Source: a virus. Taken from it: DNA of 40,142 nucleotides. The position numbers were made by a program, and so were the translations under genes. The DNA lies in the IMG/VR virus record IMGVR_UViG_3300045988_093281. One strand, 5' to 3'. The notes below the pieces were generated by a model. The model did not search any database. It was given only the letters and a program-made list of their open reading frames with translations, and had not been told where the DNA came from. Every line of letters begins with the position of its first letter. The first letter of the stretch is position 1. This document shows, piece after piece, positions 1 to 40,142 of this stretch.

Positions 1-132
1 CCGGGCCTCGCCGAACACCCAGGCATCGCCGGACACCCGGGCCTCGCCGAACACCTGGGCCTCGCCGAACACCCAGGCATCGCCGGACACCCGGGCCTCG
101 CCGAACACCCGGGCATTGCCGAACACCCAGGC
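1..132. repeat. Tandem 18-nt (36-nt super-period) coding repeats, first block; continues in 39975..40142.
   Basis: Reiterated gcctcgccgaacacc(c/t)(g/a)g and gcatcgccggacacccgg units, read directly from the sequence. Confidence 0.9.
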
Positions 133-288
133 CTCGCTCTTATGATCCAGGTTGGCCTCACTCTCAATCCAGCCACCCAAGTCACCAGCTTTTACTCCAT
201 AGCGCTCGATATCAACAAGAGCGCGGATGCGGTGCAGCGTTACACCACGTTCCCCCTTAGTCTCGTCAGTAAGTTCATACTTTTTCAT
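1..288 (-). CDS. N-terminal part of a hexad-repeat (left-handed beta-helix-like) protein of unknown function. The CDS runs off base 1 and continues at 39738..40142.
   Basis: ATG at 288 with GGAGG 8 nt upstream. Translation is MKKYELTDETKGERGVTLHRIRALVDIERYGVKAGDLGGWIESEANLDHKSE followed by AWVFGN/ARVFGE/ARVSGD hexads. The frame stays open to base 1, in frame with the ORF that is open at 40142. Confidence 0.8.
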   Translation of the reverse strand, partial: MKKYELTDETKGERGVTLHRIRALVDIERYGVKAGDLGGWIESEANLDHKSEAWVFGNARVFGEARVSGDAWVFGEAQVFGEARVSGDAWVFGEAR

Positions 289-304
289 GCAGATTCCTCC
301 ATTT

Positions 305-481
305 TTATTGTTCACCCCGGATTGCTCTGGGGTGCCATTTTTTATCCTCCCGATATCGGATAATGTCTATCTGCCGCTTCCGGCTGATTTCTACCCGCTC
401 CCTGCGGAACTTTATGTACCTCTCGCAGCTGTCGTGGCATACCCCAGTTCTCTCCCGGCAGTCCTTACACGGCGCGTTCAT
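305..481 (-). CDS. 58-aa Cys-rich mini-protein (CxxC..CxxxC), paralog A
   Basis: ATG 481 behind AAGGAGG. Translation MNAPCKDCRERTGVCHDSCERYIKFRRERVEISRKRQIDIIRYREDKKWHPRAIRGEQ, stop at 305-307. The first 29 codons are almost identical to 39413..39589. Confidence 0.6.
   Translation of the reverse strand: MNAPCKDCRERTGVCHDSCERYIKFRRERVEISRKRQIDIIRYREDKKWHPRAIRGEQ
394..481. repeat. 88-bp direct repeat, copy A (partner 39502..39589)
   Basis: 87 of 88 nt identical to 39502..39589, with a single T/C difference. Confidence 0.9.
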
Positions 482-614
482 CTTTTTTCAGTGCCTCCTT
501 GATTGCCTCTGGGCCAGCTGCCCGGATGAACTCTAGCCATGCTCTCTCCCGATCCTTGGGGCTGATAGGGTCGGCCCGGATGATTTCCCGTGTCGACCGT
601 CTTACCTCAATCAT
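465..614 (-). CDS. 49-aa hypothetical protein
   Basis: ATG 614 overlaps the stop of 611..826 as ATGA. Translation MIEVRRSTREIIRADPISPKDRERAWLEFIRAAGPEAIKEALKKDERAV. Its stop overlaps the start of 305..481, suggesting translational coupling. Confidence 0.5.
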   Translation of the reverse strand: MIEVRRSTREIIRADPISPKDRERAWLEFIRAAGPEAIKEALKKDERAV

Positions 615-826
615 GCTCCATCATCCCCCTTTAGCTCGATCACCAGCACCTTGTCCTCAATTCGCCAGGCCTTTACCGTGTGGAGCATCGTCCACACGGG
701 CCAGTATTTGTCTTCCGTTGCCTCCCCGTTCAGGATAAAGCGCTTTTTGTCCGCATATACGGCTGCTGCCAGAAAATCCGGATCATTTCCCATCAGGTCA
801 TATGGATTATTCCTTGCTACCTTCAT
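611..826 (-). CDS. 71-aa hypothetical protein
   Basis: ORF-track ORF with GAGGGGAGAG immediately upstream of ATG 826. Tightly packed within the minus-strand operon. Confidence 0.65.
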   Translation of the reverse strand: MKVARNNPYDLMGNDPDFLAAAVYADKKRFILNGEATEDKYWPVWTMLHTVKAWRIEDKVLVIELKGDDGA

Positions 827-836
827 GTCTCTCCCC

Positions 837-1238
837 TCAATCCAGCGTCGGCGTTACCGCGCCGCCAAGCAGCGATTCCGGCAAGATGGATACCTCATAG
901 TGGTACGGGTCTACATCAGCCCCGGACACGTCCTGCACAATGTAGGTAGTCCATTCACTCAGATAGATAAAGTCCTTTTTGTATATGTCCTTTCCTACTT
1001 CGCTGATAATTGTCAGCTCGTTTTTATCGCTGTTCTGCATGGAGAAGGTTCCCGTCAGCTCATAGAGCACCTGGTTATTTCTCACATTGATTACCGTGAT
1101 CTTCCGCTCCACGTTAAAGTTGTCGGCTTCCTTCGATACATTGTGGTTCACCATGCAGCTTTTTGTACAGCCGCTCAACACCAATACGCACATGGTGCTG
1201 ACCGCCGCCAGTTTAATTCCTCTCTTCCAGTTCTTCAT
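837..1238 (-). CDS. Phage lipoprotein (beta-sandwich-lipoprotein-like); possible superinfection-exclusion factor
   Basis: Internal ATG 1238 behind GAAGGAGGA. N-terminus MKNWKRGIKLAAVSTMCVLVLSGC has a basic n-region, a hydrophobic core and an LSGC lipobox. Confidence 0.8.
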   Translation of the reverse strand: MKNWKRGIKLAAVSTMCVLVLSGCTKSCMVNHNVSKEADNFNVERKITVINVRNNQVLYELTGTFSMQNSDKNELTIISEVGKDIYKKDFIYLSEWTTYIVQDVSGADVDPYHYEVSILPESLLGGAVTPTLD

Positions 1239-1371
1239 CCTTGTCCTCCTTCTTCTGTACCCGCTCTGCCGCTTCCTCGATTTTGGCGAGAAAGTAGCCC
1301 TTGTCAAACTCGCTGAGCTGCGGGAGCCCCTCCCGAATCACCTCAGCCATTTTCTTTTCCTGCTCAGACAT
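1213..1371 (-). CDS. 52-aa acidic hypothetical protein
   Basis: ATG 1371 directly follows the TAA of 1372..1554, with GAGGTGA upstream. Translation MSEQEKKMAEVIREGLPQLSEFDKGYFLAKIEEAAERVQKKEDKDEELEERN. Overlaps the lipoprotein start. Confidence 0.5.
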   Translation of the reverse strand: MSEQEKKMAEVIREGLPQLSEFDKGYFLAKIEEAAERVQKKEDKDEELEERN

Positions 1372-1554
1372 TTAATTCACCTCTTTCGTCGTATCCATAA
1401 TTTCAATTCCCATCCCTCTTGCCTCCAAACGCAGTGCTTCCGTCAAGTCCGTCACCCGCAGAATTGCTTTGTTCAGCTCATTAATCGCTCCCGATAATGC
1501 TTTTGCGGCGTCCTGTATCTGCTCCTGGTCTTTCAGATCGAATTTTACTACCAT
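1372..1554 (-). CDS. 60-aa hypothetical protein
   Basis: Internal ATG 1554 behind GGAAGGAGGA. Translation MVVKFDLKDQEQIQDAAKALSGAINELNKAILRV... The longer ORF-track start has no SD. Confidence 0.6.
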   Translation of the reverse strand: MVVKFDLKDQEQIQDAAKALSGAINELNKAILRVTDLTEALRLEARGMGIEIMDTTKEVN

Positions 1555-1570
1555 CTTATCCTCCTTCCTC

Positions 1571-1599
1571 TTGTCCTGCCTTCCATCCCGTGGTAAAAT
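1571..1599 (+). promoter_or_regulatory. Candidate sigma-A promoter for 1622..1948
   Basis: TTGTCC, 17-nt spacer, TAAAAT, with a TGn extended -10 (tggtaaaat). Confidence 0.5.
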
Positions 1600-1621
1600 T
1601 CCACTGGAAGGAGGTGATCTC

Positions 1622-1948
1622 ATGGATAAACTGTCTCGCGCTGTTCTCGACGATGTGTCCCAGCGCCCGAACGAATACAAGCTCTTTTTCGTCAGCGATA
1701 TACTGGATTCCACCGCCGAAACATTTCATGTGGACTCGTCGCGTTTTCAGTCTTGCGTCGAAGACTTGGAAGCCAAAGGCTACTTAAAATTTCTGCATAA
1801 CGCAAGCGGTGAAATCCTCGGCTTTGCACCAACCTATAGCGGTTACCACTGGAAGGTCTTGTCCGTACTCAAGATTTTGGATGTCGTTGTATTCCATGTT
1901 CTTCTTCCGGTCATTGCTTCCGTTGTCACGTCTTTAATCGTAGCGTGA
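1622..1948 (+). CDS. 108-aa protein with a C-terminal TM helix, encoded antisense inside the early arm
   Basis: ATG 1622 behind GGAAGGAGGTGA. Translation MDKLSRAVLDDVSQRPNEYKLFF...KGYLKFLHNASGEILGF (winged-helix-like), then LLPVIASVVTSLIVA. Confidence 0.65.
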   Translation: MDKLSRAVLDDVSQRPNEYKLFFVSDILDSTAETFHVDSSRFQSCVEDLEAKGYLKFLHNASGEILGFAPTYSGYHWKVLSVLKILDVVVFHVLLPVIASVVTSLIVA

Positions 1949-2039
1949 TGATCGCCGTTACCACGCTGATTAGTATGATCCACGCGATTTCCAGCGCCTT
2001 TGCCCACCACGGCCATTTCCCGTTCCAATCATTCCACAT
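1926..2039 (-). CDS. 37-aa single-TM micro-protein
   Basis: ATG 2039 behind GGGAGGGGCGGAG. Translation MWNDWNGKWPWWAKALEIAWIILISVVTAIITLRLKT. Its 3' end converges on and overlaps 1622..1948. Confidence 0.35.
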   Translation of the reverse strand: MWNDWNGKWPWWAKALEIAWIILISVVTAIITLRLKT

Positions 2040-2058
2040 CTCCGCCCCTCCCTTGCTT

Positions 2059-2166
2059 TCAGTACAAACCGGCAATTTTCGCATAAACACGCATCGCTAT
2101 TTTGATTGCCGTACCGATTATCACACCGATGCAAAAGCAAATGTCAATCCATATTCTGTGCAACAC
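2059..2166 (-). CDS. About 35-aa hydrophobic micro-protein; start uncertain
   Basis: GTG 2166 lies 9 nt after GGAGGA. Translation (V)LHRIWIDICFCIGVIIGTAIKIAMRVYAKIAGLY. An alternative ATG at 2208 lacks an SD. Confidence 0.3.
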   Translation of the reverse strand: MLHRIWIDICFCIGVIIGTAIKIAMRVYAKIAGLY

Positions 2167-2182
2167 GCCCTTCACTCCTCCC

Positions 2183-2341
2183 TCACCTCCCGGTGTTTTC
2201 TGAATCATTGCGCAGCCCACAACAGTACGTTTTAAGGACAAAATCGTACATAATGTCAAGGCAATCACGGTCCATGTCGGCTACAAACGACACCAGAAAA
2301 TTTCTGAGATCGTTCGTGTTTCCGTCCCACTTGCATTCCAT
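2183..2341 (-). CDS. 52-aa hypothetical protein; first gene leftward of the immunity switch
   Basis: ATG 2341 behind GGAAGGAGGGG. Translation MECKWDGNTNDLRNFLVSFVADMDRDCLDIMYDFVLKTYCCGLRNDSENTGR. Confidence 0.5.
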   Translation of the reverse strand: MECKWDGNTNDLRNFLVSFVADMDRDCLDIMYDFVLKTYCCGLRNDSENTGR

Positions 2342-2383
2342 AACAGTTCCACCCCTCCTTCCTCTGTTTTACCTTATGCTGTT

Positions 2384-2412
2384 ATCTTATACCGTATTCT
2401 GATATTTGTCAA
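2384..2412 (-). promoter_or_regulatory. Candidate leftward early promoter
   Basis: On the minus strand: TTGACA, 17-nt spacer, TAAGAT. The ACCGTAT motif occurs here (2389-2395) and again at 2444-2450. Confidence 0.5.
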
Positions 2413-2432
2413 TAGCTTTTTCTGTTTTTTTC

Positions 2433-2461
2433 TTGACTTTTTTACCGTATAGTGTTATTAT
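2433..2461 (+). promoter_or_regulatory. Candidate repressor promoter
   Basis: TTGACT, 17-nt spacer, TATTAT, about 24 nt upstream of the CI-like gene's ATG. Confidence 0.6.
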
Positions 2462-2484
2462 ATGTTCAGACAGGAGGTGATCCA

Positions 2485-2859
2485 ATGTCTCTAGGCAGCA
2501 GAATCCGGTTCGTCCGATCCCAGACTGGTTATAACCAAACCGAATTTGGACGTGAAATCGGAGCTGCGCAAACCTCTGTTTCTGCATGGGAAAAAGACAC
2601 TTCTGTGCCTGTCGATTCTGCCATTCTTAGCATTTGCCGAACGTTCGGAGTGCGGGAAGAATGGCTGCGCACCGGTGCCGAGCCTATGATGGTTCAGCGT
2701 CCCAAAGACGATATCCTGACGGACTTTTTTAATTCCGTTCTGGACGATCAGCCGGATTCCATCCGCAGGCGCTTTGTTGCCGCCCTGTCCGTTCTTACCC
2801 CGGAGGACTGGGAAGCCGCCGCCGCACTCATGCAGAAACTAGTAAAAGGAATGGAGTAG
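2485..2859 (+). CDS. CI-like XRE-family HTH repressor (no S24 peptidase domain)
   Basis: ATG 2485 behind AGGAGGTGA. MSLGSRIRFVRSQTGYNQTEFGREIGAAQTSVSAWEKDTSVP is a classic XRE HTH. The gene is divergent from the early arm. Confidence 0.85.
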   Translation: MSLGSRIRFVRSQTGYNQTEFGREIGAAQTSVSAWEKDTSVPVDSAILSICRTFGVREEWLRTGAEPMMVQRPKDDILTDFFNSVLDDQPDSIRRRFVAALSVLTPEDWEAAAALMQKLVKGME

Positions 2860-2884
2860 GGTTCGCCCTGCTCCATTCCTTTTG
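2848..2884 (+). terminator. Rho-independent terminator
   Basis: GGAATGGAG..CTCCATTCC, a 9-bp stem, followed by TTTTG. Confidence 0.7.
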
Positions 2885-2975
2885 TCGTTTTGCCTGTCAA
2901 TTTGTCCCCATCTGTTGCCATTTATGATTGTTTGTGCTATCCTTGTTGTATCAAATACAATAAGGGGAGAGACAT

Positions 2976-3356
2976 ATGCAAACAGAATATACGCCGCCTG
3001 AGTTCTCCGGCGATCCTGGCAGCATTGTTGCAATGCTCGGGAAAGTCGTTGCCGTCGTAGTTGGTGCCGCTGGCGTGCTCGGCTCTTTTATGCTTGGCAG
3101 CACTTACAGTATCGTTGAGCTTGCGGAACACTCATGGGAAGACCCTACCGTCCGTTACAACTGGGGGCTTGCTCTTTTTGGGATTGCTTTAAGTGTCCTT
3201 TTAGCTGGCATTCTTTTCGTTCTCAGTGATTTGGTGTCCCTTCGCTACGACGCGTCCCGCACTCAGGACGAACTTTCCTCCCAGCTCAAAGATATTTCTG
3301 GAAAATTGCCTGCTCCGGAGTCTTCCCAGTCCGTGGTACCCGATACAAACGCATAA
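2976..3356 (+). CDS. 126-aa two-TM membrane protein in the lysogeny module
   Basis: ATG behind AAGGGGAGAG. Hydrophobic stretches VVAVVVGAAGVLGSFMLG and LALFGIALSVLLAGILFVL. Confidence 0.7.
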   Translation: MQTEYTPPEFSGDPGSIVAMLGKVVAVVVGAAGVLGSFMLGSTYSIVELAEHSWEDPTVRYNWGLALFGIALSVLLAGILFVLSDLVSLRYDASRTQDELSSQLKDISGKLPAPESSQSVVPDTNA

Positions 3357-3392
3357 CAAAAAGGAGCGGGAGAAAATCCCGCTCCTTCCTCT
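3357..3392. terminator. Bidirectional terminator
   Basis: GGAGCGGGA-gaaaa-TCCCGCTCC, flanked by an A-run on the left and a T-rich tract on the right. Confidence 0.65.
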
Positions 3393-3498
3393 ATTTCTTT
3401 CCCACCCGCAGCTGTGTAAATCGCAGGATCAGCCACAAATCCCGTTCGTCCTGGCACTGATCCACCAGTCGTTTGATCTCCTGTTTGTATGTCTCCAT
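3391..3498 (-). CDS. 35-aa micro-ORF
   Basis: ATG 3498 behind GGAGAAAATGGA. Translation METYKQEIKRLVDQCQDERDLWLILRFTQLRVGKK. Ends at the bidirectional terminator. Confidence 0.35.
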   Translation of the reverse strand: METYKQEIKRLVDQCQDERDLWLILRFTQLRVGKK

Positions 3499-3524
3499 TC
3501 CATTTTCTCCATATTTTTCTTTTT

Positions 3525-3662
3525 TTATTGTCGGATTTGTCGATTGCACAAAATATCAGATTTTGCTATAATATTACGGAGTGTTATCCCGTGGTTTCTC
3601 CTTGCCGGTTCTCCCTCCGGGGCCGCTTCCGGCGGCGGATAATCCTCATGGCACTGCTTCAT
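3525..3662 (-). CDS. 45-aa micro-ORF (internal ATG of the TTG-initiated track ORF)
   Basis: ATG 3662 lies 6 nt after GGAGGTG. Translation MKQCHEDYPPPEAAPEGEPARRNHGITLRNIIAKSDILCNRQIRQ. No family recognised. Confidence 0.25.
   Translation of the reverse strand: MKQCHEDYPPPEAAPEGEPARRNHGITLRNIIAKSDILCNRQIRQ
3544..3572 (+). promoter_or_regulatory. Near-consensus plus-strand promoter
   Basis: TTGCAC, 17-nt spacer, TATAAT. The -35 sits in the palindromic TTGCACAA, which also reads TTGTGC on the minus strand. Confidence 0.5.
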
Positions 3663-3747
3663 TTCGCCCACCTCCCCGCAGTGTCCCTTGCTGGTTTTAT
3701 CGTACCACTGTTTCAGTTTCCATCCAATACCATTTTTGTACCATTTA

Positions 3748-3787
3748 GTGTGCAAATTGCGTTCAACTTTGCACTTTTATGTGCAAA
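3748..3787. promoter_or_regulatory. Operator-like inverted repeats upstream of 3818..4330
   Basis: TTTGCAC-ttttat-GTGCAAA (3768-3787), plus a third TGCAAA half-site at 3751-3756. Confidence 0.45.
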
Positions 3788-3817
3788 ATTTCCAATTTTA
3801 GAAATGAGGTGTCCATA

Positions 3818-4330
3818 ATGTCCGTTCAGCAGATAGAACTGCTACAAAAAATTCGTAAAATGAAGGAAGCAAAGTCTTTGACCTATCAGCAGATTGTGGA
3901 CGCCTGCATTTCCGCTGGCGAACCAATCAGCCTGAATACCGTCCGTAAGATTCTCACTGCCCCGCTGGAAGAGGCGGTGCAGTGCCGCCCGGTTAATATT
4001 CAGGCGGTTGCCCGTGCGGTCATCGGGAACGCCTATGACCCGGATACCGTCCCCCGTGAGGATTTGGACGCGCTCCACTCTCTTCTCGCCGCCCGGGAAG
4101 AAATTGACCGGGAACGTCAGCATGGAATCGCCGAGCGTTCCGCCCAGATTGAGCATTTGCAGCATACCATTGATGAGCAGCAAGCCGAAATTAAGCGAAA
4201 ATCCCACACGATTAAGATCATGATCCTCTGGGCGGCAATCGTCACCGTCCTGTTAATCGGTGTGACCGCCTGCCTGCTCATTTATCTCATTTGGGACATC
4301 ATGCACCCAGACGTTGGGATCATGCAGTAA
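3818..4330 (+). CDS. Membrane-anchored HTH protein (N-terminal HTH, coiled coil, C-terminal TM)
   Basis: ATG 3818 behind GAGGTG. SLTYQQIVDACISAGEPISLNTVRKIL is HTH-like, EHLQHTIDEQQAEIKRK looks coiled-coil, and IMILWAAIVTVLLIGVTACLLIYLIW is a TM helix. Confidence 0.75.
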   Translation: MSVQQIELLQKIRKMKEAKSLTYQQIVDACISAGEPISLNTVRKILTAPLEEAVQCRPVNIQAVARAVIGNAYDPDTVPREDLDALHSLLAAREEIDRERQHGIAERSAQIEHLQHTIDEQQAEIKRKSHTIKIMILWAAIVTVLLIGVTACLLIYLIWDIMHPDVGIMQ

Positions 4331-4337
4331 ATAAAAA

Positions 4338-4378
4338 AAGACCGTCCCGGCGGTGGGCGCCGAAACGGTCTTGCTTTC
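4338..4378 (+). terminator. Terminator-like hairpin
   Basis: AAGACCGT..ACGGTCTT stem with a GC-rich interior, followed by GCTTTCC. Confidence 0.55.
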
Positions 4379-4426
4379 CAGTCGTCGGGGAGGACGCCAA
4401 AACATAGCCTGTTGAAAACCATGTCT

Positions 4427-4466
4427 TGGAGGAATCAGCATCTTTATTGTATACAATGTCCTCCGG
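4427..4466. other. Candidate attP core for the serine integrase
   Basis: Perfect 12-bp palindrome ATTGTATACAAT (4446-4457), flanked by GGAGGA and TCCTCC, about 90 nt upstream of the recombinase gene. Confidence 0.3.
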
Positions 4467-4552
4467 TTTGTCAACGAAAAAATGTAGAATCTGGATACAT
4501 CGTCCAAAATGATGTCCATGATCGCGTGATAATTTTAGGAGGCTTGTATGCT

Positions 4553-6199
4553 ATGACGCATGGCGCTTATATTTTAGCCCGGTACTCCACCGAGAACCAG
4601 TCCGAGGCCAGTATAGAGGTTCAGGTGGAACGTTGCCGGGAATGGTGTGTAAGGCAGAGCCTCCCGGTTCTGGACGTGTTTGCCGATCGGGCGATTTCCG
4701 GCATGAAGGAGACCCGCCCGGAGTACCAGCGCATGATGCAGGCGTTGTATGCCGGCGGTGCTGACACCGTTGTGATTTATGACCAGTCCCGTATGTTCCG
4801 GAATATGGTCTATTGGTTCCAGTTCCGCGAAGCGCTTCAGCGCATCGGCGTACACGTTGTATCGGTCACGCAGCCTACGGTAGGCGGTGACCTTAACGAC
4901 CCGGCTGTTTTTCTCAACGAGGGCGTTACCGCATTGTTTAACCAGATGTGGGTATTGCAAACACAGCAGAAGGTTAGGGAGGGTGTGCGGCAGCGGGCAA
5001 AATCCGGCAAGCATACAGGTGGTATCCCGGCACTCGGCTATAAGGTGGAAAATGAGCGTCTTGTGATCGACGAGGCGGAGGCTGAAACCGTCCGCCTGAT
5101 TTTCGGGCTGTACGCCGCCGGTCAAAGCTACATTGACATCATTGCAGAGCTGAACCGGCGCGGTCTGAAGACCAAACGTGGCAATGCGTTCGGGAAAAAT
5201 AGCATCCACGATTTGCTGAAAAATGAGAAGTATGTTGGCCGGTCGTTATTCGGTGGAAAACCGGTCAGCTATGACGGCACCCGGAACGCCCACGCCGCAC
5301 GCGGCGAACACCTGGAAATAGAGTGCCCGTCCATTGTCTCGAAAGAATTGTTTGATTCCGTCCAGGCGAGGCTTGCCGCAAATAAACATCAAAATACCGG
5401 AAAGAGGGTTACGGCAGTGGAACAACCGTTGAAGGGAAAGATTTTTTGTGGAACGTGCGGCGGTGCTATGACGATCCACTATAAATATCCCGCTCGTGGT
5501 GGCGACCGATATGAATATTACAAATGCGCCACAAAGCAGCGCGGAAAGGGTTGCTCCGGCATGAGCATCCGAAAAGACGAGCTGGAGGATACCGTAGCAA
5601 TCGCTGTGCTTTCCATGTTAGGCGCCCCAAAATCCCGTGACAAGCTGTTGAGCGTCCTTAGAGACCAGCGCGATAGCCTCCTGAAGATGTCTGCCCCGAA
5701 ATTAAAAGAGTTGCAGGCCGAGTATGACAACCTCGCATCCCAGATAGAAAAAGCGCTGGACGCCGTTATGGCTGGCCTGACCTCTCCGGCCCTAATCGAG
5801 CGTACAAACGCGCTGGAATCTAAAAAAGCCCAGGTTGCGGAAGAAATCGCTTTGTTAAAATCAAACGTCGAACACTCCAGCCTCCGTGACGAGCAGCTTG
5901 CCCCGCTCCTGGATAAACTGATAAAAAGCGCAAAGGACAACCCCTCCGCGATTTTGGCCACCGTCCTCCGCGTTGAGGTCTATCCCGATACAATAAAAAT
6001 ATGGACGATTTTTGACGACGGCCCCGCCCCAGGCGACGGCCCAATCACGAAGTCCAACGTCGCGTCCCTTGTAAAATCACCCGATACCGGCAAATGGTCT
6101 TTAGGTACTTTTGTTGGTACCGCATCTGGCGTACCAACAAATGTACCCAACATTTTTATTGTTGCGGCGTTTTCCGTTTTGCGCGAACGTAAAAAATAA
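4553..6199 (+). CDS. int: Large serine recombinase (integrase)
   Basis: ATG 4553 lies 10 nt after GGAGG. N-terminal resolvase motif YILARYSTENQ, recombinase domain, Cys cluster CGTCGG..YYKC, long C-terminal coiled coil. 548 aa. Confidence 0.95.
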   Translation: MTHGAYILARYSTENQSEASIEVQVERCREWCVRQSLPVLDVFADRAISGMKETRPEYQRMMQALYAGGADTVVIYDQSRMFRNMVYWFQFREALQRIGVHVVSVTQPTVGGDLNDPAVFLNEGVTALFNQMWVLQTQQKVREGVRQRAKSGKHTGGIPALGYKVENERLVIDEAEAETVRLIFGLYAAGQSYIDIIAELNRRGLKTKRGNAFGKNSIHDLLKNEKYVGRSLFGGKPVSYDGTRNAHAARGEHLEIECPSIVSKELFDSVQARLAANKHQNTGKRVTAVEQPLKGKIFCGTCGGAMTIHYKYPARGGDRYEYYKCATKQRGKGCSGMSIRKDELEDTVAIAVLSMLGAPKSRDKLLSVLRDQRDSLLKMSAPKLKELQAEYDNLASQIEKALDAVMAGLTSPALIERTNALESKKAQVAEEIALLKSNVEHSSLRDEQLAPLLDKLIKSAKDNPSAILATVLRVEVYPDTIKIWTIFDDGPAPGDGPITKSNVASLVKSPDTGKWSLGTFVGTASGVPTNVPNIFIVAAFSVLRERKK

Positions 6200-6230
6200 G
6201 GAGAGGGGTTAACCCCTCTCCTTATTTTTA
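6191..6230. terminator. Bidirectional terminator between int and the minus-strand cassette
   Basis: Perfect palindrome ATAAGGAGAGGGGTTAACCCCTCTCCTTAT, flanked by A- and T-runs. Confidence 0.8.
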
Positions 6231-6704
6231 TCCCGCCACAATCCCGTGGTAATACGCTGCCAGCTTGGCTTCCGGCCCCGGCCCGTCCTTGTCAAATAAA
6301 AACGCCTTTGCGAGGTCTGCGTAAAAATCCACCTTACTGCATCCGTGCTTTGTTGCCACGCTGCAATAGTCTGAGTACATCATATTCATGGCGGCATTCC
6401 ATTCCTCCGGCGTGATGTGTTCCATCACTACCCCTGCGGTTTTTGCCGCATCGGTGGTCTGTGCTACCGTCCAATGTCCGCCGGTGCTGCCATCGTCGTT
6501 TTTCATGTGGGTGTTCCACTTCTCCAGGACGTGCCCGTCGAGCTTCTCCGCGTTGCAGACACAGCCCTCCATGTCGTTGACGTGCTCCCAGCACTCAATC
6601 ATAGCATCAACAGCCGCCATGGATCGAGTGCCTACAGGCTGTGCCAGGTACTCGGCCAACTCATGTTCCAGTTTGGCTTTGTACTCCCTCAATTTGGTTT
6701 TCAT
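6228..6704 (-). CDS. 158-aa hypothetical protein
   Basis: ATG behind GGGGG. Motifs GGHWTVAQTT and NMMYSDY look familiar from Firmicutes phage hypotheticals (from memory only). Confidence 0.75.
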   Translation of the reverse strand: MKTKLREYKAKLEHELAEYLAQPVGTRSMAAVDAMIECWEHVNDMEGCVCNAEKLDGHVLEKWNTHMKNDDGSTGGHWTVAQTTDAAKTAGVVMEHITPEEWNAAMNMMYSDYCSVATKHGCSKVDFYADLAKAFLFDKDGPGPEAKLAAYYHGIVAG

Positions 6705-6716
6705 TGCGCTGCCCCC

Positions 6717-7157
6717 TTATGCCAACTTGACCGCACTAGCGCAGACGTGTGAGATGGTACCCGCCACGCCGCCGAGAGTGGCGCTGATTGTCGGCGTTCC
6801 GTTGCAGCACACGGGGATATAGATGGTGGTCTCTGCGTGGATCGTGTACACAGCGTCAGCCGCTACCGTCTCCTGCGCGTTGAGGCATGGCAGTGTTGCC
6901 GCGTCTTTTAACCCCTGTAGCACCACTACGCCGGCAGCGGACGGCGCAAACGTCACGTCATAGGCCACACGATACAGCCCGGAGGAGTTGATCTGAAAGC
7001 CTCCCGTAACCGTATCAATGGAGCATCCTGTATCCGTGTTGAGCACGCCCAGCACGGATACGGGGGTTCCGGTGGCAACAAACGCCTGTGATGCGTCGTT
7101 ATAAGCGTTCTGGGCGGATTTGTAGTGGCTGTTTTTCAGTCGGTTGTTACAACTCAT
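6717..7157 (-). CDS. 146-aa beta-rich protein resembling BclA C-terminal / C1q-TNF-like domains (tentative)
   Basis: ATG behind AAAGGAGAA. Pattern FQINSSGLYRVAYDVTF..VVVLQG..AVYTIHAETTIYIP..ISATLGG..HVCASAVKLA, with alternating beta-strand-like segments. Confidence 0.6.
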   Translation of the reverse strand: MSCNNRLKNSHYKSAQNAYNDASQAFVATGTPVSVLGVLNTDTGCSIDTVTGGFQINSSGLYRVAYDVTFAPSAAGVVVLQGLKDAATLPCLNAQETVAADAVYTIHAETTIYIPVCCNGTPTISATLGGVAGTISHVCASAVKLA

Positions 7158-7171
7158 AGTGTTCTCCTTTC

Positions 7172-7201
7172 AAAAATGCCCGGGGCAATTCCGCCCCGGG
7201 C
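7172..7201 (-). terminator. Rho-independent terminator inside the accessory cassette
   Basis: On the minus strand: GCCCGGGGC-ggaatt-GCCCCGGGC followed by ATTTTTG. Confidence 0.7.
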
Positions 7202-7230
7202 TTATCGCTGTTAGAGCGGTTGATTATTGG

Positions 7231-7872
7231 TTATGCGCACCCGCAGCCGCTATTGCAGCCGCAGAAGGGGGACGGCCCAGCTGTGTAAGTGTAACCGTTG
7301 GGATAACGGACAACGCCGTACATACGGTTGTCCGCTTCCAGCGCTGATACCTTGTCCCTCAGCTGCTGAATCTCATTTGCCTGCATCAGTGCCCTGGTCT
7401 GCTCACCCTCTGCGTGGATCGCCGTGGTAATATCGCAGGTCTGCCGGTCAATCTGTGCGGACAGGTTGGCGGTTGCCAGTCTGTTGTCACAGCAACACTG
7501 GGCAATCTGAGACTGGATATTGTTTCCGGTCTGCATGATTGTGGTGTTGGTGCCCGCCTGCGCAAGCGCAACCTCTTTCCCAAGCTGACCGATGTTGCTC
7601 TGCATTTCATAGCCGAGGTTGCAAATTCCGTTGCCCAGGTTGGACAGCCGGTCGTTGATCTGTCCAAACTGCTGCCCAAACAGAATCTCCTGCTGAGAGG
7701 CCGCAGTTGCATAGCGATCAAGCTCCCCGCTGTTCTGGCGGTTAAACCCGTTCCAGCCGCCGCCCATAATGACAAACAGGAACAGGATAATGATCCACCA
7801 TGCTCCGTTGCCTGCCATCCCGTCAGCGTCTTTTGTTACCGCTGCCAGATCGGAAAGACTGTAGTTTTCCAC
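7231..7872 (-). CDS. 213-aa membrane-anchored Q/N-rich protein with Cys clusters
   Basis: GTG 7872 lies 7 nt after AAGGAG. TM segment AWWIIILFLFVIMGGGW, then QCCCDN, RQTCDI, and a C-terminal FCGCNSGCGCA. Confidence 0.75.
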   Translation of the reverse strand: MENYSLSDLAAVTKDADGMAGNGAWWIIILFLFVIMGGGWNGFNRQNSGELDRYATAASQQEILFGQQFGQINDRLSNLGNGICNLGYEMQSNIGQLGKEVALAQAGTNTTIMQTGNNIQSQIAQCCCDNRLATANLSAQIDRQTCDITTAIHAEGEQTRALMQANEIQQLRDKVSALEADNRMYGVVRYPNGYTYTAGPSPFCGCNSGCGCA

Positions 7873-7922
7873 AAAATCACTCCTTGTCGTTAGATTTTAT
7901 ATAACACCGTAGCGCTCCGGGG

Positions 7923-8147
7923 TTATTTCAAAAATTCGGAAAATGCCGTTGCCTGCTGCTTGAGCTGCTGGAACTGCTCCTGCGTCATTTGTCCGGATGC
8001 AAGCATCTGTTCCACCTGCTGTTTCGCCCCTTCCGGAGTCATTCCGGCGGCGAACTTGCGAAACTCTGAAATCATGGCAAGCGGGTTATTTGCTTGCTGT
8101 TTTTGCGGCTGGCTTTGCCGCAGGAATTGGCTCATCGGGTTTGTCAT
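7923..8147 (-). CDS. 74-aa Gln-rich hypothetical protein
   Basis: ATG 8147 lies 9 nt after GGAGG. Translation MTNPMSQFLRQSQPQKQQANNPLAMISEFRKFAAGMTPEGAKQQVEQMLASGQMTQEQFQQLKQQATAFSEFLK. Overlaps the upstream gene by 62 nt. Confidence 0.6.
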   Translation of the reverse strand: MTNPMSQFLRQSQPQKQQANNPLAMISEFRKFAAGMTPEGAKQQVEQMLASGQMTQEQFQQLKQQATAFSEFLK

Positions 8148-8466
8148 TGATTGCTGCCTCCAATCTTGCAATTCGCTTTTCGAGCGTTTTTACGTCAATT
8201 TCCGGTGTCTCCTGATGCAGAGATATATCAAACGGCTGTGTGGTTCGGCACCCGGCTCCGTCAACCTGACAGAGCCACACAAGTGGTGCTGTATCATCCA
8301 TTGCAACAACCCCGCTATTTGGGGCCATTTGGTTGACCAACGCATTTGCTCCGCCCTGGCCTTTTACATGGACCAACTCATATTTCTGCATCTGCTGGGG
8401 CTGTTGGTTGTAGTAGTTGCCATAGCCCTGATACGGGGCATTGTAGGCTCCATACCCATATGCCAT
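8086..8466 (-). CDS. 126-aa protein with a Tyr/Gly/Asn/Gln low-complexity N-terminus
   Basis: ATG 8466 behind AGGAGGTGAGG. Translation MAYGYGAYNAPYQGYGNYYNQQPQQMQKYELVHVKGQGG..., with a coiled-coil-like LEKRIARLEAAIN. Confidence 0.7.
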   Translation of the reverse strand: MAYGYGAYNAPYQGYGNYYNQQPQQMQKYELVHVKGQGGANALVNQMAPNSGVVAMDDTAPLVWLCQVDGAGCRTTQPFDISLHQETPEIDVKTLEKRIARLEAAINDKPDEPIPAAKPAAKTASK

Positions 8467-8520
8467 CCGCCTCACCTCCTGGCTCTATCATACCGCGCCC
8501 CCTTTGCATCCACCATGCGG

Positions 8521-8590
8521 AAAAAATCCCATAAAAATCTCTTAAAAATATCATTTTGGGCTTGACAATTACACACGTGTGTAATATGAT
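8521..8590 (+). promoter_or_regulatory. Strong promoter with phased A-tracts and a palindromic operator
   Basis: TTGACA (8562-8567), 17-nt spacer, TATGAT (8585-8590). The spacer holds the perfect 16-bp palindrome TTACACACGTGTGTAA (8569-8584). A-tracts start near 8521, 8533 and 8544. Confidence 0.7.
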
Positions 8591-8639
8591 AAGGGCAGTT
8601 CAGGGAGACAACAACTAAACAATTCAATGAGGCTTTGAC

Positions 8640-8963
8640 ATGGGCGAAGCAAATAAAGTAGAAATGCGAGATAAGTTTTTGGATAACTGTAGGACAGATA
8701 TCCTTGCGTACTACCGCAAGCGCACCGACAACCTGCTTATTGCTATAAAAGAGGTTTGTGATCTTCCAGGCCACGATTCCCAGCCTGCAAGAGATATTCA
8801 GTCGCAACTCAATGCGCTATTTGACGAGAATCTTTTGTACCTGTCCGCTCTTAAAAAATATTACGGAAGCACATTTATAAAACCGAAAAGGACAGAAGAC
8901 ATTCTCAAAACCGTAATCCTCGCATACAAACAATACGAAAAAACTCTTTATGACCCAGCGTAG
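8640..8963 (+). CDS. 107-aa hypothetical protein (helical-looking, lower-GC gene)
   Basis: First ORF behind the 8562 promoter, with a weak GAGG SD. No family recognised. Confidence 0.7.
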   Translation: MGEANKVEMRDKFLDNCRTDILAYYRKRTDNLLIAIKEVCDLPGHDSQPARDIQSQLNALFDENLLYLSALKKYYGSTFIKPKRTEDILKTVILAYKQYEKTLYDPA

Positions 8964-9003
8964 CAAAAGCAGAAGCCCCGCAAAAGACGTGTAAGGAGGC
9001 AGA

Positions 9004-9204
9004 ATGATGGAACAAGCAGAACAGATTAAGGCGTTACGCGCCAGCACCGGATTGTCACAGAAAAAATTTGCAGAAAAAACAGGCGTTCCGGCGCGAACCA
9101 TTCTTTCATGGGAGACCGGAGACAGAAAGCCACCGGCCTATGTGATTCCGCTGCTCAGGCTGGCTGTGCTGGCCTTGGGCGGAGACGAAAAAAGTAATTA
9201 TTAG
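9004..9204 (+). CDS. 66-aa XRE/MqsA-type HTH regulator
   Basis: AAGGAGG upstream. LRASTGLSQKKFAEKTGVPARTILSWETGDRKPPAYVIPLLRL is a typical small HTH. Confidence 0.85.
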   Translation: MMEQAEQIKALRASTGLSQKKFAEKTGVPARTILSWETGDRKPPAYVIPLLRLAVLALGGDEKSNY

Positions 9205-9233
9205 GGAGATACCCAATCAAGGAGGACAACAAG

Positions 9234-9485
9234 ATGGAATATTACATCAACTACCACACCGGTGCCGGAAATGAATGGTTTGACGGCGACCTGGAAGACG
9301 CGATGAAAGCAGCAGAGAGCGGTGTATGCTACACACAGCAAGACGTAACAATCGAGACATACGACGGCAACGAGTTTGAGCGCGTCGCAAAACTGCCTTG
9401 GTGTGGATGCGCACCAGAAGATGAGGATGATGTGTTGATCGACTACGGATCGTTTGGATATTACGGTCAGTGGGTCGAATATTGA
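9234..9485 (+). CDS. 83-aa acidic hypothetical protein
   Basis: AAGGAGGA upstream. Rich in Asp/Glu (EDEDDVLIDYGSFGYYGQWVEY). Confidence 0.7.
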   Translation: MEYYINYHTGAGNEWFDGDLEDAMKAAESGVCYTQQDVTIETYDGNEFERVAKLPWCGCAPEDEDDVLIDYGSFGYYGQWVEY

Positions 9486-9519
9486 TCTTCGGCGTGATGA
9501 CGTATGGAGGCTTGTAAAA

Positions 9520-10110
9520 TTGAGACTTAGAAAGTGTGCTAACTGTGAGAAAATCTTCTCGGCAGCTGGCAAGGCTGTGCGGCTGTGCCCAGAGTGCGCA
9601 GATGCATCTAAACGGGACGTAATCCGCGAGAGGGTGTGTTGTCAATGCGGTGCCGTATTTGACGGAGGCCCAAGAGCATGGTATTGTCCATCCTGCCGTC
9701 TCGAAAGAATGAGACGGCAGGATGCTGAATACAAACGCAAAGGGCCAGCTCGTAAAATCGGAAGCATAGATGTATGCGCTGTGTGCGGAAAAGAATATAC
9801 CGTAAACAGCGGCCGTCAGCGTTATTGCCCCGCCTGTGCCGAAAACGCGATTAAAGACATCGACCGTGCATCGTCTCGTGAGTACTTTGCTCAGCATAAG
9901 GATGAGCACTACGAGTCACGGAAGGATGCTGTAACGCTTTGCGTAATTTGTGGTAAACCGGTGCCAAAAGGCACGCCGAGCGTTACGTGCTCTAAAGAGT
10001 GCGCCACCTTAGTCCGAAAACGGCACAACCAAAACGCAGATTATAAGCGCGGAAAATCCAACTCGCCATCCAAAATCATCAGATTAGACATCGCCACCAG
10101 AAAGGAGTAA
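9520..10110 (+). CDS. 196-aa protein with four CxxC..CxxC zinc-ribbon units
   Basis: TTG 9520 lies 9 nt after GGAGG. Units are CANC..CPEC, CCQC..CPSC, CAVC..CPAC, CVIC..CSKEC. Confidence 0.7.
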   Translation: MRLRKCANCEKIFSAAGKAVRLCPECADASKRDVIRERVCCQCGAVFDGGPRAWYCPSCRLERMRRQDAEYKRKGPARKIGSIDVCAVCGKEYTVNSGRQRYCPACAENAIKDIDRASSREYFAQHKDEHYESRKDAVTLCVICGKPVPKGTPSVTCSKECATLVRKRHNQNADYKRGKSNSPSKIIRLDIATRKE

Positions 10111-10113
10111 GTA

Positions 10114-10428
10114 ATGACAACACATACGATCTATCAATTTGGCCAGCTTTACCGCGCCCTGACCGACGCAACCCGTCCGCATGGGGCGAATGACGCAGAA
10201 TATCAGAACGCCCTGCATCGTCCACTGACGGAGATTGCAAAGGCTATCAAGCTGGCCCACCAGCTACATGTAATGACCCCGGAACTCAACAGCCTTTGCG
10301 CCGAATTCCTTGACGATGTGTCGCTGGAAGATCTCGAGGCGGAGCAATCCGGCACTGGCCTCACACTCCCACAGCAGGGCACGTTTTCTCTCGGGTATGC
10401 AAAGGGGAAAACTGTTAAGGATAAATAA
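10114..10428 (+). CDS. 104-aa hypothetical protein
   Basis: AAAGGAG upstream. Last gene before the bidirectional terminator. Confidence 0.7.
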   Translation: MTTHTIYQFGQLYRALTDATRPHGANDAEYQNALHRPLTEIAKAIKLAHQLHVMTPELNSLCAEFLDDVSLEDLEAEQSGTGLTLPQQGTFSLGYAKGKTVKDK

Positions 10429-10440
10429 CTCCACATGAGC

Positions 10441-10475
10441 CAAAAAATCCCCCACCTTTCGGTGGGGGATTTTTC
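10441..10475. terminator. Bidirectional terminator
   Basis: AAAAA-ATCCCCCACC-tttc-GGTGGGGGAT-TTTT. Confidence 0.8.
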
Positions 10476-10671
10476 ATACCCGTTTCATTTTATTTTTTAC
10501 CCGTCCGGAAATGTGCCGTATCCCACCAATGGAATACCCCATCGCGTCGCAGCAACTTTCGATCGTTATTCCCGCTGCCCGCAGGTCGAAAAATTCCCGC
10601 TCCAGACTGGTAAAATTGCAGGCTGCCCGGAAATGCTCCAACTCCGGAACTGTATAGTCCTTGATCTGCAT
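10474..10671 (-). CDS. 65-aa sigma-70 region-4-like / LuxR-like HTH protein
   Basis: ATG 10671 lies 8 nt after AGGAGG. Translation MQIKDYTVPELEHFRAACNFTSLEREFFDLRAAGITIESCCDAMGYSIGGIRHISGRVKNKMKRV. Confidence 0.65.
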   Translation of the reverse strand: MQIKDYTVPELEHFRAACNFTSLEREFFDLRAAGITIESCCDAMGYSIGGIRHISGRVKNKMKRV

Positions 10672-10686
10672 CCCCGTCACCTCCTG

Positions 10687-11718
10687 TTACCGATTCAGGA
10701 TAATCAGCACTCGCAATGCACTCAGCGGCATATCCAGCACCATATCATCGCCGCTGCCGCTTTTGCCCTTTAGCTTCCCGGCGTCCACCAGCTTGTCCAG
10801 CTCCTTGCGGTACCCATTCGGCACCTCGCCCAGGGTGTGATACCACGGCTCAATGGGCTGTAGCTTGCCGTCACTGCCCAGTCCGACAACCATGTTGGTC
10901 TGCATATCGCCGTCGGCACCCAGATAATAGGTGTCACCTCCGGCCTCTACCTGCCACGTATTGCTCAACATATAGCCCTCCTTGTCAAAGCTGTACCACT
11001 TGCCGTCGATCTTCGCCCAGCGGCCCTTATAGTAGGTATTGGAGGTATCCGCATACCACCAACCCTTGCTATCCTGATGCCAGCCTACCGTATATTTGCG
11101 GCTGCTGGTGACACTGCCGGAGTGCGCCATTACGTTGATGTCAAACCGTCCAGAGCATCCGGGGATTGTGTAGCTGCTGCTGTACTGCCAAAAGTCCCAG
11201 CTGTTGGTGCTGGCCTTGTCGGCATACTGGGCATACCACTGGGCGTATTTGCCGATCCGATCCTTGTCCACATAGTTGCGGAGATAATCTAAGTTATAGT
11301 ACACGCCAGGAGTATAGCCCCCTGCTTTGACAGCCTCGCAAAATGCCACTGTATGGGCGTTAAACGCTTCCCTGCCCAACGTCACGCCCTGTTTTTTGGC
11401 GTAATCGACGGTATCATACTCAAAATCGTAAAACACCGGAAGGGCAATCTTGTCCTTGTAGGGCTCCAGCATCTTGAGAACAAATGCCGCCTCATTCTTC
11501 GCCCCGGAAGCGTCCAGCGCATAGGAGAAATGATAGATGCCCACATGGATGCCCTGCGCAAGGGCACCTTCGATATTGCGCTTAAAATAGGTATCAGTGT
11601 GGCCGGTGCCGTAGCCGGTGCGGATGATTGCAAAGCTGATACCCGCCTTTTTGATCTTTGCCCAGTCCAGAGCGCCGTTGTGCTCGGAGACATCAATGCC
11701 AATGAGTTTAGCCATCAT
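10687..11718 (-). CDS. Endolysin: GH25 muramidase plus cell-wall-binding repeats
   Basis: GIDVSEHNGALDWAKIKKAGISFAIIRTGYG is a GH25 N-terminus. The C-terminus carries GW/WY repeats (GWWYADTSNTYYKGRWAKIDGKWYSFDKEGYM). Confidence 0.95.
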   Translation of the reverse strand: MMAKLIGIDVSEHNGALDWAKIKKAGISFAIIRTGYGTGHTDTYFKRNIEGALAQGIHVGIYHFSYALDASGAKNEAAFVLKMLEPYKDKIALPVFYDFEYDTVDYAKKQGVTLGREAFNAHTVAFCEAVKAGGYTPGVYYNLDYLRNYVDKDRIGKYAQWYAQYADKASTNSWDFWQYSSSYTIPGCSGRFDINVMAHSGSVTSSRKYTVGWHQDSKGWWYADTSNTYYKGRWAKIDGKWYSFDKEGYMLSNTWQVEAGGDTYYLGADGDMQTNMVVGLGSDGKLQPIEPWYHTLGEVPNGYRKELDKLVDAGKLKGKSGSGDDMVLDMPLSALRVLIILNR

Positions 11719-11920
11719 TATCCTCCTTTACCTCCGGAAGCCCCGCGATACTCGTCAGCAGGCTCACGATGCCCGCCAGAGCCGCAGTGCCCACCACGGT
11801 AACCCAGTCAACCGCCCCGATGGTTACGGCGGCGGGGATCATTGCTACAGCCGTCTGCGCCACGGTTTTTACGGCGCGGATGCCCGCTGCTTTCCACCAG
11901 TTTTTCGTTTTAATGGTCAT
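11708..11920 (-). CDS. Holin (LL-H-like, two TM)
   Basis: 70 aa: KNWWKAAGIRAVKTVAQTAVAMIPAAV..VVGTAALAGIVSLLTSIAGL. Immediately upstream of the endolysin. Confidence 0.8.
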   Translation of the reverse strand: MTIKTKNWWKAAGIRAVKTVAQTAVAMIPAAVTIGAVDWVTVVGTAALAGIVSLLTSIAGLPEVKEDNDG

Positions 11921-12179
11921 GATTATCAGCCTCCAAATCTTTAATCCGATGGTTAATTACCTTGATCTGCTCCTCCACCACCGGCATACGCCGGGCGAAT
12001 CCATTGTGCTCCCTGACCTCCCGGGTCAGCTCCTCAATTTTGGTGTCCGTCACCGCCTGTTTTTGCTCCAGCGTGGCCTGCATCTCTCTGGCAGTACGGC
12101 GGTTGGTGATAACCACGCCCACCAGCGCCAACCCGCCGGTGATGAGAGACGGAGCGACTGCTATGATGATCTCCTGCAT
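11910..12179 (-). CDS. XhlA-like membrane / coiled-coil lysis-associated protein
   Basis: N-terminal TM IIIAVAPSLITGGLALVGVVI, then a coiled coil ending VINHRIKDLE. Lies in the lysis cassette. Confidence 0.6.
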   Translation of the reverse strand: MQEIIIAVAPSLITGGLALVGVVITNRRTAREMQATLEQKQAVTDTKIEELTREVREHNGFARRMPVVEEQIKVINHRIKDLEADNHDH

Positions 12180-12188
12180 ACTGCCTCC

Positions 12189-12527
12189 TCACGGCTCCGG
12201 GTGCAGCATACCGATCAGCTCCGTGTACTGCGTTTCCGTGAGCTTCCCGGCGGCGTAAAAGATGTCGAGTTTATCCTCCATTCCGTCGGTCTGCCCTCTC
12301 TCGATCATGCGTTTGAGTGTCCTGTACAACATTTGCTTACCTCCATATTCTGCGAGCCCAAGCTCCAGCATAGTGAGCCGGTACTCATGATCCACGATTA
12401 GTGCACTGATGTCCTCGGCCTCTGATGGTGGCGCCGGAACCAACTTTGGATCCACCATAGCCTCGTACTCCGCGACTTCCTCCGGCGTAGCATCGCGTAC
12501 AACGCCGTTGATGTATATCCTCATCAC
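12189..12527 (-). CDS. 112-aa fibre-associated protein with an XkdX-like C-terminus
   Basis: Sits between the fibre and lysis genes. C-terminal FYAAGKLTETQYTELIGML resembles XkdX-type tails. Confidence 0.65.
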   Translation of the reverse strand: MMRIYINGVVRDATPEEVAEYEAMVDPKLVPAPPSEAEDISALIVDHEYRLTMLELGLAEYGGKQMLYRTLKRMIERGQTDGMEDKLDIFYAAGKLTETQYTELIGMLHPEP

Positions 12528-12530
12528 GCA

Positions 12531-14174
12531 TCACCTCCCGTATATGGAGAGTGTCCCAGCGACGGCCTTGTACAATGGGTTTGGGACCATGAGCGTTATT
12601 TTTGTTGCAGGGCCAACGCCGAGTATGCCGCTCTGGGAGGATGAGATATACGCTGATACACTCCCAGTTGGATCAGCTCCGGCGTGGGTGTTCTGCAGTC
12701 GCGGTTCCCAAAAAATTCCGTTGTATCTTACGGTGCCGGCAAAATTCCAGCTGTCTGAGCTGCTGCTTACCTGTATCGGCACTAAGTTCGCGCAGATCCT
12801 TTGATCGTTGATATACAGGGCATAATAGCTCTGGATTGTAGCTGTGCTTTTTACCCCCAGACTGATAAAAATCAGCTCTGTGAGGTTTGCAAGCTCGGAC
12901 TGGGTGATAACGTGTACGGAGTTTTGCTCAAAGTCGATTTGGGCGATTAAAGTAGGCTCTCCTTTAGCGCCCCCTCCACTCGCCATATCCACCGGCACCC
13001 ACGCCGTCGGCACCCCGTTAGCATCCACCGCAGAGATTTTAACGGTCTGGCCGACGGTAGCGCCGGTGACATCCAGCCCGGCACCAGCGGGGCCTGTAGG
13101 GCCTGCCGCGCCTGGGTCTCCCTTTGGCCCCTGTGCCCCGTCAAACTCCCCGCTTGCTTTTGCTTGCGCTAGTGCGGCATTGGTGGCGTCCTGTAGCCCG
13201 TCCTGCGTAATGTAGTCGCCCTTTGGCTGTTTTGCATCAAATAATGGCCCCAGCGTCTTCTGTGCCTCGGCCCAGGCACTATTTACAGCGGACGTAACCT
13301 CATTCGGCGTTGCGGCTCCGATCCCGGAGGCGGTGATGGTCACGTGCCCGGTCTCACCGTTGACGGAGGATACACCGGCAACGCCGCCACCGTCTTCAAG
13401 CGCCTTAATGCGTTCCAGCAGCTTCGGGTCGATGTACTTTGTGTCGAGCGTTTTAATGTCCGCAAAGTCCCCTTCGATTTTCCATCCCTTAATGTTTACC
13501 ATGTGGTCAAAAGCAGGGAGGAGATCGATGCTGTTGTCGAAAATCAGGTATGGGTCTGGATTACCGTTTCCGTTGGCATGCCCACAGTAAGGGGCTGGCT
13601 CTATCCCGTCTTTGCCCTCATTAAGGTCTTTGCAGACAAATTCCTCGCCAACGCCAAACCCGCTACCTCTATCGTAGTCTACCCGGTAAGTGTTCCCGAC
13701 GATGAGTCCTAATTCGGGTGAGAATTTCCCATAAGTCTGTTTGATGACCCTCACGTCGTGCTTTGTCCCAACGTAGTGTGTCCTTCCGCGCACATAGTCC
13801 GCCGCACTGTCGTCATTTTGATCCCAGTTGGCCTGCACGTTTGCAGCTTCCAGCGCCGTAATCCGCTTATCCAGCTGTTCCCACGTTTTGATCTCCGTTT
13901 GCGTGTATGCGTATCCATCTGGTTTCGGCCTGCGCTCCACCGGGATTCGCGCGGCATCCAACGTGTGATCCTCTTTATACGTCCAAAGCAGGATGTCCTT
14001 CCCGGTTTGCAGCAGTTCATTTGGCACTTTGACCCACCGGTCTGCTACCGGAAGCTCCACCGCAGAACTCCCAAACTTAAAGTGCACCGTCGGCACATTT
14101 TCCGGTACCTTAACTTTCTGCTCTGTGTCCCACTGCCAGAATTTTAACTGCCCGTTAGATAACTCAATTACCAT
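12531..14174 (-). CDS. Tail fibre / receptor-binding protein with a collagen-like segment
   Basis: 547 aa. G-X-Y run GAQGPKGDPGAAGPTGPAGAG. Last large gene of the tail module. Confidence 0.8.
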   Translation of the reverse strand: MVIELSNGQLKFWQWDTEQKVKVPENVPTVHFKFGSSAVELPVADRWVKVPNELLQTGKDILLWTYKEDHTLDAARIPVERRPKPDGYAYTQTEIKTWEQLDKRITALEAANVQANWDQNDDSAADYVRGRTHYVGTKHDVRVIKQTYGKFSPELGLIVGNTYRVDYDRGSGFGVGEEFVCKDLNEGKDGIEPAPYCGHANGNGNPDPYLIFDNSIDLLPAFDHMVNIKGWKIEGDFADIKTLDTKYIDPKLLERIKALEDGGGVAGVSSVNGETGHVTITASGIGAATPNEVTSAVNSAWAEAQKTLGPLFDAKQPKGDYITQDGLQDATNAALAQAKASGEFDGAQGPKGDPGAAGPTGPAGAGLDVTGATVGQTVKISAVDANGVPTAWVPVDMASGGGAKGEPTLIAQIDFEQNSVHVITQSELANLTELIFISLGVKSTATIQSYYALYINDQRICANLVPIQVSSSSDSWNFAGTVRYNGIFWEPRLQNTHAGADPTGSVSAYISSSQSGILGVGPATKITLMVPNPLYKAVAGTLSIYGR

Positions 14175-14187
14175 TCCCTCACTCCTT

Positions 14188-15513
14188 TCATATCCTGTAC
14201 AACTTTGGTTCCGCCGAAATCCCGCTCACGTCCATGCTGCTTGTCAGCCACATATTCGCGTAAATTCTCGTCGTTTTCGTCAGCGTAAACGTCGCGCCGC
14301 CTCCAATGTCCCACACTGGCGTTCTCTCCGCCGTGCTGGCCCCGTCGCTGCTGGTCGTCGTGCCTGTGATCCCGCTCCCGGTGTCTGCATCATAGAGTCG
14401 GATACCCCACATGGAGTGGCTTGCATTTTTCGTGTTGGTTCCCGTCCCGTTGACAAAACCGGATAACTTGTAGACCCCCGGCGGCAGCTGAACTGGGCAG
14501 GATTTTGAAATCAGCGTTTTTGTGATGCCGGACGTTGCCTGTCCGCTCAGGCTCAATTTTTTCCCGGTCAGTGTGAACCCCAGCCCGTTTGTGGTGCTGT
14601 TCCCTTGCGGTATTCCCGACCATACGTCAGGGATAAGGTCTGTTGCCCCGGCGCTTAAATCTCCGCGTGCGCCGTTTTCCAGCGCCCCGTACAGTGGCCT
14701 CGCGTATAAAAACGGTGCTCTTGCTGACGTGCTTGTTACAATCAGGTTTCCGCTTGCCGGGTAACTGGTAATGTTTAAAAATTTGTCCTCGCTAATCATC
14801 ATGCCCACGTGGCTGATCCCGAAATATCGCTTTGGATACACCAGTGTCCCGTTGTCGTTCGTCTTGTAGAAAAAGCACAGGTCTCCTGGTTTTACATCTC
14901 GCTCCCCGGGCCAGAAGGTCAGTGACATTCTGGCATAGTAGGCCGCAATGTCCGAGGCTGTCACAATCCGCAGGTACCCGTCCGTTGTCTTGTATTTGTC
15001 CCCGGTGTAAGCAATATCTGCGTCCATCGGTTGTTTGTCAAAAAACGGTTCCGCCCATGCGTCATTTGTCGCTTTCACGTTCTGTGGAGCATAGGACTGA
15101 TTCGCCCCGGTGATCCCCGCAAACGGGCTTTTGAGGTACCCGATCCCTCGCAGCACAAAACCTGTGTAAGATGAGCAGTCCATAACGCCCGCTCCGCTTT
15201 CATCGGACAATCTTCCGGTTCCGTCCGCGTTGGTCGGCTTCATCGGGCCGTATCCGTCCTGGTATGCAAACGCCCTTGTTCCGCTTGCCTTTGCGTTCCA
15301 ATAGGTCATGCCGCAGACCACCGCCGCCATTGCCCCGTCAAAGTTTGAGCTGTCCGGCGATACCCCGCCGTTTGTGTTGATGTTCGGCGGCTTTGCCCAA
15401 ATCGTTTCAATTTCCGCCGGGATGTTCTCCCCTAGAATCGTTTGCGTTCTGCGCGTCTTCTCGCGGATTTTCTCCGTGATTGCCGCCAGCGTCTCCCGCT
15501 TGATGGTGTACAT
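14188..15513 (-). CDS. Tail-associated NlpC/P60-type cell-wall peptidase with a C-terminal beta-rich domain
   Basis: Cys motif VMDCSSYTGFVL and His motif GISHVGMMI, with the spacing expected of NlpC/P60. Confidence 0.75.
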   Translation of the reverse strand: MYTIKRETLAAITEKIREKTRRTQTILGENIPAEIETIWAKPPNINTNGGVSPDSSNFDGAMAAVVCGMTYWNAKASGTRAFAYQDGYGPMKPTNADGTGRLSDESGAGVMDCSSYTGFVLRGIGYLKSPFAGITGANQSYAPQNVKATNDAWAEPFFDKQPMDADIAYTGDKYKTTDGYLRIVTASDIAAYYARMSLTFWPGERDVKPGDLCFFYKTNDNGTLVYPKRYFGISHVGMMISEDKFLNITSYPASGNLIVTSTSARAPFLYARPLYGALENGARGDLSAGATDLIPDVWSGIPQGNSTTNGLGFTLTGKKLSLSGQATSGITKTLISKSCPVQLPPGVYKLSGFVNGTGTNTKNASHSMWGIRLYDADTGSGITGTTTSSDGASTAERTPVWDIGGGATFTLTKTTRIYANMWLTSSMDVSGISAEPKLYRI

Positions 15514-16763
15514 TACGTTGCTACCCCCTCAGCCGCCGTCAACCGCTCCCAGACCTTTTTTACGATTTCTTCCGGTGTCGTAGCCTCCTGCTTTTCTTTC
15601 GCTATGCTCTTGGTCAGCTCCGTTGCCGTGGCCCCCAGCGTTACCGTGCTTTTGTCCGGTGCCCCCGGCTCCAGGTGAATTTTGAGACACGGCATATCCG
15701 TCTCCAGATCGTGCGGCGCCGACCTCACGTGTACGATTTCCCCCAGCTGGATATCGTCAATCTCAATGTTCACAATGTTCAGGTCTACGGCGTTCAGTTC
15801 AATGGTCGTCGTGGCCTTCACCTGGTTTTTTAGCCACGCTTTTGCCTTGGTCAGCAGGTTGCTGGGCAGCGTCACATCGTCCCATACGTTTGTCCCCCAG
15901 ATTTTTCCCCAGACCTTGATACCGTCCGCATCCTCCACATACATGGTCCCGCCGTTGGCCTCCCGCACCGTCACCCGGTTCCCGTGCCACAGTGTCAGCC
16001 CGGATGTTTCTGGTTCTTCCGTATATTTGTCGTAGGTGTTTTCGTTTGTTCCGTTTTCTTCAATCCGCGCCCCGAACGGGTATAGCACCGTTACAATGTT
16101 CTCGGTGTCAATGTGCTCCTCCAGGTCAAGCAGATTTTCTCCAAATTCCACGGTCTGGTTGCTTTTTTCGGTCAGCTCCGCCAGGTAGTCCACATAATAT
16201 TTCCCGTCCGCCTCCCTGACCATTACGTACCCGCCCAGCATATCAATTAGCTTGCCCGAAACCGCCTCCCAGCTGGATATACTGGACTCGCTGGATCGTA
16301 CCAGCACCCCGTTGTTGTCCGGGTCTGTCACCGTCACAGTCCCCAGGTATAGCTTCTTGTAATCCTCCACCTCGCTATTGTGGGTTTCCAGGACAAACTT
16401 CAAAAAGTTTGTCACGGTTCCCTTGTACGCAAACGGCGGTAGCATCGAGTCGCAAAGGAACGCCAAGTGCCCCTCACAGTACACCTCCACATTGTTGTAA
16501 AAGTCCCGCGTGGTGTCCGCTACCCGTCCCCGAAATACTTTTCTTCCGCCGTAGGTTGCAATTACAACTGTCCCCAGCTGTGTTACCGTATCATACCCAG
16601 GGTTTGTAATCGGCACCGTGAACTTCATCGACCCATGAGCGTTTACCTCCAAGTCAATTTCTATTTCCGCTACCACGCGCCCTTGATCGTACAGATTCGG
16701 GTGGTCAATGCATACATCCCCCGCATAAACGGCCCACAGCGCCGGGTTGCTGTTTACGTTCAC
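15513..16763 (-). CDS. Tal-type tail tip protein (prophage tail endopeptidase-like N-terminal domain)
   Basis: 416 aa, directly after Dit. YCEGHLAFLCDS.. and LYLGTVTV.. resemble siphovirus Tal N-terminal domains (from memory). Confidence 0.75.
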   Translation of the reverse strand: MNVNSNPALWAVYAGDVCIDHPNLYDQGRVVAEIEIDLEVNAHGSMKFTVPITNPGYDTVTQLGTVVIATYGGRKVFRGRVADTTRDFYNNVEVYCEGHLAFLCDSMLPPFAYKGTVTNFLKFVLETHNSEVEDYKKLYLGTVTVTDPDNNGVLVRSSESSISSWEAVSGKLIDMLGGYVMVREADGKYYVDYLAELTEKSNQTVEFGENLLDLEEHIDTENIVTVLYPFGARIEENGTNENTYDKYTEEPETSGLTLWHGNRVTVREANGGTMYVEDADGIKVWGKIWGTNVWDDVTLPSNLLTKAKAWLKNQVKATTTIELNAVDLNIVNIEIDDIQLGEIVHVRSAPHDLETDMPCLKIHLEPGAPDKSTVTLGATATELTKSIAKEKQEATTPEEIVKKVWERLTAAEGVAT

Positions 16764-17815
16764 AGGCTTCCCCTCCTGTACCGGATCGTCACAGTCTCGC
16801 CGCCGGTCACTGCGTTCTTCGCCGCGATTGCAAACGTCACCGGGTCATTTCGGATTATAATGTTTTCGTTGAAGTATGTTCCTTCGGTCACGTCATATCC
16901 CTGCCCGTTGACCGTGATCTTTACGTCTGCGGTTGTCTCAATGGTTGGGATTACCGGCTTTGCCGAGCCTTCCACCGTAATGGTCGCGTTCGCTTGCAGC
17001 GTCCCGTATATTTTTACGTTGCTTACATCTCCCGTCACGGTTACTCTGTATATTTTTCCCCAATCAATTGTGGTTTTTGCTTTTTCCAGCGTCCAGGCGT
17101 AATGTGTGCTCTGCACCTGCTCCAGGCTTCCCACGCTCTTATCCCCTGCTTTAACCGCGATGCTTACTTTCCTCCCGGCTTTTTTGTCGTATTCCACCGT
17201 TAGCGCCTTGAAAAGGCTCCAGTCAACGCTCCGCACGTTTTTAGACCCGAATACGATCACCGTTTTCTTCGCGTCACCGCTGCCGGAGTTTAGCGTATAC
17301 ATATCGTTCCTGACGCCGATCAGCCTGATTTTCTTTTCGCTTTCCGCCGACAGCTCCACCGCATATTCCCGTTCTGTTTTTTCTGTCTTAAATGGCCGCA
17401 CCGTCGCCCGGAGCGTCGGAAATGCCATTGTCCCATCCGCATCCCATTCGTCCACAGTCACCCGCCCCTCATAGGTATAACCCGGATCGTCGCTGCACGT
17501 AATTTCGCATCTTCTGCCGTGTACCGCGTTCATGACGTCCGTGTAGATTTTGTTCCATTCCTTCCGTTTCTTCCGGCAAAGGAACGGAAATTCAATTTCT
17601 CTGTCCTGGTAGGTCACTGTCCCGATGGTGCTTTCCGTCAGGTCAAGGCTTCCGTTTCGCCCTGGAACCTCCACCATATAGGTGTTTGGTTCCGGGGCGG
17701 AGACCACCACCGGCTCCGTCAGGTACAGCCCCCAGTCCTCATAGGAGTTGTACGTTACCGTCTCTCCGTTTGCCTCTCTTGTGAAATCTACCGAATGGTA
17801 GTGATTAGTTGCCAC
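16760..17815 (-). CDS. Distal tail protein (Dit) with a C-terminal extension
   Basis: 351 aa, directly after the tape measure. The N-terminus SVDFTREANGETVTYNSYEDWGLYL..PGRNGSLDLTE is typical of Dit. Confidence 0.8.
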   Translation of the reverse strand: MATNHYHSVDFTREANGETVTYNSYEDWGLYLTEPVVVSAPEPNTYMVEVPGRNGSLDLTESTIGTVTYQDREIEFPFLCRKKRKEWNKIYTDVMNAVHGRRCEITCSDDPGYTYEGRVTVDEWDADGTMAFPTLRATVRPFKTEKTEREYAVELSAESEKKIRLIGVRNDMYTLNSGSGDAKKTVIVFGSKNVRSVDWSLFKALTVEYDKKAGRKVSIAVKAGDKSVGSLEQVQSTHYAWTLEKAKTTIDWGKIYRVTVTGDVSNVKIYGTLQANATITVEGSAKPVIPTIETTADVKITVNGQGYDVTEGTYFNENIIIRNDPVTFAIAAKNAVTGGETVTIRYRRGSL

Positions 17816-20800
17816 GGCGCTTCCTCCGTTCTTTGCTTCCCAGATCGCTGTCGATGTACGGTGCTACCGCCTTCGCCAGCCCCTTTGCGGTGATCCCGCT
17901 CCCATTGTCCATCTTTTCTACGATTTCCGGCAGGTACTGCTCCAGTATTTTTTCCAGCTTCTGATTCCCGTTCCCGCTTTCTTTGCTTTTTTTCTCCGTT
18001 TCTGCACGGTTTCCTGCCCCGTAAACGCCCGCTGCACTTTCCCGCGACATTCGATTCGCCGCTTTTGTTACCTCGCTGATGTGCTCCGTAATGCCCTGTG
18101 CAAAGCCCTCGTCATAATACCGGCCTACCTCCGCCATAACCCGGCTTGGCGACCGAATCCCCAGCCTGTCCTTTGCCGCCTTGTATGCATCCTGCGCAGC
18201 ATTTTCCGCCGCTTGTCTAATCATCCAGCTATTGGCGTTGATCCCTCTTGCCACGCCCGCCGCAATGCTGTATCCAACGTTGTACCAGCTTACGGAGTTA
18301 AACTGGCTTGCTGCGCTTGCCGCTATGGTCTGCGCCGCCACCTTAACGCTTTCCTGCTTGCCAAGCATACCAATCTTAAACTGGGTGATCGCGCTCCCGC
18401 CTGCGTCCCTGTATTTGCTCTTTTCGCCCTCAGCGGCGCCCGCACCGGCATCCGAGACCGCCTCCGCAGCCGTTTCCACGGTTCCGGTCTGGCCTTCAAC
18501 CCCGCCCGCGTAATCTTCAGCGTTGGCTGCACCGGCTCCTTCATAATCACCCGTCTGTAATGTTTCTGCTCCGGAGGCGCTGTATTCTCCGTACAGCCCG
18601 TCTACTCTTGCAAGACTTTCGTTCGTGCTATTGTAAAAAGCCCATCCTCCGGTTTCTCCGACTTCGCCCATTGCGGCTGCCAGTTTCTCATAGTTTCCGG
18701 ATGTGTCGTCCACCATCGCCTGGACTTGAGCTGCATACCCGACGCCAAGATTCCGCATTACGTTGATTAGATCAATCGCACCCTGATCGTTGTTCGCAAC
18801 TGCATCCGCCATTAGGTCTGTTAGATTCTGATCCCAGTTTTGATATGCTTGTACGTTGTACTCCAGGTTTTCCGCCATGTCCGACAGTGATATTTCGGCA
18901 TCTGTACTCAGCTTCTGGAAGCCGTTTATAATGCTGTCCTTGACGCTGTTTACGCCTTCGCCCCATTCCTCCGCGCTGATCTCGTTGTTAATCAGCCATT
19001 GACTGAGGTCTTCCAATGGGATCCCTAGGCTTTCCACCCCGGCCACCAACCCCGGATACTGCGTAATCAGTTCCTCGTTGGTTGCTCTCAGGTTCAGCGC
19101 CGCCAGCTGTATTTCCGCCGTCTTCACCGCCGCCTCCGACGCGGTGTCCTTGTACTTTTCAAACTCACTTTCTAGGTCTTCGTAAACGCTTCGCAGGTCT
19201 CCGCCGGATTCCGTTGCGTCTGCGGCCTTGTCCGTCACGTCTGCCAGCGCATCGTTGGCTTCCTGCATTTCTTCAGTCAGCTCTTCAGCTGCCCCAGCTG
19301 TGTTTTCTGCGATGTCCCCCAGTTCCCCGGTTTGGTCGCTTGCGTCCTCCGTTTTTGAGTTGTATTCTTCGACCTCGCCAGTAATACTGTTGTACTGGCC
19401 TTCCAAGGACGCATAGGAGCCGTTCACATCCTCCAATGAGGCCTGTAGTTCGTCACACTTTTCTTGTGCCGCAACCTCTCGGCTGTGCATATCGTCATAG
19501 GAGGCCGTTCCGTCTTCAATCGCCTTGTTTGTGTTTTCCTGTGCTTCTGCCAATTCTTCCTGTGCATCAGCCAGTTGTTTTTCCAGCGTGTAGCGGTTGC
19601 TCTCCAGCTGTACCATTTGGTCTACAATGGCTTCTGCCTTTTGCTGGAGCATCATTGTCCTTACGTATGCTTCGAGTGCCTCCGTTGTCATGTTCAGTTT
19701 GCCGGTCTCTTCGTCATAGCTGAGGTTTAGGCCTTCAACGGAGTTATTGAGTTGGTCAACCGTGGTCTTTATCTGCGCTGTCTGTGCAGCTGTTTTGTTC
19801 TCCTGCCCGGTCAGTGATATGAGGCTTTGCAGCAACCCCATTGTTTTTTCTTGGCTGGCTTCCATGGTCGCTTCCGTTTCTTCCCAGCCCTCAACGGATT
19901 TTTTCGCCTCGTTGACCGCGCTCGACCATTCGTTTGCCTCGTCCCTGCCGCCGATAAATGCCGCAGTTGCAACACCCAGTACTGTACTAAGCGCTCCAAC
20001 TCCGATTGCTACCGGGTTAATAACTCCGCCTAGTGTGCTTGTCACCAGCTGGAACACCTTTACCGCTGTTGTCGCTACCGTGATCCCGGTTGTAAACGTT
20101 GCCAGCGCCGCCACAACTCCGGTTATCACCGGCACTGCCTCTTCATTTTCGTTTACAAACTTCGTCATTCCGGTCAGCACGCCCGTAAAGCCCTCTGCCA
20201 GCTCTCCCAGCGCCGGCGTCAGCTTGTCTCCTACCGCGATTTCCAGCCCTTCCAACGCGCTTTTCGCCAGCTTTACCTGCCCTGTGTAGGTATCCAGCTT
20301 GATATTGGACATATCCTCCGCCGCGCCGGAACAGTTTGCAATGGATTCTGTCAGGTTGTTCCAGTCCTCGTCACTGGCATTAACGATGGCCAGCAGCCCC
20401 TTCATTCCCCGCTGACCTGCCAGCATATAGGCGTTGTTGATCTTCTGCTCCTCGGTCATGCCCGCAAAGCTGTCCCGCAGCTCCCCGAGGAACTGTCCCA
20501 GCGGCTTTGCCTGTCCGCTTGCGTTAAACATGGTCAGCCCCAGGTCTTCCATGGCTCCGTTTGCCGTCTCATTCGCGCCGGACATTCTGGTCAGCGCCGT
20601 GGTCAGCGCCGTGCCGGACATCTCCGCCTTGAGGCCGTTGTTCGCCATAATACCCAAAGCTACTGCAACGTCGTCAATGCTGTAGCCCATGCCGCCCGCC
20701 GTTGTGGCGCAGGCCTGGAAGCTGTTGCCCAGCAAGGCCACAGAAGTGTTTGTGTCCGCCGAAGCTCTTGCCAGTACGTCCGCAAAGTGTCCCGCCTGAT

Positions 20801-22007
20801 CCGCTCCATAGCCGAATGCGGTCATAGCGTCCACAACCATATTGGTTGTGTCCCCCAAGTCTTCGCCGGACGCCGATGCAAGGCTCATGGTGCCTGCCAT
20901 GGAGTCCAGCATTTCGTCCACCGTCCAGCCCGCCTGTCCCATGACCTGATAGGCATTCGCCACGTCCTGGGCCATAAACACCGTGGTAGCGGCATAGTCC
21001 TTTGCCTGGGCCTCCAGCTTGCCCATTTCGTCCGTGGTCGCGCCGGATACCGCTTGCACCGTTGCCATTGTGTAGTGGAAGTCTGCCGATACGTCCACGC
21101 ACTCTTTCAGTGCCGCCGCCACCTTGCGGATACCCTCTACAACGCCGGATGTGACCAAAATGGAGGACAGTGTATCAAAGGATTCGCTGACACGGGATGT
21201 GCTGTCTGCACCGTCCTCCATGTCCGCTGCCGCTTCTTTGACCTCTTTTCCCATCTTGTCAATGGAGGTTGCGCAGTGGTCTGAGGCGTTCTTTGCTTCT
21301 TCCAGATATCCGTTTGTTTTATTGATCTCAACAGTCAGGTTCGCTTCCTCCGCTTTCGCGGTGTTCAGCTGCTGCTGCCATTTTTCTGTTTTATTTGTTG
21401 TGCTCTGGAGCTTTCCTTCCTGTACGGTAAGGTCTTTTGTCAGTTCTGCTTGTGTCTCCAGTAGCTTTCCGGTTTCCTCCGCCGCGCCGTTTGTACTTGT
21501 GTTCAGCGCTGTCATTTTCCCGTTGAGGTCATTGATCTCTTTTTCAAGCTCTGCTTGTTTGCTGGATGTATCCTCAGTCGTGTTTTTCAGCGCTTCCAGC
21601 TCTGCTTTTGCTGCATCTAGCCGGTTTTTGTAGGTAAGCCACTGCTTCCCGCTCTTTTGCGTCGCCGCGTCCGTGGCTTCCAGCTTTTTTCTGTTGTCTT
21701 CCAGCTGGTTCTTGGTGTTTTCAACCGCCGTTTTCATCTGGTCTTGTGCCGTCTTACCTGCCTTAATGGCATTGTTCAGCACTGTTATTTTTTCTCGCTG
21801 CTTTTCAAGGGTGCGGGTGAGGACGCTCAGTTTCTCGCTAAGCGCTTCCTGCGAGTTGGCATTGGTCTGGAATGTCGCCGTAACCGCTGCCATTTCCGTT
21901 TTCAGCGTTTTCAGCGCCGTGTTGATGCTTGTCACCGCAGACCTGTACTGTTTTTCGCCCTCAATTGAAACCTTGGTCGCAATACTTCTTCCGGTGCTTT
22001 TCGCCAT
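17805..22007 (-). CDS. Tail tape measure protein (TP901-type core)
   Basis: 1400 aa with extended coiled coils. Core block ATTVFMAQDVANAYQVMGQAGW..ALGIMANNGLKAEMSGTAL, and Gly/Ala-rich TM-like segments. Confidence 0.95.
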   Translation of the reverse strand: MAKSTGRSIATKVSIEGEKQYRSAVTSINTALKTLKTEMAAVTATFQTNANSQEALSEKLSVLTRTLEKQREKITVLNNAIKAGKTAQDQMKTAVENTKNQLEDNRKKLEATDAATQKSGKQWLTYKNRLDAAKAELEALKNTTEDTSSKQAELEKEINDLNGKMTALNTSTNGAAEETGKLLETQAELTKDLTVQEGKLQSTTNKTEKWQQQLNTAKAEEANLTVEINKTNGYLEEAKNASDHCATSIDKMGKEVKEAAADMEDGADSTSRVSESFDTLSSILVTSGVVEGIRKVAAALKECVDVSADFHYTMATVQAVSGATTDEMGKLEAQAKDYAATTVFMAQDVANAYQVMGQAGWTVDEMLDSMAGTMSLASASGEDLGDTTNMVVDAMTAFGYGADQAGHFADVLARASADTNTSVALLGNSFQACATTAGGMGYSIDDVAVALGIMANNGLKAEMSGTALTTALTRMSGANETANGAMEDLGLTMFNASGQAKPLGQFLGELRDSFAGMTEEQKINNAYMLAGQRGMKGLLAIVNASDEDWNNLTESIANCSGAAEDMSNIKLDTYTGQVKLAKSALEGLEIAVGDKLTPALGELAEGFTGVLTGMTKFVNENEEAVPVITGVVAALATFTTGITVATTAVKVFQLVTSTLGGVINPVAIGVGALSTVLGVATAAFIGGRDEANEWSSAVNEAKKSVEGWEETEATMEASQEKTMGLLQSLISLTGQENKTAAQTAQIKTTVDQLNNSVEGLNLSYDEETGKLNMTTEALEAYVRTMMLQQKAEAIVDQMVQLESNRYTLEKQLADAQEELAEAQENTNKAIEDGTASYDDMHSREVAAQEKCDELQASLEDVNGSYASLEGQYNSITGEVEEYNSKTEDASDQTGELGDIAENTAGAAEELTEEMQEANDALADVTDKAADATESGGDLRSVYEDLESEFEKYKDTASEAAVKTAEIQLAALNLRATNEELITQYPGLVAGVESLGIPLEDLSQWLINNEISAEEWGEGVNSVKDSIINGFQKLSTDAEISLSDMAENLEYNVQAYQNWDQNLTDLMADAVANNDQGAIDLINVMRNLGVGYAAQVQAMVDDTSGNYEKLAAAMGEVGETGGWAFYNSTNESLARVDGLYGEYSASGAETLQTGDYEGAGAANAEDYAGGVEGQTGTVETAAEAVSDAGAGAAEGEKSKYRDAGGSAITQFKIGMLGKQESVKVAAQTIAASAASQFNSVSWYNVGYSIAAGVARGINANSWMIRQAAENAAQDAYKAAKDRLGIRSPSRVMAEVGRYYDEGFAQGITEHISEVTKAANRMSRESAAGVYGAGNRAETEKKSKESGNGNQKLEKILEQYLPEIVEKMDNGSGITAKGLAKAVAPYIDSDLGSKERRKRRGN

Positions 22008-22018
22008 TCCGCCGCCTC

Positions 22019-22578
22019 CTACGCTTCGTCGTCTTTAATCCCGTGTGATTGCTTGTAAATCTCCCAAAGGTCGGTGATGATCCCGACCGGGTACTGCAAT
22101 GTTTCCTGGATGCTAAGGCCGCACCGGACGCCCACTGCTATGTAGCTCGCCGCCGATAGCGTGTCGTCGTCCGGCGCGGCACCCATTTCACTTAGTTTTT
22201 TTTTAACTCGATCGTGTCAATGTCCACCATGTCGCTTTCCTCCGGCTTGTAGTCCCTGTGGGTGCCGTACATAATGGCCGCATTGATTCCCGCAATCGCG
22301 CTTTGTAGCTCCCATGGACTTGCAGCGTACCGGAGGTATTTTTTCATCTCGTCCGTGTCCGGCACCGGGTCTGCGTCGTAGCCATAGACGCTGCACGCGG
22401 CAGACGCCTCCCTTGCCATCAGGTGCAGCATATCCGCCACCCGCTCCGGGTTTTCCATGCCGATATCCTGGTCTCCGTCTTCCCTTTGCGTCCACTCAAT
22501 CATGGCCCGTCCGTTCCACAGGAGCCGGAATTCCCAACCTCCGAGTGTTACCCTCGGCATATTCAGTACGCCGCCCAT
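22019..22578 (-). CDS. Tail assembly chaperone G-T fusion made by a programmed -1 frameshift
   Basis: After slippage on the A9 run, the -1 frame stays open for 59 more codons (KLSEMGAAPDDDTLSAASYIAVGVRCGLSIQETLQYPVGIITDLWEIYKQSHGIKDDEA). It stops at TAG 22019-22021, just before the tape measure SD. Confidence 0.7.
22192..22578 (-). CDS. Tail assembly chaperone (G-like, zero frame)
   Basis: 128 aa, between the major tail and tape measure genes. Ends ..IELKKN on the slippery run. Confidence 0.8.
   Translation of the reverse strand: MGGVLNMPRVTLGGWEFRLLWNGRAMIEWTQREDGDQDIGMENPERVADMLHLMAREASAACSVYGYDADPVPDTDEMKKYLRYAASPWELQSAIAGINAAIMYGTHRDYKPEESDMVDIDTIELKKN
22196..22204 (-). promoter_or_regulatory. 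Slippery sequence for -1 ribosomal frameshifting
   Basis: TTA AAA AAA AAC TAA, with nine consecutive A on the minus strand. Confidence 0.7.
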
Positions 22579-22581
22579 GGT

Positions 22582-23166
22582 TTAACCCGCCTGACCGGCC
22601 TTGGTTTTGAGCCACTCCACCGCCGCGTCCTCTTTGTCGAACTCCTGATAGCTTCTGGTGGGGCCAAAGCTCGGCTCGATTGCATTGAAGGTTACGGTGG
22701 TGGAGGCAAGGTTCAAGCTGGAGCCGCCGGAGGTGCTCTCCTCTTCCCCCTGCACCGCCTGGGCCTTGTAGTAGAAGTAGGCCATAAAGGTCTTTTTATT
22801 GGTCTTGTCCGCCATAGTCCGCAGGTATCCGATGCCGACGTAGGGTGCAATGTCCTCCATCTTTTCATCCACCTGCTTGGTTTCTGTGCCGGTCAGTGCG
22901 TGGCCGTACAGCTTGCCCGCAGTCTCCGCAGGTACGCCCCAGCCTGTCCATTCCACCGTCCAGCCGGTCACCTGGGAGATATTCGCCACCTGCTTGTCGT
23001 CTCCGTCTGCGGTCGCGTTTGCAGTGGTGGGGCTTGCCTTTACTGCGTTGGTGTCTCCGATTTCCAGCATCGCGTCATAGGTGGGGACTGCCGTATCCGT
23101 CTCCGCCTTCAGCGGGAAAATCATCATCCGTCTTACGCCCACGCCAAATTTATTGGTTGCCATCAA
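22582..23166 (-). CDS. Major tail protein
   Basis: 194 aa, immediately upstream of the G/GT chaperone. No sheath gene is present. Confidence 0.85.
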   Translation of the reverse strand: MMATNKFGVGVRRMMIFPLKAETDTAVPTYDAMLEIGDTNAVKASPTTANATADGDDKQVANISQVTGWTVEWTGWGVPAETAGKLYGHALTGTETKQVDEKMEDIAPYVGIGYLRTMADKTNKKTFMAYFYYKAQAVQGEEESTSGGSSLNLASTTVTFNAIEPSFGPTRSYQEFDKEDAAVEWLKTKAGQAG

Positions 23167-23177
23167 ATCATTCCTTT

Positions 23178-23570
23178 CTATTTGTCCTTTAGCAGCACGT
23201 CTCCCATGCGCTGCACGATTGCTTGTTCTCCAGTTTCTACCGCCAGCCGGTTAAACGCTCTTGCCGGTTGGTGCCGTTTCCCATACTCGTTGATAAAGGC
23301 AACTTCCGCATTTCGGTTCCCCTTTCGGTTCCGCCCGGTGTAGGTCACGTAGCATTCCCAGCCATCCGCGCCTTTTTTCGGTGCTTTCACGGTCAGAGCC
23401 CCCAGCGTATCGCCGGTTCGCTTTACTCCCATGGCCCTGCCTTTGTTGTAGGTGTAGGTCTTCAGCAGCTTCGCCCCGGCTTCTACCGCCGCTTCCACGT
23501 TTTCTTCCCCGGCATCCAGCGCCAGTTCGAACAGCTTTTTGGAGTTGCTGGTAAATATGATCTTTCCCAT
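23178..23570 (-). CDS. HK97 gp10-like tail-completion / neck protein
   Basis: Internal ATG 23570 directly after the upstream stop. EVAFINEYGKRHQPARAF resembles gp10-family proteins. Confidence 0.7.
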   Translation of the reverse strand: MGKIIFTSNSKKLFELALDAGEENVEAAVEAGAKLLKTYTYNKGRAMGVKRTGDTLGALTVKAPKKGADGWECYVTYTGRNRKGNRNAEVAFINEYGKRHQPARAFNRLAVETGEQAIVQRMGDVLLKDK

Positions 23571-23572
23571 CG

Positions 23573-23902
23573 CTACACACCGCCCAGAAACGTCACCGTC
23601 CAGATATACCGCCATTCCTCCCGGTCGTTGTCATACGTCATGCCGTCAAACTGATAATTTACGCCCATGTCATTAAGCGCCAGTTGGATGGTGCCCGGTA
23701 CATCGTCGTATTCCTTTATGGTGTAGTAGTCCAGTTGACACAGTGCCACGGTTGCCACCGGTGCATCGTCCCCGTAGCTGCTGTTCGTCTCCAGCTCCTG
23801 CCAGCACAGTACGGGGCATTCGTCGTCCGGGGCCGCCATCAGGTGGTAGACCGGCACGCTGACCGCCTCCACCAGCTTGTCCTTAAACTCCTGTACTGTC
23901 AC
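23573..23902 (-). CDS. 109-aa head-tail joining protein (family unclear)
   Basis: GTG 23902 lies 9 nt after GGAGG. Position is between the head-closure and gp10-like genes. Confidence 0.6.
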   Translation of the reverse strand: MTVQEFKDKLVEAVSVPVYHLMAAPDDECPVLCWQELETNSSYGDDAPVATVALCQLDYYTIKEYDDVPGTIQLALNDMGVNYQFDGMTYDNDREEWRYIWTVTFLGGV

Positions 23903-24281
23903 CCTCGGCCACCTCCGTTTTATACTGTGTCTTGCTGATCTCCAGCGTCACGTCCAGGCTCTCCGGGGTTGTCATGGTGTTCCGTGCGACCTTCTGCACC
24001 TTGTACTGCCTGTCATCCCCGGAAAGCGTTACGATGTCTCCGGAGGGCTGAATGCCTGAGACGCGCGGAATCCTGACCACTTTCGAAATCCTGCTATCCG
24101 CCTGCATGGCCGCATAATACCTTACGTCGCCTACCTTTTTTTCGGTAAACGGCACTCGGAGGAATTCCTCCATGGTGTATTTCGGTCTATCGCCCTTTCC
24201 GGCTTCATTTTTTACCCGGTGGAAAATGGCAAGCCCGTCCGTAAACGTCTGCGGCCCCAGAGGTGTTTCAATGCTTCTCAT
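23883..24281 (-). CDS. Head closure / head-tail adaptor protein (SPP1 gp16-like)
   Basis: 132 aa, with the position and size typical of this module. Confidence 0.7.
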   Translation of the reverse strand: MRSIETPLGPQTFTDGLAIFHRVKNEAGKGDRPKYTMEEFLRVPFTEKKVGDVRYYAAMQADSRISKVVRIPRVSGIQPSGDIVTLSGDDRQYKVQKVARNTMTTPESLDVTLEISKTQYKTEVAEGDSTGV

Positions 24282-24283
24282 AG

Positions 24284-24568
24284 CTACTCCTCCAGTTCCT
24301 CGCCGTTGACGCCGTACAGATTCCTCAGGCGCATCAGGTCGCGCTGATAGTTTATCTCATACATCTCCGTTGCGTCGCTCCGCACGTACCGGAGATAGTC
24401 AAACAGCAGCGCTTGCGGCGTCCCCGGGACATCAAAGTTGAGCGTTGTCCCGGCATATTCCTCCAGCAGCACTTTCCCCCGTTCGATCCCGCCCTCCAGC
24501 TTGCGCTGGAGGGTTTTGTCTTGCCAGGTGATTTGGAGATACGCCAGCGCATCTTCCATCAGTGCCAT
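24284..24568 (-). CDS. gp6-like head-tail connector protein
   Basis: 94 aa, directly after the capsid gene. N-terminus ALAYLQITWQD. Confidence 0.7.
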   Translation of the reverse strand: MALMEDALAYLQITWQDKTLQRKLEGGIERGKVLLEEYAGTTLNFDVPGTPQALLFDYLRYVRSDATEMYEINYQRDLMRLRNLYGVNGEELEE

Positions 24569-24571
24569 GGT

Positions 24572-25807
24572 TTAGCCTCCCACCGCTTCTCCGGTGCTTT
24601 CCTGCACGATCTTATAGGCCAGCGCCGCCAGCGCGGAAATGTCCAGCACCTCGAAGCTGGTGTTGTCCTTGGGCCGTCCATTGCCAAGCAGCCGAATCTT
24701 GTATACCCTGTTGTCCTCCAGGAACTGTACGGAGTCGTCATAGGTTACAACACCCTTTTTGCTGCCCGCTCCCAGCATCCCGATGTACTGTTTTCCAAGG
24801 CCAACCACAGCCTTTCCCTTGGGGCATCCCTCGCTCTGAATAACCCTTGTGTGGAACGGGAGGACGTTAGACACGTAGCCGCCGGAGGGGGTCATGTAGG
24901 TGGTGGCAGGCATAATCTTGGTAAAATAGTCCTCCGGATTGCACACCAGAATCACGTCGCTTACCTTTCTGTTTCTTCCGGTTTGCGTCTTCGACAGTTT
25001 CGCCAGGATCGCGCCGTAGGTTGCCGGGTCAAGGCTGGTCACCTTGGTTGCGGTCTTCTGCGGGTAGGTGGTCAGCCCGGTGGAGCCGTCTGTGTTGCCC
25101 TTATCCAGGTCTCTGGTCATGCCCACGGGGCAATCTGCGTTATCCGCGTTGCCAGTGCCATCCACGATTGCCGCCTCCATGGCGGTGCCTGCTGCCTCTG
25201 TGAGGATTGCCCGCACGTATCGGTCAAGCCATGCCGCGCCCAGGTCAAGATAGTCCTGGCTCACCGCCATGAATGCGGTCAGCTTGCAGGTGGTTACGCT
25301 GATTTTGCCGAACGCGCCGGACAGCTCCTCGGTAACGGCACTGCCAATAGCACCCCACTTTGCGGTCTGCACGCCCTGCTTGTTGTAAATCCAGCTTGTC
25401 ATGTAGCTGGAGTTTACAAAATCAATGGCATCCAACAGCTCAAAGTTGGACTTTACATCCTGCATCACCTGGTCGATGATGGTCTCCGGCATGGTGACGG
25501 AAATGTCAGTCAGCGCGTTCTTCACGCCGGACACGTCCGTTCTCATTGCCGCTGCCAGGGCCTTGTAGTACGCGGTTTCCTCGTTGGTCAGCTGCCGCAC
25601 ACCTCTTGCCGCCAAAACGGTTGCATCGTTTCTCTGCGCCACGGACAGGCTCTGCGCCTCCTGTAGCATTGCCGCGCACACGTTCTCGCTGTAGCTCTCC
25701 AGGCAGGCAATCATTTTCTGTTCGCTGCCCTCCTGCATGGCGGAGGAATACGCAGCGCGAAACTCCTTCTTGCTGTCTTCCAGGCTTTTGGTCATTTTGA
25801 TTCCCAT
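24572..25807 (-). CDS. Major capsid protein (HK97 fold type)
   Basis: 411 aa, directly after the ClpP-like protease, with AAGGAG upstream. Confidence 0.92.
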   Translation of the reverse strand: MGIKMTKSLEDSKKEFRAAYSSAMQEGSEQKMIACLESYSENVCAAMLQEAQSLSVAQRNDATVLAARGVRQLTNEETAYYKALAAAMRTDVSGVKNALTDISVTMPETIIDQVMQDVKSNFELLDAIDFVNSSYMTSWIYNKQGVQTAKWGAIGSAVTEELSGAFGKISVTTCKLTAFMAVSQDYLDLGAAWLDRYVRAILTEAAGTAMEAAIVDGTGNADNADCPVGMTRDLDKGNTDGSTGLTTYPQKTATKVTSLDPATYGAILAKLSKTQTGRNRKVSDVILVCNPEDYFTKIMPATTYMTPSGGYVSNVLPFHTRVIQSEGCPKGKAVVGLGKQYIGMLGAGSKKGVVTYDDSVQFLEDNRVYKIRLLGNGRPKDNTSFEVLDISALAALAYKIVQESTGEAVGG

Positions 25808-25823
25808 ATTCGCTTTCGCTCCT

Positions 25824-26489
25824 TTACAAAAAATTTCGAAACATTTTTTGGAACGCCGTCTTTGGCGGTTCCGGTTCTTTTCTCAGCGCATCCCTGATGC
25901 ACTGGAACGCCGAGGAATACGCTGCATCCTCCTGCGGTTTCTCCTGCTCTACCGCCGTTGCAAACCCCCACTGTACGGCCTCCTCCGGGTCAATCCAGCT
26001 CTCCGCATCCAGCAGTTCCTCCAGCTTTCCGTCTTCCAGGCTCGTGTGCTCCCGGTAGATGTTCGCGGCAGTTTTGCTGATTTTGTCCAGATCATCCGCT
26101 GTCTTTCGCAGCTCTGCCGCGTTTCCCGCTGCATTCGCCCATGCGTTGTGGATCATGAGCAGGCTTGCACCCCGCATGATCCGTTTGTCCCCCGCCATAA
26201 ACACCAGGCTTGCAGCCGAGCAGCAGAATCCCTCCGCAATGGTGGTAACGCTTACCCCGCAATTTTTAAGCATGTTGTACATGGCGATTCCCGCCGACGT
26301 GCTGCCGCCGTAGGAATCAATGTGGCAGATTAGCTCCTTTGCGCCGCATTCCTCCAGTTTGTCCAGCAGTGTCACCGGACTGCCTTCTCCTGGCCACGTC
26401 CACGCGCCTTCCACGATGTCTCCCAAAATATACAGGTGAGCCGGTTCACTTTCCTGCGCCGGTGCCGCAAACTGATATGGCACGATCAT
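25824..26489 (-). CDS. ClpP-like (S14) head maturation protease
   Basis: HIDSYGGSTSAG, catalytic-Ser region GFCCSAASLVFMAG, and LMIHNA. Confidence 0.92.
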   Translation of the reverse strand: MIVPYQFAAPAQESEPAHLYILGDIVEGAWTWPGEGSPVTLLDKLEECGAKELICHIDSYGGSTSAGIAMYNMLKNCGVSVTTIAEGFCCSAASLVFMAGDKRIMRGASLLMIHNAWANAAGNAAELRKTADDLDKISKTAANIYREHTSLEDGKLEELLDAESWIDPEEAVQWGFATAVEQEKPQEDAAYSSAFQCIRDALRKEPEPPKTAFQKMFRNFL

Positions 26490-27712
26490 GTTGTCTCACC
26501 CCCTTCCTGTATTTCGTTGCCCTTAGAGCCCTGTGCCCCGTCTGCGGCTTGTCCCGCCGCTTCATCCGGGTTTTCCAGCAGACCGTAGTTTTTGGTAATA
26601 TAGTGCTTCTGCGCCTCCGGAGTCCCCAGCAGCGGCTCTCCACGCAGGTCTCTAAGCTCGTCCACGCTGTACTGCCCGCAACTGGTCATTCGTTCGCAAA
26701 ACTGCGGCAGGGCACTGGTGTCCCCCAGCTGGATTGGCAGTGGGTCAATAAACAGCCTTGACCCCCGTGTGTATTCTTTCTCTCCCAGCCGTTTTGCGTT
26801 GTATTCCTGCTCAAACGCCTGGGCAATTGGCCGGATGCCGAACATCACAAGGTCGGTTCTTGCATTTTCCGTATTCTCTACGCTGCCCTTCATCAGCGCC
26901 ACGGGCACCCGAAGCGCCAGCCCCAGCCGTTCGGCAAACTCGTCTGTCATATTGGCAATATCGTTCATCTCGCTCGTGTTTCTGGCCGATGTCGCAATTG
27001 GTGTGTAGGTATAGCCCGTATTCAGGGTCAGTGCACCGTTTTGGCTGTTGAAAAACGTTTTGAGCTGGGCTTGCAGCCGGTTCATTAGCGCCGTTCGCTG
27101 GGCTTCCGTGCCGGATTCCAGCCCCACGATGTTCAGCACGCCCTTTGTCCCGCTTTGCCGCCTGTATCCGCCGTATGCCGTCCCGATCATGGTCTCGTAC
27201 TCGTCTCCGATGCTGCTGAGCAGTGGGGCAAGCCCCGTCCAGTCCATCTTGATATGCATGACTTCTGCGGCGCTGAATGTATATGTCCTGGTGTCGTCGT
27301 CCACGCTCACGTCCCGGTAGATATCTGTCTGTGTCCCCCGGTGCTCCACGTTCCAGCTGTCTGCCACATATAGGTCTTTTCCGTTCGGTGAAAACACCAG
27401 CGCCTCGTTTTGCATCGCTAGCCAAAATACCAGTCTCGCGCAGAACTCCGCCTTGCTCTGGTTCCCGTTTGGCCGGTTGTTCAGCCGGAAAAACTCCGCG
27501 CCCTTCTCCTCTTTGCCGTCCTTGATCGTTCGCCACCGGCACATAGACAGCCCCGCCGCCAGATACCCCGCAGCGCTTGCCATCATAAGCATTTTGATAT
27601 TCAGTATTTTTTCTGCCGTTTCTGTGGTTCCTGCCACAGGCTCCGCCTCGATTTTGTAATCTCCGGTTTTTTTGCCCGACAGCCAGTCCACAAAGTTTTG
27701 AAATGCTCCCAT
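26486..27712 (-). CDS. Portal protein (HK97-type)
   Basis: 408 aa, between TerL and the protease. Confidence 0.92.
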   Translation of the reverse strand: MGAFQNFVDWLSGKKTGDYKIEAEPVAGTTETAEKILNIKMLMMASAAGYLAAGLSMCRWRTIKDGKEEKGAEFFRLNNRPNGNQSKAEFCARLVFWLAMQNEALVFSPNGKDLYVADSWNVEHRGTQTDIYRDVSVDDDTRTYTFSAAEVMHIKMDWTGLAPLLSSIGDEYETMIGTAYGGYRRQSGTKGVLNIVGLESGTEAQRTALMNRLQAQLKTFFNSQNGALTLNTGYTYTPIATSARNTSEMNDIANMTDEFAERLGLALRVPVALMKGSVENTENARTDLVMFGIRPIAQAFEQEYNAKRLGEKEYTRGSRLFIDPLPIQLGDTSALPQFCERMTSCGQYSVDELRDLRGEPLLGTPEAQKHYITKNYGLLENPDEAAGQAADGAQGSKGNEIQEGGETT

Positions 27713-27727
27713 ACCGGCCTCCTTGAC

Positions 27728-29368
27728 TTAGAATGTAAATACGCCAAACCCCATGGCATTGTTTGCTTGCTCCAACTCCAGCCGATCCACCATTGTCACC
27801 GCAGCCACCGCCGCCATAAAACCGTCCGTTTTCCGCGTCTTTGGCTCGATCTTTCCGAAGGTGATATTGCCTCTGGTGTCCAGCAGCTGCTTGGTGTTGT
27901 TGATGTACCATCGCATCAGAGCATCATCTCCGAACGCCACCTGCTGCCGGTTCAGCTTTGCAATCAGTCTTGGGGCGATTTGCATAATGTTCCGCCCCTT
28001 TACCTGTAGAATGTTTCCGTCCTTTCCTGCCACGAAGCCGATGCCCTCCAGCGCCTTTTTCATGATCCCGAATCGGTAGTCGTCGATTGCCACGCCGATC
28101 ACCCGCTTCACCGCCATCTGTTCGGACAGCCATTTGGCCGGTAGCTCCGGCGGTATCTCCACATCCTCTACCCAGGTAATAAGCCTCCGCTCCACGGCGT
28201 CCTGAATCGGGAACTTGATCCTGCTCAGGTCTTTACACTGACTGCAAACCCATGTGTGCTGCCGCCAGACCCATTCATCTCCAGCCAGTCCGAACAGCAC
28301 CACGGCCACAAAGTCTGTCGTGCGGGCAAAGTCCATTCCGGCCACCCACACGTCCGGCTCCCGTTTTGCCGATCTGCTGCAAGCCACAATGTTCTCCCAG
28401 GCGGTGACTTCGGTTTCCATGCTTCCCTGCGGGATGTTCATTCTCTTGGTCATAAATGCGGCATTGCCGATGTTGTCCATCCTGTAGTCCGCATACTCCC
28501 GCCGCAGCTCGTCCATCAGGTTTGGAAAATACCGTAGGCTCGGATTGGCCTTGTACCAGTTCCGCTCCTCGTTTACTTCTTCTTTTGCGTCCAGCTTGCA
28601 GATAAACGGCAGCAGCCCGTTATCCGGAATCGCTCCCTGCAAAATCTGCTTGCTTCGTGCCAGCATATGATCCAGAGGCCCGTCCCGCACGTCGCCGTCC
28701 GTTGTGATAATCGTGCTCCGTGGGAATTCCTTTTTGCCCAAGCCGGTCTTTGCTACCCGCACCACGTCATAGTTTTCGTAGGCATGGAATTCGTCAAAAT
28801 CTACCTTGCCCGGCCTTCCTCCGTCCTTGGTTTTCGCATTGGATGTCCGGAACCGCAGCTGTGACCCGGTCTGCTTCGACGTGATAACCTCCAAATTCCA
28901 CTTAAAAAACTTCTGTAGCTTCCGCTCGTTCCGCTCCATGACGTTGTAAACATCCGTAAAGGACGTTTTCGCCTGATCTTCGGAGTTCGCGAAAATGTCG
29001 ATGTGGTAGTCCTTCACACCATTCACCGGTGTCAGCAGGCAAAAGTCCTCGAAAGACAGGTATCCGTTTTTTCCCCCTCCGCGTCCCATGTACAAAAATG
29101 CCTCCGGGAATCTGAGCAATCCGTCCTCCCGGTATACGCAGTTGTGGAGCGCAAACATAAAGATTTCCCACTCGAAAAGTTTGTATGGAAAATACTTTTG
29201 ATAGCCTAAATATTTGCTTAGTTGCTCATGGTTTATGCTTAAATTTTCTGTTTCAAAAACATTTTTTACGAAATTCCCGAGCATTTTCTGCCATTTACAC
29301 ACGGGGTACTCGTCGTCGTGCTCAATCATGTCGAGATAAGTTGTGATTTCTGGGCAATCAATTCTCAA
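27728..29368 (-). CDS. terL: Terminase large subunit
   Basis: 546 aa. Walker A-like GRGGGKNGY, and a C-terminal nuclease half. Overlaps the TerS stop. Confidence 0.95.
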   Translation of the reverse strand: MRIDCPEITTYLDMIEHDDEYPVCKWQKMLGNFVKNVFETENLSINHEQLSKYLGYQKYFPYKLFEWEIFMFALHNCVYREDGLLRFPEAFLYMGRGGGKNGYLSFEDFCLLTPVNGVKDYHIDIFANSEDQAKTSFTDVYNVMERNERKLQKFFKWNLEVITSKQTGSQLRFRTSNAKTKDGGRPGKVDFDEFHAYENYDVVRVAKTGLGKKEFPRSTIITTDGDVRDGPLDHMLARSKQILQGAIPDNGLLPFICKLDAKEEVNEERNWYKANPSLRYFPNLMDELRREYADYRMDNIGNAAFMTKRMNIPQGSMETEVTAWENIVACSRSAKREPDVWVAGMDFARTTDFVAVVLFGLAGDEWVWRQHTWVCSQCKDLSRIKFPIQDAVERRLITWVEDVEIPPELPAKWLSEQMAVKRVIGVAIDDYRFGIMKKALEGIGFVAGKDGNILQVKGRNIMQIAPRLIAKLNRQQVAFGDDALMRWYINNTKQLLDTRGNITFGKIEPKTRKTDGFMAAVAAVTMVDRLELEQANNAMGFGVFTF

Positions 29369-29925
29369 AGCTCATCATCGTCCGGATTTGTGTACCCCTT
29401 CACGGTGATCTCCATGGAATCAAGCGCGTCCTGCATGGCTTTTGCAAATGTTACAATATCTCGACTCGCTGTGTTGTCTTTTTCGTACTGTTTGCCGGAA
29501 CTGGAGGTTGTGAAATAGCTTCTGCCCCGCTCCCGGAGGCTTTTATTTGCCTCTTGAAAAGCGTCCCACAGCGCCAGGAACTGAGAAATCCGATCTTCAA
29601 ACACCGGCCCGCCCAAACCTTTGGCCTGCAACTGTTCCCGGATTTCCGCTTCGATTTTTTCCCTTCGCTTTGTGGTCTCATTCAGCCCCATGGTGTCCAT
29701 GATCTTCCCCATGTTCGCAATTTCCAAAGCGATTCCGTTTGTTCCGTTTTCGTCGTACTCGTCCCATCGGTCTGTATAGTCATTTTCCAGCTTCATGAGC
29801 CTGTCCCGCGCATCCAAATACTGCTCCAGAAGGTCTTTGTTCGCCGCGTCGCAGACGTTCATTTGCTTTAGCCGCTCCAACAGTGCTTTTTTTACTGCCG
29901 CCCGTGTCGGCTTCCCTGTAGCCAT
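29365..29925 (-). CDS. terS: Terminase small subunit (P27-like)
   Basis: 186 aa, directly upstream of TerL, with AAGAGGTGA as SD. Confidence 0.8.
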   Translation of the reverse strand: MATGKPTRAAVKKALLERLKQMNVCDAANKDLLEQYLDARDRLMKLENDYTDRWDEYDENGTNGIALEIANMGKIMDTMGLNETTKRREKIEAEIREQLQAKGLGGPVFEDRISQFLALWDAFQEANKSLRERGRSYFTTSSSGKQYEKDNTASRDIVTFAKAMQDALDSMEITVKGYTNPDDDEL

Positions 29926-30286
29926 TTCGTTATCACCTCTTTATTTCCATTTATTCCCAGCGCCCCCACGATTTTTTTAGCGCACACCCGATGCTCTCCA
30001 TCTTTTGTCGAGAGGGGGCACGGTCTAGAGGCGGCGGAGAAAATCCGGTTTTTGGAAGTGGGGGTGCGTTATGTCTACCCGCCCTCCACTGCCGCAGGCC
30101 CGCCGAAGGCCGCCGCGCTCTCGAGATCTACCCACCCCGGCCCCGTCTCTTTTTGTTGTGTTTTTTGCCGCGCTGCTTTGCTGCTCGTCGCCTTGCCGCT
30201 CTCTGCCCTGATCTCTTGCCCGTCCTCTCCCCTTGCTTGCTCCCTCTCCTGGCAATCTCCAACTGCTTTTCGGTTTGCGCCTGGGG
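29926..30286. other. ORF-poor GC-rich region between HNH and TerS; probable cos/packaging site
   Basis: No SD-preceded ORF. TCTACCCNCCC occurs twice (about 30074 and 30126). This is the expected position of cos in HNH-TerS-TerL phages. Confidence 0.4.
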
Positions 30287-30604
30287 CTACCACCGTTCCG
30301 GCGGCGCTCCGAAGTCTCCCGCGCCTCGCTCTGTCTGTGCGTGTATCTCCTCGTGGCACCGCTTGCACAGGCACTCTAAGTTGCTTTGTGCAAGCGCCAA
30401 ACGTGGTGCCCGTAAAAGGGGGGTTTTGTGATGCACCTGTTCTGCCGGGGAGTATAGGCCCCGCCGCTTGCATCGCTGACACTCGTTGTGCTGCAATTCC
30501 CGCGCCTCCGCCGCTGCTCGTTGCCACATATACGTGCGGTAAAACGCCGGTGCTCCTCCGGTCTCCAGCAGCTCCCGTACTCTCTGCGTCCTGGTATCCT
30601 CCAC
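30287..30604 (-). CDS. HNH endonuclease associated with packaging
   Basis: GTG 30604 lies 8 nt after AAGGAGG. CQRC..HHKTP..N..CLCKRCHEEIH forms the HNH motif. Confidence 0.9.
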   Translation of the reverse strand: MEDTRTQRVRELLETGGAPAFYRTYMWQRAAAEARELQHNECQRCKRRGLYSPAEQVHHKTPLLRAPRLALAQSNLECLCKRCHEEIHAQTERGAGDFGAPPERW

Positions 30605-30682
30605 GCCTGCGCCCTCCTTATGCTCTTATTCTGCCGCGTGCAGTGGTGCATTTTGTACGGTCTTTTGCTGCCTGCTGGACGC

Positions 30683-30710
30683 AAAAAAGGCGCAGCTTAA
30701 CGGCTGCGCC
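30683..30710 (-). terminator. Rho-independent terminator (second of a tandem pair)
   Basis: On the minus strand: GGCGCAGC-cgttaa-GCTGCGCC followed by TTTTTT. Confidence 0.75.
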
Positions 30711-30717
30711 TAGTGAA

Positions 30718-30751
30718 TAAAAAAAATAAGCGGACGCTTTCGCGCCCGCTC
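30718..30751 (-). terminator. Rho-independent terminator (first of a tandem pair)
   Basis: On the minus strand: AGCGGGCGCG-aaa-GCGTCCGCT followed by TATTTTTTTT. Confidence 0.75.
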
Positions 30752-30774
30752 ATCCTACGTTATTTTGTCTTGTC

Positions 30775-31122
30775 TTATTTCCCCTCGCGTTCCCTCTCTG
30801 CCGCTGCCGCCCACTCTCGGAGCTCTTGTGCTTCCGCTGCCGCCCGCCTTTTGTCCTCCGTCTTTCTTTCCTCCGACGTGATCCACGCTATCCTTGCTTT
30901 TACGCTCTCCATTGTCGCCTTTCTCCCGCCCTTGTTGTTTGTCGGGGTGTCTCCCACGATGTGCCAATTCAGGTACCTCCGCCAGTTGTCTTTTGACGCC
31001 CAGACCTCCCCATCCTCCTCGTCAAAAAATATGTACGCCCTCCCTCTTGCCTCTACCAAATAATTATATTGCCCCACTGCCTCTTTTAGCCCATGCACTT
31101 TTACCCCGTTGATTTTAATCAT
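30775..31122 (-). CDS. 115-aa hypothetical protein
   Basis: Internal ATG 31122 behind GGAAGGAGAA. Translation MIKINGVKVHGLKEAVGQYNYLVEARGRAYIFFDEEDGEVW... Confidence 0.6.
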   Translation of the reverse strand: MIKINGVKVHGLKEAVGQYNYLVEARGRAYIFFDEEDGEVWASKDNWRRYLNWHIVGDTPTNNKGGRKATMESVKARIAWITSEERKTEDKRRAAAEAQELREWAAAAEREREGK

Positions 31123-31319
31123 TTTTTTGTTCTCCTTCCCGCCGCCCTTCAGCGGCCTCCGTGTGTCTGTGTTTTGCCGTCCTCCTGTTGTTGTTTTTGT
31201 TTTGGTTCTCACTGGAGCGCCGGAACCCGTCCGGCGCTCGGTCAGAATCAATGCATATCCTCAACGCTCCAACCGCTATACCGCGCAGAAATGATGCTGT
31301 CGTCCTCCTTATTGCCTGG

Positions 31320-31565
31320 TCACTCGTCCGCCCATCCCCATAGATCAAACCAGGACGTCGGGCAGTACAGCTCATACGTTGTGAGATACGGCTCTTCGAC
31401 GTGGTTTGCCAGTATTGGCGTAGTCCTATCGGCCGCCAGCTCATCAAGCTCTGGTATTCTGTTCTCGGACTGTACGTACAGTCCAAACCCCTGTCGGGTG
31501 ATGTAGTGCCGCATGATCTCCATGCCATACTTTTTTTGCAGCTCTTTTGCTCTTGCTCTCGTCAT
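31320..31565 (-). CDS. 81-aa hypothetical protein
   Basis: Internal ATG 31565 behind GGAGGTAATTATA. Translation MTRARAKELQKKYGMEIMRHYITRQGFGLYVQ... Confidence 0.55.
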   Translation of the reverse strand: MTRARAKELQKKYGMEIMRHYITRQGFGLYVQSENRIPELDELAADRTTPILANHVEEPYLTTYELYCPTSWFDLWGWADE

Positions 31566-31643
31566 TATAATTACCTCCATCGTTTTTGATCCCTCGTCCA
31601 TCTTACCACAAATTTTTGCTTTTGTCATTGATGCTATGCTGTT

Positions 31644-32234
31644 TTAAGCATCAACCATAACAAATCTAAGCTCCTGCGTTCCGTCGCACAGCGTGCGCCC
31701 AATCTCGTAGTGATGATATTTGTACCGCCCGAACGCGCACAGTAACACAATTTCGCCATACTGGTATTCATAATCAATCTTATATTTTTTTGCCCATTCA
31801 ACAAGCTTTCCCGCTGGTGTAAAATTTTCATTGGGCTTTGTCGTGCTTTCTATTGTTTCCGCCCAAATCACACTATTATATTTTTCGGCGCTTACTGCGT
31901 TCACCGAGTCCAAAATATCTGCTATTGTGTAGTTTTTCCCATCCACACCCAATCTATACGCCCAGCAGTTCCCATTGTTGTCATACCGGCACAAATCCGC
32001 ATGTAATGCGTGATCATTTGTAATTTTGTGCGTTTTGCCCTTTGTATCGTATGTATATCCTCTTCCAAAGTCCCCGCAAACCTCTACACCGTCCGCCGTT
32101 GTAAACTCCGTGTATATTCTCCAGTTGCCAACATCGGAATATTTCCCGATAGGATCATCACTTGCAAAGTTGCAGCCCCTTCTTTCTAGTACCAGCGCGC
32201 CGGGGTTCATCTTCCGCATTGTTGCATATTTCAT
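31644..32234 (-). CDS. 196-aa hypothetical protein in a visibly AT-richer island
   Basis: ATG behind AAGGAGGAAATTACA. No family recognised. Confidence 0.75.
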   Translation of the reverse strand: MKYATMRKMNPGALVLERRGCNFASDDPIGKYSDVGNWRIYTEFTTADGVEVCGDFGRGYTYDTKGKTHKITNDHALHADLCRYDNNGNCWAYRLGVDGKNYTIADILDSVNAVSAEKYNSVIWAETIESTTKPNENFTPAGKLVEWAKKYKIDYEYQYGEIVLLCAFGRYKYHHYEIGRTLCDGTQELRFVMVDA

Positions 32235-32247
32235 TGTAATTTCCTCC

Positions 32248-32361
32248 TTGATTTTTTTGCCTTACTTTGTTACAATCAAGGCGGCGGGAGTAAGGCTTCC
32301 CGCACGCCTTTTTGGTATTGTGAGTAGCGGCTGGTTAACTGGTGTCGCTACTCACTTTTTT
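32248..32361 (+). ncRNA. Candidate small antisense RNA (promoter plus two plus-strand-only terminator hairpins)
   Basis: TTGATT, 17-nt spacer, TACAAT with TGn (32248-32276). Hairpin GGCGGCGGGAG..CTTCCCGCaCGCC followed by T5 (32280-32313). Hairpin GTGAGTAGCG..CGCTACTCAC followed by T6 (32320-32361). Confidence 0.3.
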
Positions 32362-32485
32362 ACGCTTTGACCTTGCTTTCCCGGACAATCCGGGCGGCGG
32401 TTTCTGCGTCCTTGGCGTTCGCTTCAATCAGCTTTGCAATATTCTCTAGATACTGATTGAGTTCAGCCGTTGTCATTTCGTCCAT
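32360..32485 (-). CDS. 41-aa micro-ORF; first ORF of the RHH-controlled operon
   Basis: ATG 32485 behind GGAAGTGAGGAC. Translation MDEMTTAELNQYLENIAKLIEANAKDAETAARIVRESKVKA. Confidence 0.45.
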   Translation of the reverse strand: MDEMTTAELNQYLENIAKLIEANAKDAETAARIVRESKVKA

Positions 32486-32535
32486 GTCCTCACTTCCTTT
32501 CATAAAGGGCTGCCCGCCCTTGCCTTACGCTTACT

Positions 32536-32564
32536 ATTATACGCATATGTATATGCATATGCAA
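32536..32564 (-). promoter_or_regulatory. Near-consensus minus-strand promoter
   Basis: On the minus strand: TTGCAT, 17-nt spacer, TATAAT. Confidence 0.7.
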
Positions 32565-32570
32565 TATGCG
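32542..32570. promoter_or_regulatory. Nested palindromic operator overlapping the 32536..32564 promoter
   Basis: CGCATAT..ATATGCG arms enclose the perfect palindrome ATATGCATAT (32551-32560). Confidence 0.6.
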
Positions 32571-32660
32571 CATTAACCAAAAATAGAATGTTTTTTGTGT
32601 GTATTATGCCTATATATATACATTGCTGCAATATGTTACAATACGCTAGAGGTGATGTGC

Positions 32661-32873
32661 ATGAGTGGAAAAACCAGCTACGCAAGCATAAAAAAGTATA
32701 GTGACAAATCATACGATAAAATATTGCTAACGGTGCGCAAGGGCGGACGAGAACAGATCAGGGAAGCCGCTGCTGCTGCTGGGCAATCTGTGCAAGATTA
32801 TATAAGAGATGCAATAACCGCAAGAATGGCTGAAGAACATTCTTGCGGAACATTGGACAATGGCATATGGTAA
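32661..32873 (+). CDS. Ribbon-helix-helix (Arc/CopG-like) DNA-binding protein
   Basis: ATG 32661 behind AGAGGTGA, with an extended -10 TGTTACAAT at 32634-32642. KSYDKILLTVRKGGREQIREAAAAAGQSVQDYIRDAITARM fits a beta-alpha-alpha RHH layout. Confidence 0.8.
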   Translation: MSGKTSYASIKKYSDKSYDKILLTVRKGGREQIREAAAAAGQSVQDYIRDAITARMAEEHSCGTLDNGIW

Positions 32874-32893
32874 TTCAATTCCCCCTCTCCGGC

Positions 32894-33130
32894 GGGTAAG
32901 GGCTTTTTGCGCCCATTTCCACCCGTTCCAGCGTGTAATGGGTCCCTATATACATTTTCCCGTCTCCCCGGATTCGCTGGTTTGGGGCAACTGCGCCCTT
33001 TTCCCCTGGTACCGGCCCCGCCGGTGCCGGGTATGGGATAACTGCGCTATTTTGGAGGCGGTGCCATGTCTATTTGTTCTGTCCTCCCTGGCTTGTCCTT
33101 GGGTATGGGCAACCTGCGCCCATTTTCTCC
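32894..33130. repeat. Four about 26-bp iterons, consensus GGGTWTGGGCAACTGCGCCCWTTTYC
   Basis: Copies at 32894-32920, 32979-33004, 33029-33055 and 33101-33130, all in the same orientation. Start-to-start spacings are 85, 50 and 72 bp. Confidence 0.75.
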
Positions 33131-33135
33131 CCTTG

Positions 33136-33243
33136 CCGGTTTCTTCCGGTGTTATGTCACCCTGCTCCATTTCTTCCCCGGGTTTTTCCCGGTTTCGCAA
33201 ATTTTCTCCGGTTCTCGGCTCCCGCCCGTGAGGTCTCCGGTTT
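33136..33243. repeat. Cluster of short (T)CCGGTT(T/C) motifs
   Basis: Copies near 33136, 33146, 33189, 33208 and 33237, followed by an A-rich tract at 33253-33266. Confidence 0.4.
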
Positions 33244-33336
33244 TGTCTGGATCAAAAAAACAAAAAGATTCTCTCTCCCCGCCGCCGCGCCGCGCAACCG
33301 TTCGCGCTGCCGGGACAAAAAGTTCCCATTCATGCA

Positions 33337-33374
33337 GAAAAAGCCGCTATGCATAGTGCATAACGGCTTTTTTC
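33337..33374. terminator. Bidirectional terminator
   Basis: AAAAA-GCCGcTATGCA-tag-TGCATAaCGGC-TTTTTT. Confidence 0.8.
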
Positions 33375-33375
33375 T

Positions 33376-33834
33376 TTATCCTTCTCCAAATGCTTTTTCG
33401 TATTCTTCCATGCGCAGATTTTCCAGCGCCCAGTATCGTGCATCATCTTCCGACATGAGTTCCCGGCTCCGCTTCTGCGCAATCTGTAGCCCCTCTTTGC
33501 TTCCCCCGGCCCGTTCCGTTGTAATCAGGTGGTAGTTCCCGTCTCCGTCCCGGCACAGCGCTTCTTCCTTTGTTTTCCTCGCGACCTCATACCATACGCC
33601 AAACTCTTCCCCTGCTCCAAGGCTCCTTACCTTTATCGGCGTTCGATCCTCCTGCGTCTCTACAATTTCCCGCAGGATTTCCAAAGCCGCTGCGCAACCG
33701 CCCTGCGTTTTTGCTTCCGTCACTTTGATTACGCCGTTTTCGCCGCGCCGGTATCTTGTACATTGTGCCGCCCCTGTCCTTACGTTCTCCACCGTCACTA
33801 CCACGGTGTAGCTTTCCTCTACTCTGCTGCTCAT
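33376..33834 (-). CDS. 152-aa hypothetical protein; last gene of the early arm
   Basis: Internal ATG 33834 behind AAAGGAGAA. Translation MSSRVEESYTVVVTVENVRTG... Confidence 0.65.
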   Translation of the reverse strand: MSSRVEESYTVVVTVENVRTGAAQCTRYRRGENGVIKVTEAKTQGGCAAALEILREIVETQEDRTPIKVRSLGAGEEFGVWYEVARKTKEEALCRDGDGNYHLITTERAGGSKEGLQIAQKRSRELMSEDDARYWALENLRMEEYEKAFGEG

Positions 33835-33952
33835 GTTGTTCTCCTTTCTGTCTGACTTTTTCTGTTTGCTTTCTCTGGCAATTCTCTGTATTTTTGCCGG
33901 CGCTTCCCCGTTCCCGGGAATCCTTTTCCCCCGGAACCCTCGCAAACAATTT

Positions 33953-34273
33953 TCAATTTTTGGAGGGGGGGTATAAATACCCCAGCTTTGTTGCCACCAG
34001 CCGCATAAAACGCCGGTTGTAATGTGCCGCCCGCTCATGCCCGTACCCCACCGCAAAAGCCGCCCCGTCCAGCGTGTGCGTCCCCTTGATGTGGTACATC
34101 TCCAGCATATTGTATACCGGCTCCATGCCCTCCGTCCGCTTTACTTCCTCCAGTGCCGCTGTTACAGCATCCACTTCCGCCCGCTGCCTTGGCGGCAGCT
34201 TGTCGTATTCTTTTTTTCGCCGCGTATAGGCCCTCAGTGCAATCCGCACCTGCGCCCACCAGTCAGCTTTCAT
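33953..34273 (-). CDS. 106-aa putative transcription regulator (sigma region-4-like HTH); candidate late activator
   Basis: HTLDGAAFAVGYGHERAAHYNRRFMRLVATKLGY resembles sigma r4 / RinA-ArpU-type HTH. The call is weak. Confidence 0.5.
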   Translation of the reverse strand: MKADWWAQVRIALRAYTRRKKEYDKLPPRQRAEVDAVTAALEEVKRTEGMEPVYNMLEMYHIKGTHTLDGAAFAVGYGHERAAHYNRRFMRLVATKLGYLYPPSKN

Positions 34274-34556
34274 GGTTTTTTCCCATGTTCCAGGCCCAGC
34301 CGCTGACCCCCTCGCATTTTTTGCAGTGGAGATGGTTGCAGTATTTGCAGCCCTCTTTTTTCAGCTGCTCCATGGCCTGTGGAAACATATCTCCGTACCA
34401 TTTTGTCATGCCCAGCAGCGCCCCGAAGCTGGTTGCCACGCCCTGGATGTCCCGGGAGAAGTCCGCTTGAATCCCATCAATTTTACTTTTGTTGCTGATG
34501 GGCGCACTGCCCCCTTGGCTTTTCGTCGCGTCCATTGTTACGATTTTTTTGCCCAT
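34263..34556 (-). CDS. 97-aa hypothetical protein with a C-terminal Cys/His cluster
   Basis: Internal ATG 34556 behind AAAGGAG. Ends ..EGCKYCNHLHCKKCEG... Confidence 0.6.
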   Translation of the reverse strand: MGKKIVTMDATKSQGGSAPISNKSKIDGIQADFSRDIQGVATSFGALLGMTKWYGDMFPQAMEQLKKEGCKYCNHLHCKKCEGVSGWAWNMGKNHES

Positions 34557-34646
34557 ATTCGTCTCCTTTCTGCGGCCCCTTTTTGTATTCCGCCGGGGCC
34601 TGGCGGTCTGATGTCCCGTTGCTCTCGTCCCTGGAACCAGAGGATG

Positions 34647-34689
34647 GAGTTGCACCACCCGGACGTGTATTGCGTTTGTGAGTTGCACC
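34647..34689. repeat. Direct repeat GAGTTGCACC(N)CCGG x2 downstream of rep; candidate nick site / origin element
   Basis: GAGTTGCACC at 34647-34656 and at 34680-34689, within a 256-bp ORF-free gap. Confidence 0.5.
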
Positions 34690-34812
34690 CCGGCATTCAT
34701 CCGTCGTGGTGCCTGTGTCCGCCGCTCGGCCCTGGTGTATTTAGCCGGGAGGCCGATTTGAACGGCCTTCTGTGGAGGAGGAGGATCTCCACTCGCTTCC
34801 TGCCCCGGCATT

Positions 34813-35604
34813 TTATTTCTTAACTTTTCGTTTCGGCGGCATCCGTTTCCCGTCCCGCCGGTAGAGCCGTGCGAACAGGTAAACGCTCCCGTACTCGTCG
34901 GAGTGAAACTGGTTGATGTCCGCGATTTCATATCCTGGGAAGATTTCGTTCCACGCATTAAATTCTCCGTCCGCCAGCTCCAGCGCCTTCTTCCGGCTCC
35001 TGACCTTCGTGTCACTGATTTCCGGCTCCGGATCAATCAGATTCCGGCTCCCGTTCCACGCTTTGTACGTGATCCGCTCCTCGTCCTTGTTGTGGTGAGA
35101 TTTTGTGATATACCCCACCAGTGCAGCCACCCCGTTTTGGTCAAATTGCAGCCGCTTTGAGTTGGCATACCCATTCCCCCAGAGCTTTTCCAGCTTGTCC
35201 CGGTCAATCCCACCGGAAAGGATCATGTGGACGTGATAGCGCCCTTTTTTACTTTTCTCCATCTGCCATACGTACTTCAGCTCGATCCCGGCTTTCTTGT
35301 ACTGCGCCCGCAGCTTCCGGATGTATTTTTGCAGTTCCTTTACTGCTTCCTCTTTGGTCGCCGGATTGTCCCGGTATGTAAGAGTTATGCTCAGGTCTTC
35401 CCAGCTAAAATTTGTATTGACGATCCTGGTTAGCCGTTCCCTCGCGTGTCTCTGGTTGAGTTTTGTTTGTACCTCCCGGCTCACCCTTTTTCTCGTCCGC
35501 TTCCCCGGGATCGGTTTCGCACATGGAACAACAGGATAGCAGTATGCATCCAGGTACTCGCCGCACCTGTAATATTTCAGCCGGTAGATTGTTTTCCCTA
35601 TCAT
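34813..35604 (-). CDS. rep: HUH-superfamily rolling-circle replication initiator
   Basis: Motif I LSITLTY, motif II (HUH) RYHVHMILSG and motif III VGYITKS (YxxK), in canonical order. 263 aa. Confidence 0.85.
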   Translation of the reverse strand: MIGKTIYRLKYYRCGEYLDAYCYPVVPCAKPIPGKRTRKRVSREVQTKLNQRHARERLTRIVNTNFSWEDLSITLTYRDNPATKEEAVKELQKYIRKLRAQYKKAGIELKYVWQMEKSKKGRYHVHMILSGGIDRDKLEKLWGNGYANSKRLQFDQNGVAALVGYITKSHHNKDEERITYKAWNGSRNLIDPEPEISDTKVRSRKKALELADGEFNAWNEIFPGYEIADINQFHSDEYGSVYLFARLYRRDGKRMPPKRKVKK

Positions 35605-35690
35605 TCCTGCTCCCCCCTTGTCCTTGACTTAATACACCTTACAAGCCTGATTCAGTGGTTTCCCACTGCTTCTTTTTGTGTTCCATTTTC

Positions 35691-36149
35691 TTACACTTCC
35701 TGTACCTCGATCCGGAATTTCTCCCGCATCAGCTTCTTTTTGATCTCATAGGTTCTGGTCTTCGTGGCCTTCGATTTCACGTCTTCTACTATATATAATG
35801 TATACCCGCCGTTTCCGTCCCGTTTTTTATAGGCAAAATCTGCCTTGTATACGATAGCCCGTACCCGCTCCCCGTCTGGCTTTGTGAATGCCTCCTGGAG
35901 CGTGAAGTTAACCTGGAGCCGCAAATCATCAATTTCGCCCGCTTCCCGCCTTGCCATCAGCTCCAGATATCGTTTCGCTTCTTTTTTGCTGTCAAATTTG
36001 ATTCCGTTTTCTTCCGTTTTGACGTTCCGATATTTCCCCGGTTTTGGCCGCTGGGCGGGAGCCGGTTTCCCCCGCTCCCGCTCTGCCATTTTTGCCATAA
36101 TCTGCTTCTGATACCGTTCCGGCAATTTTGAGATATCGTCGATTTGCAT
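35691..36149 (-). CDS. DUF1064-type PD-(D/E)xK nuclease-like protein, copy 1
   Basis: Internal ATG 36149 behind GGAGGTATTAC. IKFDSKKEAKRYLEL..YKADFAY..IVEDVKS matches the DUF1064 pattern. Confidence 0.8.
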   Translation of the reverse strand: MQIDDISKLPERYQKQIMAKMAERERGKPAPAQRPKPGKYRNVKTEENGIKFDSKKEAKRYLELMARREAGEIDDLRLQVNFTLQEAFTKPDGERVRAIVYKADFAYKKRDGNGGYTLYIVEDVKSKATKTRTYEIKKKLMREKFRIEVQEV

Positions 36150-36150
36150 C

Positions 36151-36351
36151 TCAGTAGTAATACCTCCATACCTCCCGGCCCTTCTTCTCCACCGGCTCAT
36201 AATCGGTGATAACACGGATCGTCGCCGCACTTTCTCCCTCTTTAATCATCTCGGCAACCTTCCTCATGCACTCCACCCGGTCTCCCGTCCTGAGCATCAG
36301 CTCCCCCGGCTCTCCGTATTCTGTTTTCAGCCGGTATACATTATATATCAT
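36151..36351 (-). CDS. 66-aa hypothetical protein
   Basis: ORF-track ORF, tightly packed (its stop abuts the next start). Confidence 0.6.
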   Translation of the reverse strand: MIYNVYRLKTEYGEPGELMLRTGDRVECMRKVAEMIKEGESAATIRVITDYEPVEKKGREVWRYYY

Positions 36352-36456
36352 CTGGCTTCTCTCGCTTTCTCGTCTCCGCCCCGAATTGCTGCGGATATCC
36401 CGCCCAGGTTATTTCTGTCCCGCAGTTCCTTCATGCAGCATGGACACGGTTTTAAG

Positions 36457-36801
36457 TTATTCATCATGTATCTCCTCGCTCCAGTATTTCTGTTCGCATT
36501 CTTCGCAGCCTGCGTCCCAGCACTTCATGCCTGTATCTACACACTTTGGGCATATTCTTATCGCCCCTTCTTTTGTCCTCATCGCATTCGGAAATTCCTT
36601 TAAAAACCTGCTCTGCCGTGTTTCCACCGGATGTTCCTTCGCCCACTGCTCAACAATTCCAATATGGCCCGCAAGCATTTCTGCGTTGCTGTATGCCATC
36701 CCGCAATTTCGCTTTGTTGCCTTATAAATCGGGCAGTCATAACAAACGTTCTGCTTTGAGCACATCCTGTGCAGCTCTTCCAGATATTTCACTGCGTCCA
36801 T
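36457..36801 (-). CDS. 114-aa Cys-rich hypothetical protein
   Basis: GAGGAACGAGA upstream. Contains CYDCP, CPKC and CEEC. Confidence 0.7.
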   Translation of the reverse strand: MDAVKYLEELHRMCSKQNVCYDCPIYKATKRNCGMAYSNAEMLAGHIGIVEQWAKEHPVETRQSRFLKEFPNAMRTKEGAIRICPKCVDTGMKCWDAGCEECEQKYWSEEIHDE

Positions 36802-36812
36802 TCTCGTTCCTC

Positions 36813-37112
36813 CTACATGCCAGGGTGGTTCCGGCTCCAGCTCCTCCGGGGGTCCTCTTTGCTCCGCTTGATCTGCCAGGCAAAGAGCTTGTCACCCGTC
36901 CCAGCCCACCACGTTGTCGCTGCATTGACGCTCAAAAGGTCTTCCAGCTGGCCGATTGTACGCGCTAAAATACATTCCCAGGCAAGCCAGACAGGCAGCC
37001 CGCTCCCCCGGTATTTAGCCATACTGTCGAGTGCTTCCCGGCACAGCCTGTTTGCCTCATTCCGGGAGAGGCCAATCGCCATTAACTGCTTTACAAAGGT
37101 TTTACGTCTCAT
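36813..37112 (-). CDS. 99-aa hypothetical protein
   Basis: ATG 37112 overlaps the upstream stop as ATGA. Translation MRRKTFVKQLMAIGLSRNEANRLCREALDS... Confidence 0.55.
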   Translation of the reverse strand: MRRKTFVKQLMAIGLSRNEANRLCREALDSMAKYRGSGLPVWLAWECILARTIGQLEDLLSVNAATTWWAGTGDKLFAWQIKRSKEDPRRSWSRNHPGM

Positions 37113-37438
37113 CCTTTCCCCCCGTCCATCTTCGCCCCGCAATTGGGGCAATAATTAAATGAGTATGCATTAGCATCTTTAGCATTGCTCCATCGTGCAT
37201 TAGCAGCTTTTAAAGCCCGTTCTGACTTTGCCCTATCTTGATCTTCAAAGCCCTCGCGGTACCGGTTTTCCCGATTTCTAACCCGTTTCCAATAGACCTT
37301 CTCAGTGCCATTAAGCTCCGGCTCCTGCCCTGACATGCTGTATTCCTGCAATGCCCGGATCAGTCGCCCGTACTCTGCGTCACTGAGCACATCCATTTCT
37401 TCCAGGTACTCAAATGGGAGTGCGGTATACTCTCTCAC
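37109..37438 (-). CDS. 109-aa protein with a replication-organizer-like N-terminus and a C-terminal zinc ribbon
   Basis: LSDAEYGRLIRALQEYSMSGQEPEL resembles N-terminal domains of phage/plasmid replication accessory proteins (from memory). Ends CPNCGAKM. Confidence 0.6.
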   Translation of the reverse strand: MREYTALPFEYLEEMDVLSDAEYGRLIRALQEYSMSGQEPELNGTEKVYWKRVRNRENRYREGFEDQDRAKSERALKAANARWSNAKDANAYSFNYCPNCGAKMDGGKG

Positions 37439-37451
37439 GATTTCACCCCCC

Positions 37452-37817
37452 CTAAGTCTCCAAAATTCTGATTTGATATCGCCAGAGCATCAGCTTCCGC
37501 TTGATGGTATACTCTGGAGTGCGTACGCCTTTACAATCCTCAACTACAGTCCTGCCGTCTTGCCGGTAAACAAAATCGGCTATGTAACGGCAAGGCCGCT
37601 CAATCACTTTGCCCGGGCGTTTACCGCCTCTAGGCCCCGTAATGTCCGGCTCTCTCTGCGCCGGGATTAGCTCAAATGCAATTTGCCTCCGCAGGTCTGT
37701 AATGCGTCCGGCAGCCTCTAAGATCTGCAACTCCCGGTATCGTTTAAATTCTTTCTGGCTGTCAAATGTCTGCCCGTCCGCCCGAATTTTACGGGCGTGA
37801 TACTTGTTATATCTCAT
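37452..37817 (-). CDS. DUF1064-type PD-(D/E)xK nuclease-like protein, copy 2
   Basis: MRYNKYHARKIRADGQTFDSQKEFKRYRELQ..YIADFVY..VVEDCKG. Confidence 0.85.
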   Translation of the reverse strand: MRYNKYHARKIRADGQTFDSQKEFKRYRELQILEAAGRITDLRRQIAFELIPAQREPDITGPRGGKRPGKVIERPCRYIADFVYRQDGRTVVEDCKGVRTPEYTIKRKLMLWRYQIRILET

Positions 37818-37820
37818 GAC

Positions 37821-38213
37821 TTAAAACAGCAAGTCGGAATCATCATCCGAAATATTGTCAAACGTCTGCGGTGCAGAATCGGTCTCGTTTTTTGCCTTGC
37901 TCCCAGCAAAATAGATGTTGCTGGCTACAACCTCATAGGCCGTCCGCTTGTTACCGTTCTTGTCCTCGTAGCGGCGACTGGTCAGTCGCCCGGAAACAAT
38001 CGCCATCTGGCCCTTCTCGAAGTATTTCTCGGCAAATTCCGCCGTCCCTCTCCAGGCCACGATAGGGATAAAATCAACGCCTCTCTCGCCATTCTGGGCC
38101 TTGTAGTCCTGATCAACAGCAAGGTTAAAGGATGATACCGCAATCCCGCTCTGTGTCCGTCTCAGCTCCGGGTCAGCCACAAGCCGCCCATCTAGTGTGA
38201 TGTGATTAAGCAT
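37821..38213 (-). CDS. ssb: Single-stranded DNA-binding protein
   Basis: OB-fold N-terminus MLNHITLDGRLVADPELRRTQSG and an acidic C-terminal tip DDDSDLLF. Confidence 0.95.
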   Translation of the reverse strand: MLNHITLDGRLVADPELRRTQSGIAVSSFNLAVDQDYKAQNGERGVDFIPIVAWRGTAEFAEKYFEKGQMAIVSGRLTSRRYEDKNGNKRTAYEVVASNIYFAGSKAKNETDSAPQTFDNISDDDSDLLF

Positions 38214-38625
38214 TGTGCCCTCCTTTATGGTATACCAGCCTGTCCGGATTCCACCCCGGATATCTGGCTCTCAAATAGTCCTCAATGATCCGCTTGTAAG
38301 CGGGTCGTAATGCGCTCTGGTCATACTGCCGGTGGCACCTGTCGCACAGCGTCACGATATTCTGCTCCACGCCCAGCCCCAGGGCGGAGCGTGGGATGTA
38401 GTGGCACCATGGGTTCCCCGGTGCGCCGCAGATAATGCAGCGCCCATTGTCTCGCTCCCGGACGATCCGTTTAACCTCTGCTGGGATAGAGGTGGCTCTT
38501 TTAACGCTCCCCATGCCAGCCCGTCCGCAATCGCCGCCAGCGCGCCCGCGCTCATCATCTTCCCTCTCGATATATACGCACTGATGCTTGACACTGACAC
38601 TCCGCTCTTTCTGCTTTGTTTTCAT
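38206..38625 (-). CDS. HNH endonuclease (early-arm copy)
   Basis: CIICG..WCHYIPRS..NIVTLCDRCHRQYD. Confidence 0.9.
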   Translation of the reverse strand: MKTKQKERSVSVKHQCVYIEREDDERGRAGGDCGRAGMGSVKRATSIPAEVKRIVRERDNGRCIICGAPGNPWCHYIPRSALGLGVEQNIVTLCDRCHRQYDQSALRPAYKRIIEDYLRARYPGWNPDRLVYHKGGHNA

Positions 38626-38963
38626 CCTTCTCTCCCCTTCCCCGTCATCGACATGACATAGTTCTCCAGCTTGAGGTACCCTGCCACCGTGACCCCCTTG
38701 TCGTTTCTCGCCTTGTCCAGCAGCTTTTCCCGCTCCCGGCTGGATACCTGCGCCATTGCGGCCAGATATCCGTCAAAGTTTTTCCCGTTGTCCATTTCTC
38801 GTCCCCCTCGGCATTTCTCGCACAGGATTCCCCCGTACAGTTTTTTCGTTTTCCCCATAATGCAGCGCAGCGGAACGTCCGTCTCCCGGAATGTATGCGT
38901 CTTTCTGTCCGGCTCCAGAATCCGGCCTCCGCATTGACTGCACCGGAAATACACGTCTCTCAT
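38622..38963 (-). CDS. 113-aa zinc-ribbon protein
   Basis: Internal ATG 38963 behind AAAGGGGAAAC. Contains CSQCGG..CEKC. Confidence 0.6.
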   Translation of the reverse strand: MRDVYFRCSQCGGRILEPDRKTHTFRETDVPLRCIMGKTKKLYGGILCEKCRGGREMDNGKNFDGYLAAMAQVSSREREKLLDKARNDKGVTVAGYLKLENYVMSMTGKGREG

Positions 38964-39072
38964 TGTTTCCCCTTTCGCGGGTGCTCCCCTGGCACGAGGG
39001 AGCACCCACATAGATAGGAGTGTATACCAGCCATTGGCCGGTTGGCATGATGACGCTCATGCGGGCGGCTGT

Positions 39073-39399
39073 TTACAGCATTCTGGTCAGGATCACCGTG
39101 CAGGCAATAATCAACACCCCCAAGGCCCCGGTGCAGACCCCGTAAAGGAATCTCCACGCGCCTGCTTCCTTCACGCGCTCAGTTTCCTCCGCTCTCGTCT
39201 TCCCGCAATGCACAATTCCCATAGTCCGCTGCTCTGCCTCCTTCGCCTGGTACTTCGGCATTGCCTTTTCCCACGCTCTGTCCCAGGCTTCGTTTGCCGC
39301 CTGCAATGCCGCCTCTGCCTTCTCCGCCCGGATTCTGTCCCGGTTCTCCTCAATTGCCTCCTGCACGATTTTCCTTGCTTCTTCTCGCGTTACTTCCAT
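39073..39399 (-). CDS. 108-aa coiled-coil protein with a C-terminal TM helix
   Basis: AAGGAGGAC upstream. Ends FLYGVCTGALGVLIIACTVIL. Confidence 0.7.
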   Translation of the reverse strand: MEVTREEARKIVQEAIEENRDRIRAEKAEAALQAANEAWDRAWEKAMPKYQAKEAEQRTMGIVHCGKTRAEETERVKEAGAWRFLYGVCTGALGVLIIACTVILTRML

Positions 39400-39412
39400 T
39401 GTCGTGTCCTCC

Positions 39413-39589
39413 TTATTGCTCCCCCCGGATTCTGTACGGCACCAGTGCCTTATACGTTTTGCTCCGGATTCTCTCCTGTTCCTTCGCTGCTCTGATTTTC
39501 TCCCGCTCCCTGCGGAACTTTATGTACCTCTCGCAGCTGTCGTGGCATACCCCGGTTCTCTCCCGGCAGTCCTTACACGGCGCGTTCAT
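39413..39589 (-). CDS. 58-aa Cys-rich mini-protein, paralog B
   Basis: Translation MNAPCKDCRERTGVCHDSCERYIKFRREREKIRAAKEQERIRSKTYKALVPYRIRGEQ. ATG 39589 overlaps the upstream stop as ATGA. Confidence 0.6.
   Translation of the reverse strand: MNAPCKDCRERTGVCHDSCERYIKFRREREKIRAAKEQERIRSKTYKALVPYRIRGEQ
39502..39589. repeat. 88-bp direct repeat, copy B (partner 394..481)
   Basis: 87 of 88 nt identical to 394..481. Confidence 0.9.
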
Positions 39590-39738
39590 GCCTCCACCCC
39601 ACAGAATTTCAAAAATGGAATCCTCGGTATCTTAGTCCGGTTTCCCGTCACCATCACCGGAAACCCCAGCAGTTCCTGCTGATCCCGATCCCAGCGATTG
39701 AAATCCGCAATTGGATCATCCGAATAATATCTCGCCAT
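39586..39738 (-). CDS. 50-aa hypothetical protein
   Basis: ATG 39738 overlaps the stop of the hexad-repeat gene (GTGATGG). Translation MARYYSDDPIADFNRWDRDQQELLGFPVMVTGNRTKIPRIPFLKFCGVEA. Confidence 0.5.
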   Translation of the reverse strand: MARYYSDDPIADFNRWDRDQQELLGFPVMVTGNRTKIPRIPFLKFCGVEA

Positions 39739-40142
39739 CACAGCTCCTCCTCATCAAGCTCAATCTGAGTCTCTGCAAGGTCTGCGGCAAGCTGGTATGC
39801 TTTTCCGTGCTTGCTGTCACCATGGGTCTGCTTGACCTTCACGCGAAACTCAGCCACCGTGCCACGGAAGCATCCGCAGCAAACGGAGATAGCAAAGCCA
39901 GTCAAAAACTTCGTGCGGAAGAATGTAGTCGTATCATCACGGCTGCCAATTGGACTAACAGTCAATACATGGTCTGTTTTGGACACCCGGGCCTCGCCGA
40001 ACACCTGGGCCTCGCCGAACACCCGGGCCTTGCCGAACACCTGGGCCTTGTCGGACACCCGGGCCTCGCCGAACACCCAGGCATCGCCGGACACCCGGGC
40101 CTCGCCGAACACCCAGGCATCGCCGGACACCCGGGCCTCGCC
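39738..40142 (-). CDS. C-terminal part of the hexad-repeat protein (continues from 1..288)
   Basis: Frame is open at 40142. Hexads ARVSGD/AWVFGE/ARVSDK/AQVFGK, then a non-repeat tail ..TTTFFRTKFLTGFAISVCCGCFRGTVAEFRVKVKQTHGDSKHGKAYQLAADLAETQIELDEEEL. Confidence 0.8.
   Translation of the reverse strand, partial: GEARVSGDAWVFGEARVSGDAWVFGEARVSDKAQVFGKARVFGEAQVFGEARVSKTDHVLTVSPIGSRDDTTTFFRTKFLTGFAISVCCGCFRGTVAEFRVKVKQTHGDSKHGKAYQLAADLAETQIELDEEEL
39975..40142. repeat. Tandem 18/36-nt coding repeats, second block
   Basis: Same unit family as 1..132. Confidence 0.9.
40095..40142. repeat. 48-nt terminal overlap identical to bases 1..48
   Basis: Direct comparison of both ends, base by base. Confidence 0.9.

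Follow-up and report, generated by a model that had tools for sequence, protein, structure and literature searches.

The locus raises the question of what a compact cassette of five minus-strand genes is doing on the integrase side of a phage lysis region, where the original prediction offered, as one hypothesis, a unit that modifies the surface of the host cell or spore. The window analyzed here, a 40,142-nt stretch of viral DNA (IMG/VR record IMGVR_UViG_3300045988_093281), is by appearance a complete circular-type phage contig with a 48-nt terminal repeat rather than an integrated prophage end, as had been supposed; in integrated relatives, the cassette does sit at the prophage end. All five minus-strand open reading frames were confirmed, together with the motifs QCCCDN, QTCDI, FCGCNSGCGCA, GGHWT, and NMMYSDY quoted for them, and the size of the p213 family (3990 clusters at 90% identity, 878 at 50%) and the neighbor order kept in 77/77 and 59/59 related contigs identify them as genes and not chance reading frames. 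The features of the locus are as follows:

4412-6199, plus strand: serine integrase gene, separated from p158 by the 6201-6220 terminator
6201..6220: bidirectional terminator at which the cassette and the convergent integrase gene both end
6228..6704, minus strand: p158, 158 aa, DUF7841 protein
6717..7157, minus strand: p146, 146 aa, jelly-roll protein
7172..7218, minus strand: conserved intergenic hairpins at the p213/p146 junction, a small CGCT-N5-AGCG stem-loop (7218-7206) followed by a GC stem (7201-7178) and a T-run
7231..7872, minus strand: p213, 213 aa, GTG start behind AAGGAG
7923..8147, minus strand: p74, 74 aa; open reading frame 7923-8171, real start ATG 8147 behind GGAGG
8086..8466, minus strand: p126, 126 aa, beginning MAYGYG; open reading frame 8086-8475, real start ATG 8466
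8476..8500, minus strand: putative cassette promoter region, with a -10-like TATGAT (8492-8487) ∼8 nt upstream of the RBS
8640-10428, plus strand: five-gene block between the endolysin gene and the cassette
10441..10470, minus strand: intrinsic terminator after p68, at the end of the late operon; stem ATCCCCCACC-GAAA-GGTGGGGGAT, then T6
10474..10671, minus strand: p68/p65, stand-alone LuxR/GerE-type HTH protein of 65 aa (family profile against the PDB; start and RBS read)
10687-11718: GH25 endolysin gene

The placement of the cassette between lysis genes and integrase therefore stands on the integrase side, but there is no direct contact with the lysis genes, since the HTH gene, its terminator, and the plus-strand five-gene block intervene between the GH25 endolysin gene and the cassette. 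The unit reads, in order, HTH gene, terminator, weak promoter, p126-p74-p213-hairpin-p146-p158, and terminator. Its terminators are clear both upstream (10470-10447) and downstream (6220-6201), but all that was seen of a promoter is a -10-like box lacking a -35; its G+C content matches that of the phage. The endolysin carries choline/cell-wall-binding repeats typical of monoderm hosts, and the host of this phage is presumably monoderm.

The regulator would tie the cassette to the lysis genes. The p68 start lies 13 nt past the endolysin stop codon, so that the late operon ends with p68. In loci L006, L009, L016, L020, and L030, p68 similarly trails a holin or lysin gene; it stands ahead of the cassette in most loci and is followed by an equivalent hairpin in most related loci. 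Searched against the PDB, the p68 family profile matched LuxR-type HTH domains (VpsT, 8e-7; RhlR, 4e-6; NarL-C, 3e-5; GerE, 1e-4); the single sequence had no Pfam match at E<0.1, and its homologs gave faint or weak Pfam matches to GerE/Sigma70_r4. No good -35 was seen in the promoter region (8476..8500), and a -10-like box (TATGAT/TACAAT/TATAAT) occupies the same place in related loci, just past the terminator. From this arrangement we infer that the promoter may be activator-dependent and, judging by gene position only, that p68 may be its activator. The internal terminator of the original prediction was borne out as a 10-bp stem with nine G-C pairs at 7201-7178 plus a T-run. A GC-rich hairpin recurs at the junction of p213 and the beta-protein gene in nearly all Firmicutes-phage loci, including those of C. 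perfringens phages at 30% GC; the T-tract is not always present, and the hairpins at 7172..7218 are predicted to act as an internal terminator, attenuator, or mRNA-stability element.

Among IMG/VR relatives, gene order was kept in 77/77 upstream and 59/59 downstream, with the order correct in 78/79; the cassette belongs to a larger unit that starts with the HTH gene. Counterparts of p126 and p74 (p129 and p82) were present in 77/77 relatives, a beta protein followed p213 in all relatives counted (59/59 to 77/77), and p158 was found in 31/59. The lysis-to-integrase slot proved typical, with a lysis gene upstream in at least 49/73 relatives and an integrase downstream in at least 32/50. The integrase next to the module may be of the tyrosine or the serine type, and the tail modules ahead of it are unrelated; the module is thus portable among phages with unrelated tails and integrases. 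Homologs of p213 also have a small beta protein and DUF7841 as gene neighbors in crAss-like phages (such as cr273_1 and cr52_1; DUF7841 adjoins the p213 homolog in at least eight crAss-like genomes) and in Bacteroides phage C3_41T2LP; this core is common to crAss-like and other Bacteroides phages, and the Bacteroides-phage version of the module also comes with a beta/coiled-coil protein. The five genes are part of a widespread accessory module of gut phages, headed by a small regulator.

That the module is accessory is clearest in C. perfringens phages, where the block is present in 17DYC, HMD-PC1, PMQ04, XP41-N3, and CPD1 and absent from phiCP39-O, 26F, 13O, 34O, and 9O, the flanks being 93-95% identical to those of the carriers. 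Presence and absence among otherwise near-identical phages, as is characteristic of morons, indicates that the module is dispensable for virions and agrees with the original view that these genes do not serve core functions of the virion, lysis, or replication.

The p213 protein, which matches phrog_16490, comprises an acidic N-tail (net charge -2 to -4), a Gly-flanked hydrophobic anchor (WWIIILFLFVIM), a long Q/N-rich helical region in which the motifs QCCCxNR and QTC are invariant in the family, and a Tyr/Pro/Gly/Cys-rich C-tail (YPNGYTY..SPFCGCNSGCGCA). The family alignment takes in crAss-like and Vibrio phage members; the best 150 of the 878 clusters were all 60-266 aa long, with no fusions among them. 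Hydropathy in a 19-residue window was 1.9-2.6 in the Firmicutes-phage members and 0.9-1.1 in the crAss-like and Vibrio members. A hydrophobic periodicity of ∼3.65 residues, at p<0.05 in only four of six sequences, lends modest support to a helical arrangement. A Collagen_mid match of p213 was reproduced in no other family member. The N-terminal anchor is retained even among phages whose tail proteins are unrelated (≤33% identity to those of the window, or none), which argues for a universal target such as the lipid bilayer and not a virion socket. None of the p126, p74, p146, and p158 translations has an N-terminal hydrophobic signal sequence, and, p126 and p74 excepted, the members of this set have five to nine Cys each; as Firmicutes reportedly exclude Cys from exported proteins, a cytoplasmic location is favored.

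The fold foreseen for p146 was recovered. Its AF2 model (pLDDT 89.7) is a ten-stranded jelly-roll beta sandwich superimposable on BclA-CTD/C1q, and the top Foldseek matches were the BclA C-terminal domain (3tyj/1wck, E 3e-8, TM 0.72-0.77), ExsFA/BxpB, and C1q-like proteins, among 235 PDB matches at E≤1e-3 that extended to TNF ligands and phage fiber knobs (PRD1 P5, Sf6/HS1 needle knobs, and the fibers of cyanophages A4 and A-1(L)). The Pfam C1q profile matched at E 0.05. The ends of the protein are conserved (N-terminal MSC.., C-terminal HVCASxVKLA), and the beta proteins fall into three subfamilies. Locus L009 has a p213 at 81% identity but a different knob type, and L022 has a p213 at 52% and a knob at 72% identity; knob identity is thus decoupled from stalk identity, and p146 would appear to be an exchangeable “knob.”

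The remaining proteins are more obscure. p126 (phrog_21718), which occurs in phages of C. perfringens and in Dulem virus 36 as well, opens with a disordered tract rich in Tyr, Gly, Asn, and Gln; a small beta-alpha-beta-beta-beta domain (residues 30-82) and a helix (92-106) follow, and the tail is basic and disordered. The core was modeled by AF2 at pLDDT ∼95 and had no significant match among PDB folds. p74 (phrog_22984) is a small helical Gln/Met-rich protein (22% Gln) with NPM/NNPL motifs. The p74 gene, read in a different frame, shares 62 nt with the 3′ end of p126, an overlap conserved among relatives. p158 matched Pfam PF25223 (DUF7841) over residues 53-152 (75.4 bits against a cutoff of 25.2, E 5.6e-21), behind an N-terminal helical extension. 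Searches of p213, p126, p74, and DUF7841 against Pfam, NCBIfam, PADLOC, and the PDB gave no function-bearing homology; a weak NCBIfam match to ZorA (20.6 bits against 190) lay within a coiled-coil tail.

The reading that we favor, as a tentative possibility, is a late, regulator-gated stalk-and-knob complex on the inner membrane face that acts at the lysis or release stage and does not remodel the spore or cell surface. Made with the lysis genes, p68 would turn on the insulated cassette when infection is already far advanced. In a Pf3-coat-like topology, p213 would insert so that the short acidic N-tail is outside while the long helical, Cys-rich part stays in the cytoplasm, and would form an oligomeric, probably trimeric, helical stalk whose Tyr/Gly/Cys-rich C-tail could dock the trimeric C1q/TNF-fold p146, possibly via shared metal-thiolate sites; p126, with its aromatic-rich disordered N-terminus and coiled coil, p74, and DUF7841 may serve as assembly or adaptor subunits. 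Such an inner-face complex, with its exchangeable recognition knob, would act at the lysis/release stage and could adjust when lysis occurs or how the membrane is disrupted; the analogy is with late membrane systems that are non-essential, T4 lysis inhibition among them. In cr273_1, an endolysin gene lies five genes from the module, and in cr52_1, a LysB-like gene lies upstream. The crAss-like homologs contain in-frame TAG or TGA codons; recoded stops are said to mark late genes, which suggests late expression. Against a role at lysis, the phage has a normal endolysin and its relatives have holins, leaving no lysis function missing.

Rather unlikely, in our estimation, is superinfection exclusion, phage-versus-phage competition, or anti-defense, for which the membrane complex would be made from the prophage or in early infection and its variable knob would recognize and block incoming phages or a host defense component. 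The terminator-bounded slot from lysis genes to attP/int is the classic one for morons, and the indel among close relatives, the membrane anchor of p213, and a knob that diverges fast and is exchanged, as in an arms race, all suit this role. The block lies among early-type genes in the C. perfringens phages, and the p213 homolog of the Vibrio N4-like phage 12VC501 lies at the early left end; these positions fit an early or exclusion role better than a late one. The cassette is also intact in two decayed prophages (L027/L028) and in one IS-flanked copy (L011), where it stands alone beside the IS. This hints at a host benefit over a purely lytic role, though the remnants and intact prophages have identical protein sequences, so that the deletions are recent, and terminal position together with recent deletion could account for the retention. 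None of the six proteins matched PADLOC at E≤0.01, the recoded stops point to late expression, and strictly lytic crAss-like phages carry the module. The linkage of p68 to the late operon argues against expression from a repressed prophage, and the promoter has no -35.

We regard an accessory virion fiber (side fiber, whisker, or head fiber) as unlikely. p213 would then be a trimeric coiled-coil shaft with its hydrophobic N-terminus plugged into the particle, p146 the receptor-binding knob, and p126/p74 chaperones or adaptors. The TNF/C1q fold is the usual phage fiber tip, as the Foldseek matches to fiber knobs reflect; the annotation of the crAss-like homologs reads “outer capsid protein/viral fiber” or “spike protein”; in Dulem virus 36, the cassette comes after the receptor-binding protein gene; and apparent late expression, an exchangeable knob, and dispensability, as in lambda Stf, would be expected of such a fiber. 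However, the 12-13 strongly hydrophobic residues near the p213 N-terminus would go to the membrane, and this N-terminus co-varies with no virion socket. Nor is the p213 gene in the structural block; the cassette lies outside it, behind a terminator and with a dedicated regulator, and is present or absent among near-identical siphophages.

The spore-surface role first proposed fares worse and is very unlikely. The cassette would then serve lysogenic conversion: its expression in the mother cell would add BclA/ExsF-like, Cys-rich, and Tyr-rich proteins to the spore coat, exosporium, or cell surface of a sporulating Firmicute. Its attractions are that the closest structures to p146 are the exosporium proteins BclA-CTD and ExsFA/BxpB, that p68 is a stand-alone GerE-like HTH, and that the cassette proteins, like those of the coat and exosporium, are without signal peptides and have Cys- and Tyr/Gly-rich sequences; C. 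perfringens is a sporulating host, and at least one host contig carries the sporeformer marker BofA. The module is, however, not restricted to phages of endospore formers: Bacteroides and Vibrio hosts do not sporulate, and its occurrence in crAss-like phages and C3_41T2LP, with p213 in Vibrio phage 12VC501, makes a spore-surface role unlikely as a general function. p146 has no GXX repeats or collagen-like stalk and no exosporium-targeting N-terminus of the BclA kind (its N-terminus is MSCNNRLKNSHYKS); its match to Pfam BclA_C (PF18573) is 22.4 bits (E 1.2e-4), below the 38-bit gathering threshold, although several homologs 50-72% identical do carry PF18573 and public records list one close homolog as “BclA protein.” The Collagen_mid match is isolated, and the p146 fold is just as typical of phage fiber knobs. 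On the regulatory side, p68 is co-transcribed with the endolysin gene and thus belongs to the lytic program, with no obvious sporulation promoter. Most improbable is a metal-handling or redox accessory whose metallothionein-like CCC and CxC clusters sequester or deliver metal during infection: the CCC and CGCNSGCGC motifs of p213, the 102-aa rubrerythrin-like protein that replaces DUF7841 in many cassettes, and the ferritin-domain protein flanking the C. perfringens block point that way, but the rubrerythrin match is below threshold (Pfam E 0.0068), the ferritin-like gene remains in the cassette-less phiCP39-O and is therefore outside the module, and the jelly-roll knob, membrane anchor, and regulator are left unexplained.

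The favored inner-face complex shares parts with several known systems. p146 has the same jelly-roll fold as BclA-CTD and ExsFA/BxpB of the Bacillus exosporium, in the C1q/TNF superfamily (TM 0.70-0.77, E ∼3e-8 to 1e-7), and like ExsFA/BxpB is a stand-alone protein of ∼150 aa; it differs in being phage-encoded and adjoining a membrane protein gene, with identity of only 13-17%. p68 has the architecture of GerE, a LuxR-type HTH of ∼65 aa alone, but stands at the end of a phage late operon. Like morons (lambda lom and bor, and the toxin genes downstream of lysin in Firmicutes prophages), the cassette occupies the slot from the lysis genes to attP/int with its own terminators and promoter-like element, is carried by some close relatives and not by others, and can move between phage backbones; unlike them, it is a co-evolving six-gene module with phage-like G+C, is also carried by strictly lytic crAss-like phages, and has its regulator wired to the late operon and not to lysogeny. 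Like lambda i-spanin Rz and like T4 holin T and its antiholins RI/RIII, p213 has a single N-terminal membrane anchor and then a long helical domain in which cysteines are functionally placed, and these proteins, too, are encoded beside lysis genes, late, and dispensable in the laboratory. There is no sequence or profile similarity of p213 to these lysis accessories, and a two-component i-spanin identity was rejected, since no lipobox partner that could serve as o-spanin lipoprotein was found (Vibrio genes 9 and 10 are not lipoproteins) and the endolysin repeats are typical of monoderm hosts. To our knowledge, no known lysis system has a jelly-roll partner.

The closest parallel in architecture is with viral stalk-plus-knob fibers (reovirus sigma-1, adenovirus fiber, PRD1 P5, the P22/Sf6 tail-needle knob, and cyanophage Pam3/A4), which combine a helical, probably trimeric shaft with an exchangeable, TNF-like trimeric head, as proposed here. 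In the cassette, by contrast, shaft and knob are separate polypeptides, the shaft has a transmembrane-like segment at its start, no co-variation links the anchor to virion proteins, and the genes are dispensable and outside the structural module. We consider it possible, if doubtful, that Firmicutes siphophages and crAss-like and other Bacteroides phages share a widespread late apparatus, a “split fiber” on the inner membrane face that senses or binds a variable intracellular partner and controls lysis timing or release. Its membrane-anchored, Cys-cluster helical stalk and exchangeable C1q/TNF knob would be joined via Cys/Tyr/Gly-rich tails, with DUF7841 and the low-complexity proteins as further parts, and the LuxR-type regulator at the late operon's end would turn it on. 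If this were true, the split-fiber apparatus would add a new functional class to those of the holins, antiholins, and spanins.

The five minus-strand genes at 6228-8466, together with the small LuxR/GerE-type helix-turn-helix (HTH) gene that heads them, constitute a genuine multi-gene phage module, conserved but uncharacterised. All five open reading frames were present as originally predicted, each behind a plausible ribosome-binding site, every motif quoted from their products was found, and the 74-aa protein, described as very Gln-rich, contains 22% Gln. The window seems to be a complete circular-type phage contig of ~40.1 kb because its first 48 nt are identical to its last 48 nt; megablast against GenBank phages returned 0 matches. 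The contig junction (1-137 and 39983-40142) falls within an 18-nt tandem repeat coding for hexapeptide repeats (..VFGEARVSGDAWVFGEA..) in a junction-spanning minus-strand ORF. The features of the window are as follows:

2452-2859, plus strand, CI-like repressor gene
4412-6199, plus strand, large serine recombinase (integrase) gene with Resolvase, Recombinase and Zn_ribbon_recom domains
6201-6220, bidirectional terminator between p158 and the serine recombinase gene
6228-6704, minus strand, p158
6717-7157, minus strand, p146
7231-7872, minus strand, p213
from ATG 8147, minus strand, p74, 74 aa (mechanical ORF 7923-8171)
from ATG 8466, minus strand, p126, 126 aa (mechanical ORF 8086-8475)
8492-8487, minus strand, -10-like TATGAT of the putative cassette promoter
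8562-8590, promoter of an inserted five-gene block, TTGACA-17-TATGAT
8640-10428, plus strand, five-gene block encoding 107-aa, XRE HTH (9004-9204), 83-aa, 218-aa multi-zinc-ribbon (9454-10110) and 104-aa proteins
10470-10447, minus strand, canonical terminator after p68
10474-10671, minus strand, p68, LuxR-type HTH by family profile
10687-11718, minus strand, GH25 endolysin gene with cell-wall-binding repeats
12531-22007, minus strand, tail module including a 1400-aa ORF at the tape-measure position, placed by size and position only
24572-29368, minus strand, large ORFs placed as the head/packaging block by size and position only

In 114 related loci compared by iterative searching, the gene order was fixed: small HTH gene, p129 (the counterpart of p126), p82 (the counterpart of p74), p213, a small beta protein, and a variable tail of either DUF7841 or 102-aa rubrerythrin-like and 104-aa proteins. 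Among 80 IMG/VR relatives, p129 and p82 were each present in 77/77, the BclA-like beta protein in 59/59 and DUF7841 in 31/59, and the order was kept in 78/79. The predicted "moron slot" also held, with a recognisable lysis gene before the module in at least 49 of 73 loci and an opposite-strand integrase after it in at least 32 of 50 (24 tyrosine, 8 serine); p158 and the serine recombinase gene are likewise convergent in the window. In two integrated copies (L026 and L030), the module sits at the very end, next to host DNA. The window's tail proteins are not shared by other module carriers. Reverse-transcriptase genes, which may belong to diversity-generating retroelements, adjoin tail/tropism-determinant genes in the related prophage L026 (4930-6027) and in cr52_1 (L033, 2744-3769).

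The cassette remains intact in two decayed copies of one prophage retaining portal and holin fragments (L027/L028), and a solitary copy is found next to an rve-family IS on a bacterial contig of 655 kb that also encodes BofA (L011). A six-gene version (146, 77, 204, 119, 65 and 132 aa) is carried by the Clostridium perfringens siphophages 17DYC, HMD-PC1, PMQ04, XP41-N3 and CPD1 and is absent from phiCP39-O, 26F, 13O, 34O and 9O, with flanks 93-95% identical. The module is thus dispensable for virions and lytic growth, in agreement with the predicted non-structural nature of its proteins.

The p68 gene starts 13 nt past the endolysin stop codon, and in relatives the HTH gene is likewise appended to a holin or lysin gene, with a hairpin, a -10-like box and then the ribosome-binding site of p129 after it. 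Matches of the HTH family profile included VpsT (8e-7), RhlR, NarL-C and GerE (1e-4). Direct hexamer repeats spaced by about one helical turn lie between the p68 stop and the terminator in L020, L025, L026 and L017; the LuxR-type regulator may bind at these repeats (TGACGA x3, ATAGCAG x2, TGACAC x2). In the window, the inserted plus-strand block (GC 0.47 vs 0.54) separates the p68 terminator from the cassette promoter; the block's own promoter holds an 18-bp perfect palindrome, ATTACACACGTGTGTAAT (8568-8585), a likely operator. In relatives, the distance from the HTH gene to p129 is bimodal (75-340 nt or 650-2260 nt), indicating a recurrent insertion hot spot. One prophage lineage carries a further large cargo here, 1807-aa and 383-aa ORFs between the holin and HTH regulator genes (L030, 2113-7536).

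The anchored Cys-rich protein p213 belongs to a family of ~4000 clusters at 90% identity (878 at 50%), with no domain fusions among the best 150 representatives (60-266 aa) and no Pfam family. In its anchor, 12-13 strongly hydrophobic residues in a row are flanked by Gly-rich stretches and come after an acidic N-tail (net -2 to -4), a combination that would favour N-out/C-in, Pf3-coat-like insertion. Hydrophobic residues recur about every 3.65 positions in the long Q/N-rich region, a periodicity significant against shuffles in four of six diverse members and consistent with a helical bundle. A weak Collagen_mid match, absent in 13 other family members (1/14 only), was rejected as compositional. 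Profile searches of the PDB gave only matches at E ~0.5, to the influenza HA2 fusion peptide and helix A, an architectural echo without evidential weight.

Scans of Pfam, PHROGs, NCBIfam and PADLOC yielded DUF7841 (p158, 75 bits in Pfam), three PHROGs of unknown function (p213, p74 and p126) and otherwise sub-threshold matches only, PADLOC matching none of the cassette proteins; one of these weak matches, to ZorA (20.6 vs 190 bits), was rejected as coiled-coil composition; an Rfam scan returned terminator-like fragments only. PDB sequence and profile searches with p213, p126, p74 and p158 gave nothing significant, and the literature searched on DUF7841, BclA or exosporium with prophages, crAss annotations and the phages carrying the module contained no functional study. 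In the p126 model, a disordered Tyr/Gly/Asn/Gln tract (residues 1-28) precedes a confidently predicted small alpha/beta domain (30-82), a helix and a disordered tail; the fold search found no significant structural neighbour (best E 0.1). The p126 and p74 genes overlap out of frame (8086-8147), with p74 in the +1 frame, and the overlap measures 56-62 nt in all loci examined. Members of the p74 family have an unusually high content of Met (8-18%) and Gln (12-23%) and contain NPM/NNPL motifs. Their similarity to STI1/SGTA-type domains, which bind hydrophobic segments, is weak and no more than a lead (hhalign probability 23% for the SGTA C-terminal TMD-binding region); on this basis p74 might chaperone the p213 anchor.

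The p146 model, built from an alignment of 27 homologues (mean pLDDT 89.7), bore out the proposed BclA/C1q fold. Its best PDB matches were the BclA C-terminal domain (3tyj, 1wck; E 3e-8, TM 0.72-0.77) and ExsFA/BxpB; behind them ranked C1q-like proteins, TNF ligands and fibre knobs of phages (PRD1 P5, Sf6/HS1 needle knobs, cyanophages A4 and A-1(L)). The Pfam BclA_C score of p146 itself was 22.4 bits, under the threshold of 38; several homologues carry the domain, and stand-alone 130-150-aa "BclA protein" entries are frequent in gut phage contigs. All known TNF/C1q domains are obligate trimers. The knob (p146) gene changes or is exchanged independently of the stalk (p213) gene: one relative has a p213 of 81% identity, yet another knob type (L009), and in another p213 is 52% and the knob 72% identical (L022). 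Knob type showed no association with tail type or receptor-binding type.

The predicted internal terminator between these genes was confirmed as a 10-bp stem (9 G-C pairs, 7201-7178) with a T-run, preceded by a small hairpin (7218-7206). A GC-rich hairpin is kept precisely at this junction (window 7172-7218) in very divergent cassettes (L001, L003-L006, L009, L016, L019, L020, L022-L024, L026, L030), and even in 30% GC phages. In many cases a small CGCT-N5-AGCG stem-loop precedes the hairpin, and the T-tract is sometimes absent. The hairpin might do more than terminate transcription; its conservation suggests controlled stoichiometry of stalk and knob.

The module also extends beyond Firmicutes. 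All four features of the p213 family (Gly-flanked hydrophobic anchor, QCCCxNR, downstream QTC-type Cys and Tyr/Pro/Gly/Cys-rich C-tail) occur in the crAss-like proteins cr273_1 gp13 and cr52_1 gp23 and in Bacteroides phage C3_41T2LP, and are partly retained in the Vibrio N4-like phage 12VC501. Neighbours in Bacteroides phages are a small beta protein akin to the C. perfringens/Dulem type, a p126-analogous beta-domain-plus-coiled-coil protein and an Arg/Asp/Tyr-rich protein. In at least eight crAss-like genomes, a DUF7841 homologue annotated as "RNA polymerase sigma factor/ubiquitin-like" adjoins the p213 homologue; this label, "spike protein/glycoprotein" and "outer capsid protein/viral fiber" look like over-interpreted remote matches. 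Several crAss-like module genes (cr273_1 gp08-gp14, cr52_1 gp20-gp25) contain in-frame TAG or TGA codons, reflecting stop-codon recoding; in recoded phages, such codons are typical of late genes.

The leading, tentative proposal is a very late, p68-gated complex that would assemble at the inner membrane face from the p213 stalk and an exchangeable jelly-roll knob, linked through Cys/Tyr/Gly-rich tails, perhaps by metal-thiolate clasps, with p126, p74 and DUF7841 as putative adaptors or chaperones, and that would act at the lysis or release stage. None of the four p213 partners shows a signal sequence, and cysteine is abundant in the set. Since Firmicutes exclude cysteine from exported proteins, this would argue for a cytoplasmic location in such hosts. 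A spanin role was rejected, as the Vibrio phage neighbours include no lipoprotein. One main rival is superinfection exclusion or anti-defence, favoured by cassette retention in the decayed and IS-flanked remnants, by the module's place in the early region of C. perfringens and Vibrio phages, and by a knob that varies as if in an arms race. The other, an accessory virion fibre, draws on the knob fold, crAss annotations and late timing; however, conservation of the p213 anchor across unrelated virion types would point to a bilayer rather than a particle socket.

In some of the most abundant phages of the human gut, crAss-like ones among them, the p213 family keeps the same partners, and the module therefore merits experimental follow-up. 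All members are currently labelled "hypothetical", DUF, or misleadingly ("BclA protein", "spike glycoprotein", "sigma factor/ubiquitin-like"), and defining them as one regulator-gated module would offer these orphan genes a common, testable framework. A role in lysis timing, release or exclusion, if confirmed, would matter for gut phage-host dynamics and for the engineering of crAss-like and Clostridia phages.

A metal-handling role and the originally proposed spore-surface function rank below exclusion and a fibre. A mother-cell role in sporeformers would fit a GerE-like regulator and proteins that lack signal peptides, and any cytoplasmic late function would fit them equally well. The original prediction stands for the fold, accessory nature and location of the cassette and is probably wrong on the spore surface, and BclA/C1q-like phage genes should not be taken as spore or exosporium factors. 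As a general function, spore coat or exosporium modification fails because the module also occurs in phages of non-sporulating, diderm hosts, because its regulator is part of a lytic late operon, and because p146 has neither the collagen stalk nor the targeting motif of a BclA-type exosporium protein.

Follow-up and report, generated by a model that had tools for sequence, protein, structure and literature searches.

A modular, putatively self-repressed cassette with candidate anti-defence genes beside the lysis genes of temperate phages of human-gut Clostridia

What is a compact operon with its own strong promoter doing beside the lysis genes of a gut phage, and what controls it? The question was raised by positions 8521–10475 of a viral DNA of 40,142 nt (IMG/VR record IMGVR_UViG_3300045988_093281), the whole of which is called the window below. 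A preliminary description had presented the region as a self-contained operon behind a promoter with a palindromic operator, and had left the choice between an anti-defence operon of the acr-aca type and a toxin-first toxin-antitoxin (TA) or abortive-infection module. The region was indeed an independent transcription unit with its own promoter and terminator. In the present study, we analyzed its regulatory elements, its five genes and the corresponding locus in related phages.

The promoter TTGACA-17-TATGAT was located at 8562–8590 on the plus strand, with the -35 hexamer at 8562–8567, the -10 hexamer at 8585–8590, a spacer of 17 nt and 11 of 12 consensus matches. Of 18 unique related contexts, 17 kept the -35 hexamer unchanged, and some copies of the same phage had TATAAT as the -10 hexamer. 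Only two promoter sites of equal quality were found in the 40-kb window, against a mean of 0.25 after shuffling. The operator (8568–8585, plus strand) was a perfect 18-bp palindrome, ATTACACACGTGTGTAAT, with the conserved core TACACACGTGTGTA; the 16-bp palindrome noted previously, TTACACACGTGTGTAA, was present as a part of it. The palindrome filled the promoter spacer, abutted the -35 hexamer and overlapped the first base of the -10 hexamer. Its 14-bp core occurred once within the window and was kept in 18 related contexts. Any 18-bp palindrome is expected by chance about 0.15 times per 40 kb; the significance of this one lies in its position and its conservation elsewhere.

Three phased A-tracts (8521–8526, 8533–8537 and 8544–8548, plus strand), also described before, lay upstream of the -35 hexamer with a spacing of about 11 bp. 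This AT-rich, UP-element-like block was conserved where the upstream neighbour was a 126-aa minus-strand gene. Downstream of the promoter, a conserved 5' leader, AAGGGCAGTTCAGGGAGACAAC (8591–8612, plus strand), carried the Shine-Dalgarno-like motif GGGAGA, which was not followed by a suitably spaced start codon. The leader was conserved across the operator classes A, CCGCAC and CCGCCC and showed no stable fold relative to shuffled sequence (z = -0.5); it may stabilise the mRNA or serve as a second site of regulation. In the window and four related loci, Rfam scans returned only terminator-like chance matches. The low GC content attributed to the first gene and the promoter region was borne out, with 0.34 for the promoter and leader and 0.41 for gp1, compared with 0.535 for the window and about 0.50–0.54 for the other four genes.

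Five plus-strand genes closed by a bidirectional terminator had been proposed, and public gene calls on identical contigs gave the same five genes. The first, gp1 (8640–8963), encodes a neutral, helical protein of 107 aa that belongs to a rare family (C18), which is related to family C9 (hhalign probability 93%, E 2.5e-7) and weakly to C98. A word-indexed search of 5.8 billion proteins together with an exhaustive HMMER search over 1.8 billion representatives yielded only three true homologs. The AF2 model of gp1 consisted of three helices at moderate confidence (pLDDT 74), and a Foldseek search of the PDB retrieved nothing but generic helical hairpins, all at E 0.8 or worse. Members of the gp1 family often adjoin an HTH gene: gp1-like proteins did so in 11 loci, on either side of the HTH gene, and gp1 itself was adjacent to the HTH gene in three contexts (the window, L011 and L016). 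In the window, the two genes did not overlap and were separated by 40 nt. The second gene, gp2 (9004–9204), encodes a 66-aa XRE-type HTH protein, a putative Aca-like autorepressor. The third, gp3 (9234–9485), encodes a strongly acidic protein of 83 aa (pI 4.1), and the fifth, gp5 (10114–10428), a mildly acidic, helical protein of 104 aa; both are recurrent cargo. Neither gp3 nor gp5 had a family or PDB match, and the word-indexed search with gp3 gave a single close homolog, so no useful alignment for structure prediction was available.

The fourth gene, gp4 (9520–10110, TTG start), encodes a basic protein of 196 aa built from four tandem C4 zinc-ribbon-plus-helix modules, which probably binds nucleic acids. 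All 16 cysteines were invariant or nearly so across 61 homologs, the homologs formed 176 clusters, and the AF2 model had a pLDDT of 92.9. Family searches gave generic zinc-ribbon matches only, and with Foldseek the model resembled nothing in the PDB or BFVD beyond generic zinc fingers, the zinc part of HNH proteins and uncharacterised phage proteins. Homologs of gp4 often closed similar operons as the last gene, after an HTH gene, and their contexts were varied; in one phage, the gene lay just upstream of the terminase genes. In line with the earlier impression that the non-HTH proteins matched no familiar family, gp1, gp3 and gp5 had no match in Pfam, PHROG, NCBIfam or the PDB and gp4 had only its generic zinc-ribbon matches. 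The intrinsic terminator (10443–10474, bidirectional) consisted of perfect 14-nt arms around a loop of 4 nt and was flanked by A/T runs on either side. It was shared with the convergent late/lysis operon, and related phages have kept it at the right edge of the locus.

We then asked which protein the operator serves. Relatives of the HTH protein were encoded in 80 viral loci. Among 78 viral loci encoding such relatives, 65 had an upstream promoter with at least 10 of 12 consensus matches, and 57 of these 65 carried a palindrome in the spacer (six or more of the seven positions paired in each arm); the proportions were thus 57/78 against 2/74 control promoter-like sites. Related HTH subfamilies had different palindromes at the same promoter position, and about ten operator classes co-varied with the residues of HTH helix 3. 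Among sister phages, the exchange was limited to the 17-nt spacer and its cognate HTH, and the promoter and leader were otherwise identical. The spacer palindromes and the co-variation of operator and helix 3 argue that the co-encoded HTH protein would bind the palindrome and repress its own promoter, as the preliminary description had supposed. Six loci had a class-A operator and an HTH protein of the fusion type only; an acidic C-terminal domain was fused to the HTH in L016, L021 and L023, and the same domain stood alone in L034.

The label MqsA/XRE-like, previously given to gp2, held for the XRE part (HTH_3, 36 bits against a cut-off of 23, E 5.5e-9), but the MqsA-type models stayed below their cut-offs. 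Membership of gp2 in the MqsA family was rejected, since the match covered the HTH part only (MqsA profile positions 69–119, TIGR03830 positions 67–115). The closest PDB relatives were Atu1735, the HTH of HigA-2, the 434 repressor, P2 C and Aca10. With the HTH family profile, Aca10 (7XI5) was matched at E 3.4e-4 and 23.5 bits, and Atu1735 and the HigA-2 HTH were matched better. The single gp2 sequence gave nothing at E ≤ 0.01 against the solved Aca structures, and a direct single-sequence link between the HTH protein and Aca10 could not be shown. Matches of gp2 to models of restriction-modification (R-M) control proteins and to capH were weak and at the level of the HTH. A unit governed by an R-M controller (C) protein was rejected, since no restriction or methylase genes were adjacent; the operon and its flanks contained no R-M genes.

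The locus was then compared among related phages of gut Clostridia. In 18 distinct contexts, the same promoter-operator-leader block was present at the locus together with an XRE HTH protein of about 64 aa, and the flanks and downstream genes differed. The genes behind the promoter in these phages were mostly small and acidic. The first genes behind 86 such promoters fell into 23 families with a median length of 84 aa and a median pI of 4.4, and 15 of the 23 families were acidic. At least six unrelated families preceded the HTH gene (for example, proteins of 127 aa, 134 aa, 52 aa and 63 + 123 aa), and the operator promoter could drive cargo with no HTH gene downstream. Two cassettes often stood in tandem, and between near-identical phage backbones the content of the locus was replaced wholesale. 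The locus was bordered by the lysis genes on one side and the recombinase-side genes on the other, and a gene resembling sigma-70 region 4 abutted it. In L002, a variant of the same phage, an IS element and an AAA_21 ATPase gene were inserted at the edge of the locus, and in L011 a ToxIN system adjoined the cassette. By TerL, the nearest cultured relative was a Clostridium scindens phage (51% identity). The sole genome match, a contig of 3.4 kb, had been assigned to a Bacteroides MAG, probably by mis-binning, and the operon DNA had no match among 50,697 deposited phage genomes.

The five genes had been treated as one system, which was not borne out. In L034, a gp3 homolog immediately followed a class-A operator, and elsewhere such homologs stood behind an ACACGC-type operator; those of gp5 were found in L024 and L036 (in the order C26-gp5-C36) and after the HTH gene in L056. 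In L011, gp1 and the HTH gene were followed by unrelated genes, and this pair occurred in its three contexts only. Among about 20 class-A loci, gp4 was present in one and gp1 in three contexts. The five genes are a mosaic of independently shuffling genes and not one conserved system. Thirteen cargo families (gp1, gp3, gp5 and ten from other loci, including the 123-aa C64) had no match in Pfam, PHROG or PADLOC. PDB sequence searches with gp1, gp3, gp5 and three common sister-phage cargo families gave no Acr or other informative match.

A further class of element was found in the same neighbourhood. The 3' end of a type I-C CRISPR repeat was present in 17 of 125 fetched related loci, in most cases within the same locus and behind promoters of its own. 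The units in sister phages consisted of a promoter, a type I-C-like repeat (a stem-loop followed by GTGGATTGAAAT) and a terminator, with one to three units per locus; L021, L023 and L037 were among the loci with repeat units. The type I-C repeat sequence is GTCGCTCCCTTCACGGGAGCGTGGATTGAAAT, and the conserved segments that followed the repeat in these units included TACTTTRTTTAGATTA. No CRISPR-repeat mimic was present in the window itself. According to the literature, RNA anti-CRISPRs cluster with acr genes. The guilt-by-association search proposed with the preliminary description favoured the acr-aca-like option, with a constant regulator and promoter, variable, small and mostly acidic cargo, and type I-C repeat mimics in sister phages.

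With a probability of roughly 0.55, we read the cassette as a module of self-repressed accessory genes in a hypervariable locus beside the lysis genes of temperate phages of human-gut Clostridia, with cargo that most likely acts against host defence. The architecture of a self-repressed cassette is well supported; an anti-defence role of the cargo is suggested by this architecture and by the neighbours. Once the DNA becomes available, host sigma-70 RNA polymerase would fire the near-consensus promoter, and the 66-aa XRE HTH protein made from the same transcript would dimerise on the spacer palindrome and shut the promoter down. The resulting early burst followed by low, steady expression would be the logic of acr-aca operons. 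The bidirectional terminator would insulate the convergent late operon, and gp1, gp3, gp4 and gp5 would be interchangeable cargo that most likely inhibits or modulates host defence. Several results weigh against this reading. The proteins of the operon had no likeness in sequence or fold to any known Acr or anti-defence protein, the CRISPR-repeat mimic was absent from the window, the HTH gene was the second of five and not the last, and the HTH was generically XRE-like, with a match to the Aca10 profile weaker than those to Atu1735 and the HigA-2 HTH. Moreover, gp1 was neutral and not acidic, gp4 was basic and found in varied contexts including one upstream of terminase, and the six class-A-operator loci had a fusion-type HTH only. 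Of the earlier acr-aca-type proposal, the operator and the co-encoded HTH were supported, but a match to a known Acr was lacking for every protein of the operon.

A strong autoregulated promoter would also suit defence or conversion genes expressed from a prophage, and an improbable alternative is that the operon carries such host-benefit genes (morons for superinfection exclusion, defence or lysogenic conversion). The controller-type HTH would then keep a steady level in the lysogen, and the variable cargo would represent diversifying defence instead of counter-defence. The position between the lysis and recombinase-side genes is a classical one for morons, and it is accompanied by an own sigma-70 promoter and terminator, the IS element and ATPase gene at the edge of L002, the ToxIN system of L011 and the weak resemblance of the HTH to R-M controller proteins and capH. 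On the other hand, no tested cargo protein matched any PADLOC defence model, the cargo was tiny, acidic and free of enzymatic domains in Pfam, PHROG and NCBIfam, and the CRISPR-repeat mimics with their own promoters that related phages have at this locus point to counter-defence. Slightly less probable again is a phage regulatory module in which the HTH protein, gp1 and gp4, as transcription factors or other nucleic-acid binders, would control development (late genes or the lysis-lysogeny choice) and not host immunity. In favour of this idea, gp4 is a basic protein whose build recalls tandem zinc-finger arrays; it is highly conserved (176 clusters), often lies directly 3' of an HTH gene and, in one phage, just upstream of the terminase genes. 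The 11 loci with gp1-like proteins beside an HTH and the abutting sigma-70 region-4-like gene agree with the idea. However, with gp4 confined to a single locus among the roughly 20 of class A, and gp1 to three contexts, neither can be essential for development in this phage group, and the wholesale replacement of the locus between near-identical backbones also speaks against such a role.

A toxin-first pair is very unlikely. In that case, gp1 and the HTH protein would form a type II TA or abortive-infection pair of the MqsRA/HigBA type, with the other genes as passengers, and their adjacency in the window, L011 and L016, the resemblance of the HTH to the HTH part of the MqsA and HigA-2 antitoxins and the palindrome in the promoter, as in TA promoters, would be explained. 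Antitoxins of this kind possess a neutralising domain, namely a zinc-binding N-domain in MqsA and a disordered N-terminus in HigA-2; the 66-aa HTH protein had neither and scored below the family cut-offs. The HTH gene also followed unrelated genes, the operator promoter also drove cargo with no HTH, relatives of gp1 were also found downstream of HTH fusions, and the 40-nt gap separated two non-overlapping genes. The predicted three-helix gp1, with its neutral pI, had no match in Pfam, NCBIfam or PADLOC, no match to a toxin family and no fold match better than E 0.8. As a HEPN toxin, gp1 was rejected, since it had no Rx4-6H motif and its single His was not conserved. The toxin-first option of the preliminary description is thus disfavoured by the many unrelated upstream partners of the HTH, the lack of room for a neutralising domain and the absence of toxin matches for gp1.

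To our knowledge, hardly any anti-defence genes of gut-Clostridia phages have been described, since their proteins are small, evolve fast and lack detectable homologs. In Proteobacteria, aca genes have served to find anti-CRISPRs by association. It is plausible, though less probable than the reading above, that the HTH proteins of about 64 aa constitute an undescribed Aca-like family with about ten operator specificities that marks a hypervariable anti-defence island, and that gp1, gp3, gp4 and gp5 are new anti-defence proteins, several of them aimed at type I-C CRISPR-Cas alongside the repeat mimics of sister phages. The promoter-operator pattern would then allow dozens of new inhibitor families to be sought in phages of gut Firmicutes. 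The signature of regulator and operator can be searched in DNA and already yielded 86 promoter sites and 23 cargo families, which makes it a practical means of tracking down such genes through their neighbours. A concrete candidate for the target system is offered by the type I-C repeat mimics found at the same place, and the swaps of the operator alone, inside an unchanging promoter, illustrate cleanly how repressor-operator specificity diversifies in nature.

Compared with known systems, the units of the sister phages resemble Racr, the solitary repeat units known as RNA anti-CRISPRs, and the crRNA-like RNAs of viruses (Cracr) in their promoter, single repeat and terminator, sometimes three in tandem; they are putative mimics, and the window differs in having no repeat unit. 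In a solitary repeat unit, one CRISPR-repeat-like sequence follows a promoter closely, apart from any cas genes. The antitoxins HigA-2 and MqsA, with their C-terminal XRE HTH, share with gp2 the HTH fold, the WExG motif, the palindromic operator in the own promoter and, in three contexts, the gene order, but the unit of the window has no neutralising domain, conserved toxin partner or toxin homology. The window HTH could not be placed in any of Aca1–14; in the PDB, its family profile matched an Aca at a generic XRE level only, namely Aca10 (E 3.4e-4). Aca10 is a 65-aa HTH repressor (PDB 7XI5; operator AATACGCTCATTGAGCGTATT) of the same size as the present family (63–66 aa) and shares its MqsA-C-terminal-like HTH. 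The similarity was weak with the family profile (23.5 bits) and absent for single sequences, the host phylum differs, and the window operator, TACACAC/GTGTGTA, has no central spacer. Nevertheless, the operator format of the family is the same (a half-site of 7–9 nt, an A/T-rich centre of 1–3 nt and a second half-site), and the Aca10 operator is strikingly like those of some relatives, such as ATATCACTCATTGAGTGATAT in L080.

In classical acr-aca operons, the HTH gene comes last, and the cassette differs from them in its HTH gene at the second of five positions, in its frequent tandem arrangement, in cargo without a known Acr and in an operator that fills the spacer exactly and was swapped alone within a constant promoter and leader in sister phages. 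In other respects the likeness is close. Promoters of acr-aca operons come close to the consensus and have an inverted repeat within their core (PMC9410906), and the same near-consensus sigma-70 arrangement was found here. Bifunctional Acr-Aca proteins such as AcrIIA1 are mirrored by the fusions of the HTH with an acidic domain in L016, L021 and L023, and repeat units like RNA anti-CRISPRs occur in the same locus of the relatives of the window. Finally, the cassette shares with acr-aca operons the pairing of a small HTH regulator with small, unrelated, fast-swapping genes, and the conservation of regulator and promoter across mobile elements while the cargo varies.

The near-consensus promoter TTGACA-17-TATGAT, A-tracts, five genes and bidirectional terminator of region 8521-10475 were all confirmed as given in a preliminary description. 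The sigma-70 promoter consists of -35 TTGACA (8562-8567) and -10 TATGAT (8585-8590), both on the plus strand and separated by a 17-nt spacer, with three A-tracts about 11 bp apart upstream. Only two sites in the 40-kb window matched a promoter at 11 of 12 positions (shuffle mean 0.25), one of them being the operon promoter. The spacer is filled by the operator ATTACACACGTGTGTAAT (8568-8585), a palindrome that is perfect, as had been described, and measures 18 bp instead of the 16 bp first reported; its 14-bp core occurred once in the window. The lower GC noted for the promoter/leader (0.34) and gp1 (0.41) also held against the window mean of 0.535. The plus-strand genes are gp1 (8640-8963), an XRE HTH of 66 aa (9004-9204), the acidic gp3 (9234-9485), gp4, a four-zinc-ribbon protein (TTG 9520 to 10110), and gp5 (10114-10428), and identical public contigs carried the same five gene calls. 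A perfect hairpin with flanking A and T runs (10443-10474) ends both the operon and the convergent late/lysis operon. The last gene of the late operon, after the endolysin, encodes a 65-68-aa protein with weak sigma-70 region 4 similarity (10474-10680, minus); in every related phage this gene is conserved and delimits the variable locus on the right.

The surroundings are those of a temperate siphophage-like genome, including a serine recombinase (4412-6199), minus-strand accessory genes (6228-8475) and a GH25 endolysin (10687-11718) followed by structural genes. This phage is common in human-gut metagenomes, and TerL places a Clostridium scindens phage nearest to it among cultured ones (51% identity). 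Elsewhere in the window, a 38-bp perfect palindrome with A/T runs between the recombinase and DUF7841 genes (6192-6229) is probably a bidirectional terminator, and a second 18-bp perfect palindrome, GGACTGTACGTACAGTCC, in the early region (31467-31484) may be another operator.

To survey the regulator, we built a profile from HTH variants, which yielded 80 viral loci, 78 of them with enough upstream sequence. In 65/78 loci the same strand carried, no more than 1.8 kb upstream, a promoter matching at least 10 of 12 positions, and 57 of these 65 had a spacer palindrome with at least 6/7 paired positions per arm (perfect in 41). Of 74 opposite-strand promoter-like sites taken as controls, only 2 reached this level. 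Because many loci were near-duplicates, the independent units are about ten operator classes (TACACAC/GTGTGTA; CCGCCC-ATT-GGGCGG; CCGCAC-NNN-GTGCGG; GCACGC-ATT-GCGTGC; CCACCA-AATT-TGGTGG; TCACTC-ATT-GAGTGA; and others); the HTH helix-3 sequence is particular to each class. In the sister phages, the -35, -10 and leader were constant, and only the 17-nt spacer was exchanged together with its cognate short HTH. Spacers TACACACGTGTGTA, CCGCACnnnGTGCGG or CCGCCCATTGGGCGG each occurred with the matching short HTH in an otherwise identical promoter and leader (related loci L050, 2636-2665 and 3087-3116; L052, 2200 and 2651; L056, 2596), a naturally occurring exchange of repressor-operator specificity. 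Chiefly from this co-variation of operator and helix 3, we infer that the HTH would bind the spacer palindrome and, as a repressor, shut its own promoter. An exception was seen in six loci (L023, L025, L026, L029, L030 and L033), where a class-A operator promoter, carrying the window's palindrome type, occurred without a short class-A HTH; their sole HTH was a 181-aa fusion protein, which in L050 lies behind a different operator class.

At 8591-8612 lies the leader A(R)AGACAGTTAAGGGAGAYAC, which recurred at the corresponding position of L050, L052, L056 and every class-A locus and persisted even through operator exchange. Near the predicted 5' end it has an SD-like GGGAGA that no start codon follows at a suitable distance, and no stable RNA fold was found in 8591-8612; as a 5' element the leader may stabilise the mRNA, or it may provide a second site of regulation. 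Population micro-diversity was observed at expression-setting positions of the same phage (about 5923-6000 in variants L001, L002 and L003; 8562-8640 in the window): TATGAT alternated with TATAAT at the -10, and AATGAGG with AAGGAGG at the ribosome-binding site of gp1.

A DNA search with the promoter-operator TTGACANNTACACACGTGTGTA returned 5 viral, 1 genome and 14 metagenome contigs, which collapsed to 18 unique contexts. The conserved block comprised TTGACA, 2-3 nt, TACACACGTGTGTA, the -10 and the leader ARRGRCAGTTAAGGGAGAYAC, with divergence on both flanks, and occupied the same locus in all contexts retrieved. This locus is bounded on the left by a conserved minus-strand gene of about 125 aa and on the right by the conserved 65-aa sigma-70-region-4-like gene adjoining the endolysin, and the plus-strand genes between these edges varied. 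Examples included a 127-aa or a 134-aa protein followed by the HTH; a 52-aa protein, HTH, second operator promoter, 63-aa protein, gp5 homolog and another HTH; an HTH, operator promoter and 89-aa acidic protein; a 113-aa acidic protein, HTH fusion and gp1-like protein; and a 116-aa domain, gp1-like protein, HTH, operator promoter and gp3 homolog. These differences indicated that gp3 and gp5 recur, but as independent cargo, and the idea that the five genes form one system was not borne out.

The cargo itself was small and mostly acidic: the first genes behind 86 such promoters fell into 23 families (median 84 aa, median pI 4.4), 15 of them acidic. No Pfam, PHROG or PADLOC model matched gp1, gp3, gp5 or ten scanned cargo families of other loci, and no PDB entry was found by sequence for gp1, gp3, gp5 or three common cargo families of other loci. 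In two very large protein searches, gp1 was nearly an orphan, with only three homologs (94%, 86% and 57% identity). The 86% homolog, in another prophage (L011), has the same promoter and operator upstream and the same HTH next, then unrelated genes; the 57% homolog (L016) also lies behind this operator promoter, with a near-identical HTH upstream of it and an HTH-fusion protein downstream. The gp1 superfamily is small and helical, spans protein families C18 (with gp1), C9 (hhalign 93% probability, E 2.5e-7) and weakly C98, and often, not always, adjoins an HTH. The gp1 model showed three helices (pLDDT 74) and gave no fold match.

Within the operator-sharing group, gp4 was found in the window's phage only, and its family is large (176 clusters, all 16 cysteines conserved). 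The confident model (pLDDT 92.9) contained four beta-hairpin-plus-helix zinc modules, whose structural relatives were only generic zinc-finger arrays or uncharacterised phage proteins. In other phages gp4 is typically last in a similar plus-strand operon, directly after an HTH and adjoining lysis genes, and also occurs upstream of terminase. Inside gp4, a promoter-like TTGACG-17-TATTGT (9659-9687) was observed, followed by an inverted repeat (22-nt arms 9681-9702 and 9711-9732, 86% complementary).

In L002, a variant of the window's phage, the interval from the operon terminator to the gene for the 65-aa protein carries an insertion (7904-10912): an IS element, whose DDE_Tnp_1 transposase has 470 aa, and a gene for an AAA_21/AAA_15 ATPase of 325 aa. 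The edge of the locus thus takes up further accessory genes, possibly including defence genes. In L011 (6795-7496 and 7770-7830), a ToxN gene with preceding ToxI-like short tandem repeats lies just upstream of the gp1-HTH cassette; a tRNA 3'-end fragment between them probably marks the prophage end, and reverse transcriptase and DUF6273 genes in this prophage look like a diversity-generating retroelement.

The 12-nt 3' end of a type I-C CRISPR repeat, GTGGATTGAAAT, matching that of type I-C systems, was detected in 17/125 fetched loci, mostly as a stand-alone unit composed of a dedicated TTGACA-17-TATNAT promoter, one I-C-like repeat, about 30-60 nt and an intrinsic terminator. The repeat reads GTC, a 4-6-bp stem and GTGGATTGAAAT, and the stem varies between copies with pairing kept. 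In sister phages these units (L023 2223-2752; L021 3350-3640; L020 12800-12990, minus; L037 5610-5745; L016 1310-1530) lie in the window's locus, after its last protein-coding gene and ahead of the shared terminator; none was found in the window itself. L023 has three in tandem, units 2 and 3 sharing related post-repeat segments (TACTTTRTTTAGATTA...), and in L037 one immediately follows a gp4 homolog. A genuine type I-C array fragment (at least three copies of GTCGCTCCCTTCACGGGAGCGTGGATTGAAAT, 33-35-nt spacers) was observed at 5380-5520 of L119, a viral contig also encoding an HTH relative; it may represent a mini-array carried by the phage or an adjacent array of the host. In the literature, a solitary promoter-proximal repeat marks an RNA anti-CRISPR; such RNAs cluster with acr genes, and RacrIC1 is a validated type I-C example. 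The units are candidate RNA anti-CRISPRs or, as a related possibility, viral crRNA-like regulatory RNAs, and this context of the locus points to counter-defence.

We favour a self-repressed anti-defence cassette (probability about 0.55). The autoregulated modular architecture is held with high confidence; an anti-defence function, argued from architecture, cargo properties and neighbours rather than homology, is held with moderate confidence. That the operon instead supplies defence or conversion genes expressed from the prophage seems unlikely, as does a regulatory module for phage development with the HTH, gp1 and the zinc-ribbon protein at its centre. The toxin-antitoxin option raised earlier for gp1 and the HTH is very improbable, since the HTH pairs with many unrelated genes and lacks a neutralising domain, and gp1 has no toxin features.

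The acr-aca-type option raised in the preliminary description stood in part: autoregulation and an acr-aca-like design hold up, and class membership cannot be claimed, as no known Acr is among the cargo and the HTH is only generically XRE-like. The HTH profile matched Aca10 (7XI5) at E 3.4e-4, weaker than its matches to Atu1735 and the HigA-2 HTH, and the Aca10 operator format resembles that of the cassette. The cassette pattern is of practical use for tracking down as yet unknown anti-defence genes in phages of gut Clostridia. Described acr-aca operons have a near-consensus early promoter with an inverted repeat within the core promoter; alongside a small HTH repressor they encode unrelated small proteins whose genes are swappable, and HTH-inhibitor fusions occur occasionally. 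The anti-defence cassette is favoured because its anatomy, from promoter, inverted repeat and co-encoded HTH to swappable genes and HTH fusions, matches that of these operons.

Follow-up and report, generated by a model that had tools for sequence, protein, structure and literature searches.

What binds a cluster of short direct repeats lying in a gene-free stretch of a phage genome, and what might such a cluster do? The question is raised by the window analysed here (a 40,142-nucleotide stretch of viral DNA, IMG/VR record IMGVR_UViG_3300045988_093281), in which the repeats lie between the gene of a small RHH-type protein and a bidirectional terminator, boundaries that the initial annotation had placed correctly. 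That annotation left three options for the repeats, i.e. a replication origin, a partition site or regulator-titration sites, and named the RHH protein as the nearest candidate binder.

Results

Four direct repeat units in a non-coding stretch

The first unit begins 20 nt after the end of the RHH gene. As initially described, four copies of about 26 bp are found in the same orientation (starts at 32894, 32978, 33029 and 33101); of the spacings first given (85, 50 and 72 bp), only the last holds, the measured start-to-start distances being 84, 51 and 72 bp. The units and the elements that follow them are:

32894–32919, + strand: unit c1, GGGTAAGGGCTTTTTGCGCCCATTTC; right half-site perfect, left half-site imperfect
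32978–33004, + strand: unit c2, TGGTTTGGGGCAACTGCGCCCTTTTCC; matches the L074-type host leader box
33005–33031, + strand: GC-rich hairpin-forming spacer, CCTGGTACCGGC-CCC-GCCGGTGCCGGG; −23.8 kcal/mol, z −4.3
33029–33054, + strand: unit c3, GGGTATGGGATAACTGCGCTATTTTG; degenerate
33054–33068, + strand: relic of the RHH ribosome-binding site (RBS) and start codon, GGAGGCGGTGCCATG; equals the real RHH RBS and start
33101–33127, + strand: unit c4, GGGTATGGGCAACCTGCGCCCATTTTC; best-kept box, near-identical to the L051/L052 host leader box
33136–33242, + strand: pyrimidine-rich tract with four CCGGTT; segment conservation 0.65–0.88
33254–33267, no strand: A tract, part of 33254–33307
33279–33295, no strand: GC block, CCGCCGCCGCGCCGCGC; invariant among relatives
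33292–33307, no strand: 16-nt quasi-palindrome, GCGCAACCGTTCGCGC; inverted in L002, L057, L059, L060 and L064
33338–33372, no strand: bidirectional intrinsic terminator, arms 33338–33353 and 33357–33372; conserved in all relatives

The copies of the window vary by 1-nt indels and share just 62–76% identity in an ungapped register; the 26-mer consensus first proposed, searched with at most three mismatches, retrieves a single copy in the window and none in 100 shuffles. The unit family is real, since it recurs in about 17 related phage contigs with two to six units each. No extra box was found elsewhere in the window. Tandem Repeats Finder (TRF) detected no array in the region, which together with the irregular spacing and the divergence of the units argues against a CRISPR array or a type III ToxI-like repeat array.

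The units differ in quality. In most genomes a single unit (c4) is a near-perfect palindrome, accompanied by one to three weaker copies whose right half-site is perfect. Unit c4 consists of a 7-bp inverted repeat (ATGGGCR/CGCCCAT) with a 5-nt spacer, and the window's own c4 bears an A·C mismatch. Unit c1 is restricted to the window and two relatives (L001 and L005), while c2 is the first unit past the RHH stop codon in most relatives. In c3, the 5′ half is kept (0.96) and the 3′ half drifts by transitions (GCG, ATA, GTG, ATG). The relic that follows c3 reads GGAGGTGATCC[CA][GA]TG in relatives. The spacer between c2 and c3 belongs to a repeated module made of a box and a CCGG-rich spacer, and is conserved, with G·T-type changes in L006.

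Downstream of c4, the cluster of (T)CCGGTT(T/C) motifs stands but their number does not: instead of five, exact CCGGTT occurs four times (33136, 33189, 33208 and 33237). Finding at least four in 107 bp has a Poisson probability of ∼4e-6, or ∼0.0015 when corrected for windows. Two of the four are invariant in an alignment of the seven closest contigs (A1), and the first one is replaced in the L054 group. Segment 33202–33230 aligns with the c2–c3 spacer (p ∼0.008), and the tract is probably made up of inter-unit spacer copies that have decayed. The A-rich tract after the motifs was also correctly recognized. The folding energy of 33254–33307 is not better than that of shuffles; for the same reason, and because of a 12-nt gap between hairpin and U-run, the GC block and A tract were rejected as a second, minus-strand terminator. 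The genuine terminator, whose 16-nt arms are 94% complementary, closes both the RHH transcript (+ strand) and the operon running from rep to a 152-aa gene (− strand). Finally, open reading frames of 84–153 aa overlap the array and are broken by 1–2-nt indels in relatives; the region is therefore non-coding, in agreement with the early view that its long reading frames are artefacts.

At the DNA level, no match to known phages or plasmids was found. The phage TerL has more than 3,500 homologues below E 1e-100. None of the top 120 falls under 97% identity, and their contigs reach ∼55 kb, with many close to 40 kb; this is an abundant phage family, widespread in the gut. Neighbouring proteins of 47, 97, 102, 152, 158 and 196 aa belong to no family. 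In addition, a 106-aa phage protein aligns with sigma-70 region-4-like proteins, which relatives that have no array also encode.

The RHH protein probably has its own operators upstream

Two features concern the adjacent gene:

32661–32873, + strand: RHH-type small DNA-binding protein, 70 aa (Pfam NikA-like, phrog_13890)
32535–32635, no strand: divergent promoter/operator region upstream of the RHH gene, with repeats and a palindrome

The RHH gene matches the Pfam NikA-like family below its cut-off (E 3.1e-4, 21.3 bits for a cut-off of 27) and phrog_13890 at 2.3e-12; the profile of its alleles against the PDB gives six hits, all to RHH proteins and all weak (best E 0.012). That this protein binds the four units, either as a centromere-like (ParG/omega style) or as an autoregulatory site, is suggested by the position of the array, which adjoins an RHH-type gene in every relative that carries it. 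RHH proteins commonly bind repeated sites, and the 19-bp palindrome would plausibly accommodate a dimer of dimers. However, six β-strand alleles are found (NIMV, SITL, AFTV, SFTV, SIKL and KILLTV), each with its own triple operator repeat upstream of the gene, whereas the downstream array is nearly identical across alleles (L054 NIMV, L057 AFTV, L064 SFTV). In more distant RHH homologues (L008 and L014), repeated sites are likewise confined to the upstream side, and the array-less L069 keeps an RHH-like gene in the corresponding place, after which only a terminator is found. Given this co-variation, binding of the array by the RHH protein appears extremely unlikely.

A partition site was likewise not supported: no ParA-type ATPase was recognized among ∼40 of the window's ORFs scanned against Pfam and PHROGs, the array is not made of regular short repeats, and the phage encodes a serine integrase by which it would integrate. 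As judged from its alleles, which occupy one set of conserved flanks, the RHH gene is a variable specificity cassette. Its operators are probably the two 34-nt AT-rich repeats (32535–32568 and 32602–32635) and the palindrome TGTATATGCATATGCA (32548–32563), and the protein would control its own divergent promoter through these allele-specific upstream sites.

A better candidate for the replication origin lies upstream of rep

The HUH Rep that had been noticed from the start is well supported (PF23343, 6.7e-18; phrog_3584, 5e-63), and the scan of ∼40 ORFs that yielded no ParA yielded no iteron-type initiator either, as anticipated. The array could be a set of iterons of the phage origin (double-strand, single-strand/priming or theta), with the A tract as unwinding element. 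Its layout resembles that of an origin: at 1.6 kb downstream of the HUH Rep gene, non-coding DNA holds dyad-containing direct repeats together with a GC block and an A-rich tract, and the inversion of the 16-nt quasi-palindrome among relatives suggests hairpin extrusion. Moreover, some plasmid and ssDNA-virus HUH Reps bind direct repeats, as at the pMV158 bind locus and the geminivirus iterons.

Against this, a far better candidate was found directly upstream of rep, outside the array:

35627–35668, − strand: candidate Rep double-strand origin; hairpin CAGTGG-GAAA-CCACTG (35653–35668), then AATCAGGCTTGTAAGGTGTATTAAGT (35627–35652)

The hairpin and an invariant GGCTTGTAAGGWGTATTAAGT are present directly upstream of rep in seven of the eight Rep relatives checked (56–100% identity). 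The hairpin is paired in 97.8% of cells, and one pair occurs as CG, GC and UA, i.e. with compensation. The array shows no such conserved nick-site hairpin co-evolving with Rep, and bears no similarity to the element upstream of rep. It is missing in five Rep relatives (L066, L069, L071, L072 and L073; Rep identity 56–65%) and retained in L065 (just 65%); the array-less relatives with the hairpin element are also devoid of any comparable non-coding block. The array is not co-inherited with Rep, its units have no regular, helically phased spacing and vary in number and integrity, and none of the nick-site consensus sequences of pC194, phiX174, pMV158, pT181, f1 and geminiviruses is found near it. 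The units also equal a host leader box (see below). We conclude that the array is probably not a replication origin, and an iteron function is very unlikely. Rep most likely initiates replication at the conserved hairpin (35.63–35.67 kb), where nicking would occur within GGCTTGTAAGG, with none in the array. A separate result is therefore a likely rolling-circle origin for the Rep proteins of PF23343 type that tailed phages encode.

Two side issues were considered. The GGCTGGTATGGGGGTATAACTAAT of L068 prompted a comparison of the units with the Rep origin core, which was abandoned as local alignment was no better than with shuffles. There is also weak evidence that cos lies between terS and HNH and not in the array, as three contigs start there (∼30092, 30181 and 30257), but others start elsewhere.

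The units match a leader box of the Oscillospiraceae Wood–Ljungdahl operon

A box of the same type (consensus ATGGG[CT]G-N5-[CT]GCCCA, T-rich flanks) occurs once in the leader of the Wood–Ljungdahl operon (cooC or MTHFR-cooC-CdhD) of gut and rumen Oscillospiraceae. In a genome-wide pattern scan, the hits were limited to a single phage relative and a single chromosomal locus (L051 and L052; Oscillospiraceae, Faecousia MAGs), where the box lies between a promoter and cooC-CdhD. About two hits are expected by chance at the pattern level; significance depends on the extended match and on an independent result, L074. Five further leader variants were collected through CooC protein homologues, a route that does not rely on the DNA pattern, and all seven have the start of the box placed exactly 14 nt past the −10 hexamer. 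The L051 box matches phage unit c4 at 25–27 of 27 nt, and the L074 box matches both c2 and a unit of L065 at 18 of 20 nt; each match is absent from 400 dinucleotide shuffles and restricted to the + orientation. The host boxes vary from CTGCGCCC to CTATGCCC, as does phage unit c3, and the positions common to the seven leaders (TATGGG and CTGCGCCCAT) are kept by c4 in nearly all phage relatives.

The array thus matches a positionally conserved host leader element, but no box lies over a phage promoter: a −10 hexamer at the host spacing from the phage units was found on neither strand. No box of the L074 or L084 type was found in IMG/VR phages, and the lack of other phage families carrying other host box types speaks against a host-operator reading. 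The 22 apparently single-copy IMG/VR hits of a looser pattern all fall in the same unrelated prophage locus of high GC content and are compatible with chance. A possible homology between the RHH promoter and the host Wood–Ljungdahl promoter (shared GATGTG..TATA..ACTATGCC) was at chance level in nine comparisons, and the 75-aa host protein encoded upstream of the box could neither be assigned to a Pfam family nor matched to a homologue in the window. The connection of the phage with Oscillospiraceae rests on the box itself, since binning information is limited to one relative, a 3.3-kb contig with the label Oribacterium.

Array turnover and the possibility of neutral scars

Among relatives, unit spacing ranges from 40 to 109 bp (e.g. 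52/57/40, 52/72 or 51 bp). L004 contains a full tandem duplication (RHH, three units, RHH, three units). In L063, c2 and c4 are cleanly fused, and an extra partial unit is found in the L054 group. Unequal recombination of the RHH cassette has made the array grow and shrink. Since an RHH RBS and start codon relic is found after c3, the array is the product of duplication of this cassette.

These events raise the possibility that the units are function-free leftovers of unequal recombination or RHH-module swapping, including a host fragment captured once, and act at most as homology anchors. The relic and the flux in copy number also fit neutral duplication scars. The resemblance of c3 and its flank to the RHH 5′UTR, the free drift of the c3 3′ half, the likeness of the CCGGTT tract to decayed spacers and the exchange of RHH alleles within the same flanks all go in this direction. 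Yet c4 preserves the host-conserved positions even in L065, and unit cores are more conserved than spacers (0.88–0.96 versus 0.65–0.86), a modest advantage only. In addition, two unit types match the boxes of two host lineages, which a single old capture followed by decay explains poorly. On balance, we consider this neutral reading unlikely.

DNA site or RNA element

The units, each read as a hairpin with a U-run, might alternatively act within the ∼460-nt 3′UTR of the RHH transcript, as partial terminators, stabilizers of the RHH mRNA 3′ end or a sponge for a host RNA-binding protein whose target would be the 5′ leader hairpin of the Wood–Ljungdahl operon. All of them are sense to this transcript and lie upstream of a strong terminator; similarly, the host box is in the transcribed leader, ∼7 nt from the probable start and in the same sense. 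The host boxes form sense-strand hairpins (−18.4 kcal/mol and z −3.6 for L051; z −1.9 for L074, with a 9-nt loop; z −2.1 for L084), and host variants retain pairing through U·G or G·U. Both the hairpin and the two host variants that pair through G·U count against a DNA-level reading, and in the phage unit the helix could be lengthened by the flanking GGG (5′) and CCC (3′).

Several observations are nevertheless difficult to reconcile with an RNA element. Neither the phage region nor the host leader has an Rfam 15 match at gathering score, with only noise at E up to 5, and RNAalifold on 11 relatives finds two-sided changes in 1 of 108 pairs, with an unfavourable covariance term; a large structured RNA is not supported on these grounds. 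No tRNA was found. The two strands fold equally well (z ∼−3). Units c1, c2 and c3 do not form an in-register hairpin, yet keep both sequence halves, and the c4 of the window is itself mismatched. The T-runs are too short for the terminator scan, and a DNA operator would account at least equally well for the constant 14 nt between the −10 hexamer and the host box. A role of the units as RNA is accordingly rated as quite unlikely.

Discussion

As the gene-free stretch holds copies of an Oscillospiraceae leader box, it probably binds a host regulator, and not the phage RHH or Rep proteins. Of the three options initially put forward, regulator-titration sites fit the evidence best, while the origin and the partition site do not. 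Region 32.89–33.25 kb can be viewed as a decaying tandem array of modules, each made of a 26-bp box and, after it, a CCGG-rich spacer; the box would be a copy of a host cis-regulatory element. In the host leader, a location 14 nt past the −10 hexamer would be that of a repressor operator, and the factor recognizing it is predicted to bind the phage boxes as well. Because the latter have no promoter, the cluster would act as a sink or as a roadblock/insulator. Our preferred reading, which we advance tentatively and rate a little short of an even chance, is a cluster in which one strong host-operator copy and several weak ones, all devoid of a promoter, are bound by a host factor and work in one of these two ways. 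We infer the identity of the host, host-factor binding, action on DNA rather than RNA, and the sink/roadblock function.

Two modes of action can be envisaged for this host-operator cluster. On the one hand, it may sequester the factor in the course of phage DNA amplification and thereby de-repress the host acetyl-CoA pathway. On the other hand, a protein bound at the boxes may block or insulate the RHH transcript and the rep operon, which converge here, from one another. The free variation in spacing and copy number suits a dosage-type sink, not a phased nucleoprotein complex. However, the strict host consensus leaves one intact box in most phage genomes, which is a thin basis for a multi-copy sink. 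A more far-reaching form of the sink model, in which the operator mimics of the amplified phage titrate the putative repressor of the Wood–Ljungdahl operon and de-repress acetogenesis during infection, is doubtful.

Regulators of the Wood–Ljungdahl pathway are poorly known in general (PMC6873888). This work reveals, in the Wood–Ljungdahl leader of Oscillospiraceae, a cis element of constant position that had not been described before, and the phage box could serve as bait for its regulator. If the proposed function is correct, a promoter-less multi-copy cluster of leader boxes would represent a different phage tactic, which manipulates or senses the host by the number of sites. The target would be the operon making acetyl-CoA from CO2 in uncultured gut acetogens, and host carbon fixation would be reprogrammed without any phage metabolic gene.

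How does this array compare with known systems? Known cases of borrowing involve one host-regulator box by which a phage controls a promoter of its own. Such boxes are found in temperate phages, e.g. LexA boxes in CTXphi, coliphage 186 and GIL01, or Fur and CRP boxes in Stx phages. As in our case, phage DNA bears the recognition sequence of a host regulator and is tied to a host circuit, a tie that is presumed here. Those phages differ in having a single box over the phage promoter that it controls, whereas the array displays two to six promoter-less boxes between convergent transcripts. Its presumed host target, a central carbon-fixation operon, is also unlike theirs.

Iteron-type origins (lambda ori, theta plasmids) and Rep-binding repeats (pMV158 bind locus, geminivirus iterons) share with the array same-orientation repeats of ∼20–26 bp with internal dyads, an A-rich tract and proximity to a replication gene. 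In contrast, the array has spacings of 40–109 bp and decayed copies, and is absent beside closely related Rep proteins. The immI region of P22, a secondary immunity region with the RHH repressors Arc and Mnt, resembles the RHH gene described here by a divergent promoter apart from the CI/Cro switch and by co-varying operator and protein specificities. This likeness concerns the RHH gene and its upstream operators, as immI has no downstream box cluster.

Finally, E. coli datA and the incA iterons of plasmid P1, decoy loci that titrate DnaA and RepA, respectively, are also clusters of promoter-less sites that act by number, with loose spacing and mixed site quality, and whose amplification in copy number raises the capacity of the sink. 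While datA and incA titrate the initiator of their own cell or replicon, the array would consist of viral sites directed at a host transcription regulator.

Results

Organisation of the array

The window spans 40.1 kb at 53.5% GC and represents a temperate siphovirus-like genome with most of its genes on the minus strand; the array region sits between the minus-strand early/replication operon and the plus-strand RHH-type gene.

Main features of the window (gene identities from PHROG and Pfam scans)
4412-6199, large serine integrase
9004-9204, HTH_3 protein
27728-29368, TerL
30287-30604, HNH endonuclease adjoining the terminase genes
32661-32873, plus strand, RHH-type small gene (Pfam NikA-like match below cut-off; phrog_13890)
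34813-35604, HUH Rep (PF23343 at 6.7e-18; phrog_3584 at 5e-63)
35627-35668, minus strand, conserved non-coding element directly upstream of rep
35691-36230 and 37452-37817, two RusA-like Holliday-junction resolvases (phrog_190)
38206-38625, second HNH endonuclease
Also in the window: recombination directionality factor, endolysin, TerS, SSB

Four repeat units (c1 to c4) lie on the same strand, with starts at 32894, 32978, 33029 and 33101; these are 84, 51 and 72 bp apart, where the initial annotation gave 85, 50 and 72. Its four-unit family is real, but its ungapped consensus finds just one unit at three mismatches or fewer because the units differ by single-base indels. The CCGGTT cluster reported after the units is present with four exact motifs instead of five (corrected P ~0.0015), and is followed 3' by an A tract, an invariant GC block and a bidirectional terminator with 16-bp arms. 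The overlapping ORFs are indeed artefacts, being broken by 1-2-nt indels in relatives. Related contigs confirm the family (six from IMG/VR, the phage contigs L043 and L065, one MAG contig and ten metagenome contigs), and all share the layout RHH gene, two to six units, pyrimidine-rich tract, terminator. Within 33254-33307 lie the A tract, the GC block and a 16-nt quasi-palindrome, GCGCAACCGTTCGCGC (33292-33307). The quasi-palindrome occurs as its exact reverse complement, GCGCGAACGGTTGCGC, in five related contigs (L002, L057, L059, L060, L064), a small flip-flop inversion located between that invariant block and the terminator.

Public assemblies abound in this phage family: TerL homologues below E 1e-100 number more than 3,500, and the best 120, all at least 97% identical, come from contigs no longer than ~55 kb, many of which measure close to 40 kb. 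An 18-nt tandem repeat, CCGGGCCTCGCCGAACAC, is present in ~8 copies at both window ends (1-137 and 39983-40142), so that the window was probably assembled as a circle, cut, again probably, inside a repeat-containing (collagen-like?) gene beside a phrog_7964 protein. One of the two HNH genes adjoins terS, as is usual where cos cleavage is HNH-assisted. Contigs of three independent metagenome or IMG/VR relatives (L054, L053, L043/L055) start at ~30090-30260, between terS and HNH, a weak hint of a physical genome end (cos), as other contigs start elsewhere.

The units match a host operon leader

An exact-pattern scan for the unit across 185,579 species genomes matched one phage relative and, on the chromosomal side, one locus only, shared by two Oscillospiraceae MAGs (L051 and L052; a Faecousia sp.), where GGGTATGGGCGAACTGCGCCCATTTCC sits between a promoter and a cooC-CdhD (acetyl-CoA synthase) operon. 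Since an estimated ~2 chance hits are expected at the pattern level, the link was tested independently by retrieving CooC homologues by protein and reading their upstream DNA. Seven leader variants from several lineages display a -10 hexamer, exactly 14 nt, then ATGGG[CT]G-N5(9)-[CT]GCCCA, located ahead of cooC, or ahead of MTHFR in those operons that have it as first gene. The box of the L074-type leader, not retrieved via the pattern, matches phage c2 and a unit of L065 at 18/20 nt; between c4 and the L051 box, 25-27 of 27 nt agree. Each comparison was equalled by 0/400 dinucleotide shuffles and holds in sense orientation only. The alternation of CTGCGCCC to CTATGCCC is common to host variants and phage c3. 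The independent leader variants and the box matches therefore identify the phage unit as a copy of a conserved leader/operator box of Oscillospiraceae, the putative hosts.

The phage copies are promoter-less, with no -10 hexamer at the host spacing at any unit on either strand, and no further box was found elsewhere in the window. Usually c4 alone is intact under the strict host consensus (in L043, two or three boxes are), the remaining units combining a perfect right half-site with an imperfect left one.

In gut and rumen Oscillospiraceae, the promoter of this Wood-Ljungdahl operon is itself unusually conserved (L051, L052, L074-L092; 130-150 nt before cooC or MTHFR), with AAATTRTGGTTGAA at -35, a -10 extended by TGTG or TATG, and a conserved 75-aa ORF always just upstream; the operon leader has no Rfam family. 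Looser-pattern matches in 22 contigs of an unrelated high-GC prophage family (among L015-L042, IMG/VR; e.g. L030 2474-2493), which share cgtGGGTATGGGTGAACTGCGCCttttt ~20 nt upstream of a small gene, were judged chance, as one locus sampled many times.

Evolution of the array

The array evolves through unequal recombination of the RHH cassette. In L004 (4860-5460, minus orientation), the whole module is in tandem duplicate (RHH, three units, RHH, three units), the second RHH copy being devoid of its own operator region. A c2/c4 fusion is found in L063, an extra partial unit in the L054 group and a relic of the RHH RBS and ATG after c3, and the c2-c3 spacer aligns to part of the CCGGTT tract (p ~0.008). 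Copies arise and decay by duplication. A serious rival is that the units are neutral scars; their cores are somewhat better conserved (0.88-0.96) than the spacers (0.65-0.86).

The RHH protein, Rep and RNA as candidate readers

The allele profile of the RHH-type protein retrieved only RHH proteins from the PDB, all weak matches. Six alleles occur among the relatives, differing in the predicted DNA-reading beta strand, and each is paired with a distinct trio of repeats upstream of the gene.

RHH alleles and their upstream repeats
NIMV: TAAATTAAC
SITL: GTCTACTTAT
AFTV: TAAGCCTGCATATA
SFTV: TATGTCTACATATA
SIKL: TATAAGCC..CTTATA
KILLTV (window): TATGCATATGCA

The gene and these repeats form a swappable specificity cassette between conserved flanks (window 32504-32873; L002-L006, L043, L053-L065), which resembles an immunity region and lies apart from the region of the HTH_3 and integrase genes. 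The proposal that the RHH protein reads the array is contradicted by L054, L057 and L064, which carry different alleles above practically identical downstream units. Distant RHH homologues have repeated sites upstream of the gene and none downstream, in a relative without the array an RHH-like gene occupies the equivalent position and is followed by a terminator only, and the array does not qualify as an RHH centromere. Given allele-specific upstream repeats and unchanged downstream units, regulation by the RHH protein most likely acts on its own divergent promoter region (32504-32660).

The element upstream of rep consists of a 6-bp hairpin, CAGYGG-GNAA-CCRCTG, then an invariant GGCTTGTAAGGWGTATTAAGT. 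It is kept in 7/8 Rep relatives checked (56-100% identity) and diverged in L068 (46%); one hairpin pair occurs as CG, GC and UA, and pairing holds in 97.8% of cells versus 28-52% in slid controls. Its CTTG-TA core resembles the nick sites of pC194 and phiX174. For PF23343-type Reps of tailed phages, this element is a likely double-strand origin of rolling-circle replication, or nick site. Five relatives with the element and a 56-65% identical Rep are without the array, and no similarity between array and element was found, so that the array loses its suggested role as Rep origin. Nor does it class as an iteron-type origin: the uneven spacing, the changing copy number and the decay of copies speak against a phased initiator complex.

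As for RNA, an Rfam search of the region matched no family. Both strands fold ~3 sd better than shuffles, an excess stemming from the terminator and local palindromes, and RNAalifold on 11 relatives gave one two-sided change in 108 pairs with an unfavourable covariance term. A recognisable structured RNA was rejected on the missing Rfam match and scarce covariation, and the array falls outside the known RNA families. A less likely alternative is action at the RNA level, by hairpins on the sense strand within the RHH 3'UTR, as G.U pairs preserve the helix in host variants.

Discussion

Even in model acetogens, little is understood of how the Wood-Ljungdahl pathway is regulated (PMC6873888). In the host, the fixed site just downstream of the -10 and the 7-5-7 dyad fit a dimeric DNA-binding repressor. 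Such a host factor would recognise the leader box and, by a step to which we give slightly less than an even chance, might also bind the phage boxes. Without a promoter, the cluster could then act as a sink whose capacity climbs with phage genome copy number, so that the host acetyl-CoA pathway would be de-repressed. A second possibility is a roadblock separating the convergent transcripts of RHH and rep.

Phages borrowing a host regulator's box are already known. What is new relative to such single borrowed boxes is a promoter-less, multi-copy, decaying cluster of the box of a carbon-fixation operon, in a highly prevalent gut phage. If the cluster works as a sink, its closest analogues by mode of action would be titration loci such as datA and incA.
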